DNA from: a virus | Taxonomy: Duplodnaviria > Caudoviricetes | Length of the DNA stretch: 24,303 nt | IMG/VR virus record: IMGVR_UViG_3300009496_000071 | Coordinates: 1-24,303 of that record | Reading direction: 5' to 3' (one strand) | Shown here: one piece after another, positions 1 through 24,303 of the stretch | Layout: every line of letters begins with the position of its first letter | Numbering within the stretch: the first letter of the stretch is position 1 | Translations under genes and position numbers: made by a program | Notes under the pieces: generated by a model | The model's input: the letters and a program-made list of their open reading frames with translations, nothing else | The model's database searches: none | What the model was told of the DNA's origin: nothing

Positions 1-7
1 AATAAAA

Positions 8-217
8 ATGGAAATTACAGAGCAAAACGTATCGGCACTTTATGATTCAGTTAATTTGATTAACGAATTACAGGCTATTGAATTCCCTACAGAAGAACAA
101 ACGGAAACAATAGATCGAAATACTAAACACATTGAAATAATGATGGGCAAAGAAGATTTTGTTGCTTTACTTACAGAGGCGCAGATATTAGAAATTAACC
201 AACTAATAACAGAATAA
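8..217 (+). CDS. Hypothetical small acidic phage protein (69 aa)
   Basis: ORF with A-rich start context (AATAAAA-ATG), same strand as the operon; no recognisable motif. Confidence 0.7.
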   Translation: MEITEQNVSALYDSVNLINELQAIEFPTEEQTETIDRNTKHIEIMMGKEDFVALLTEAQILEINQLITE

Positions 218-280
218 TGACTTATACTTGGAACAATAATTTTAGTATTTAATAATAAAATGAAATAATAATTAAATAAA

Positions 281-499
281 ATGAATAAAATTAGAAAAAT
301 AAGCATTGGAAGAGACTATAAGAATGACGCAATGCATTATCAAGTAGGGCAGGAAGTTTTTGGGGGTCATAAAATATGTGATATAATACAAGAAGATACT
401 TCTTACAATATATATATTCAAAAAGAAGATGAAGTAATTTTATGGAAACATTTTAATGAAAATATGGCTATAAGCATTGAATACGACTTGAATTATTAA
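281..499 (+). CDS. Hypothetical phage protein (72 aa)
   Basis: ORF with A-rich leader; IRKISIGRDYKNDAMHYQVGQEVFGGH resembles a small protein I recall from upstream of GroES-like/terminase genes in aquatic Bacteroidota phages; function unknown. Confidence 0.75.
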   Translation: MNKIRKISIGRDYKNDAMHYQVGQEVFGGHKICDIIQEDTSYNIYIQKEDEVILWKHFNENMAISIEYDLNY

Positions 500-514
500 T
501 ATAAATTAAATTAA

Positions 515-1102
515 ATGAAACATTTACACTGTTATATTGTTGAACCAATAAATGGTAGATACAATAACAAAAGTGAAAATCTTATATTAAATACATCGAT
601 TGAAGATCATAAATTTGTAAATAGAGAGGGTATTATAAAAGAACTACCTATTAATGTAGAAAATAATTATTTGCAAGTAAATGATAAAGTAATTGTACAT
701 CACAATGTATTTAGAAGATTTTATGATGTTCGCGGGAAAGAAAAAAACAGTGGTAGTTATTTTGAAGAAAATAAATACTTCTGTTATGACGATCAAATAT
801 TTCTTTACAAAAGAAATAATAAATGGCACACACCACCGGGATACTGTTTTGTAAAACCAATACATAGCTTAAATAAATTTACAGAAGACAAAGAAGAGCC
901 GTTGACAGGTGTTTTAAAGCACCTAGGAGACGATCTAAGAAGCTTTGGCTTACAAGATAATGACTTAATAGGTTTTACACCAAATAGCGAATATGAGTTC
1001 GTTATAGATAACGAAAAATTATATAGAGTACCACTAAATTCAATCTCAATTAAATATGAACGTAAAGGACCTGAAGTCGAATATAATCCAAGCTGGATAT
1101 AA
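515..1102 (+). CDS. GroES/Cpn10-like co-chaperonin, apparently two tandem GroES-like units (195 aa)
   Basis: Two GroES-like patterns: YIVEP...GIIKELP...LQVNDKVIV and CFVKP...GVLKHLG...GLQDNDLIGF...EFVIDNEKLYRV; located next to head genes. Confidence 0.55.
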   Translation: MKHLHCYIVEPINGRYNNKSENLILNTSIEDHKFVNREGIIKELPINVENNYLQVNDKVIVHHNVFRRFYDVRGKEKNSGSYFEENKYFCYDDQIFLYKRNNKWHTPPGYCFVKPIHSLNKFTEDKEEPLTGVLKHLGDDLRSFGLQDNDLIGFTPNSEYEFVIDNEKLYRVPLNSISIKYERKGPEVEYNPSWI

Positions 1103-1331
1103 AGCAGTACATGAACTTATAAGGGTAGCTGAAGAAGAAATAATAGTTGAAGGCAGCGAAGACGAACTTGCTGCTGATAGATTAAAAAACGCGGCTGCTA
1201 CTAAAAAATTAGCAATTTTTGATGCTTTTGAAATATTAACCCGTATTGAAGCAGAAAAAAACCTAATGGAAAATAAACCCGCTGAAGATAAACAAAGCTT
1301 TAGTGGATTTGCTGAAAGAAGATCTAAGTAA
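1056..1331 (+). CDS. Small helical protein upstream of TerL, possible terminase small subunit (91 aa)
   Basis: Overlaps the previous gene by 47 nt and is coupled to terL by TAATG; helical and charged; function inferred from position only. Confidence 0.6.
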   Translation: MNVKDLKSNIIQAGYKAVHELIRVAEEEIIVEGSEDELAADRLKNAAATKKLAIFDAFEILTRIEAEKNLMENKPAEDKQSFSGFAERRSK

Positions 1332-3538
1332 TGTACGAGCAATATCTAGTAAAAACAATAACACCTATTAAGCCTAATGTTATAAAGCGAATGAATCGCT
1401 ATAACAAATGGGATTATGGCTATAATAAGGAATATGATATAATAGTCATAAGCAAGGATGGAAAGATTGGCGAGATAATAAAGATTCAAAATTTGTGTAT
1501 AGCATTACCAGAGCAGCCTAAAGACATTAGTAAAAAAACTGATAGATGGACTCCGGCAGAATACCCAAAAGAATTAAATCAAATAAAAAGTATATTTGAT
1601 TGGGAAAGCTATCCAGAAACATTTAAATCCAATTGGTATGAATATATTGATAAAGAGTTTACAAAACGTGAAGAAGGTCATTGGTTCAATAATAAAGGTA
1701 ATGCTACTTATATTACTGGTACTCACTACATGTACTTGCAGTGGACTAAAATTGACGTTGGGCGACCCGATTTTAGAGAAGCCAACAGATTATTTTTTAT
1801 CTTCTGGGAAGCTTGCAAAGCTGATAAACGATGCTACGGACTTTGCTACCTCAAAAACAGACGATCAGGCTTTAGTTTTATGGCGTCAGGGGAGACCGTT
1901 AACCAAGCAACAATATCATCCGATTCAAGATTTGGAATACTTTCTAAGACTGGAGCGGATGCAAAAAAGATGTTTACTGACAAAGTCGTGCCAATATCGG
2001 TTAACTATCCCTTCTTCTTTAAGCCAATACAAGACGGAATGGACAGGCCAAAATCAGAACTCGCCTATAGGGTCCCCGCTTCAAAGCTTACCAAAAAGAG
2101 TATTACAAAGACCAGTGAAAAGCAAATACTAGAGGGATTAGATACAACAATAGACTGGAAAAATACAGGTGACAACAGTTATGATGGTGAAAAATTAAGA
2201 CTGTTAGTTCACGATGAATCAGGAAAATGGGAAAGACCTGATAATATATTAAACAATTGGAGGGTAACAAAAACTACTTTACGATTAGGTAGCAGAATTA
2301 TTGGAAAGTGTATGATGGGTTCAACGTCAAATGCTTTAGAAAAAGGTGGCGGAAACTTTAAAAAACTGTACAATGACTCAGATGTTACCAGAAGAAATAA
2401 AAATGGACAGACTAGCTCGGGACTATATAGTTTGTTCATACCTATGGAATGGAACTACGAAGGATACATTGATTCTTATGGATACCCTGTATTTGATACT
2501 CCAGAAGAACCCATACTTGGCAATGACGGAGATTACATTGAAACAGGTGTAATTAATTTTTGGGAAAACGAAGTAGATGGATTAAAACATGATTCAGATG
2601 GCTTAAATGAATATTATAGACAATTCCCAAGAACAGAAGAGCATGCATTTAGAGACGAAGCAAAAAATAGTATATTTAATTTAACAAAAATATATGAGCA
2701 AATAGATTATAACGAAGACCTTGTAAGACAAGGAGTTATAACTAAAGGTTCATTTTCTTGGGAAAATGGTATTAAAGATAGTAAGGTTATTTTTAATCCA
2801 AACCCATCTGGTAGGTTTTTAGTTTCATGGGTTCCTCCTAAGAACCTGCAAAACAACGTAATAGTAAAGAATGGAGTCAAACAACCAGGTAATGAGCATA
2901 TGGGTGCTTTTGGTTGTGATTCATATGATATATCAGGTACAACTGATGGAGTAGGATCTAAAGGATCGTTACACGGGCTTACTAAGTTCAGTATGGAAGA
3001 TGCTCCAACAAGCACATTTTTTTTAGAATATGTAGCAAGACCTCAAACCGCTGAAATATTTTTTGAAGATATGTTAATGGCTATTATATTTTATGGTATG
3101 CCAATATTATGTGAAAATAATAAGCCCCGTTTATTATATCATATTAGGAGAAGAGGTTATAGAGGGTTTTCAATGAATAGACCGGATAAAGTCTGGAACA
3201 AACTATCTGTAACAGAAAAAGAAATTGGGGGAATACCAAATACCTCTGAAGATATTAAACAAGCTCATGCTGCTGCAATTGAAACTTACATAGAAAAACA
3301 TGTAGGTGTTAATGAAGATGGTGGTGGTAATATATATTTTAATAGAACATTAAACGATTGGGCTAAATTTGATATAAATAAAAGAACAAAGTTTGATGCA
3401 ACAATAAGCTCAGGATTAGCTATAATGGCCTGTAATAGACATTTATATCATCCTAAGCCAAAATACGAAAAGTCTAATTTAGACTTAAAAATTTCAAGAT
3501 ATAACAATAAAGGTACGCATTCGCAAATAATACAATAA
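1331..3538 (+). CDS. terL: Terminase large subunit (735 aa)
   Basis: Walker A-like YLKNRRSGFS, Walker B LLVHDESGK, coupling motif GST, RNase H-like nuclease motif GAFGCDSYD and C-terminal FDATIS; immediately upstream of portal. Confidence 0.93.
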   Translation: MYEQYLVKTITPIKPNVIKRMNRYNKWDYGYNKEYDIIVISKDGKIGEIIKIQNLCIALPEQPKDISKKTDRWTPAEYPKELNQIKSIFDWESYPETFKSNWYEYIDKEFTKREEGHWFNNKGNATYITGTHYMYLQWTKIDVGRPDFREANRLFFIFWEACKADKRCYGLCYLKNRRSGFSFMASGETVNQATISSDSRFGILSKTGADAKKMFTDKVVPISVNYPFFFKPIQDGMDRPKSELAYRVPASKLTKKSITKTSEKQILEGLDTTIDWKNTGDNSYDGEKLRLLVHDESGKWERPDNILNNWRVTKTTLRLGSRIIGKCMMGSTSNALEKGGGNFKKLYNDSDVTRRNKNGQTSSGLYSLFIPMEWNYEGYIDSYGYPVFDTPEEPILGNDGDYIETGVINFWENEVDGLKHDSDGLNEYYRQFPRTEEHAFRDEAKNSIFNLTKIYEQIDYNEDLVRQGVITKGSFSWENGIKDSKVIFNPNPSGRFLVSWVPPKNLQNNVIVKNGVKQPGNEHMGAFGCDSYDISGTTDGVGSKGSLHGLTKFSMEDAPTSTFFLEYVARPQTAEIFFEDMLMAIIFYGMPILCENNKPRLLYHIRRRGYRGFSMNRPDKVWNKLSVTEKEIGGIPNTSEDIKQAHAAAIETYIEKHVGVNEDGGGNIYFNRTLNDWAKFDINKRTKFDATISSGLAIMACNRHLYHPKPKYEKSNLDLKISRYNNKGTHSQIIQ
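1668..2132 (+). CDS. Putative overprinted lipoprotein in the +1 frame of terL (GTG start 1668; alternative ATG 1638)
   Basis: Frame is stop-free from 1587 to 2129; N-terminus MKKVIGSIIKVMLLILLVLTTC is a basic-hydrophobic-Cys signal peptidase II pattern; terL codons here shift to C-ending forms. Confidence 0.5.
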   Translation: MKKVIGSIIKVMLLILLVLTTCTCSGLKLTLGDPILEKPTDYFLSSGKLAKLINDATDFATSKTDDQALVLWRQGRPLTKQQYHPIQDLEYFLRLERMQKRCLLTKSCQYRLTIPSSLSQYKTEWTGQNQNSPIGSPLQSLPKRVLQRPVKSKY

Positions 3539-3539
3539 T

Positions 3540-5963
3540 ATGGCCGAATCAATTTTAAAAAGTTCATTTCCTAGTCAAATTGCTAGTGATGCTGAAAAAG
3601 CAAGCTCAGAGTATGGGGCAAAAGTAGCAAGAGCTATTGAACACGAGTGGTTTAAAAGAGATAGTGGTGCAACACGTTTTTATTCAAATAGAGATGAGTT
3701 TCACAGATTAAGATTATATGCAAGAGGCGAGCAGTCTGTTAAAAAATATAAAGATGAGTTGTCTATTAACGGCGATTTGTCTTATCTTAATTTAGACTGG
3801 AAGCCTGTACCTATTATACCTAAGTTTGTAGATATTGTGGTAAATGGCATGTCTGACAGATTATATGATATTAAAGCGTACTCACAAGATAGTTCTAGTA
3901 TAAAAAAAAGAACAGAATACGTTGAGTCTGTGTTGGCTGATATGCAAACAAGAGCAATATCAGATCAAATACAGCAGGAGCTTGGAATTAATGTGTATAG
4001 CAATGATCCTGCAACATTACCTCACAACGAAGAAGAGTTGGCTTTACGAATGCAATTAGAATACAAACAATCTATAGAAATTGCACAGGAGCAGGCTATT
4101 CACGTTGTTTTAAATACTAATAAATATGACCTATTAAAAAGACGTATTAATTATGATTTAACTGTAATTGGTATTGGAGCGACAAAAAATACATTTAATA
4201 AAGCTGAGGGAATTAAACTAGAGTATGTTGACCCCGCTAATTTAGTATATTCATATACAGATTCACCTTATTTTGATGATATATATTATATTGGAGAAAT
4301 AAAAAGTGTTACATTAAATGAATTAAAAACACAATTTCCTGATTTAGATAATGAAGAACTTCAAAAGCTTAGTAAGCAAGGAAGTCAAACTTCTGCTGCT
4401 CATAATAGGTTTATAAATGAGGACAGTACATTAGATGCAAACACAATACAAGTTTTATATTTTAATTTTAAAACATATAAGAACGAAGTATTTAAAATAA
4501 AGAAAACAGCAACAGGTGCTGATAAAGCTTTAGCTAAAAATGATCAATTTAATCCTCCTAAGGATAAAAGAGCTGATTTTGAAAAAGTTTCTAGGTCTGT
4601 TGAAGTTATATATGATGGTGCGTTTGTAATTGGTGTTGGAAAATTACTTAAGTGGGAAATGGCTAAAAATATGACGCGCCCAAAAAGTGATACGTCTAAA
4701 GCTATGTTTAATTATAGCGTTGTAGCACCAAGAATATACAAAGGAAGAATTGAATCTTTAGTTAGTAGAATTACAAGTTTTGCTGATATGATTCAATTAA
4801 CACATTTAAAACTACAGCAAGTATTGTCAAGAATGATTCCTGATGGAGTCTATTTAGACGCTGATGGCTTGGCTGAAATAGATTTAGGAAATGGAACAAA
4901 TTACAATCCTCAAGAAGCATTAAATATGTTTTTCCAAACAGGTAGTGTAATTGGTAGATCTTTAACAGCCGACGGAGACATGAATGCGGGCAGAATGCCT
5001 ATTCAAGAGCTAACCTCTAATGGTGGTAATAATAAAATAAATTCTCTTATAAGCACTTATAATTATTATCTACAGATGATACGTGATGTTAGCGGATTAA
5101 ACGAAGCAAGAGATGGTAGTAAGCCAGATGCTAACGCTTTAGTTGGTATTCAAAAAATGGCTGCAGCTAATTCTAACACAGCTACTAGGCATATATTACA
5201 AGGAAGTATGTATTTAACTGTTAAAACAGCAGAAGCTATTAGTTTGCGTATATCCGATATATTAGAATTTTCACCAACTAGAGAATCTTTTATATCTAGT
5301 ATAGGTAGATTTAATGTAGCAACATTAGAAGAAGTAGCCAATATGCATATGCATGACTTTGGCATTTTTATTGAGTTAGAGCCAGACGCAGAAGAAAAGC
5401 AGCTGCTTGAAAATAACATACAACAAGCTCTTTCTAGAGACCAAATATATCTTGAGGATGCTATTGATATTAGAGAAGTTAAAAATTTAAAACTAGCTAA
5501 TCAATTATTAAAAGTACGTAGACGTAAAAAATTAGAGCAAGATCAAAAAATTTCACAAGCTAATATTCAAGCTCAAGCTAATGCTAATTCACAAAACACT
5601 CAGGTAGCTGCTCAAATGGAAGTTCAAAAGAACGAAGCTCTTACTGCACAAAAAGTAGAGTTAATACAAATAGAGTCAGAGCTTGAAATGCAAAAAATGC
5701 AAACTGAAAAAGAACTTAAGAAAGAACTTATGAAATATGAGTTTGATCTTAATATTGCTATTAAGCAACAAGACAATGATCTTTTAGATAAAAAAGAAAA
5801 ATATAAAGAAGATCGGAAAGATGAAAGAACTAGAATACAAGCTGGTCAACAATCTAAACTAATTGAGCAAAGAAAAGATCGAAAAGGAGAGCAAGAGTTT
5901 GAATCCGCTGGTAATGATACCATGGGTAGCGGATTTAATTTAGAAATGTTTGAACCAAGATAA
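3540..5963 (+). CDS. Portal protein (807 aa)
   Basis: Follows TerL; size and motifs (LDWKPVPIIPKFVDIVVNG, IRDVSGLNEARDGS) and a Gln/Glu/Lys-rich coiled-coil C-terminal barrel fit crAss-like/P22-type portals. Confidence 0.88.
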   Translation: MAESILKSSFPSQIASDAEKASSEYGAKVARAIEHEWFKRDSGATRFYSNRDEFHRLRLYARGEQSVKKYKDELSINGDLSYLNLDWKPVPIIPKFVDIVVNGMSDRLYDIKAYSQDSSSIKKRTEYVESVLADMQTRAISDQIQQELGINVYSNDPATLPHNEEELALRMQLEYKQSIEIAQEQAIHVVLNTNKYDLLKRRINYDLTVIGIGATKNTFNKAEGIKLEYVDPANLVYSYTDSPYFDDIYYIGEIKSVTLNELKTQFPDLDNEELQKLSKQGSQTSAAHNRFINEDSTLDANTIQVLYFNFKTYKNEVFKIKKTATGADKALAKNDQFNPPKDKRADFEKVSRSVEVIYDGAFVIGVGKLLKWEMAKNMTRPKSDTSKAMFNYSVVAPRIYKGRIESLVSRITSFADMIQLTHLKLQQVLSRMIPDGVYLDADGLAEIDLGNGTNYNPQEALNMFFQTGSVIGRSLTADGDMNAGRMPIQELTSNGGNNKINSLISTYNYYLQMIRDVSGLNEARDGSKPDANALVGIQKMAAANSNTATRHILQGSMYLTVKTAEAISLRISDILEFSPTRESFISSIGRFNVATLEEVANMHMHDFGIFIELEPDAEEKQLLENNIQQALSRDQIYLEDAIDIREVKNLKLANQLLKVRRRKKLEQDQKISQANIQAQANANSQNTQVAAQMEVQKNEALTAQKVELIQIESELEMQKMQTEKELKKELMKYEFDLNIAIKQQDNDLLDKKEKYKEDRKDERTRIQAGQQSKLIEQRKDRKGEQEFESAGNDTMGSGFNLEMFEPR

Positions 5964-5998
5964 CAAATACCCAACAATTAATTTTATAATATTTTATC

Positions 5999-7219
5999 AT
6001 GTCAGAAGAAACAACAAACCAAGAAGAAACTTTGCAGGAAACTGTAGAAAGTCAAACAGAAGTTCAACAAGAAGTTGCACAAGATGATGTACCGAAAAAC
6101 GTATCAGTTGATGAGGATGGTACTATTAAGATTGACTTAAGACAACAACCAGAAACACAACAAGAAGATGCCGTTCAAGAGCAAGAAACAACAAGCGTGG
6201 ATGTGGGCGAACAAACCACAAATAGCGAAGAAGTGGACAAAGAAGTACGGGCCGATAACGATGAAAGTCCAGTCGTCGAGCTCGTGCAAGATGAAGAAGT
6301 AGAAAATGTTCAAGAAACAATATTAGCGGATAAAATAAAAGATATTCCTAATAAGCTTAAAGAGCAAGAGGAAGACGTAAGTAATACTAGAGAGCTTCCT
6401 GAAAATGTAGATAAGCTAATAAGCTTTATGGAAGAAACAGGTGGAACGCTTGAAGATTACATAAGTTTAAATAAAGATTATGGTGCAATGGAAGATATGG
6501 AAGTACTTCGCGAGCACTATAGAAAAAGTAAACCGCACTTGGATGAAAGTGAAATTAATTTTTTAATTGAAGATTCTTTTTCATATGATGAAGACATTGA
6601 TGATGAAAGAGATATTAGACGTAAAAAATTATTATTAAAAGAAAGTATTGCTGAGGCAAAATCAAATCTAACTAGTTTAAAGGGTAAATATTACGATGAT
6701 CTTAAGTTAAGCTCAAAGTTAACTCCAGAACAAATAGAGGCGGTTGAGTTTTACAATAGTTATAAAGAAGAACAGGATTCTGTTCAGCAGCAGTCGCAAA
6801 AACAAAGAACTGTATTTGAAGAAAAAACAAATAATTTGTTTTCTGAAAGTTTCAAAGGTTTTGAATACAAAGTAGGGGATAAAAAATACAGATTCAATGT
6901 TAAAGATGTAAACAATGTTAAATCTACTCAGTCAGATATTAATTCGTTAGTTAGCAAGTTTGTTAACAATAATAATGAAATGTCAGACGCAGCAGGTTAC
7001 CATAAAGCATTATTTACAGCGATGAATGCTGACTCTATTGCTAATCATTTCTATGAACAAGGTCGAGCAGATGCAATTAAAACGCAAATGCAAGAATCTA
7101 AAAACATAGATATGGGACCACGGGGAACGCATGAAGCGGTAACCACGGACTCAGGGGTTAAAATTAGAGCTGTTGCAGGAGACGATTCTTCGCGATTAAG
7201 AATAAAAATGAAACAATAA
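5999..7219 (+). CDS. Acidic capsid scaffolding/assembly-like protein (406 aa)
   Basis: Between portal and MCP; very Glu/Gln/Asp-rich disordered N-terminus, helical core, ANHFYEQG motif, basic C-terminal tip. Confidence 0.7.
   Translation: MSEETTNQEETLQETVESQTEVQQEVAQDDVPKNVSVDEDGTIKIDLRQQPETQQEDAVQEQETTSVDVGEQTTNSEEVDKEVRADNDESPVVELVQDEEVENVQETILADKIKDIPNKLKEQEEDVSNTRELPENVDKLISFMEETGGTLEDYISLNKDYGAMEDMEVLREHYRKSKPHLDESEINFLIEDSFSYDEDIDDERDIRRKKLLLKESIAEAKSNLTSLKGKYYDDLKLSSKLTPEQIEAVEFYNSYKEEQDSVQQQSQKQRTVFEEKTNNLFSESFKGFEYKVGDKKYRFNVKDVNNVKSTQSDINSLVSKFVNNNNEMSDAAGYHKALFTAMNADSIANHFYEQGRADAIKTQMQESKNIDMGPRGTHEAVTTDSGVKIRAVAGDDSSRLRIKMKQ
6168..6302 (+). CDS. Overprinted small basic protein MPFKSKKQQAWMWANKPQIAKKWTKKYGPITMKVQSSSSCKMKK (44 aa), +1 frame of scaffold gene
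   Basis: ATG 6168 to TAG 6300-6302 read directly; A-rich leader; matches the MPFKSxxQxxWMxANxPxxAKxW pattern I recognise from stand-alone small phage proteins; local excess of CG-containing codons in the host frame. Confidence 0.75.
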   Translation: MPFKSKKQQAWMWANKPQIAKKWTKKYGPITMKVQSSSSCKMKK

Positions 7220-7238
7220 TTTTAAAACCTAAAATAAA

Positions 7239-8660
7239 ATGGGATTATTTAACACTGGTGGATCGTTTCCTGCGGGATTAACACCATCACCAACTAAAAC
7301 ACTATTTGCAGGTAACTACCTGACATTTGACTCTGCCTCTGGAGGTGGAACTTTTGCACAACAATTCTTACCAGACGTATATGAAAAAGAAGTTGAAAGA
7401 TACGGAAATCGTTCTGTAGCTTCTTTCTTACGTATGGTTGGAGCTGAAATTCCTTCTGCTTCAGATCAAATTATTTGGTCAGAGCAAGGAAGATTGCATA
7501 TTGCTTATGATGATGCAACTCTTACTGCTGCAACAAGCGTTGTTGCTAAAGCTGGTCATGCTGTTCGTTTAGGACAGACTGTTGCTATTTCTCAAGGGCT
7601 TACAACTGTTAAAGCCGTAGTTACTGTTGTAGCTGCTGGACAATTTACTGTTGCACCCTACACAGCAGAACATCTTGATGATGCAGGCTTAGCTGACGGA
7701 ACTGCTAAAGTATTTGTTTACGGTTCTGAATTTGCTAAAGGAACTGCTGGAATGCAAGGATCTGTAGATGCTGGTTTCCAACAATTCAGCAATTCACCAA
7801 TTATTATTAAAGACAAGTATTCAATTTCAGGATCTGATGCTGCTCAAATTGGGTGGGTAGAAGTAACTACTGAAAATGGAGCGTCTGGATATTTATGGTA
7901 TTTAAAATCTGAGCATGAAACACGCTTACGTTTTGAAGACTATTTAGAAATGTCTATGGTAGAAGGTGAAAAAGCTGCTGCAGGTTCTGGAGCTCTTGGA
8001 GCAAGTTACAAAGGTACTGAAGGTCTTTTCGCTGCAATTGAAGGAAGAGGTAATATTTATCAAAACTTTAATTCAGGTGAAGCTACTTTAGCAAACGCTG
8101 GATCAGATCGTACTGCTTTACAAGATTTTGATGAAATTCTTAAGAACCTTGACAAGCAAGGAGCTATTGAAGAAAACATGCTTTTCTTAAACAGAGCTAC
8201 CGCGCTTGCTTTTGATGATATGCTAGGAGCTGTAAATGCTCACTATAATGGTGGATCTTCTTTTGGAGTATTCAACAACAGTGAGGATATGGCACTTAAC
8301 CTAGGATTTAGCGGTTTCCGCAGAGGATCTTACGACTTCTACAAAACTGACTGGAAATATTTAAATGATGCTGCTACACGTGGACTTACTGAAGATATTG
8401 ATGGTGTACTTGTGCCTGCTGGTACTTCGACTGTATACGATCAGCAATTAGGTAAGAACATTAAGCGTCCTTTCTTACATGTACGTTACCGTGCTTCAGA
8501 AGCTGATGATAGAAAAATGAAATCTTGGATCACTGGATCTGTAGGTGGAGTTTATACTTCTGACGTTGATGAAATGAACGTTAACTTCTTGTCAGAAAGA
8601 TGTTTATGTGTTCAAGGAGCTAACAACTTTACTTTATTCAAGTCTGTTACTCAATCATAA
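7239..8660 (+). CDS. Major capsid protein (473 aa)
   Basis: Position after portal/scaffold; motifs QQFLPDVYEKEVERYGNR, WSEQGRLH, GTEGLFAAIE, GFSGFRRG; high-expression codon bias (GCT, CGT, TTC, AAC); followed by a terminator. Confidence 0.88.
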   Translation: MGLFNTGGSFPAGLTPSPTKTLFAGNYLTFDSASGGGTFAQQFLPDVYEKEVERYGNRSVASFLRMVGAEIPSASDQIIWSEQGRLHIAYDDATLTAATSVVAKAGHAVRLGQTVAISQGLTTVKAVVTVVAAGQFTVAPYTAEHLDDAGLADGTAKVFVYGSEFAKGTAGMQGSVDAGFQQFSNSPIIIKDKYSISGSDAAQIGWVEVTTENGASGYLWYLKSEHETRLRFEDYLEMSMVEGEKAAAGSGALGASYKGTEGLFAAIEGRGNIYQNFNSGEATLANAGSDRTALQDFDEILKNLDKQGAIEENMLFLNRATALAFDDMLGAVNAHYNGGSSFGVFNNSEDMALNLGFSGFRRGSYDFYKTDWKYLNDAATRGLTEDIDGVLVPAGTSTVYDQQLGKNIKRPFLHVRYRASEADDRKMKSWITGSVGGVYTSDVDEMNVNFLSERCLCVQGANNFTLFKSVTQS

Positions 8661-8668
8661 TTACTAAT

Positions 8669-8711
8669 GTAAAGAATGGGGCGTCTCTGGGCGTCCCTGC
8701 CTTTACTTTTT
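8669..8711 (+). terminator. Rho-independent terminator after MCP
   Basis: Inner stem GGGGCGTC/GGCGTCCC (loop TCTG, two G-U pairs), outer stem GTAAAG/CTTTAC, then TTTTT. Confidence 0.8.
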
Positions 8712-8733
8712 ATAAATCTTATTATATTATATC

Positions 8734-9570
8734 ATGGCAAAAAAACAATCAATGGACAGCGTTATAGACGCTCCACAACAAGAACAACCTGTTAGTATTA
8801 ATACACCAAAAACAGAAGTTAAAAAACCAAAAAATACTTGGGCTATTAAAGATAGAACATATGTATTAACTGGAGATAAAACACCAATATCCTTTACATT
8901 AGCTTCAAAGCATCACGCTAGGCATCCTTTAATGTGGTTTGATGAAGAAAAAGGTTATTCAAGAGAATTAAGATATGCCTCAAATCAAAAATCACCGTTT
9001 AGAGATGAACAAGATGGTTTTTCAACATTAAAGCATATTGTATTTAAAGATGGTTCATTATTTGTATCAAAAGCAGATCAAGCATTACAAATGTTGCTTT
9101 CAAATTACCATCCACAAAGAAATAAAACATATAAAGAATTAGATGCTGTGGCTACAGCTAAAGATGATCTTCACGATATTGAAGTTGAAATTCAAGCTTT
9201 AGTACTAGCTAGAGATTTAGATATTGATCATGCTGAAGCAGTATTGAGAGTTGAGCAAGGTTCAGCTGTATCTAAGATGACTACTTCTGAAATAAGAAGA
9301 GATTTATTGTTATTTGCAAAGTCTCAGCCAGAATTGTTTATTGACTTAGTAGAAGATGAAAATGTTCAATTAAGAAATATAGCGATAAAGGCTTCTGAGG
9401 CAAATATAATTACACTTGCTGATGACAATAAAACGTTTAAATGGGCGTTGAATCAAAAGAAAATTATTACTGTTCCTTTTGACGAAAATCCATTTTCAGC
9501 AATGGCTTCTTACTTCAAAACAGATGAAGGGTCAGAAGTATTTAATTCTATACAAAAGAAACTTAAATAG
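8734..9570 (+). CDS. Conserved virion-module protein downstream of MCP (278 aa)
   Basis: Intact ORF, RELRYASNQKSPF motif, position typical of this phage group; function not recognisable. Confidence 0.75.
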   Translation: MAKKQSMDSVIDAPQQEQPVSINTPKTEVKKPKNTWAIKDRTYVLTGDKTPISFTLASKHHARHPLMWFDEEKGYSRELRYASNQKSPFRDEQDGFSTLKHIVFKDGSLFVSKADQALQMLLSNYHPQRNKTYKELDAVATAKDDLHDIEVEIQALVLARDLDIDHAEAVLRVEQGSAVSKMTTSEIRRDLLLFAKSQPELFIDLVEDENVQLRNIAIKASEANIITLADDNKTFKWALNQKKIITVPFDENPFSAMASYFKTDEGSEVFNSIQKKLK

Positions 9571-9578
9571 TTACCTTA

Positions 9579-9617
9579 ATAGTGGCGTGGCCATCTTAAG
9601 GGTGGCCATACTACTAT
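9579..9617. promoter_or_regulatory. Long intergenic hairpin (attenuator, RNA processing or stability element)
   Basis: ATAGTGGCGTGGCCATC pairs with GGTGGCCATACTACTAT (about 17 bp with one mismatch and several G-U pairs); GC-rich in AT-rich context; no U-tract follows. Confidence 0.6.
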
Positions 9618-9631
9618 AAATAATAAAAAAT

Positions 9632-10321
9632 ATGATCAGCATAGATACGGTTTACCAAAGAGTATTAGCTATTCTTAATAAAGAGAATAGAGGTTATATG
9701 ACACCGCAAGAGTTTAATCTTTTAGCCAATCAAGCACAATTAGATATATTTGAGCAATATTTTTATGATCTCAATCAATTTAATAGAGCTGGTCAAATTA
9801 ACAATGAGCACGCTAATATTATTTCAAATATTAAAGAAAAAATTGATTTGTTTAGAGTTGATGAAGTAACTTTAAATTACAATATAAGTTTTGAATTGCC
9901 TGTTGATTTATATAGACTAAGTACGGTAACATACAATTCGTTTACAGAAGTTGAGGCTACTCAAAAAAATGAATTAATATATATAGTTAATTCACCATTA
10001 ACAACTCCCACAACATCATATCCTATATTTTTAAGAACAGGAAATAAAATAAAAGTATATCCAGAAACTATAACTAGTAGTATTACTTGCTCATATATTA
10101 AAAAGCCAAGTAGTATTAATTGGACATACTTTGAAGTTAATAATACACCTTTGTATAATTCAACAGCTGTTGACCACCAAGATTGTGAGCTACATGACTC
10201 AGAAGAAGTCAACTTAGTTAATAAAATATTAACATATGCTGGTATTATTGCAAAATCTCCAGATGTATACCAAGCTGCTGAGACAAAAGAAAATAAAAAA
10301 ATAACACAAGAAAAATCTTAA
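9632..10321 (+). CDS. Head-tail connector / ring protein (229 aa)
   Basis: GYMTPQEFNLLANQAQ N-terminus, YIKKP and ELHDSE motifs typical of podoviral adaptor/ring proteins; synteny. Confidence 0.65.
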   Translation: MISIDTVYQRVLAILNKENRGYMTPQEFNLLANQAQLDIFEQYFYDLNQFNRAGQINNEHANIISNIKEKIDLFRVDEVTLNYNISFELPVDLYRLSTVTYNSFTEVEATQKNELIYIVNSPLTTPTTSYPIFLRTGNKIKVYPETITSSITCSYIKKPSSINWTYFEVNNTPLYNSTAVDHQDCELHDSEEVNLVNKILTYAGIIAKSPDVYQAAETKENKKITQEKS

Positions 10322-10324
10322 TAA

Positions 10325-11215
10325 ATGGCTTTAGCAACTTCTTCACCTTTCGAATATTATAATAGCCTAAATAAGGGAAATTATCAATTTATAACATTAT
10401 CTGATATTATAAATAACTTTATTGTTTCAAACATAGGGGATGATAAAATAATAAAAAGCGCCAAAAGAGCTGAGGTTGCATTTCATGCTCAAAGAGCAAT
10501 TCAAGAAATGAATTATGATGTTTTAGGCATTATTAAAACACAAGAAGTTGAAATTCCACCTTCATTATCATTGCCAATACCGCATGACTTTATAAATTAT
10601 ATAGAGCTGGTTTGGATTGACAACGGTGGGTTGCAGCATCCCATAAAAGAAAGTGCTGTAAGTTTTGAGCCTGTTTCAATTTTACAAGATGATAAATATA
10701 ATTATTTGTATGATGAAGAAGGCAATTTATTGGTGGCTGAAGAATCTATAACAAGGTCAAGGTTTAAAGCCGCAAGAAGTGGCGATTCAAATAGCCAAAA
10801 CTCAGAAACTAATTTTTTAGAAGAAGGATATGGATATAATGTTGACTACGGTAAAAGATATGGTTTAAATCCAGAAAGTGCAACTAAAAATGGATTTTTT
10901 ACAATAAATAATAATCTTGGTGTTTTTAGTTTTACAAGCGACCTGACTGGAAAAATTATTGTAATAAAATATTTATCTGATGGTTTATATTCTGAAAACG
11001 AAATGAAGGTTCATAAATTTGCAGAAGAGGCAATATATAAAAGTATAGCTTGTGGTCTAGCATCAGCTAAATCAAACTTGCCAGAATATCAAATAAATAG
11101 ACTAAAAAAAGAAAAAAGAGCAACAACGCGTAATGCTAAAATACGATTAGCTAAAATTAGCCCGGCTGATATTATTCAAACTATGCGCGGTAAATCTAAA
11201 CAAATTAAACACTAA
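10325..11215 (+). CDS. Tail ring / tubular structural protein (296 aa)
   Basis: FHAQRAIQEMNYD, LPIPHDFINY, YLSDGL, VHKFAEEA motifs; located between connector and stabilisation protein. Confidence 0.65.
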   Translation: MALATSSPFEYYNSLNKGNYQFITLSDIINNFIVSNIGDDKIIKSAKRAEVAFHAQRAIQEMNYDVLGIIKTQEVEIPPSLSLPIPHDFINYIELVWIDNGGLQHPIKESAVSFEPVSILQDDKYNYLYDEEGNLLVAEESITRSRFKAARSGDSNSQNSETNFLEEGYGYNVDYGKRYGLNPESATKNGFFTINNNLGVFSFTSDLTGKIIVIKYLSDGLYSENEMKVHKFAEEAIYKSIACGLASAKSNLPEYQINRLKKEKRATTRNAKIRLAKISPADIIQTMRGKSKQIKH

Positions 11216-11218
11216 TAC

Positions 11219-14200
11219 ATGGCAGAATTAAAGCACACTTTTCAGTCCGGAAGGATGAACAAAGACTTTGATGAAAGGTTACTTCCAAATGGTGAATATA
11301 GAGATGCTCTAAATATTCAAATATCTTCTTCAGAAGGCTCAGATGTTGGCGCTATTGAAAACATACTAGGTAATAAAAAGTTATCTAGTATTAATTTAGA
11401 AAATGCTAAAACAATTGGAGTAATTGCCCACACTTTAAAAGATAAAATATATTGGTTTATTTGTGCAGATAATATTGATGGCATATATGAATTTGATCAA
11501 CAACAAGGAACAATATTACCTATACTTATTGATAAAAAAATAACGTTATCTAAGGTATTAACTTCAATAAATGTTGAATCAAATAGTGATAATGAATTAG
11601 TACTTGATAATATATTAACAACTGAGTTAAAAGAGCTGTGTGGCGCTTTGCCATTAAACAATGATGATGAAGTATTGGTTAACAACAACCTAGACTTAAC
11701 CTGTGCAGATCCTTATATTAAACTTTCAATACCTAAAAATTCGGTATTAAGAAAAGAGAATAATAAATATGTATTTAAGAATGTAGAGTATAATGGTCAA
11801 TCTTATGGTAAGATAGATTTAAGCTTTGTGTATAGCACAGACTCTGTTTTAAATTTTTCTAAAAGCAATTTAATTACAGGTGTAAACATCATTGATGATA
11901 TGTTATTCTGGACAGACAACTTAAATCCTCCAAGAAAAATAAACATCCCTACGTTTAAAAAGTTTTCTAACACTGTGTACCCAAATACGCCCGGTATTTT
12001 TAATACTCAAACAGTAGTAGTATTTGACAAAAAAGACACGAATGGAAATGTTACACAAGGTAATAGAACTTTTACTGAAGAAGATATAAAAGTAGCTAAA
12101 AAAGCCCCTTTATTTGCTCCATCTTTGCTGTTAGAAAAATTCTTAGGTAATGGAATTTATGAAATAAATAAAAAAATAAATTTTTACCAGCAATCATCAG
12201 CTGGTGTAGCCGGACAGGGTAACAAAGTGATAGGTGTTGGTGATGATCTTACTCTATCTGGTTTAACAACATTACCTAGTTGGAGTGTTGGTAACAGTAT
12301 AAGATTAACTGGAGATGAAATAAGTGGAAACGGGGAACTAAATAGCATAGGTACTTTAAAGTCTATTGGTGTGGATAGTGCTGTAATAACTATAACAAGT
12401 CAAGATAATATACCTACTATTAATGATTATTCTGTTAAACTAGAATTAATAGTAAAAGATCCTATATACGAATTGGAATTTGTTAGATTTGGATATAGAT
12501 GGAAATATAAGGATGGTGAATATTCTGCATTATCTCCATTTTCAGAATCTGCTTTTATACCCGGCGAATTTGATTATGATGGTAAAGAAGCATTCAATAA
12601 AGGAATGCAAAACAACATAAGAAAAATAACATTGTCTAATTTTGATTTAGGAGACGACAATATTGAAGAAATTGAAATATTATTTAAAGAAACAAGAAAT
12701 CAAAATATATACACATTACAAGCTGTAAAAAGATTAGGTTTTTTAAACAATTATGAAATAACTAAAAAACAAATACATTCTGTATTGCCTAATGATCAAT
12801 TGCTAAGGAGTTGGGATAATGTACCAAAAGTTGCTAAAGCACAAGAAGTTACAGCTAATAGGATAATATATGGTAATTACAAGCAAAACTATGATATATA
12901 TAATGAACCTATTTTTGATATATATTTAGGTGCAAGAAGTGATAACTTTAAAAGATCAATAAAATCAAACAGACCATATCAAGTAGGAGTTGTTTATATG
13001 GATAGTGATAACAGACACTCTCCTGTGCTTTCAAATCAAACAGGTACAGTTTTTGTTGATAAAAATCAATCTGTTTTTGAAAACTGCTTTAACATATCTT
13101 TAAAAAACAATCCACCCGCTTGGGCAAAATATTTTAAATATTATATAAAAGACACTTCCAACGAATATTATAACTTAACAGCTGACAAATTTTACCATGA
13201 TACCGAAAATGGATATAGTTATATTTCTTTTCCATCTACAGAACGAAATAAAATAACAGATAAAACTTATTTATTATTAAAAAAGCAGCACGGGGCAAAT
13301 AAAGCTGTTTTAAACACTAACAATAGATATAAAGTTATTGATATATTTAATGAACCACCTGATTTTGTATCTGAAATTAAAAAACAAGTATATAGCCTTT
13401 CTAATATACAATTTGGAGCTGGATTGCAAATTGAAACCCCTAAAACAACCAAAGCTGACAATTTAACGCCTACTGAAAATAGTACAAAAATTGTTATTTT
13501 AGCCGCTAATAACGGAGATCCTGACAATACACCATTAGGTATATCTAACACAGATAAAGAACAAATTTTAAAAAATAGATATATACAATTTCAAATAGGG
13601 GGTCAAACAAGCAGACCATATAAAATAAAAAAATTAAATTATAATAATTTATTGGTTGACGATTTAGAGCTTACTATTGATGAGTCTTTTGGAAATGATG
13701 TAAATTTTATATATAACGCAGATGACACATTAAAAGACGGTATATCTATTAATATATTAGAAGTAAAAAACGAAAAAGGAGCAAAGCAATTTGATGGAAG
13801 ATTTTTTATTAAAATTAGAACAAACGCAACTTTATTAAACTCTGAAGTTTCTTCTAATATAGTAGGAGAATATCAAAATGTAGATTCTTACCAATTAGAT
13901 GGAAACCATGCCTACAAAAACAACAGACAGCGTTCTAAAAATAATGCAGACGAAAACCCGCAATATCCAATTTGGGTTGCAAGGGGTGGTTTAAAAACAA
14001 ATGCGTTTACATTAGCTGGTATTAATGGAAAATTTAGTATTCAATTTGAAGAGGCTACTGTAAACCAAGATGAATCAATTATTAAAAAATTTAGTGTTGG
14101 AACTAAATTACAATTTGGCACTGATGAAACTATTTATGAAATAAGTAAAGCTGTTTTTACTAAACTTGAACTAAATAATAAAAAGGAAGTATCTAAAGTG

Positions 14201-17200
14201 TCTTTAGAATTTGCAGACGCAGAGGGTAATAATTTACCTTTAAAAGAGGAGGTGGTGATACCACAGCAGCACGCAAAAGAAAAAGTTACATTAAATATAG
14301 TTGAATCGGTTGACGATGAAAAAGCTTTTTTTACTAAGAATCCAGCAATATTCGAAACAGAACCATTAGAATCTATTACAGAGCTTGATCTTTATTTTGA
14401 AACAGAAAAAGCATATCCAATTAGTGAACATGGCAAAGTGCAATCATTAAAATGGTATAATACTTTTTGTTTTAAAAATGGGGTTGAATCTAATAGAATT
14501 AGAGATGATTTTAATAATATTTATATAAGCACTGGTATTAAGGCTTCTGCTACTTTATCAGAACAATTTAAAGAAGAACACAAGTTTAATGGATTAATTT
14601 GGTCTGGAATTGTTAATTCAAGAACAGGCATTAACAAATCAAATGAGTTTAATCAAGCTAATACAATAACTAAAGATTTATTACCATCATATGGTAGTAT
14701 TCAATTACTAGACGCATGGGACGATCAAATAATTATTCTTTGTGAAGATAAAATTGTTAGAGCTTATGCTGATAAGGATATATTATATAATGCAGATGGT
14801 AATCCAAACGTAGTAGCAACTAATAGAGTAATTGGAGCAATACAGCCTTATTCAGGAGAATATGGTATATCAAACAATCCAGAGTCTTATGCTAAATATG
14901 GCTTTAGAGCTTATTTTACTGATAAAATGCGTGGAGAAGTGTTAAGGTTATCAAGAGATGGTCTTACTCCTATTAGTAAATTAAATATGTCTTCTTTTTT
15001 TAAAGATAGGTTTTTTAGCAAAGGCTGTTATAACTCAAATACAGAGTTAACTGATATTCTTGGATCTTACGATAATTACAATGATTTGTATAACGTTTCT
15101 TTTGCAAATCAAGATACGGTTTGTTTTGATGAAAATGTTAGCGGGTGGGTAACACGAAAATCTTTTGTTCCAGAAAATGCAATTTCCTTAAATAATAAGT
15201 ATTATACATTTGTAAATGGAGAACTTTGGGAACAAGACACTAAGGATGTTCCTTATAATAATTTTTATGATACACAATATAATTCTTTAGTTGAGCTAGA
15301 AATTAATGATAACCCTTCAGTTATTAAAAACTATAAAACACTAAGTTATGAAGGAAGCTCGGGATGGACAGCAAATATTGTAACTGATCAGCAAAAATCA
15401 AATGATTTTGCGTTTATTCCTAAAGAAAACAAATACTTTACTAATATTCCAGGAGAAGTAAGAACTATTGAAAATGTTGACCCTAAAAATTTTAACTTTC
15501 AAGGGGTTGGGCAAGCTTTATCTATAAGCGCAATTAGTGCAGCAAATAATACAAACATTACTTTTGATATATCTCCTAGTGAGACTACATCGTATAAATC
15601 ATCGCCCAAGATTTTAACAAATACTCCTGGAGCAAAACTGCCTTCAACTGTTGATATAAAAATATTTTCAAAAAATAACTATACTTTAGATGCAAGCAAG
15701 TTTAATTTAAAAAATGTTATTGCAACTAATGATGGTGAAGACGTTATTTTAACTTACACACATGGTTTAAAAATTCAACCTTCTGCAAATAAAAGTATAA
15801 ACTTGGAATTATGCAAAATTAATTTTGCATCTAAAAAAGATATATCAACAACAGGTAACTATGTTTTGAGTGGTAATAATTATACAACAACCAAGGGCAG
15901 CGGAAATTATTCTGTTATTGGTAATACTAACGTAATAAAAAATATTACCTCAAGAACAATAACTCCTGCTGATGGTTGGACAATAACAGAGGCTGATATT
16001 GCTATTGACAATCCTAATATATTAATAACAAAACAAACAAATAAAGACGGGAGTATAACGTTATTTGAAAAAATAATTATAGGGGAAGGTAGTGAAACAA
16101 ATATAAATTATACAATAACAGTAAACCCTAAAGAAGAAGTAGTCAAAACCAAAACAATACTTTACTACGATTTAGATGAGTCTAACGTAACACCTAATAA
16201 CAATATTAGATTATTAGAAGTTTATGGTGATCCTGGTGCTGAATTTGCTTATATATTAACGGATACTTCTGGAGAAATTAAAAAAGAAATTAAACTTACA
16301 ATGCCCAATTCTGGTGTTTATGAGGACACTTTAATTTTTCCAACCGGTACAACAGACGAAACGTTTAATGTTAAAATAAGCTCAGGAGACGGGACGGTTT
16401 TAAGTTCAGATATTGTAGATGCGGTAATATACAGAAAAGCTAAAGCAGCACTATCTTTTACTTTCATATCACAATTTAATGATGTTGTAAGTAACAAGGT
16501 AACGCTAAAAGGTTTTACAGGTGATGTAATTAGATCCTCTTTTTCTCAAATTATACAACTTCCTACAGCGGTTTACACGCTTCAAAGACAACCCCAAAAA
16601 TCTGATATTGTTTTTGATTTAGCTGGAGATAATATTAATATTTATAATCTTAATGCAGTATTAGATGATGTTGCTGATACTTTGACCATTACAGGTGAAA
16701 TTGAAGTTGACAATATAATTGAAAACAATAAAGGTATATTAACCTTAGATAGTATTATAAATGAACAAATAACATTAACTATTGATTTTTCAAATATAAC
16801 AACCAACTCATTAGCTACAACAAATTATTCATGGGATCCAAATCCAACAACACATACAATAACAGGTGGTAAAAAACTACCTGCTGAAATATTAAATAGT
16901 TATAATTTTACTTTAACTCCAACGGCAGGTTATAGATTTTTAAATTCTATAACCAATGAAAGTTTTGTTTTAGTCAATGCTTCTAATAATAATGTGTTGA
17001 GTACTTATGCAAATAATAATGAATTAACATTAAGTATTGATGATGATGGATTAAAAATAGGTTTTGATACATTAAAATTCAATCTTCCTGATTCAACACA
17101 AACAATAACTATAAGACCAACAGCGCAAATATCAGAATTAATTACTATTGACTCTTCATATAGCTTATTATACGTTCCTTTAGATAGTGAGGATAGACTA

Positions 17201-19249
17201 TTCGCAAATAAACTTATACTAGGTGAGCTAACGGATGCTTCTAATCAAAACTTTTTATTCCAAAAAATATTTAAAATTGATAGAAAAGTTTCTCAAAATG
17301 AAGATTACACTAAAATATTTTCAACAACTGGTCACACAATTAATTTATTAGATAACGAGCTTTCTTTAGCTACGGCGGGAACATACACGGATATAAATGG
17401 TAATAGTAAAACAATAACTAGTAACATAGAAATTAATAATAATAAAACGGAATTAACTTTAAATATACTTGCCAATATAAATGCTAATCCTGAAAAGGCT
17501 TTAGGTAGAGTAGAGTTTGATTTAGCAACAGAAGAGTCATATCAAGTTATTGAATTGCAAAAAGGTGATTGTTTCTCTACATCATCTTCGTTCAATGCTA
17601 GATTGTTTAATATTGATCCTTTAAATGCAGACCCTGCCATAGGTGGTTATTTAACAAAATACACCTCATCTGAAGAAGGAGTAAGTAATGGGGAAGTAGA
17701 ATTAGAAAATACTTATAAAATAGTTGGAACAGGTTATTTAATTAAAACAACAAAATCGGATCCATTTAGTGTGGATGTAATAAAAGACATTGAAGAATGT
17801 AATCTTGATCAAGACGGTGATGGTGTTAATGATGATTTAGACGCATTCCCATTTGATCCTACTGAATCTTCTGATAATGATAAAGATGGGATAGGAGATA
17901 ATGCAGATCCAGATGATGATAATGACGGATGGTCTGATGCAGAAGAAAAAGCATATGGTACAGACCCTAAGGATCCTAATAATAAACCTTTAGATACAGA
18001 TGGTGATGGAACGACTGATTCATTTGACACAGATGATGACAATGATGGGTGGAGTGATACAAAAGAAGGCACATATGGCACAGACCCACAGGATGCAAAC
18101 AGTAAACCTTTAGACACAGACGGTGATGGAAATCCAGATTCAGCTGACACGGATGATGATGGGGATGGAATTAGCGATATTGATGAAATAGCCGCGGGAA
18201 GTGATCCACTCGATGCTAATAGTAAGCCACCCGCGGACACAGATGGAGATGGGATTATTGATAGCGAAGACTTAGACCCAACTAGGCCAAGTATAAGCAG
18301 TGCAAATGATTTTTCATTTAACACTGACCATTATAGTGATAGTAGTTACAGCCCTAGAAGCAATGGTCAAGTAAGATATTACTACAGAGGGGCTAGTTCT
18401 GGGTATATAATACCAAGATTAAACAGGTTGCCTCAAGGCATAGGTATTAGTCTTTTAACTTGGAAGGCTAGAACGGTAAATGCACCTTGGGTAAATATTA
18501 AAAACACAACAGGACAAGTTATCGAAGATGATAAAATTCAAGATAAAAAAATATTCACAGAAGGTGATAGTGTTAATTTTAATATTTCTGAATTAACTTC
18601 TGAAGACGATAGAGAAGGCAAAATTGCCGTAGATTTTTATTATCAAAATAAATTTATTCTAACAATAGAAGAAGACATAGACCAAAAAGCTGCTGTTTTT
18701 ACCCCTACCGCTTTAACAAGTGGAGAGGATCTACCCACTCCAACTTCAGCAAATATAGATCAAAGTTCTAAAGCATGCCAGGCTATTTTAAGACCAAGTG
18801 CTGGAGGTAAAACTTTTCCTCAAATATTAGAATATGATTTAGGATCAGGCACTGGAACTATAAATATGTATTTTAACGCAGTGCTTAAACCTGATAGATT
18901 TGTTGTTGTTTATGATGGTGAAATAAAAATTGACACTGGGTATATAACAAGACATAGAGACGGTTATGCACAAGGTGACATAAATCTTGCTTTAGATGCA
19001 AAAAGTATTACTAGAACAAATGTAAGATCCCAAGTTTCTGCTTCGGGTAATAGTGCAAGACCTATTGTGGATGGGGTAAAAAGAAATATTGCTGGAACAG
19101 ATGTTCATTGGACATGGGAAAAAAGATCAAGTGTTTCAAAAGCATATGTATATGTTTATGCTCCACTAACAGGAACAAACTGGGAGGTAGCAATGTCTTG
19201 TCCTAATGAAGACATAGAGCTTACTTTTTACAAAGCCACATCGGGATAA
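11219..19249 (+). CDS. Tail stabilisation (muzzle/nozzle) protein with long C-terminal adhesin-like extension (2676 aa)
   Basis: N-terminus FQSGRMNKDFDERLLPNGEYRDALNI, LFWTDNLNPPRKIN, NGVESNRIRDDFN, YGISNNPES motifs of crAss-like stabilisation proteins; core appears to end near FQGVG (about 15511), followed by beta-rich repeats, TSP3-like repeats and a BACON-like domain. Confidence 0.8.
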   Translation: MAELKHTFQSGRMNKDFDERLLPNGEYRDALNIQISSSEGSDVGAIENILGNKKLSSINLENAKTIGVIAHTLKDKIYWFICADNIDGIYEFDQQQGTILPILIDKKITLSKVLTSINVESNSDNELVLDNILTTELKELCGALPLNNDDEVLVNNNLDLTCADPYIKLSIPKNSVLRKENNKYVFKNVEYNGQSYGKIDLSFVYSTDSVLNFSKSNLITGVNIIDDMLFWTDNLNPPRKINIPTFKKFSNTVYPNTPGIFNTQTVVVFDKKDTNGNVTQGNRTFTEEDIKVAKKAPLFAPSLLLEKFLGNGIYEINKKINFYQQSSAGVAGQGNKVIGVGDDLTLSGLTTLPSWSVGNSIRLTGDEISGNGELNSIGTLKSIGVDSAVITITSQDNIPTINDYSVKLELIVKDPIYELEFVRFGYRWKYKDGEYSALSPFSESAFIPGEFDYDGKEAFNKGMQNNIRKITLSNFDLGDDNIEEIEILFKETRNQNIYTLQAVKRLGFLNNYEITKKQIHSVLPNDQLLRSWDNVPKVAKAQEVTANRIIYGNYKQNYDIYNEPIFDIYLGARSDNFKRSIKSNRPYQVGVVYMDSDNRHSPVLSNQTGTVFVDKNQSVFENCFNISLKNNPPAWAKYFKYYIKDTSNEYYNLTADKFYHDTENGYSYISFPSTERNKITDKTYLLLKKQHGANKAVLNTNNRYKVIDIFNEPPDFVSEIKKQVYSLSNIQFGAGLQIETPKTTKADNLTPTENSTKIVILAANNGDPDNTPLGISNTDKEQILKNRYIQFQIGGQTSRPYKIKKLNYNNLLVDDLELTIDESFGNDVNFIYNADDTLKDGISINILEVKNEKGAKQFDGRFFIKIRTNATLLNSEVSSNIVGEYQNVDSYQLDGNHAYKNNRQRSKNNADENPQYPIWVARGGLKTNAFTLAGINGKFSIQFEEATVNQDESIIKKFSVGTKLQFGTDETIYEISKAVFTKLELNNKKEVSKVSLEFADAEGNNLPLKEEVVIPQQHAKEKVTLNIVESVDDEKAFFTKNPAIFETEPLESITELDLYFETEKAYPISEHGKVQSLKWYNTFCFKNGVESNRIRDDFNNIYISTGIKASATLSEQFKEEHKFNGLIWSGIVNSRTGINKSNEFNQANTITKDLLPSYGSIQLLDAWDDQIIILCEDKIVRAYADKDILYNADGNPNVVATNRVIGAIQPYSGEYGISNNPESYAKYGFRAYFTDKMRGEVLRLSRDGLTPISKLNMSSFFKDRFFSKGCYNSNTELTDILGSYDNYNDLYNVSFANQDTVCFDENVSGWVTRKSFVPENAISLNNKYYTFVNGELWEQDTKDVPYNNFYDTQYNSLVELEINDNPSVIKNYKTLSYEGSSGWTANIVTDQQKSNDFAFIPKENKYFTNIPGEVRTIENVDPKNFNFQGVGQALSISAISAANNTNITFDISPSETTSYKSSPKILTNTPGAKLPSTVDIKIFSKNNYTLDASKFNLKNVIATNDGEDVILTYTHGLKIQPSANKSINLELCKINFASKKDISTTGNYVLSGNNYTTTKGSGNYSVIGNTNVIKNITSRTITPADGWTITEADIAIDNPNILITKQTNKDGSITLFEKIIIGEGSETNINYTITVNPKEEVVKTKTILYYDLDESNVTPNNNIRLLEVYGDPGAEFAYILTDTSGEIKKEIKLTMPNSGVYEDTLIFPTGTTDETFNVKISSGDGTVLSSDIVDAVIYRKAKAALSFTFISQFNDVVSNKVTLKGFTGDVIRSSFSQIIQLPTAVYTLQRQPQKSDIVFDLAGDNINIYNLNAVLDDVADTLTITGEIEVDNIIENNKGILTLDSIINEQITLTIDFSNITTNSLATTNYSWDPNPTTHTITGGKKLPAEILNSYNFTLTPTAGYRFLNSITNESFVLVNASNNNVLSTYANNNELTLSIDDDGLKIGFDTLKFNLPDSTQTITIRPTAQISELITIDSSYSLLYVPLDSEDRLFANKLILGELTDASNQNFLFQKIFKIDRKVSQNEDYTKIFSTTGHTINLLDNELSLATAGTYTDINGNSKTITSNIEINNNKTELTLNILANINANPEKALGRVEFDLATEESYQVIELQKGDCFSTSSSFNARLFNIDPLNADPAIGGYLTKYTSSEEGVSNGEVELENTYKIVGTGYLIKTTKSDPFSVDVIKDIEECNLDQDGDGVNDDLDAFPFDPTESSDNDKDGIGDNADPDDDNDGWSDAEEKAYGTDPKDPNNKPLDTDGDGTTDSFDTDDDNDGWSDTKEGTYGTDPQDANSKPLDTDGDGNPDSADTDDDGDGISDIDEIAAGSDPLDANSKPPADTDGDGIIDSEDLDPTRPSISSANDFSFNTDHYSDSSYSPRSNGQVRYYYRGASSGYIIPRLNRLPQGIGISLLTWKARTVNAPWVNIKNTTGQVIEDDKIQDKKIFTEGDSVNFNISELTSEDDREGKIAVDFYYQNKFILTIEEDIDQKAAVFTPTALTSGEDLPTPTSANIDQSSKACQAILRPSAGGKTFPQILEYDLGSGTGTINMYFNAVLKPDRFVVVYDGEIKIDTGYITRHRDGYAQGDINLALDAKSITRTNVRSQVSASGNSARPIVDGVKRNIAGTDVHWTWEKRSSVSKAYVYVYAPLTGTNWEVAMSCPNEDIELTFYKATSG
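17807..18280 (+). repeat. Degenerate 120-nt (40-aa) tandem repeat encoding bacterial thrombospondin type 3-like Ca2+-binding units
   Basis: Recurrent DxDGDG / DDDNDGWSD..E...GTDP.D; AAACCTTTAGAYACAGAYGGTGATGGA at 17984 and 18104 (period 120 nt). Confidence 0.85.
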
Positions 19250-19264
19250 ATAAATAATATAAAA

Positions 19265-19588
19265 ATGGCAGATATAACAATAACATTTACAAATACAATA
19301 AACCAATCTTTACAGGTTGGTGATATTGTTTATTTTAAACATAATGATGATGTAGCTGAGCTAGGCTTATGCACATCTATATCAGTCGATAGATTAAGCA
19401 TAGTAGCTGATATGCCTGATACTAACATTAGACCAGAAGCTGGTGATTACTTTATGTTTGGTAAAAATAACGTAATAAATAGTAATGGCTTAATAGGCTA
19501 CCATGCAACTGTTAAGTTAACAAATAACGCGACTGACTTTAAAGAGTTGTTTGCGGTAAATTCAGAAATAAATATAAGCAGTAATTAA
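19265..19588 (+). CDS. Small tail-associated beta protein (107 aa)
   Basis: INQSLQVGDIVYF and NGLIGYHATVKLTN..ELFAVNSE; directly after the stabilisation gene. Confidence 0.7.
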   Translation: MADITITFTNTINQSLQVGDIVYFKHNDDVAELGLCTSISVDRLSIVADMPDTNIRPEAGDYFMFGKNNVINSNGLIGYHATVKLTNNATDFKELFAVNSEINISSN

Positions 19589-19590
19589 TT

Positions 19591-20385
19591 ATGAGCAATG
19601 GAATAAGAAAACCTGTACAAACTGTAGCTTCTGCTGGTTTTAATCCTGCGGGGTTACAACCTTTTGAAACTACTGGTCCAACGGCAATGAGTGGAGCAAA
19701 TATCAATGCAGCTCTTAAGGGGCCCGCTAGCTTAGGCAACCCTCAAAGTGGGATTGGAAAAGCAATTTCAGGCACCGCTCAAAATGATGCTGGGGCTTTT
19801 GGCCAAATTGCTGAAGGATTAGCTGGCATAGCTGGAGGGATTGTTGGTGGAAGAGCTAGAAGACAAGAACAAAGAGCTGCAAGAGCTGAATTACAACAAA
19901 GACAAAGAGAATATGAATCTTTTGAGTTTCAAGATCCGAGTGCTGGTATGACAAATCCTTATGAAGATTTAACAGTAAATCAACAACAAGCACAGTTTGC
20001 TTCTCAACAACAACAGCAAGGTTTATCATCCACATTGTCTGGACTACAAAGCGCGGCTGGTGGGTCTGGAATTGGTGCTTTAGCTCAAACCTTAGCGGCA
20101 CAACAATCACAAAATTTACAGGCATCATCCGCTAGTATTGGTCAACAAGAGCGAGCTAATCAAATAGCTAGAGCAAGCGGGCAACAAAATTTAGAGGCGC
20201 AAAGATCTGCTGGGCAACAATATGTACAGCAACAAGAGTTTGGCAGAACAGAGCAAATGTACAACGTATCTGCAGCAAGAAAAGCAGCGGCTGATGCGGC
20301 TAGAAAACAAGCTACTGAAGGTTTAGTTGGAGGAGTTGGAAATTTAGCTGTTGGGGCGGGCAGAATGTTAGCCGGCGGACTTTAA
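19591..20385 (+). CDS. Putative ejection / DNA-transfer (pilot-like) protein (264 aa)
   Basis: Gly/Ala-rich hydrophobic segments (GLAGIAGGIVGG; GLVGGVGNLAVGAG) flanking Gln-rich coiled coil; position after tail genes. Confidence 0.65.
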   Translation: MSNGIRKPVQTVASAGFNPAGLQPFETTGPTAMSGANINAALKGPASLGNPQSGIGKAISGTAQNDAGAFGQIAEGLAGIAGGIVGGRARRQEQRAARAELQQRQREYESFEFQDPSAGMTNPYEDLTVNQQQAQFASQQQQQGLSSTLSGLQSAAGGSGIGALAQTLAAQQSQNLQASSASIGQQERANQIARASGQQNLEAQRSAGQQYVQQQEFGRTEQMYNVSAARKAAADAARKQATEGLVGGVGNLAVGAGRMLAGGL

Positions 20386-20396
20386 AATAAAATATT

Positions 20397-21737
20397 ATGG
20401 CATTAGATACAAGATTAATTGGACAAGCATTAGGTGAAGGACAGCCGGTAGATTTAGCTGGGGCTATTAGACCCGCTGTGGTTAGAGGCGAACAGGCTGT
20501 ATTAAGAACTAAAGCTCAAGAGCAAAGAAGAAAAGAACTTCAAGCGCAAGCAATTTCACAATTACCACAATTAGATGAAAGTAAAGTTCCTATGCAAATG
20601 CGTGAATGGGCAATAGGACAAGCGTTAGAAGCTCGCAATGTTGCATTAAGTGCTATAAGAAATGAAGACTTAGACCCTGTTGAAAAACAAATGGCTATTA
20701 GTAATGCACAACAAAGTATAAGTAAAGTAGCCGCTAAAACAAACGATTTTAAGCAATGGATAGCTCAATTTGCTGATACTCAACCAGATGACCTTAGTAA
20801 GCTTAATAGTCCTGAATTAATGGAAAGAGTTAATGATATTTACTCTGGTAAGTTTAAAGTTGATGGTAATCAATTTGTATTTGAAGATGGCACCGTAAAA
20901 GACTTTAATTCTTTAGTTAACACAAGACATATATCAAAAAGATCGGACGCATACATGTCTCAATTAAAAGAATTAGGAAATGAGTACGAAAAATATGGAT
21001 TACAGGGGTGGGATGAAACAGCTTTTGAAAATAAAATAGATAATGAATTGGCTAGTGAAAAATATACTGACGCTGATTTAGCTAGTATTGCTGTTGATGA
21101 ATTAGGATTACCTGAAAGTGAAATTAAAGCAATACAAGATGATTTTGAAGATAATGGTATATTAGACGATGTAGATAAACAATCATTAATTACAAAAATT
21201 AAAAATCAATACAAAACTGCTGCTAAAAGTGCTTATGAAAACTCTAGGAGATTGTATAAAGAAAAAACCGCACCTAAGCCATCTACACCACCAAAACCTA
21301 CGGGAAGGGAAATTGAAAGAGTATTAACATCAGCTGCTGCTCAAGAATATAGTTTAGACATTTCTAAATTTAAAAATGAACTTGGCATAGCTGTTAACCC
21401 AGCTGGAATAGCTATTGGTGATGCAAAAGATGCTTCTTTAGATATTGAATCAGATAATTTTCCAAATTTAGTAAACAAATTAGGTTTTAGAATATCAGGC
21501 GTATTTAGAGAAAATAAAGAAGATCCAAACTCTAATATACAATCCATAGAGCTTAAAGAGCAAGGTGGTAATAAAACATTTGAAGTTGTTCCCGGTCAAA
21601 ATACAATAAGCTTTTTAGAACAAGCATTTTTAATGCAGGGTGTTAATAGAATAGAGGTTCCTAAATTAATAAATAATGTATTATACGGAACGTTTATCCC
21701 TCCAAGTCAAAAAATAAATACAGATTACGAAGATTAA
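20397..21737 (+). CDS. Putative internal virion (cargo/ejection) protein (446 aa)
   Basis: Helical charged ORF with Pro-rich linker; lies between pilot-like and giant cargo genes. Confidence 0.6.
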   Translation: MALDTRLIGQALGEGQPVDLAGAIRPAVVRGEQAVLRTKAQEQRRKELQAQAISQLPQLDESKVPMQMREWAIGQALEARNVALSAIRNEDLDPVEKQMAISNAQQSISKVAAKTNDFKQWIAQFADTQPDDLSKLNSPELMERVNDIYSGKFKVDGNQFVFEDGTVKDFNSLVNTRHISKRSDAYMSQLKELGNEYEKYGLQGWDETAFENKIDNELASEKYTDADLASIAVDELGLPESEIKAIQDDFEDNGILDDVDKQSLITKIKNQYKTAAKSAYENSRRLYKEKTAPKPSTPPKPTGREIERVLTSAAAQEYSLDISKFKNELGIAVNPAGIAIGDAKDASLDIESDNFPNLVNKLGFRISGVFRENKEDPNSNIQSIELKEQGGNKTFEVVPGQNTISFLEQAFLMQGVNRIEVPKLINNVLYGTFIPPSQKINTDYED

Positions 21738-21739
21738 TT

Positions 21740-21966
21740 ATGATTGAAATTTATACTGTAAATGGAACAACTTATAAAGTTGGACCAAATTCAAAAGAAA
21801 AATTTTTAAATGATTTTCCCAATGCTACTTTATTAGACGAGCCGGGAAAGATACCTCCTTCGCAGGAAGAAAAGCCGGGTGTGCTTGCGGAGGCAAATGC
21901 AACACCCGAAATATCTCTTACGGGATCACCATTGGTGGATACTTCTTTGGAATCACCAAAAACTAG
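21740..21966 (+). CDS. Predicted 75-aa transframe product (37 aa zero frame + 38 aa -1 frame)
   Basis: -1 frame after the slip reads DTSFAGRKAGCACGGKCNTRNISYGITIGGYFFGITKN then TAG 21964-21966; that frame has a TGA at 21811 and no ATG/GTG/TTG of its own. Confidence 0.55.
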
Positions 21967-24303
21967 TATTAGAAAAAAAACTAGAGAAGGTGATTTAAAA
22001 AGAAAAAAAGAAAAAATATTAAATAATGAAATAGAAGATATTGCAGAATCATTTGAAGCATTTAATTTAGAAGAATTGTCTAATGAAGATCGCTTATATA
22101 TTCAAGATTTAGCTCAAGAGCAATTAATAAATAATGCTCCAGACTCTCAAAATTATAATTTTACAGCAGAACAAATTGATACAGGCGCTAGAAATATTTT
22201 AAATGAAGCAAATAAATTAGCACAAGAAGAGCGGGAAAAAATTAACAGTGTTATTAATATGGACATGTCTGAATCTTTAAGCAATGCTGCTTTAAATGTT
22301 GGACAAGATGTTAAAAAAATAAAAAGTTTTTGGTCAGGTGAATCTCCAGCTTTAGACCTAGCTACTGCAGCTGTATATAAGGCTATTTTTGGGCAAGAGA
22401 ATGTCGATGAATTTGTAGAAAAATATCGCGGAGTGAGCATACCCGTAATGGGGCTTCCTGTTTCATTAACAAAAGGTCTTGGGACTAAAGAGATACTTAA
22501 AAGTATACCTAAATTAAAAGCGGAGCAAGAAAAAAGAAAACAAACATTACCTATTATTGAAAGTTTTAAGCAAGGTGAAATTCTTAAAGGAGGAGCTGCT
22601 ATACTAAGTTCAATGGTGAGTATGGTTGGTTCCGCTGGTTTTGGCGCTGGTACTGTTGGTTCAGGTTTTTATGCGGATTTTGCTGCAGAAAATTATGTAA
22701 CTTTTAATGAAGAATTAGCTAAAAGAGAAAATACAACTCTTGAAAATCTTATAATTGAAGGAAAAGATAATGCCAAAGCCCCCGTTGCCTTAGCTGGTAT
22801 ACAAGCCATGTCTGAAGTTGTTGGTTTATCATCCATGCTTTCACCTATAAAAAAGAATGGTATAAAAGTTATTTCAAATAAATTTTTAGATTCACCATTA
22901 GGTGCTAAAGTATTAGATATATATAGTTCTGGAAAAACGGAATTTATAACAGAAAATTTTCAATTTGGGATTGATGAATACAATAGAGTTTTAGGAAAAA
23001 CTGGAGACTCCTCAAAAGCAGCATTAGCTATGGTAGAGGGTATGGCATCACAAGAAGGTCTTGAAAGTGGCTTACAGGGATTAGGTGGCGCGGTTGGAAT
23101 TAAAGGCAGCAGATATCTTTTAAAAGCAGCAAGCAATTTAAGAGCACCTGCTGACAACGAAGGTATACAAGCAGATATAAATGAATTATCTGAATTGCAA
23201 AAACAGTATAATTCTACAGAAAGCAAAGTAGGTAAGGAAGGTATACAACAAAAAATTAATGATGTAAACAGCAGATTATCTTCAAGGATTACTAAAAGTA
23301 ATGCTATAATACCTAAATTAAATAAAACAGAAATTGATGAGGTTAATTCAATGGGTGATCTTGCTAATTTGCAAGTTCAACGCGTTAAAGAATTAAATAA
23401 AGAATTAGATGAGGGTAATATTAAAAGAAGTGATTATTTAATTGCTTTAGAAGGTTATAAGACAACTTATATTAACGCAAAAAACAGGATTAAAGGTATT
23501 GCTGATACTGCAGAAACTAAACCAGAACAAGTTGTAGCTGAAGAAATAGATACACAAGAACAAACTGCTCCATTAACAGAAGCAGAACAAGCTATACAAA
23601 AAATTATAACAAAAGAAAAAGTAGCCTCTAGCAAAGTTCAACAAATTTACAATGATAAAGGTATTGATGGTATTAACGAAATATTTAAAGAATTTAAAGG
23701 TATAGTAGATAGAATAGTTGACAAGCGTAGAAATGCACCTAATTTTGACAGAGAATTGCTTACTTCTGAAATACAAGTAGGTAAAAGAGGTATTCTTGAT
23801 TTAGTTAGGGCATACCCTAAATATGTAAAAAAACAAGAAGCTGCTAATCAACCTGTAGCTCCATTAGCTGGTTTTATAAATAAGCAATTACCTAATAGAG
23901 CAATTGAAGCATCTCAAAGAATTTTAGGTAAAGAATTTACACAAGATGTTACTGAGGCTAAAGCTGTTACTGCTACTGAAACTGCGGAAGATATTGTTAC
24001 ACAACAAGAGCAAGTAAAGCAAGAAGTAAAAACAGCATTAGCTAAGGATTTAAACTTAGATGAAACAACTCAAAATGATATTGTAAAAGCTGTTGAAAAA
24101 ACATTAGGTACTAAATTACCTGCTGTAACAGATAAAAAGTTTAGACAAGCTTTAACTACTGGTTTTAGAAATGAATTAACTAATACATTTAAAACGGTAT
24201 TTGGTCGTCAAGCATCATACGAGCAATTTTTAAGAGATAATTTTGAAAAAATATATCCTGCAATTCCACAAGAAACTATAAACCGTAATTTTAAAGAATT
24301 TAA
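21740..24303 (+). CDS. Giant internal virion (cargo/ejection) protein, 5' part only (at least 854 aa, runs off window)
   Basis: Translated by hand from ATG 21740 (MIEIYTVNGTTYKVGPNSKEKFLNDFPNA...) with no in-frame stop to the end; the final TAA of the window is out of frame. Gly-rich hydrophobic segments (GGAAILSSMVSMVGSAGFGAGTVGSG; GLQGLGGAVGI), coiled coil, sigma-like segment. Confidence 0.85.
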   Translation, partial: MIEIYTVNGTTYKVGPNSKEKFLNDFPNATLLDEPGKIPPSQEEKPGVLAEANATPEISLTGSPLVDTSLESPKTSIRKKTREGDLKRKKEKILNNEIEDIAESFEAFNLEELSNEDRLYIQDLAQEQLINNAPDSQNYNFTAEQIDTGARNILNEANKLAQEEREKINSVINMDMSESLSNAALNVGQDVKKIKSFWSGESPALDLATAAVYKAIFGQENVDEFVEKYRGVSIPVMGLPVSLTKGLGTKEILKSIPKLKAEQEKRKQTLPIIESFKQGEILKGGAAILSSMVSMVGSAGFGAGTVGSGFYADFAAENYVTFNEELAKRENTTLENLIIEGKDNAKAPVALAGIQAMSEVVGLSSMLSPIKKNGIKVISNKFLDSPLGAKVLDIYSSGKTEFITENFQFGIDEYNRVLGKTGDSSKAALAMVEGMASQEGLESGLQGLGGAVGIKGSRYLLKAASNLRAPADNEGIQADINELSELQKQYNSTESKVGKEGIQQKINDVNSRLSSRITKSNAIIPKLNKTEIDEVNSMGDLANLQVQRVKELNKELDEGNIKRSDYLIALEGYKTTYINAKNRIKGIADTAETKPEQVVAEEIDTQEQTAPLTEAEQAIQKIITKEKVASSKVQQIYNDKGIDGINEIFKEFKGIVDRIVDKRRNAPNFDRELLTSEIQVGKRGILDLVRAYPKYVKKQEAANQPVAPLAGFINKQLPNRAIEASQRILGKEFTQDVTEAKAVTATETAEDIVTQQEQVKQEVKTALAKDLNLDETTQNDIVKAVEKTLGTKLPAVTDKKFRQALTTGFRNELTNTFKTVFGRQASYEQFLRDNFEKIYPAIPQETINRNFKEF
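21844..21908 (+). promoter_or_regulatory. Candidate programmed -1 ribosomal frameshift signal: G GGA AAG heptamer plus downstream structure
   Basis: CCG GGA AAG in correct X XXY YYZ phase at 21844-21850; downstream complementary pairs CGGGTGT(21876-82)/ACACCCG(21902-08), CCTCC(21854-58)/GGAGG(21889-93), TCCT/AGGA(21856-67). Confidence 0.65.

Follow-up and report, generated by a model that had tools for sequence, protein, structure and literature searches.

Rz1 of phage lambda, a small protein targeted to the envelope, has a leader at its N-terminus and a Cys and is encoded entirely within another phage gene, Rz, in the +1 frame; it is unstructured and has periplasmic Cys residues. Another embedded o-spanin is 18.7 of phage T7, which lies in 18.5. 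Overprinting of an essential morphogenesis gene is exemplified by the lysis gene E of PhiX174, a +1 gene inside D whose product has a conserved membrane segment at its N-terminus and, after it, a basic C-terminal part that tolerates sequence change. Phage T7 also has two short out-of-frame ORFs, 19.2 and 19.3, inside its terminase gene 19. Embedded o-spanins are commonly missed by gene callers, and the available text of one survey counts 196 o-spanins that were unannotated (PMC6139136). In phages of Bacteroidota, spanins have rarely been identified, according to the accessible part of another study (PMC8776804).

We analysed a stretch of 24,303 nucleotides of an uncultured marine tailed phage (IMG/VR record IMGVR_UViG_3300009496_000071), hereafter the window, whose source record amounts to about 43% of a genome. 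Its gene for the terminase large subunit, terL, contains the run of 181 consecutive +1 sense codons (1587-2129) from which the original prediction set out (Table 1). On sequence grounds, this frame is very probably a real overprinted coding gene nested in terL, with translation predicted; we call it the hidden gene. Its predicted product resembles Rz1 in all the respects named above. It differs in that the host gene is an essential terminase ATPase instead of the partner i-spanin, in lying outside the lysis cassette, in having a non-canonical lipobox, and in a mature part that is longer (about 130-220 aa), hypervariable and known without a partner. With PhiX174 E it shares +1 overprinting in an essential morphogenesis gene and a conserved N-terminal segment followed by a tolerant tail. 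However, E belongs to a tiny ssDNA phage and acts, uncleaved, as a single-gene lysis protein, whereas the phage group studied here has endolysin and holin, and the two proteins have no sequence similarity. The ORFs 19.2 and 19.3 are likewise out of frame and nested in a terminase large subunit gene but, as they are described, they differ from the hidden gene, which shows conservation, codon recoding and a signal-like leader across many lineages. The tail of the hidden gene overlaps the TerL motif KNRRSGFS, which we take to be P-loop-like from its similarity to the deviant Walker A of lambda gpA. Neither a Pfam match nor a PDB sequence match backs this assignment, and because TerL had no match among solved structures the Walker A placement stays presumptive.

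Table 1. Coordinates in the window of terL, the hidden gene and their parts.
Feature	Position	Strand	Basis
terL, terminase large subunit gene (735 aa), host of the overlap	1331..3538	+	phrog_6681, E 7.2e-171, residues 23-734 aligned; ORF list
Stop-to-stop open +1 frame, 181 sense codons then TAG (2130-2132)	1587..2132	+	Reading frame, shuffles, analytic P
Predicted CDS of the hidden gene from the presumed start ATG 1638, 164 aa plus stop	1638..2132	+	ATG conservation, alignment A1
GTG, alternative start of the original prediction; 21-residue leader before Cys if used	1668..1670	+	Sequence
Basic n-region of the predicted signal, residues 1-20, four Lys	1638..1697	+	Translation, alignment A1
Hydrophobic h-region VMLLILLVLTT, residues 21-31, held by T-ending terL codons	1698..1730	+	Codon comparison; predicted helix 2-35
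Cys-Thr-Cys-Ser-Gly motif; Cys32 forced by TerL Met-Tyr, Cys34 selected	1731..1745	+	Codon comparison
Conserved segment after the Cys motif, consensus PKLMLGxQTLGKQTDYSxYSGKL	1746..1811	+	Synonymous codon identity, open vs closed genes
Hypervariable hydrophilic tail, predicted disordered; openness kept, sequence not	1812..2129	+	Codon identity, composition, pLDDT
TerL KNRRSGFS, putative P-loop-like motif overlapped by the tail of the hidden gene	1853..1876	+	Sequence only

The comparison set consisted of 80 related terL genes (72-84% TerL identity), in which we counted +1 stops within the homologous core of 140 codons. This core is free of stops in 43 of the 80 genes and contains 2-8 in 36, which gives the stop-free status in relatives that had been proposed as a check on the frame. 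We refer to these two states as open and closed. Outside the interval, the density of +1 stops is alike in open and closed loci (0.055-0.10, 80 loci). The open state occurs in many lineages, with 13-14 changes when it is mapped on trees of TerL from which the overlap interval was left out, and synonymous sites outside the interval are saturated between open genes (0.52 observed vs 0.51 by chance). We conclude that selection maintains the open frame in roughly half of these diverged relatives. Five cultured relatives that we checked are all closed, with 6-11 stops in the hidden frame, and so is an outgroup clade of 10. Hence, the hidden gene is younger than terL, and the phylogenetic range of its frame is the narrower one. 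It has also been lost repeatedly.

Third positions of terL in open genes are held such that the +1 frame reads a basic start, the run LLILLVL and Cys-Thr-Cys-Ser-Gly. We compared the codons of 34 open with those of 35 closed representatives. At codons 124-130 the third base is T in 23-34 of the 34 open genes, where A is common in the closed ones. Site-specific choices follow at Tyr134 (TAC in 31/34 open vs 11/35 closed), Leu135 (TTG, 32/34 vs 12/35), Gln136 (CAG, 28/34 vs 10/35) and Gly143, where the rare codon GGG is used in 24/34 open vs 2/35 closed genes. In windows of 40 codons, synonymous codon identity over codons 115-155 is higher in open than in closed genes by +0.136 (z 3.2), and in the tail it is 0.42 vs 0.58 (z -4.0). 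Synonymous constraint on the host gene is seen for the first ~58 residues of the hidden protein and not in the tail; nor is it seen between close relatives, where the core changes at synonymous sites no more slowly (0.82 vs 0.87 and 0.89 vs 0.93; few pairs). The original prediction had cautioned that part of the hydrophobic-Cys pattern follows from TerL itself. This was right for the first Cys (TGT 1731-1733), which TerL Met-Tyr forces, and the second (TGC 1737-1739) is not forced.

An ATG precedes the hydrophobic run in 38 of the 44 open genes, at the aligned 1638 position in 29 and at 1650/1653 in 9 more. The protein read from GTG 1668, the start first proposed, is MKKVIGSIIKVMLLILLVLTTCTCSG as originally written, with ATG 1638 upstream in the same frame. 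This GTG is not conserved, its position reading E, V, A or G according to the TerL Arg codon. From the ATG, a basic n-region with four Lys in residues 1-20 is followed by the hydrophobic h-region VMLLILLVLTT, an arrangement conserved in alignment A1, and AlphaFold places a helix at residues 2-35 (pLDDT 61-78; below 50 elsewhere). The lipobox consensus, in the text of PMC6139136 available to us, is [LVI][ASTVI][GAS]C. By that text, a canonical lipobox is absent at both Cys32 and Cys34 in the 34 representatives: the residue before Cys32 is T in 18, I in 12 and L in 4, and that before Cys34 is T in 31 and I in 3. A small residue is impossible there because TerL reads Tyr-Met-Tyr. The lipoprotein leader originally proposed therefore stands as a predicted export or anchor signal, conserved and with a predicted helix at 2-35, and falls as a signal peptidase II lipobox, given the Thr, Ile or Leu before Cys.

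The 100-190 residues that follow the Cys motif and the conserved segment are hypervariable among open genes. Relative to the same stretch of closed frames, tails have less third-position T (0.27 open vs 0.41 closed), fewer hydrophobic residues (0.27 vs 0.41) and more S+T+P+A (0.24 vs 0.13). The tail thus keeps only its openness and a lowered hydrophobicity. Its content of K+R is equal in open and closed frames (0.145 vs 0.142), so that its basic charge is a by-product of the frame, and we rejected a cationic disruptor as the selected trait. This sets it apart from gp28 of PhiKT, a basic protein proposed, in the accessible part of its description, to disrupt the outer membrane in a phage without spanins (bioRxiv 10.1101/515445); the hidden protein is also a basic phage protein but has an export leader and a charge that is not selected. 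A u-spanin, one of the options first raised, is excluded by the lack of a C-terminal hydrophobic segment, judged from the top 15-residue hydropathy window, which lies upstream of the Cys motif in 44 of 44 hidden proteins, and from a tail less hydrophobic than closed frames.

Provided that the gene is real, its product is probably exported or membrane-anchored; for the whole statement, that of a real overprinted gene for a Sec-targeted or membrane-anchored protein with the lysis step left aside, we lean only slightly in favour. Translation would begin at the internal ATG on the late terL message, and the leader would direct the protein to the Sec pathway. The leader might then stay as an N-in/C-out anchor or be cleaved, with signal peptidase I cutting near Thr-Cys-Ser or a non-canonical cut at Cys34, and the disordered hydrophilic tail would thereby be placed in the periplasm. 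Because synthesis of such a product would be late and its destination the envelope, we take an accessory role in lysis, o-spanin-like, as its most likely job, and put forward a lysis-stage role tentatively. The putative protein would act at the outer membrane in the manner of an o-spanin. The gene is embedded in terL, and not inside, overlapping or next to an i-spanin gene in a lysis cassette, as o-spanin genes are. A more specific proposal, speculative and rather doubtful, is that, in abundant marine flavobacterial phages, a de novo protein in the ATPase domain of the packaging motor has turned into a lysis subunit of the outer membrane, anchored non-canonically by its Cys. Its tail would need only to be long, open and hydrophilic, and the gene would be lost, repeatedly, when conventional lysis lipoproteins are acquired.

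Lysis genes of relatives bear on these proposals. As originally remarked, the window holds no other lysis gene. This absence is uninformative because the record is partial and the endolysin and holin genes that relatives carry lie elsewhere; in a complete relative (G102), terL with the hidden gene is 11 kb from the cluster of endolysin, TM93 and holin. For the same reason, a lipoprotein scan of 34 upstream regions, with one match, says little, the lysis genes lying further away. Two lipoprotein types of the same phage group, G002 (145 aa, VSSC) and G003 (154 aa, VLSC), are, like the hidden protein, small, with an N-terminal leader and a Cys. They differ from it in having a canonical lipobox and in lying beside the endolysin, with a gene for a small type II membrane protein overlapping their 3' end; they are homologous neither to it nor to each other. 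The G002 type adjoins the endolysin in 17 of 25 loci. The hidden frame is broken in 31 of the 32 records that carry lipoproteins of these types.

This anticorrelation and the place of the G002 type next to the endolysin speak for a link to lysis. The anticorrelation also argues against an unlikely, but serious, alternative: that the protein is real and exported or membrane-anchored and serves, instead of lysis, in superinfection exclusion, receptor masking, antiholin-like timing or as some other effector at the host surface. Frequent loss, amounting to those 13-14 changes, is what an accessory gene would show, and a hypervariable, fast-evolving tail fits any such role. The genomes closest to completeness point the same way. 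Two of them, G128 and G136, combine an intact hidden frame with a lipoprotein gene next to the endolysin, and in G136 the lipoprotein types described above are found together with the hidden gene. In a census of 23 genomes at least 91% complete, a lipoprotein-like ORF was found in 4 of 10 open and 8 of 13 closed genomes, and 5 closed genomes have neither the hidden frame nor such an ORF. Strict mutual exclusivity with lysis-cassette lipoproteins is therefore not upheld. In a sample of records anchored on the endolysin, a canonical lipoprotein ORF lies within 3 kb of it in 3 of the 27 open and 6 of the 29 closed ones. Against the alternative, a position inside a late gene would suit an early exclusion function poorly, and searches of Pfam, PHROGs and the Atlas showed no similarity of the hidden protein to known families of exclusion proteins or antiholins.

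That the frame is untranslated, and stands open through base composition, the codon choice of TerL, a DNA or RNA element, or chance, is improbable. GC3 is raised across the interval (0.39 within the core vs 0.22 outside, in terL of the window), the tail lacks site-specific conservation, and a shuffle that keeps local usage gives P = 0.053 for the window alone. Yet the same core-confined shuffle gives a median P of 0.003 for zero stops per open locus over 44 genes from many lineages, and open loci with a GC3 as low as 0.27-0.34 still have 0 stops when closed loci with a GC3 of 0.37 have 3-5. The stop-free state is also confined to the +1 frame: mean core stops are 0.0 in +1, 12.5 in +2 and 5.8-12.4 on the reverse strand. 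The seven consecutive third positions with T that spell the hydrophobic run, and the fixed rare GGG, speak against it too, since in closed relatives other codons serve for identical TerL residues. As for an RNA element, the interval has no Rfam match and a fold z of -0.63.

In the window, the remainder of terL, a gene of 735 codons, contains 51 +1 stops. Following the codon-shuffling test suggested in the original prediction, we shuffled synonymous codons within terL 5,000 times and redrew them another 5,000 times from the codon usage of the whole window. A +1 run of 181 codons was reached in 0 of the 10,000, the longest runs having maxima of 171 and 173 and means of 59 and 63 codons, and the interval 1587-2129 was open in none, so the frame is not expected by chance. 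It contains 14 codon pairs at risk, for which 6.8 stops are expected and the probability that all are avoided is 2.4e-5. Three of the four stop-avoiding pairs listed at the outset (CTC AAA, GTC GTG and CTC GCC) are borne out, and GTC CCC is not an at-risk pair.

Searches with the hidden protein gave no family match in Pfam, PHROGs or the ESM Atlas: 1 of 39 hidden proteins matched a PHROG (E 0.006), and the best Atlas score was 0.81. A word-index search returned 19 unnamed proteins, and a profile search of 1.84 billion representatives returned 151 matches, of which 41 of the 146 examined also match TerL in frame 0. No free-standing family was found among the profile and word-index matches, and the database entries for the hidden frame consist solely of unnamed ORF calls and frame chimeras. 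These chimeras, e.g., TerL residues 1-101 followed by the hidden protein, are what a programmed +1 frameshift fusing the TerL N-terminus to the +1 peptide would give, but such a frameshift is very improbable, as the junctions are scattered in the manner of assembly frameshift errors, nearly all genes have a +1 stop close upstream (1584, or 1647 then directly ATG 1650), the ATG before the hydrophobic run is kept, and a signal-like leader would serve no purpose at an internal position of a fused protein. A literature search found no paper on this hidden gene.

The locus is a case of overprinting of a strongly conserved enzyme domain in a large dsDNA phage, in which host-gene recoding, a conserved leader, a tail constrained in composition only and many independent losses can be seen in one dataset. 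It thus offers a natural system for the origin of new proteins and the minimal constraints that maintain them. The carriers are phages of Flavobacteriia-type hosts, which are important in marine blooms, and a lysis role, if true, would go some way towards supplying the outer-membrane step that is missing in phages of Bacteroidota. The gap in annotation is wide: gene callers miss the hidden frame, and neither Pfam nor PHROGs has a family for it, yet the motifs of the hidden gene occur in an estimated 9,100 stretches stored in the viral collection.

A run of 181 sense codons (1587–2129) precedes a TAG in the +1 frame of terL, in agreement with the original prediction; over the rest of the gene, this frame has stops at 51 of 735 codons. 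We compared the run with 5,000 synonymous shuffles within terL and 5,000 redraws from the window-wide codon usage. None reached 181 codons (the longest +1 runs were 171 and 173, respectively), and none left the interval 1587–2129 itself open. The interval contains 14 codon pairs able to give a +1 stop, with 6.8 stops expected (P(none) = 2.4e-5). Three of the four C-ending choices that had been described as stop-avoiding are at such pairs; the fourth, GTC CCC, is not. The observation of an open frame is confirmed.

The frame was scored in 80 related loci (TerL 72–84% identical to that of the window), from a group whose estimated size is about 14,000 stored stretches, over a core of 140 codons (window 1668–2087). 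It is free of stops (open) in 43 and has 2–8 stops (closed) in 36, one locus being too short. Outside the interval, the density of +1 stops is equal in open and closed loci (0.055–0.10). The terL GC3 of open loci is mostly 0.35–0.50 in the core versus 0.18–0.33 outside, a rise absent from closed loci. GC3 alone does not explain the openness, because open loci with a GC3 of 0.27–0.34 have no stops, whereas closed loci at 0.37 have 3–5. Shuffles confined to the core, which are conservative because they retain its own codon usage, gave 2.0–5.0 expected stops per open locus and a median P(0) of 0.003 (0.053 for the window, 0.12 at the highest). Mean core stops in open representatives are 0.0 in the +1 frame, 12.5 in +2, and 5.8–12.4 in the reverse frames, i.e., the stop-free state is limited to +1. 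This specificity makes it unlikely that a non-coding constraint keeps the frame open, as do the codon pattern of the hydrophobic run (see below), the lack of an Rfam match, and an ordinary RNA folding energy (z = −0.63).

If the interval is excluded from the TerL tree, openness requires 13 changes, of which well-supported branches force at least 6; a tree of 115 rows gives 14. Between the open genes that diverge most, synonymous sites outside the interval have reached saturation (0.52 observed, 0.51 by chance). A frame not under selection would have acquired stops, as the closed ones did. Five annotated relatives (TerL identity 32–63%) have 6–11 stops, and 10 of 10 records of the outgroup clade are closed, which suggests that the frame was born within this phage group and then lost many times. 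Alternatively, recombination of the 5′ half of terL may have contributed.

We then compared codon use between 34 open and 35 closed representatives, chosen so that codon identity within each set stays under 75%. At conserved TerL residues in window 1690–1810, synonymous codon identity is higher in open than in closed genes; for codons 115–155, it is 0.652 versus 0.516 (z = 3.2 against 85 windows outside the ORF). At terL codons 124–130, the third position is T (occasionally C) in 23–34 of the 34 open genes, so that the +1 frame reads Leu-Leu-Ile-Leu-Leu-Val-Leu, whereas A is frequent in closed genes (up to 27 of 35) and gives Gln, a stop, or His. The sets also differ in TTG for Leu135, which yields the second Cys (32/34 open, 12/35 closed), TAC for Tyr134, which yields Thr instead of Ile (31/34, 11/35), CAG for Gln136, which yields Ser (28/34, 10/35), and the rare GGG for Gly143 (24/34, 2/35). 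The first Cys is dictated by the TerL Met-Tyr, as had been cautioned for the hydrophobic-Cys pattern.

The tail of the hidden gene (window ~1812–2280) differs from this N-terminal part: codon identity over 1826–2280 is lower in open than in closed genes (0.42 versus 0.58, z = −4.0), and the representatives show no site-specific conservation there. Between close relatives (few pairs), slowed synonymous change in the core was not found. From closed to open genes, tail third positions go from 0.41 to 0.27 for T and from 0.11 to 0.22 for C, while +1 residues go from 0.41 to 0.27 for hydrophobic ones and from 0.13 to 0.24 for Ser+Thr+Pro+Ala. The basic pI (9–12) is a by-product of the frame, because Lys+Arg is equal in both sets (0.145 open, 0.142 closed). 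A second block of raised synonymous identity lies outside the hidden gene, at window 2400–2480 (terL codons ~360–380), and is found in both groups (0.64–0.77 open, 0.51–0.65 closed).

Judged from these patterns, the hidden frame is very probably an overprinted gene that is real but unannotated and encodes a protein exported or anchored in the membrane. A frameshift fusion of TerL to the +1 peptide is unlikely, since in most genes the leader comes after a +1 stop followed by an ATG. In 29 of 44 open genes, this ATG aligns with window position 1638, and in 9 others with 1650/1653; GTG 1668, originally taken as the start, is not conserved. The product predicted from ATG 1638 has 164 aa in the window, and those of relatives have 145–255 aa, ending at several discrete stops. 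AlphaFold2 (39 sequences) predicts one helix at residues 2–35 (pLDDT 61–78) and no confident fold outside it (mean pLDDT 46). The proposed signal peptidase II-like leader departs from the consensus lipobox, given as [LVI][ASTVI][GAS]C in PMC6139136, at both cysteines: Cys32 is preceded by Thr, Ile, or Leu and Cys34 by Thr or Ile. A small residue before Cys is impossible because the TerL Tyr-Met-Tyr permits none smaller. The selected small residues Thr-Cys-Ser-Gly would be equally suited to signal peptidase I. Given both points, we regard the protein as predicted to be Sec-targeted or signal-anchored, with lipidation putative at most. The lipoprotein and spanin labels do not fit on their defining features.

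Two closed relatives carry free-standing lipoprotein genes in their lysis cassettes. In G002 (100% complete), the 3′ end of a VSSC lipoprotein gene is overlapped by the gene of a small type II membrane protein, and an M15 endolysin gene spans the record's ends; in G003, a VLSC lipoprotein adjoins holin-like genes. The two lipoproteins show no homology to each other. The hidden frame is closed in all 27 scorable carriers of their homologues (18 G002-type, 9 G003-type), 10 of which fall in the outgroup clade; a 28th, L231, was dropped because it has only 26 core codons. For the ingroup, the tree needs 10 changes to account for how open records contrast with closed ones that have a lipoprotein. 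Neither a G002/G003 homologue nor a convincing canonical lipoprotein is present in ten long open records, among them the complete genome G102, whose TerL is 87% identical to that of the window. In a less biased, endolysin-anchored sample (60 long records from two queries, of which 59 have TerL and 56 were scorable), 3 of 27 open and 6 of 29 closed records have a canonical lipoprotein ORF no more than 3 kb from the endolysin, and one open record, G136, has a G002-type homologue. The hidden frame is intact in G136 (98% complete; 200 codons), where an LSGC lipoprotein gene comes 200 nt after the endolysin, and in G128 (100% complete; 228 codons), where 168 nt separate a VGC lipoprotein gene from the endolysin. 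Strict exclusivity was rejected, both genes being present in these two. Among 23 genomes at least 91% complete, hand-picked and with closed ones partly chosen for no lipoprotein near the endolysin, a lipoprotein-like ORF occurs anywhere in 4 of 10 open and 8 of 13 closed genomes; 5 closed ones have neither it nor the hidden frame. In light of this census, the endolysin-anchored sample, G136, and G128, the anticorrelation is family-specific without exclusivity: it stands for the G002/G003 families (31 of 32 carriers closed), and the hidden gene as a replacement of the lysis lipoprotein is not established. It may equally encode a real exported protein with another role, e.g., exclusion or lysis timing.

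In 17 of 25 loci, the G002-type gene and the endolysin are no more than 3 kb apart. At L129–L153 (e.g., G002 68104–68800), a gene for a 96-aa type II membrane protein overlaps the 3′ end of a canonical lipoprotein gene (18 of 25 loci), with an adjoining M15 endolysin in 17 of 25; the pair, with the lipoprotein gene leading, is a candidate two-component spanin. In the spanin survey PMC6139136, two-component systems number 182 embedded, 228 overlapped, and 118 separated, and 91 of the 677 phages have none. The available part of the flavophage paper PMC8776804 gives only a peptidase as lysis gene for Gundel and no spanin for Calle. Loci L220, L223, L224, and L504 (record G119) keep the hydrophobic run and Cys-x-Cys with 1–3 stops downstream, a pattern that resembles recent decay of the hidden gene; a G002-type lipoprotein is present in three. 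In G102, the window's nearest complete relative, the lysis cluster lies 11 kb upstream of terL and comprises an endolysin, a basic 110-aa protein, a 93-aa protein with an N-terminal TM, and a phrog_3427 holin. Many relatives have a phrog_3427 holin-like gene 1.2–2 kb upstream of terL (G001 16625–17038 and 26 further records); in G001, it is just past the position where the window starts.

The hidden protein has no family in Pfam or PHROGs and no ESM Atlas neighbour above chance. A word-index search returned 19 unnamed proteins, and a profile search of 1.84 billion representatives 151 matches, of which 146 were examined and 41 also match TerL frame 0. These 41 (P0024, P0029, P0045, P0065, etc.) carry TerL frame 0 and the hidden +1 frame within one predicted protein; they are probably assembly frameshift chimeras, a real frameshift variant being less likely. 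A motif scan gave an estimated ~9,100 stored stretches with hidden-protein motifs, and tblastn confirmed 574 of 600 examined. The word-index, profile, and motif searches found no free-standing homologue, and a full-text literature search listed no paper describing a gene nested within terL in such phages. PhiX174 E, T7 18.7, and T7 19.2/19.3 were among the systems used for comparison with the hidden gene.

Features of the window and of the predicted hidden protein
Feature	Position	Strand	Remark
GroES-like co-chaperonin gene	515–1102	+	just upstream of terL
terL	1331–3538	+	phrog_6681, E 7e-171
Portal gene	3540–5963		
Virion structural protein, 2676 aa	11219–19249	+	phrog_14478
Antisense ORF, 171 aa	17809–18324	-	within the 2676-aa virion protein gene
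Hidden protein, n-region	residues 1–20		Lys-rich
Hidden protein, hydrophobic run VMLLILLVLTT	residues 21–31		
Hidden protein, Cys32-Thr-Cys34-Ser-Gly	directly after the hydrophobic run		
Hidden protein, ~25 conserved residues, then variable tail	after the Cys motif		

The window is an entire IMG/VR virus record, covers about 43% of a genome (CheckV), is AT-rich (GC 27–39% per kb), and contains further virion protein genes. By TerL, the closest cultured relatives are podoviruses of Flavobacteriia: Flavobacterium phages vB_FspP_elemo (46% identity), Cellulophaga phi38:1 and phi46:3 (36–37%), and Tenacibaculum Gundel_1 (32%); MW202828, an uncultured complete genome, reaches 63%. The 2676-aa virion protein has calcium-binding-like Asp-rich repeats near 17800–18330. 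The antisense ORF overlies these repeats (DTDGDG-like), whose complement has few stops; it has no counterpart in 13 related records (tblastn) and is probably a compositional artefact. Relatives (G001, G102, G003) have a GroEL-like chaperonin (phrog_5725) and a second GroES-like gene.

Follow-up and report, generated by a model that had tools for sequence, protein, structure and literature searches.

We found that positions 6168 to 6302 of the window, the 24,303-nucleotide stretch of viral DNA analysed here, most probably (at a probability of about 0.8) hold a real and expressed gene of the phrog_1375-type family, its translation being predicted, which lies nested out of frame within a larger ORF. 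A sequence-only reading had claimed a +1-frame, ATG-initiated ORF of 44 amino acids at this site, and the ORF listing gave identical coordinates and an identical translation. The offset from the start of the host ORF (6168 - 5999 = 169) places the small ORF in +1 phase and wholly inside the host ORF on the same strand (Table 1). One stretch of DNA is therefore read both as a polyanionic segment (16 D+E, 2 K+R) and as a polycationic peptide (12 K+R, 0 D+E by composition count; pI 10.5), as the same reading had stated. Many alternative-frame ORFs of 30-50 amino acids occur in the window, so that an open +1 frame alone is within chance. Read in +1, an acidic frame made largely of GAA and CAA gives many Lys codons and few stops, and distant relatives that do not carry the motif are likewise open in +1 at the overlap. 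The evidence that exceeds chance is the family match together with frame-specific conservation, and not the open frame by itself.

Table 1. Coordinates of the nested gene, its host ORF and the neighbouring head-module genes in the window.
Feature	Position	Strand	Remarks
Large terminase gene	1331..3538	+	phrog_6681, E 7.2e-171
Portal gene	3540..5963	+	phrog_6547, E 7.9e-149
Host ORF, putative scaffold by position only	5999..7219	+	406-aa acidic protein, pI 4.5; between portal and capsid-like genes
Leader of nested gene	6138..6167	+	+1-frame TAA at 6138-6140, then 27 A-rich bases to ATG; predicted SD-independent initiation region
Dual-coded stretch of host ORF, codons 57-101	6167..6301	+	Acidic linker, 16 D+E, 2 K+R; stop-free
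Nested small gene	6168..6302	+	44 codons and TAG stop, ATG start; +1 frame of host ORF 5999..7219
Conserved core, codons 1-32	6168..6263	+	Family domain; predicted helix 6-15, Pro17, helix 17-27
Variable Ser/Lys-rich tail, codons 33-44	6264..6299	+	Length and sequence vary among relatives
Major-capsid-position gene	7239..8660	+	phrog_13704 virion structural protein, head and packaging, E 4.1e-106

The motif named in the sequence-only reading turned out to mark a real family, phrog_1375, whose tiny phage proteins are very numerous. The nested peptide matched this family over residues 3-26 (E 1.5e-5), as did a second nested variant and relatives, and a family profile search returned 3309 protein cluster representatives at E<=1e-3, 361 of them at <=1e-10. 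This is a family of more than 3000 sequence clusters for which no function is known. Gene-called homologues were 36-50 amino acids long and up to 86% identical over 28 residues, and ORF length among relatives ranged from 40 to 49 amino acids. Across 76 family members, M1, P2, F3, S5, Q8 and P17 were invariant, and K7, A14, A20 and W23 were kept in at least 90%. AlphaFold2, run on the window's peptide only with 76 sequences, placed helices at residues 6-15 and 17-27 (mean pLDDT 75.6), with values of 86, 92 and 80 for the first three ten-residue blocks and 53-54 for the tail. The predicted fold is thus a helix-Pro-helix hairpin followed by a tail that would be disordered and Lys-rich.

Searches for a named relative gave little. 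Neither the window peptide, nor 11 relatives, nor the 76 family members matched Pfam DUF3008 (PF11450) at E<=1, and a wider Pfam scan of the peptide, its relatives and 30 long family members gave nothing meaningful; the ESM Atlas returned only unnamed viral clusters, one of them a neighbour at 0.83, where DUF3008 was present in 15% of the members. When the 30 long members were scanned against PHROGs, one tape-measure-like stretch was seen in P0065 and otherwise nothing, and tblastn of the long member P0017 against GenBank phages gave no match. Profile matches of the peptide to the PDB were to designed repeat proteins only and were discarded as spurious, being sums of weak repeats each with an i-E above 1e3; the same search with type-C peptides found nothing. 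The ribosome-rescue peptide ArfA was also considered: there was no PF03889 match at E<=1 among the 76 family members and 45 type-C peptides, and no ArfA chain appeared at E<=10 in the PDB profile searches. An Rz1-like o-spanin of a two-component pair was rejected as a candidate, as the peptide has no hydrophobic segment and a single Cys at residue 40, and its context is terminase-portal-capsid.

The region upstream of the ATG was described beforehand as A-rich, and A indeed makes up 60% of the 20 bases 5' of the ATG, a value reached at just 4.7% of the window's 532 ATGs. The scaffold-frame codons that had been singled out as unusual (GCC, GGC, CGG, GTC GTC GAG CTC GTG) are likewise all present in the overlap, and GC content rises to 0.475 at 6160-6279 vs 0.23-0.39 around it. 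None of the 13 large genes of the window has a Shine-Dalgarno sequence. Among nested copies, A was found at -3 in a fraction of 0.77-0.98 and at -6 in 0.87-1.0. Passages in PMC6847099 describe Bacteroidetes as devoid of Shine-Dalgarno sequences and initiation as favoured by A at -3. Flavobacterium and Maribacter are the hosts of the nearest relatives in culture. Of 46 loci, about 20 fell in MAG bins labelled as Bacteroidota lineages, and the labels of the others were scattered over unrelated taxa, so that binning is unreliable as a guide to the host. Initiation at ATG 6168 may, as in Bacteroidota hosts, proceed independently of a Shine-Dalgarno sequence and rely on the A-rich leader and its A residues at -3 and -6. 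RNA-library contigs of X15, X16 and X18 span all or part of 6168-6302, which cannot show transcription, strand or ends, and those of X17 lie only on the flanks.

A different route to the basic domain would be a programmed +1 frameshift that joins the first ~50 residues of the scaffold to it, with no peptide made alone. Nothing direct favours such a shift beyond the overlap of both frames on one mRNA and the 9 open +1 codons that precede the ATG. Every one of the 61+14 unique nested copies that the motif picked out has the ATG, and the family match begins at Met1 in 145 of 150 cases among the matches listed. Given the +1 stop 10 codons upstream of the ATG, a shift would have to fall within 27 bases, which show no evident slippery run, and two +1 stops are conserved in the KVDL block. 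We consider a frameshift very unlikely.

Selection was measured in 25 distinct close relatives, where pN/pS was pooled over non-independent pairs and each frame constrains the other. Diversity at scaffold third positions was 0.000 at codons 56-75 (0.000-0.03 over the conserved core) vs 0.25-0.45 elsewhere, and scaffold first positions, which are the third positions of the small ORF, remained variable over the overlap. The drop in scaffold synonymous diversity begins already at about codon 46. A check of frame-specific selection had been proposed together with the gene, and it revealed strong purifying selection in the small +1 frame, whose pN/pS over the overlap was 0.07, the scaffold frame giving 4.19 there. 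Flanking values were 0.24-0.38 for the scaffold frame, which is under purifying selection to either side of the overlap, and 1.0-2.8 for the +1 frame; in the tail they were nearly equal, at 0.45 for the ORF frame and 0.49 for the scaffold frame. Over all 54 distinct nested type-A DNAs, pN/pS was 0.31 in the ORF frame and 1.64 in the scaffold frame, and these DNAs encode 53 different peptides in the scaffold frame against 31 in the small frame. Tree-aware counting on a FastTree topology gave Fitch minimum changes of 83, 51 and 165 at ORF positions 1, 2 and 3.

These patterns also bear on whether any small protein is made at all. RNA elements alone can produce synonymous constraint, and translation here is predicted; the conservation could then reflect RNA structure or a packaging or regulatory signal, or the stretch could be a silent relic of a captured gene. 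The periodicity of the constraint in the small ORF's own frame, the collapse of the 54 DNAs to 31 peptides and the homology of the peptide to stand-alone proteins all argue against this. There was no Rfam match at E<=0.8 over 5800-6500, where one sub-threshold match is attributable to chance. A relic would be expected to decay, yet the frame is intact down to ~41% scaffold identity, and the copies that are truncated and decayed (L188, L217) look different. Conservation at the nucleotide level or a silent relic is therefore highly improbable as the explanation.

The scaffold frame is kept open as well. No stop occurs in this frame in 68 (54+14) distinct nested copies, random back-translation left it open in only 52 of 200000 trials, and in stand-alone copies the corresponding frame carries 3-9 stops in 17 of 17. 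T is absent from all 44 third positions of the ORF in the window, vs 41.5% in other genes, and makes up 2.1% over all type-A copies. Frame-specific selection, together with a scaffold frame that likewise stays open, shows the overlap to be truly dual-coding. The same observations weigh on the idea that ORF 5999-7219 is not one protein, with the true scaffold starting 3' of 6302, the small gene free-standing and frame 0 open by chance. Homology to cultured elemo phages begins only at residue 115, outgroup proteins are 339-357 amino acids long and the N-terminal 100 residues are of low complexity, all of which would fit a late start. The stop-free frame 0 and the avoidance of T at ORF third positions speak against it, as do the pN/pS of codons 1-50 (0.38 in frame 0 vs 1.26 in +1) and a conserved N-terminal M-[SA]-E-E; we judge it extremely improbable.

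The host ORF is called a scaffold by position only. Its own match was to phrog_16786, of unknown function, and a search for a scaffold family gave no Pfam match, no annotated PHROG and no PDB relative at E<0.7; the homologue in an elemo phage is annotated as 'structural protein'.

The distribution of the small gene was then compared with that of its host. Interruption of the +1 frame in close relatives, named beforehand as an outcome that would speak against the gene, was not borne out: the frame was intact in 31 of 37, and 2 more carried a second variant of the same family. The stand-alone homologues asked for in the other half of that test do exist, several of them in head modules just after the portal gene (L052, L054, L061, L075, L081, L110, L116 and 023Pt_psg01). 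Among GenBank phages, C75C1, 023Pt_psg01 and P-RSP2 have stand-alone copies, and the nested form was found in none of 50,697 GenBank records when cultured phages were searched. The family also occurs fused at the N-terminus of longer proteins, including in-frame forms with an acidic or helical tail (L081, P0020). Among the best 80 family loci in viral contigs, 50 lie within a scaffold homologue (40-100% identity), nested at its codon 40-72, and the early-branching ingroup clades of the scaffold tree all carry the nested gene. By estimate, ~5300 viral-contig stretches match patterns from the scaffold homologue L037 and ~6300 match peptide patterns. The nested arrangement is common to a large clade of uncultured marine podophage-like contigs.

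Use of the slot is general. When 131 scaffold homologues were chosen regardless of the small ORF, 51 had this family and 59 an unrelated nested ORF of 40 codons, which is basic and likewise under selection; 21 had neither, so that the peptide is dispensable in some lineages. Some relatives have +1 ORFs of types D and E, represented by few sequences. DNA identity between the window and the relative L009 is 0.85-0.95 in the flanks and falls to 0.28-0.68 over 6159-6330, and the restriction of the drop to this interval points to a cassette swap. Close relatives thus exchange the nested gene as a cassette.

What the peptide does is a separate question. Its place beside the portal and scaffold genes suggests, on gene order only, a late role linked to the head, which we put forward tentatively, at somewhat less than even odds. 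The sequence-only reading had named a DNA-condensing core peptide and a head assembly factor as candidate roles. The gene may instead be real and expressed with a job unrelated to head assembly, being small cargo (a 'moron') that happens to occupy a tolerant site 3' of the portal gene; its product could be, for instance, a nucleic-acid- or ribosome-binding peptide, a host-takeover factor or an anti-defence factor. This is a serious contender, somewhat short of an even chance. Stand-alone copies do lie outside head modules, beside ferredoxin and endolysin genes (L067), beside a glycosyltransferase gene (L078) and in the early region of P-RSP2, and in the T7-like cyanophage L065 the gene adjoins psbA, a typical cargo island. 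The unrelated basic peptide family in the same slot of relatives may also mean that the slot tolerates any basic ORF. Against a cargo role, the gene recurs directly 3' of the portal in at least 7 loci whose portal is phrog_1216 and not the window's phrog_6547, and it is fused in frame to acidic or helical scaffold-like tails. Complex prediction of the portal with the peptide scored 0.00 in two runs that had no controls, which counts neither for nor against binding.

For the nested gene itself, having many stand-alone relatives suggests that it was probably swallowed and not invented, and its origin would be the capture of an older stand-alone gene rather than invention inside the scaffold. Capture could have come about by upstream extension of the scaffold ORF or by insertion of a cassette. 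Nesting would couple both the expression and the inheritance of the small gene to the scaffold gene. A more far-reaching proposal is that the acidic N-terminal linker is a dedicated, exchangeable slot, that at least two unrelated +1 families of polycationic peptides of ~40 residues occupy it, separately maintained by purifying selection and swapped as cassettes between close relatives, and that peptide and polyanionic linker are working partners. The peptide could then, for example, free the scaffold or offset the charge of the DNA inside the head. This combined proposal is doubtful at present; if it were true, charge-complementary dual coding would be a functional design and not a by-product.

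In our literature searches, we found no description of a nested out-of-frame gene in the scaffold gene of a tailed phage. Because standard gene callers disallow a gene within a gene, the conserved protein has gone unannotated throughout a large clade of phages, uncultured and mostly marine, and its presence hints that the portal-scaffold-capsid module includes a small factor that has so far escaped study. The overlap is also of a rare and well-sampled kind, in that the nested gene has many stand-alone relatives, an unrelated nested gene can fill the same slot and recombination exchanges the cassettes. The third codon position of the scaffold is the second of the small gene, so that either frame can be stopped by mutations to which the other is indifferent, and these would allow clean genetics.

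Nested out-of-frame genes are a known kind in phages, with Rz1 in Rz and phiX174 E in D as examples. As in lambda Rz/Rz1, a small gene is here fully contained in a larger one on the same strand, in its +1 frame, and both frames are maintained; the same pair is separate in relatives, and unrelated families occupy the same kind of slot. Passages in PMC6139136 describe embedded, overlapped and separated architectures of two-component spanin genes. Unlike the spanin pair, the present pair sits in the head module and not in a lysis cassette, and the host gene encodes an acidic protein in scaffold position. The peptide has neither signal peptide nor lipobox and looks like a soluble, basic helical hairpin (predicted).

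The microvirus phiX174 has a 5-kb single-stranded DNA genome, in which gene D encodes the external scaffolding protein and E a membrane lysis protein that is thought to be overprinted. Both cases have a small out-of-frame gene nested in a phage scaffolding gene. The present phage, in contrast, is a tailed double-stranded DNA phage, and its nested gene has thousands of stand-alone relatives, so that here the nested gene is probably the older partner. In-frame nested scaffold genes, such as lambda Nu3 within C and similar pairs, yield products that share sequence. Internal initiation in a head-assembly gene, predicted in our case, would likewise give a second head-module product, but here the frames differ and the products are of opposite charge.

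Compared with its phrog_1375 relatives, the window's peptide has the same M-P-F-x-S-x-x-Q ... P ... A..W core and a domain that starts at Met1. The relatives usually stand alone or make up the N-terminal part of longer proteins, whereas the window's copy is dual-coded, has no T at third positions and has a tail shaped by the overlapping acidic frame. Passages of 10.1101/2022.12.13.520362 describe a C-terminal helix-turn-helix coat-binding domain in the P22 scaffolding protein. By description, and as a functional lead only, the present domain resembles it in being a short basic helical hairpin (predicted) in a head-assembly setting; unlike the P22 domain, it is N-terminal or free-standing.

The small ORF that the sequence-only reading had placed inside the scaffold gene was present exactly as written, and lies in the +1 phase of the acidic ORF that occupies the scaffold position of the head module and is a putative scaffold gene (table below). 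The 24.3-kb viral contig has an estimated completeness of 43%. The unusual composition reported for this site was also seen: GC content was 0.475 at 6160-6279 compared to 0.23-0.39 around it, and the rare G- or C-ending codons that had been listed are indeed in the scaffold frame, where G or C was found at 18 of 45 third positions in codons 57-101, compared to 9/56 before and 68/305 after. An open +1 frame at this site is by itself nothing remarkable, because the window has many alternative-frame ORFs of 30-50 aa, a GAA/CAA-rich frame shifted by one base becomes Lys-rich and stop-poor, and distant relatives lacking the motif are open there too. Two minus-strand ORFs cover the same stretch, probably as a consequence of its paucity of stops and its depletion in T. 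In relatives, a conserved K-V-D-L block about 10 codons 5' of the nested ATG gives two +1-frame stops (TAG and TAA), while in the window this region (6126-6146) has a sole +1 stop, the TAA at 6138-6140; the stops of this block shut the +1 frame just 5' of every nested ORF type.

Features of the window, and nested ORFs at the equivalent site of related loci (L-numbers, loci in viral contigs or genome bins)
Feature	Positions	Strand	Description
Large terminase	1331-3538		Head module
Portal	3540-5963		phrog_6547
Acidic ORF (scaffold position)	5999-7219		406 codons, between portal and capsid-like gene
Nested small ORF	6168-6302	+	ATG start, 44 codons, +1 phase of the 406-codon ORF
Minus-strand ORF	6126-6320	-	64 codons
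Minus-strand ORF	6137-6313	-	58 codons
Capsid-like gene	7239-8660		Head module
Giant ORF	11219-19249	+	2676 codons, downstream of head genes
Type C example, L152	1637-1756	+	40-codon basic ORF, +1 frame of scaffold homologue
Type D/E ORF, L037	3062-3181
Type D/E ORF, L123	1580-1699
Type D/E ORF, L180	1577-1696
Decayed-looking type B ORF, L188	~1666-1698		10 codons
Decayed-looking type B ORF, L217	within 2908-4074		22 codons

With the 406-aa protein as query, 37 loci of 47-100% identity were found in viral contigs. The sequence-only reading had asked whether the +1 frame is broken in close relatives; the same ORF was kept in 31/37, with its first 33 residues nearly invariant. In two of the 37 this site was occupied by another variant of the family (type B, core S-K-A-Q-M-R; the form in the window is type A), and four had neither. 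When 25 distinct type A sequences were aligned by codon, pairwise diversity at scaffold third positions was 0.000 at codons 56-75 and at most 0.08 up to codon 90, compared to 0.25-0.45 elsewhere, and scaffold first positions, which are the third positions of the small ORF, stayed variable across the overlap. The frame-specific comparison proposed earlier was performed as pooled Nei-Gojobori pN/pS; as the pairs lack independence and each frame restricts changes in the other, these and later ratios are descriptive. Over the DNA of small-ORF codons 1-32, pN/pS was 0.07 in the small frame, 4.19 in the scaffold frame and 1.34 in the third frame. The flanks gave 0.24-0.38 in the scaffold frame and 1.0-2.8 in the +1 frame, and the tail of the small ORF (codons 33-44) gave 0.45 in its own frame and 0.49 in the scaffold frame. 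Across 54 distinct nested type A DNAs, the small frame gave a pN/pS of 0.31 and the scaffold frame one of 1.64, and these DNAs encoded 31 distinct small peptides compared to 53 distinct scaffold-frame peptides. Fitch counts, made on a tree from C-terminal columns only, gave minima of 83, 51 and 165 changes at small-ORF codon positions 1, 2 and 3, with 106 amino-acid changes in the small frame versus 218 in the scaffold frame. The small frame is under purifying selection, an effect whose direction and magnitude are clear despite the non-independence of pairs. A nucleotide-level element is an unlikely cause of the conservation: such an element would not produce a codon periodicity in the small frame, and a search of Rfam around the small ORF found nothing.

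T was present at none of the 44 third positions of the small ORF, compared to 41.5% in the other genes of the window, and at 2.1% of third positions over all nested type A copies; T is avoided there because a T before a codon starting with AA, AG or GA creates a stop in the scaffold frame. When the peptide was back-translated at random with the codon usage of the window, the scaffold frame stayed open in 52/200000 cases, and the mean number of stops was 4.97. Each of the 17 stand-alone copies that were examined had 3-9 stops in the equivalent frame and T at 17-35% of third positions, and no scaffold-frame stop was found in 68 distinct nested copies (54 type A and 14 type B). Upstream of the overlap, at codons 1-50, pN/pS was 0.38 in frame 0 versus 1.26 in the +1 frame. 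Since the scaffold frame is kept stop-free, T is avoided at small-ORF third positions and selection acts on frame 0 upstream, the stretch is truly dual-coding and both frames are maintained. It does encode a polyanionic and a polycationic product, as had been proposed: in the scaffold frame the overlap reads as an acidic linker (16 D+E, 2 K+R), and in the small frame as a peptide containing 12 K+R but neither D nor E.

The MPFKS motif, earlier linked to free-standing phage proteins, indeed marks a family with stand-alone members. The peptide matched phrog_1375, annotated as of unknown function (E 1.5e-5, residues 3-26), and had no match in Pfam. A tblastn search of 50,697 GenBank phages gave 14 weak matches, and the three inspected were all short stand-alone ORFs with an M-P-F-x-S-x-K-Q start; stand-alone homologues are an unannotated 35-aa ORF of phage C75C1, an annotated 39-aa gene of phage 023Pt_psg01 and an unannotated ORF of cyanophage P-RSP2. 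Gene-called homologues of 36-50 aa, with identity up to 86% over 28 residues, were found in a collection of 5.8 billion proteins. A profile built from 14 members and run on 1.84 billion cluster representatives matched 3309 at E<=1e-3 and 361 at E<=1e-10, with the match starting at residue 1 in 145 of 150 among the matches listed, in proteins of 39 to 767 aa. An alignment of 76 members showed M1, P2, F3, S5, Q8 and P17 to be invariant, and AlphaFold2 with this alignment predicted two helices (residues 6-15 and 17-27) and a disordered tail after them (mean pLDDT 75.6; 86-92 for the first 20 residues). The long members are rich in Gly, Asn and Gln, and had no Pfam match and no informative PHROG family. 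Members P0008, P0012, P0015, P0017 and others, of 250-770 aa, share the same N-terminal domain, and several have a second, related A-Q-K-W..K-Y-G motif close to the C-terminus. P0017, which contains an H-E-x-x-H motif and was the only long member searched against GenBank phages, gave no match there, and a tape-measure-like stretch in P0065 was the sole PHROG match among long members. A subfamily of 60-63 aa (L055, L070, L071, L088, L096 and L101, ~4001-4189 each) has a conserved C-terminal P-R-G-F-N-L-M-L-P-N-K-R-P after the shared N-terminal domain.

No Shine-Dalgarno (SD) sequence was found for any of the 13 large genes of the window, whose leaders are AT-rich. Leaders of the nested ORFs were 56-59% A; among distinct leaders of types A, B and C (type C is a second family, described below), the fraction with A was 0.77-0.98 for position -3 and 0.87-1.0 for position -6, and scaffold synonymous diversity drops already about 10 codons 5' of the nested ATG. 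Baez et al. (2019; PMC6847099) describe Bacteroidetes mRNAs without SD sequences, whose translation start is favoured by A at -3. The cultured relatives found for the scaffold-position protein all belong to phages of Flavobacterium (68 records) or Maribacter (1 record); about 20/46 genome-bin matches are labelled as Bacteroidota lineages, a weak pointer to the host. Given the SD-less genes, the A at -3 and -6, the Bacteroidetes rule and the Flavobacterium and Maribacter phage relatives, independent SD-less initiation at 6168 is predicted and plausible. Metatranscriptome contigs from three runs span all or part of the small ORF (X15 from 6151, X18 from 6206 and X16 from 6275), which leaves RNA unproven; their two differences inside it are a Lys-to-Glu change known in relatives and a change synonymous in the small frame.

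The peptide profile, run over viral contigs, had matches in an estimated 6300 stored stretches. Among the best 80 loci, 50 were nested in the +1 phase at codons 40-72 of a 406-aa homologue with 40-100% identity, and the other 30 either stood alone or formed the N-terminal domain of a longer protein. None of the 50,697 GenBank phages of the collection had the nested form. A scan with the motif-less relative L037 gave 80 loci, of which 12 had type B and most of the remainder a different +1 ORF at the same site, usually of exactly 40 codons (type C). Type C was present in 55 of 70 unique scaffolds without the MPFKS motif (L123-L202), where scaffold third-position diversity was 0.07-0.17 at codons 46-100 versus 0.35-0.5 elsewhere. 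The type C frame gave a pN/pS of 0.21, compared to 1.54 when this DNA was read in the scaffold frame; for the flank, the scaffold-frame value was 0.24. Fitch counts were 65, 92 and 247 at positions 1, 2 and 3 of type C, which is also under selection. Profile-profile comparison with the first family, the phrog_1375-type proteins, gave a probability of 0.3%, and type C is, as judged from sequence, an unrelated family. Sub-threshold matches to Pfam DUF7230 were seen for 31/45 (best E 1.6e-4, 22.2 bits, cut-off 27), and the 5.8-billion-protein collection had only two gene-called copies. An HMM tally of 176 unique full-length scaffold homologues assigned 94 to the first family, 59 to type C and 23 to neither. 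The three samples picked by scaffold similarity alone (n=131) gave 51, 59 and 21, respectively; one of these three is the genome-bin sample, whose 32 full-length scaffolds gave 22, 3 and 7, the 22 taking in Cys-pair forms and one truncated copy. Cys-pair nested variants (K-A-C-Y-A ... W-x-C) occur at L210, L215, L229 and L226. Further +1 ORFs of 39-43 codons in the slot (types D and E) are also carried by L039, L124, L127 and L142, listed with L037 and L123, and by L195, listed with L180. Type D, a Lys/Arg/Leu repeat, resembles a cationic amphipathic helix and is mirrored in the scaffold frame by an E-E-V-I-E-E-T-T repeat; it may be a mere by-product.

A FastTree tree of the scaffold, from C-terminal columns only, was rooted on MW202828 (a spring-water phage) and Flavobacterium phage elemoF, both without any nested ORF. 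Early-branching ingroup clades all had the first family, whose presence or absence required at least 6 changes; type B required 6 (5 if just starred branches are fixed). The tree, whose root consists of two long branches and for which one sample was chosen by presence of the ORF, agrees with an early gain, subsequent losses and exchange of cassettes. Identity between the DNA of the window and that of L009 was 85-95% on both sides but fell to 28-68% over 6159-6330, where the lengths differ by 36 bases, and this pattern is direct evidence of exchange. From the decayed-looking type B ORFs of L188 and L217, the nested gene appears to be losable while the scaffold frame stays open. L204 and L215 lie on one 117-kb MAG contig (CBDICL010000005.1; bin labelled Flavobacteriaceae), as two different head-module copies about 63 kb apart, one of them 99% identical to the window; this contig looks like two phage genomes joined, and not a host chromosome. 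Because stand-alone members of the family number thousands and occur in unrelated phages, T7-like cyanophages and Streptomyces phages among them, and because the scaffolds of the outgroup are without the N-terminal region and shorter by 50-70 residues, we think that the small gene is the older partner; it would have been either engulfed when the larger gene was extended at its N-terminus or inserted into that gene. Capture would have involved the removal of about five stops via changes synonymous in the small gene, and a stepwise route would be feasible.

Stand-alone genes were found directly or closely after the portal at L052, L054, L061, L075, L081, L110 and L116, and in 023Pt_psg01; the portals of these seven loci are phrog_1216, unlike the phrog_6547 portal of the window. 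In the T7-like cyanophage L065 the family gene follows the portal and a head-assembly gene, fused forms at L074 and L091 are located after a 'virion structural protein', and in-frame forms with an acidic or helical tail were seen at L081 and in P0020. Copies outside a head context were also found, at L067 (with ferredoxin and endolysin), at L078 (glycosyltransferase) and in the early region of P-RSP2. Searches of Pfam and of PDB with profiles showed no likeness to ArfA. Judged from this context, a role as a late, head-linked accessory protein is a tentative proposal, to which we give somewhat less than even odds. The hairpin could dock on a partner in the head module (the portal, the scaffold or the inside of the capsid), and an acidic partner or DNA could be bound by the Lys-rich tail. 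Since an unrelated polycationic peptide fills the same slot, general charge properties may be what matters for its occupant, as the sequences suggest.

Taken together, the nested ORF is, by the sequence evidence, a real, unannotated gene within the scaffold-position ORF. The original observation was confirmed and its reading supported, in that the ORF is exact, the family real, the nested frame selected and the scaffold frame kept open. A full-text literature search found no description of an out-of-frame gene nested in a tailed-phage scaffold gene. Embedded phage genes are already known, as the Rz1 gene is embedded in Rz, and gene E of phiX174 lies inside scaffolding gene D. Rz1 in Rz has the same architecture and, as regards the host gene, E in D comes closest. 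Across phages, the Rz/Rz1 pair is present in embedded, overlapped and separated form (PMC6139136). The pair in the window differs from both Rz/Rz1 and E/D in its location in the head module and in its product, predicted to be a soluble basic hairpin, and the nested gene differs from both Rz1 and E in having a huge stand-alone family and a slot shared by unrelated nested genes.

Follow-up and report, generated by a model that had tools for sequence, protein, structure and literature searches.

The frameshift that gives rise to the tail chaperones G and GT serves as a standard annotation landmark and showed that a fixed protein ratio controls assembly, and a conserved frameshift in the tail assembly genes of dsDNA phages was reportedly described by Xu, Hendrix and Duda in 2004; to our knowledge, few programmed frameshifts are conserved in the structural genes of phages. 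For the tau and gamma products of dnaX, E. coli makes use of a -1 shift on A_AAA_AAG with a 3' hairpin, and Thermus of transcriptional slippage on an A-run. A 2016 review of recoding places G_GGA_AAG among the heptamers that are highly shift-prone in E. coli and describes an early -1 frameshift in the 834-aa ORF of E. coli copA, which yields CopA(Z), a product of ~70 aa consisting of the N-terminal domain only (PMC5009743). The locus analysed here shares features with each of these systems and differs from all of them.

It is found in a window (the whole stretch of viral DNA that was analysed, 24,303 b in length) which is a complete viral record and is estimated to represent ~43% of the genome. 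All long ORFs of the window are on the + strand, and its main genes are as follows:

first in the listed gene order, + strand: GroES-like protein, by annotation
1331-3538, + strand: large terminase, by Pfam/PHROG annotation
3540-5963, + strand: portal, by Pfam/PHROG annotation
between the portal and the 2676-aa gene, + strand: capsid and virion protein genes
11219-19249, + strand: 2676-aa protein with a Crassvirus muzzle C-terminal domain (PF25729) and TSP3 repeats
21740..24301, + strand: 5' part of the giant zero-frame ORF, 854 codons, with its ATG at 21740 and open at the 3' end

The match of the 2676-aa protein to PF25729 scored 29.7 bits (cut-off 27), and the three ORFs that separate its gene from the giant ORF have no strong family match, only the one at 19265-19588 showing a weak PHROG match (E 2.7e-6). 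The giant ORF is positioned just downstream of the muzzle/tail-hub genes, a tape-measure gene is absent from the window, and the gene order is podovirus-like or crAss-like. Pfam and PHROGs gave no family for the window's giant ORF. In complete relatives (MW202828.1 and the elemoA phage) the giant gene encodes 3694-3859 aa annotated as 'structural protein', and it is reasonable to call the product of the ORF starting at 21740 a giant virion protein; that it is an ejection protein, the name chosen in the initial annotation, is something we infer.

By terminase, the nearest cultured phages all infect marine or aquatic Flavobacteriia, and the relatives are podoviruses according to their record names or descriptions. 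Terminase identity is 63% to MW202828.1 (an uncultured 60.8-kb podovirus), 46% to the Flavobacterium Elemovirus phages, 41% to Maribacter phage Panino and 36-37% to Cellulophaga phages phi38:1, phi40:1 and phi18:3. The likeness to crAss-like phages consists of the matching order of terminase, portal, capsid, muzzle-domain protein, small ORFs and giant ORF, together with the annotation of giant homologues in the window's cultured relatives as 'structural protein'. However, those nearest cultured relatives are Elemovirus, Pervagoviridae, Pachyviridae and Panino, none of them classified in Crassvirales, and neither an RNA polymerase nor another domain was found in giant proteins of this type with Pfam and PHROGs, which gave no match for the 3859-aa and 1677-aa examples. 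The 'structural protein' annotation was made by similarity for gp101 of phi38:1 and by MS/MS for gp123 of phi18:3; phi18:3 itself is without the -1 tail described below and has nothing comparable at this locus.

At the beginning of the giant ORF, the following features can be distinguished:

21740..21850, + strand: N-terminal module, codons 1-37, which the giant protein and the predicted short one would have in common
21844..21850, + strand: slippery heptamer G_GGA_AAG in X_XXY_YYZ phase, GGA being codon 36 (21845-47) and AAG codon 37 (21848-50)
21850..21966, + strand: -1 frame after the predicted slip, 38 codons from GAT at 21850 to AAC at 21961-63, followed by TAG at 21964-66
21880..21900, + strand: Cys cluster C-x-C-G-G-x-C in the -1 frame
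21919..21957, + strand: conserved -1 tail YGITIGGYFFGIT, a predicted beta-hairpin

Judging from comparative sequence evidence, this is very probably a site of programmed -1 ribosomal frameshifting. A share of the ribosomes on the giant gene would slip back by one base at the heptamer, with the assistance of a predicted hairpin or pseudoknot 6 nt downstream, and the slipped ribosomes would then read the 38 codons of the -1 frame up to the TAG, releasing a protein of 75 residues (37 + 38) instead of the giant one. Both the occurrence of the slip and its efficiency are what we infer, and the latter could be very low; a host tRNA-Lys(CUU), if present, would reduce slippage on AAG.

Much of what the initial annotation had read from this stretch was confirmed on recalculation. 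GGGAAAG at 21844-21850 is indeed in slippery phase, at codons 36-37 counted from the ATG, and the -1 frame reads the 38 residues given there up to its stop without a start codon of its own, ATG, GTG and TTG all being absent from the -1 ORF (21814-21963). Over the 854-codon ORF the -1 frame contains 117 stops in 853 codons, and its longest open run (50 codons, the runner-up having 39) is the one at the heptamer region. The GC-rich island that had been seen in an AT-rich gene corresponds to a GC content of 0.44-0.50 in 100-nt windows over 21800-21949, as against ~0.21-0.35 in adjoining windows, and the rare codons noticed in the zero-frame linker (CCG, TCG, GCG and ACG) account for 5/41 zero-frame codons here compared with 1.42% (109/7702) in the ORFs of the window (binomial p = 2.8e-4). 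Two short contigs of RNA library X19 fall within 21600-21980, which signifies presence in an RNA library and not proof of transcription; RNA run X17 gave no contig matching the same interval.

The likeness to lambda gpG/gpGT lies in the identical heptamer, in two products with a common N-terminal part and a presumed fixed ratio, and in a slippery sequence that varies among related phages at the same gene position. The lambda shift, however, comes late in a small gene, close to its 3' end, and lengthens the product, whereas here it would take place at codon 37 of thousands and truncate it; moreover, the context of tape-measure and major tail protein genes is missing, the relatives are podoviruses, and the locus has no Pfam/PHROG similarity to G or T. 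A tail chaperone of the lambda G/GT type is thus excluded by the podovirus-like gene order, the codon-37 truncation to 75 aa and the lack of a profile match, neither the ORF nor the -1 peptides matching PHROG or Pfam families, including those of known tail chaperones. Of the kinship with the lambda site that had been proposed, only the heptamer is left. The copA case is similar in its early -1 shift within a long ORF and its short N-terminal product, but its product terminates almost immediately past the slip (PMC5009743), whereas the 38 residues added here are the most conserved part, and copA encodes a cellular metal pump rather than a phage virion protein. With dnaX this locus has in common the truncation of a long ORF and an apparent change from ribosomal to polymerase slippage, or the reverse, from one lineage to another; there is no homology, however, and the -1 extension of gamma comprises one or a few residues without a function of their own.

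It could be argued that no recoding takes place at all and that the open and conserved -1 frame is a by-product of the zero-frame linker, of RNA structure or of recombination of a 5' module, which we consider very unlikely. Relatives collected without the use of the -1 tail bear on this in both directions. With the zero-frame N-terminus as the scan seed, 17 loci from metagenomes and a few viral ones were obtained, among which L012 (60% identity over 854 aa) and L013-15 (44% aa identity) keep the in-phase G_GGA_AAG as well as the -1 peptide. For L013-15, TAG TGA stands in the -1 frame directly ahead of GCC GGG AAA G, so that this frame can be entered only at the heptamer. Clade C (L020-26) combines the same tail with GCA AAG and, four codons further upstream, a T_AAA_AAA_G run, and the tail is also present in L028, with A_AAA_AAG followed by G_GGA_AAA, and in L029, with G_GGA_AAG. 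Clade D (L002-4, L016-19), L031 and L032/33 are without the site and show a 10-residue gap and many -1 stops in its place. The prediction of the initial annotation that homologues should keep the heptamer and an open -1 frame thus held for most relatives, the exceptions being these last loci and phi18:3.

The zero frame of the same relatives is not free of constraint either. The N-terminal module is conserved in clades A-D, L028, L029 and L031-33 (and is duplicated in L029 and L046), and the zero-frame motif TSLES/TSLD is kept in clades A-C, so that the zero-frame peptide is also somewhat conserved and the region is under dual constraint. Together with the first 90-170 nt, in which the window and L012/L013 hardly differ even though the proteins overall are 44-60% identical, and with the GC-rich and structured nature of the region, this is what can be said for the absence of recoding. 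On the other side, the -1 frame is the more conserved of the two in this independently found set: over the 15-codon tail, 24 between-clade pairs, which are non-independent, are 58% identical in the -1 frame vs 33% in the zero frame, with a mean BLOSUM62 score of 52.6 vs 9.4.

The upstream neighbour gene was chosen as a second anchor because the bodies of the giant proteins fall into 29 unrelated BLASTP groups. Apart from the window's own contig it yielded 2 relatives, whose neighbour proteins are 60-63% identical and both of which (2/2) carry the in-phase G_GGA_AAG and the -1 tail behind N-modules that differ from each other; one of these tail forms, YGITFGRFFFGIT, falls outside the pattern used for the tail search. 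Other searches were less productive: tblastn against 50,697 phage records gave no match for the 854-aa ORF and none, even at E <= 10, for the 50-aa -1 ORF, a DNA pattern for KEKFLNDFP found only the 4 contigs already known among viral contigs, and a scan of genome contigs returned only one distant relative, L033 (a Eubacteriales MAG), which is without the tail.

The spread of the tail was determined by searching viral contigs for DNA encoding the pattern YG[IL]x[IL]Gx[YW]F[FIV]G, which was present in at least 119 viral contigs (34 of the 64 parts of the collection covered), compared with 2 for the reversed pattern, and is estimated to occur in ~230 in the whole collection. Merging duplicates, adding the earlier loci and dropping L059, a chance match in a zero-frame ORF of 53 aa with no surrounding context, left 116 distinct contexts. 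Since the tail residues are forced by the pattern, conservation of the tail inside the scanned set is partly circular and is not used as evidence; what this set contributes is context, motifs and flanks, to which the independently found relatives are added.

In 115/116 contexts (the exception being L042) the tail occupies the -1 frame, and the zero-frame ORF runs on for no fewer than 100 further codons or until the retrieved sequence ends. A median of 41 codons separates the ATG from the motif, and one of 37 codons the motif from the -1 stop; in all loci this stop falls within 19-63 codons past the motif. The N-terminal module Y.V.G..Y.V, which the initial annotation had taken for the constant part, turned out not to be so: the zero-frame N-termini of tail-bearing ORFs are of several unrelated types, the ~450-500 aa past the tail form 29 BLASTP components among 73 loci, and the conserved element is the -1 tail. 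Its retention where zero-frame N-termini and bodies are not detectably related argues against a by-product of the zero frame, as does the codon that follows the tail. In the -1 frame this codon reads ACN, its third base being A in 50, C in 49, T in 13 and G in 4 contexts, and this free third base is the second base of a zero-frame codon, i.e., the zero frame is free at a second position where the -1 residue is fixed. The residues that flank the tail are basic on both sides. Start codons are almost absent from the -1 ORFs, with an ATG ahead of the tail in 1/116 and any start codon in 3/116. In contigs of two other studies the match to the window begins no earlier than 21844, or is confined to 21918-21958, and these boundaries indicate that the shared DNA starts exactly at the heptamer.

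Shift-prone motifs, which also speak against the absence of recoding, are present between the upstream -1 stop and the tail in 116/116 contexts, and within 9 nt of that stop in 48/116, whereas 253/479 control windows of equal length and phase, taken from further along the same ORFs, have none. The counts for the individual classes are approximate, slip sites being sometimes called too late (e.g., in L066 and L122): in-phase G_GGA_AAN is found in 52/116 contexts and 2/479 controls, an A-run of 7 or more in 22/116 (15 of them A9-A10) and 35/479, N_NNA_AAG in 27/116 and 81/479, and T_TTT in 15/116 and 108/479, the last two classes not being enriched over the controls individually.

We consider it probable that these loci represent a so far undescribed recoding family, in which the giant virion-protein gene of hundreds of marine Bacteroidota-type podophage genomes hides a small basic hairpin-tailed protein, encoded in the -1 frame within its first ~80 codons. 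The frame would be reached by interchangeable means (G_GGA_AAG or A_AAG with a hairpin or pseudoknot, T_TTT, or A9-A10), with unrelated N-modules being swapped at the slip site ahead of the tail, the most conserved element of the region. No description of this arrangement was found in the freely accessible papers searched, and none of a frameshift in crAss-like cargo genes; neither the Panino paper nor the paper on phi38:1 infection contains any occurrence of frameshift or slippage, and Cellulophaga and Bacteroidetes do not occur in the available part of the 2016 recoding review (PMC5009743). If the proposal is true, it constitutes a second case of the G/GT kind, located in the giant internal virion proteins of podophages and working in the opposite direction, early truncation adding a conserved functional tail, and it adds to hundreds of genomes a small protein that gene callers have missed. 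The loci also offer a natural series of interchangeable slip sites with covarying stimulators for the study of frameshifting in Bacteroidota, as well as an entry point into how giant proteins are loaded or used, testable in Panino and possibly in phi38:1 and the Flavobacterium elemo phages.

A programmed -1 frameshift site is expected to have a stable RNA structure starting ~5-9 nt 3' of its heptamer, and in the window the following candidate elements are present downstream of the heptamer:

21851..21856, + strand: spacer ATACCT, 6 nt, between the heptamer and stem S1
21857..21893, + strand: predicted stimulatory hairpin S1, with arms at 21857-66 (CCTTCGCAGG) and 21884-93 (CTTGCGGAGG)
21876..21908, + strand: candidate stem S2, CGGGTGT (21876-82, inside the S1 loop) with ACACCCG (21902-08)

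Hairpin S1 comprises 10 bp, 2-3 of them G-U, and encloses a loop of 17 nt, the energy of the 48-nt stretch being -13.5 kcal/mol, and S1 and S2 together would have the topology of an H-type pseudoknot. S2 alone is the MFE hairpin: RNAfold of 21851-21912 gave -22.3 kcal/mol (z = -2.64) for a fold that uses the hairpin 21876-21908, which starts 25 nt past the heptamer and with which S1 competes. The z-score of the window's own 48-nt downstream stretch is 0.04. Both pairings named in the initial annotation as forming a hairpin or a pseudoknot therefore exist, the one involving CCTCC as a stem between the region 21854-66 and 21884-93, but the MFE fold of the 62 nt is the hairpin 21876-21908 and not the stem with the 6-nt spacer, and a pseudoknot at the window's site is plausible, if weakly supported.

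Across the relatives, a hairpin downstream of the motif is usual. For 49 GGGAAA[G/T/C] loci, unselected for structure, folding of the 48 nt that start 4 nt past the heptamer resulted in a mean MFE of -12.8 kcal/mol and a mean z of -1.62, compared with -4.9 and -0.27 for 104 control windows folded in the same way (Mann-Whitney p = 3e-9). The first paired base is 5-9 nt past the motif in 38/52 G_GGA_AAN, 21/27 N_NNA_AAG, 8/15 T_TTT and 15/22 A-run loci. In 22 sequences with a 9-bp stem 6 nt past the motif, which were picked as near gap-free aligners showing the stem, a selection that inflates the test, 96% of cells are paired vs 79% after shuffling and 25-46% with the partner columns slid, and there are 39 double-change cells vs 12.3 expected, with 0/500 shuffles as high. 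Single pairs of this stem take up to five types (e.g., AU 10, GC 7, CG 2, UA 2 and GU 1). Within the window's sub-clade, compensatory changes in S1 can be seen by eye (ACAAC/GTTGT vs ACATC/GATGT vs ATAGC/GCTGT), and for S2, 97% of cells are paired in 15 sequences, with both partners altered at one pair (CG 10, UA 4, UG 1).

These structures are also relevant to the possibility that the short protein is real but is made in the window's phage by transcriptional slippage, the RNA polymerase adding one base, which we regard as very improbable. It is prompted by the relatives with A-runs, where A7-A10 occupy the equivalent place in 22/116 and 15 of these are A9-A10. In Maribacter phage Panino the run is an A9, around which three different frames hold the N-module, the body of the giant protein and a canonical tail. 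MW202828.1 (uncultured), elemoA and phi38:1 have runs of A10, A10 and A9, respectively, each followed by a -1 ORF of ~27-47 codons with an aromatic, Gly- or Cys-rich end which is loosely tail-like. The A9-A10 relatives would get into this frame through slippage of either the ribosome or the RNA polymerase, the latter being a possible route for A-run relatives. The site in the window, by contrast, has just G3 and A3, and we know of no polymerase slippage on homopolymers as short as these; a spacer of 5-9 nt and then a hairpin whose stem covaries is the hallmark of -1 frameshifting by ribosomes, and the contigs of RNA library X19 over 21750-21911 have no base inserted or deleted, although rare variants drop out of contigs.

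Translation of the -1 ORF by itself from a non-canonical start, for which nothing but ATT codons in that ORF could be adduced, or conservation owed to a gene on the opposite strand is scarcely credible, given the near-absence of start codons reported above, the -1 frame of L013-15, which opens two codons before the heptamer, and a minus strand on which no frame is consistently open (its frames are open over the interval in 48, 35 and 7 of 116 loci).

The product of programmed ribosomal frameshifting would consist of the shared N-module, a basic and often Cys-rich linker, and an aromatic, Gly-rich hairpin tail ending in basic residues. Among 95 -1 peptides the tail residues Y, G, G, F and G are invariant. 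An AlphaFold2 model of the 40-aa -1 peptide (95 aligned sequences) has a mean pLDDT of 59.8, and only its tail hairpin is usable, with strands at residues 24-30 and 33-39 (pLDDT ~70-78); the model agrees with the beta-hairpin-like tail that had been predicted from the letters, and this assignment is made with moderate confidence. The linker is basic and usually has a CxC...C cluster, A-run loci often passing from KKK(R) straight into the tail. The Cys cluster, highlighted in the initial annotation, is accordingly common, but it is missing in L028, L035, L067 and most A-run loci. Pfam gave only scattered sub-threshold matches to the 95 -1 peptides (best E = 0.023), and a complex prediction with four copies of the -1 peptide scored 0.02, which speaks neither for nor against self-association.

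As to its role, the example of lambda G/GT leads us to suggest, tentatively, an adaptor for assembly or loading that is present in a fixed ratio to the giant protein, a suggestion that may well prove wrong. The shared module of such an adaptor would bind a partner of the giant protein or the giant protein itself, and the tail would dock on another part of the virion or insert into a membrane. The tail may be a docking peptide for the capsid interior or the portal that brings the giant protein into the procapsid via the shared module, or it may instead be a membrane-active hairpin at ejection, a cationic hairpin with a membrane-active role being the alternative to the adaptor.

Small predicted proteins of 58-131 aa in which the N-module and the tail are joined in a single frame also occur. 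A word search found 7+2 of them, and 7/9 join at KKK runs, which would fit transcriptional slippage. Exhaustive HMMER over 1.84 billion proteins gave 25 representative clusters of this build, in 23 of which the tail match ends at most 3 residues from the C-terminus. They may be unshifted genes, natural indel variants or homopolymer assembly errors, and they illustrate the outcome of a one-base change at the site, which is not independent proof of the shift. One of these small proteins, P0031, has a faint match to Rubrerythrin (E = 0.097, below the cut-off), which might hint at a likeness to encapsulin cargo-loading peptides and was set aside.

The heptamer GGGAAAG at 21844-21850, where a programmed -1 frameshift is proposed in the giant virion-protein ORF, may also mark a point at which gene segments have been joined. 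In contigs from two sequencing runs of other studies (X4 and X8), likeness to the window either begins at the first base of the heptamer (21844) or covers only the stretch encoding the tail of the -1-frame product (21918-21958), and the DNA beyond the matching part is unlike the window, which suggests, from sequence comparison, that the slip site is a recombination boundary.

The N-terminal module and the tail were also found within a single reading frame in small proteins predicted from metagenomes (P0001-P0032, 58-131 aa), as read from the protein sequences alone. In P0014 the in-frame sequence following the tail resembles the body of the giant protein. In P0018 the frame switch apparently lies later than the GK site. 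The predicted protein P0031 (110 aa) ends in the Cys-rich linker and a tail-like motif, and its N-terminus bears a faint likeness to Rubrerythrin that falls below the cut-off (E = 0.097); the protein is a tenuous hint of a possible likeness between the tail and encapsulin cargo-loading peptides.

Upstream of the slip site, the N-terminal module (Y.V.G..Y.V...F...FP.A) is present in two tandem copies in the related loci L029 and L046, as well as in L136 and L049; in others a distinct module, LF..DGY.G...DF..L, occurs twice.

Runs of A9-A10 were found at the giant-gene starts of MW202828.1 (L153/L161), elemoA (L154) and phi38:1 (L155, gp101), followed in all three by unusually long -1 ORFs of approximately 27-47 codons, the ends of which are aromatic, Gly-rich or Cys-rich and may be diverged counterparts of the tail. 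The giant gene of MW202828.1 is annotated as 'reticulocyte binding/rhoptry protein', a label that looks spurious.

A further related locus, L158 (approximately 37450-37800), belongs to Maribacter phage Panino (PP540027.1). Three parts each have a frame of their own around an A9 run there: the N-terminal module, the giant-ORF body, and a -1 ORF that resembles the tail and contains two tail-like motifs. This layout reflects either an error in homopolymer length or a site needing slippage in both directions. In the PP540027.1 annotation the giant gene is begun at an internal start and labelled 'tRNA methyltransferase', and the N-terminal module is overlaid by a small minus-strand CDS. Codon 79 of the giant ORF is an in-frame TAA in L014 (1836+) versus TCA in the near-identical L015 (2401+), making the former either a broken gene copy or an assembly error.

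Two further features were recorded in the window:
21973-21979, A7 run in X_XXY_YYZ phase (AGA AAA AAA ACT), three codons past the -1 stop
19591-20385, ORF of 264 aa, rich in Gly, Ala and Gln
At the A7 run the -1 frame closes again after a few codons. The 264-aa ORF matched none of the PHROG and Pfam families, and similar ORFs occupy the equivalent position in loci L163 and L164.
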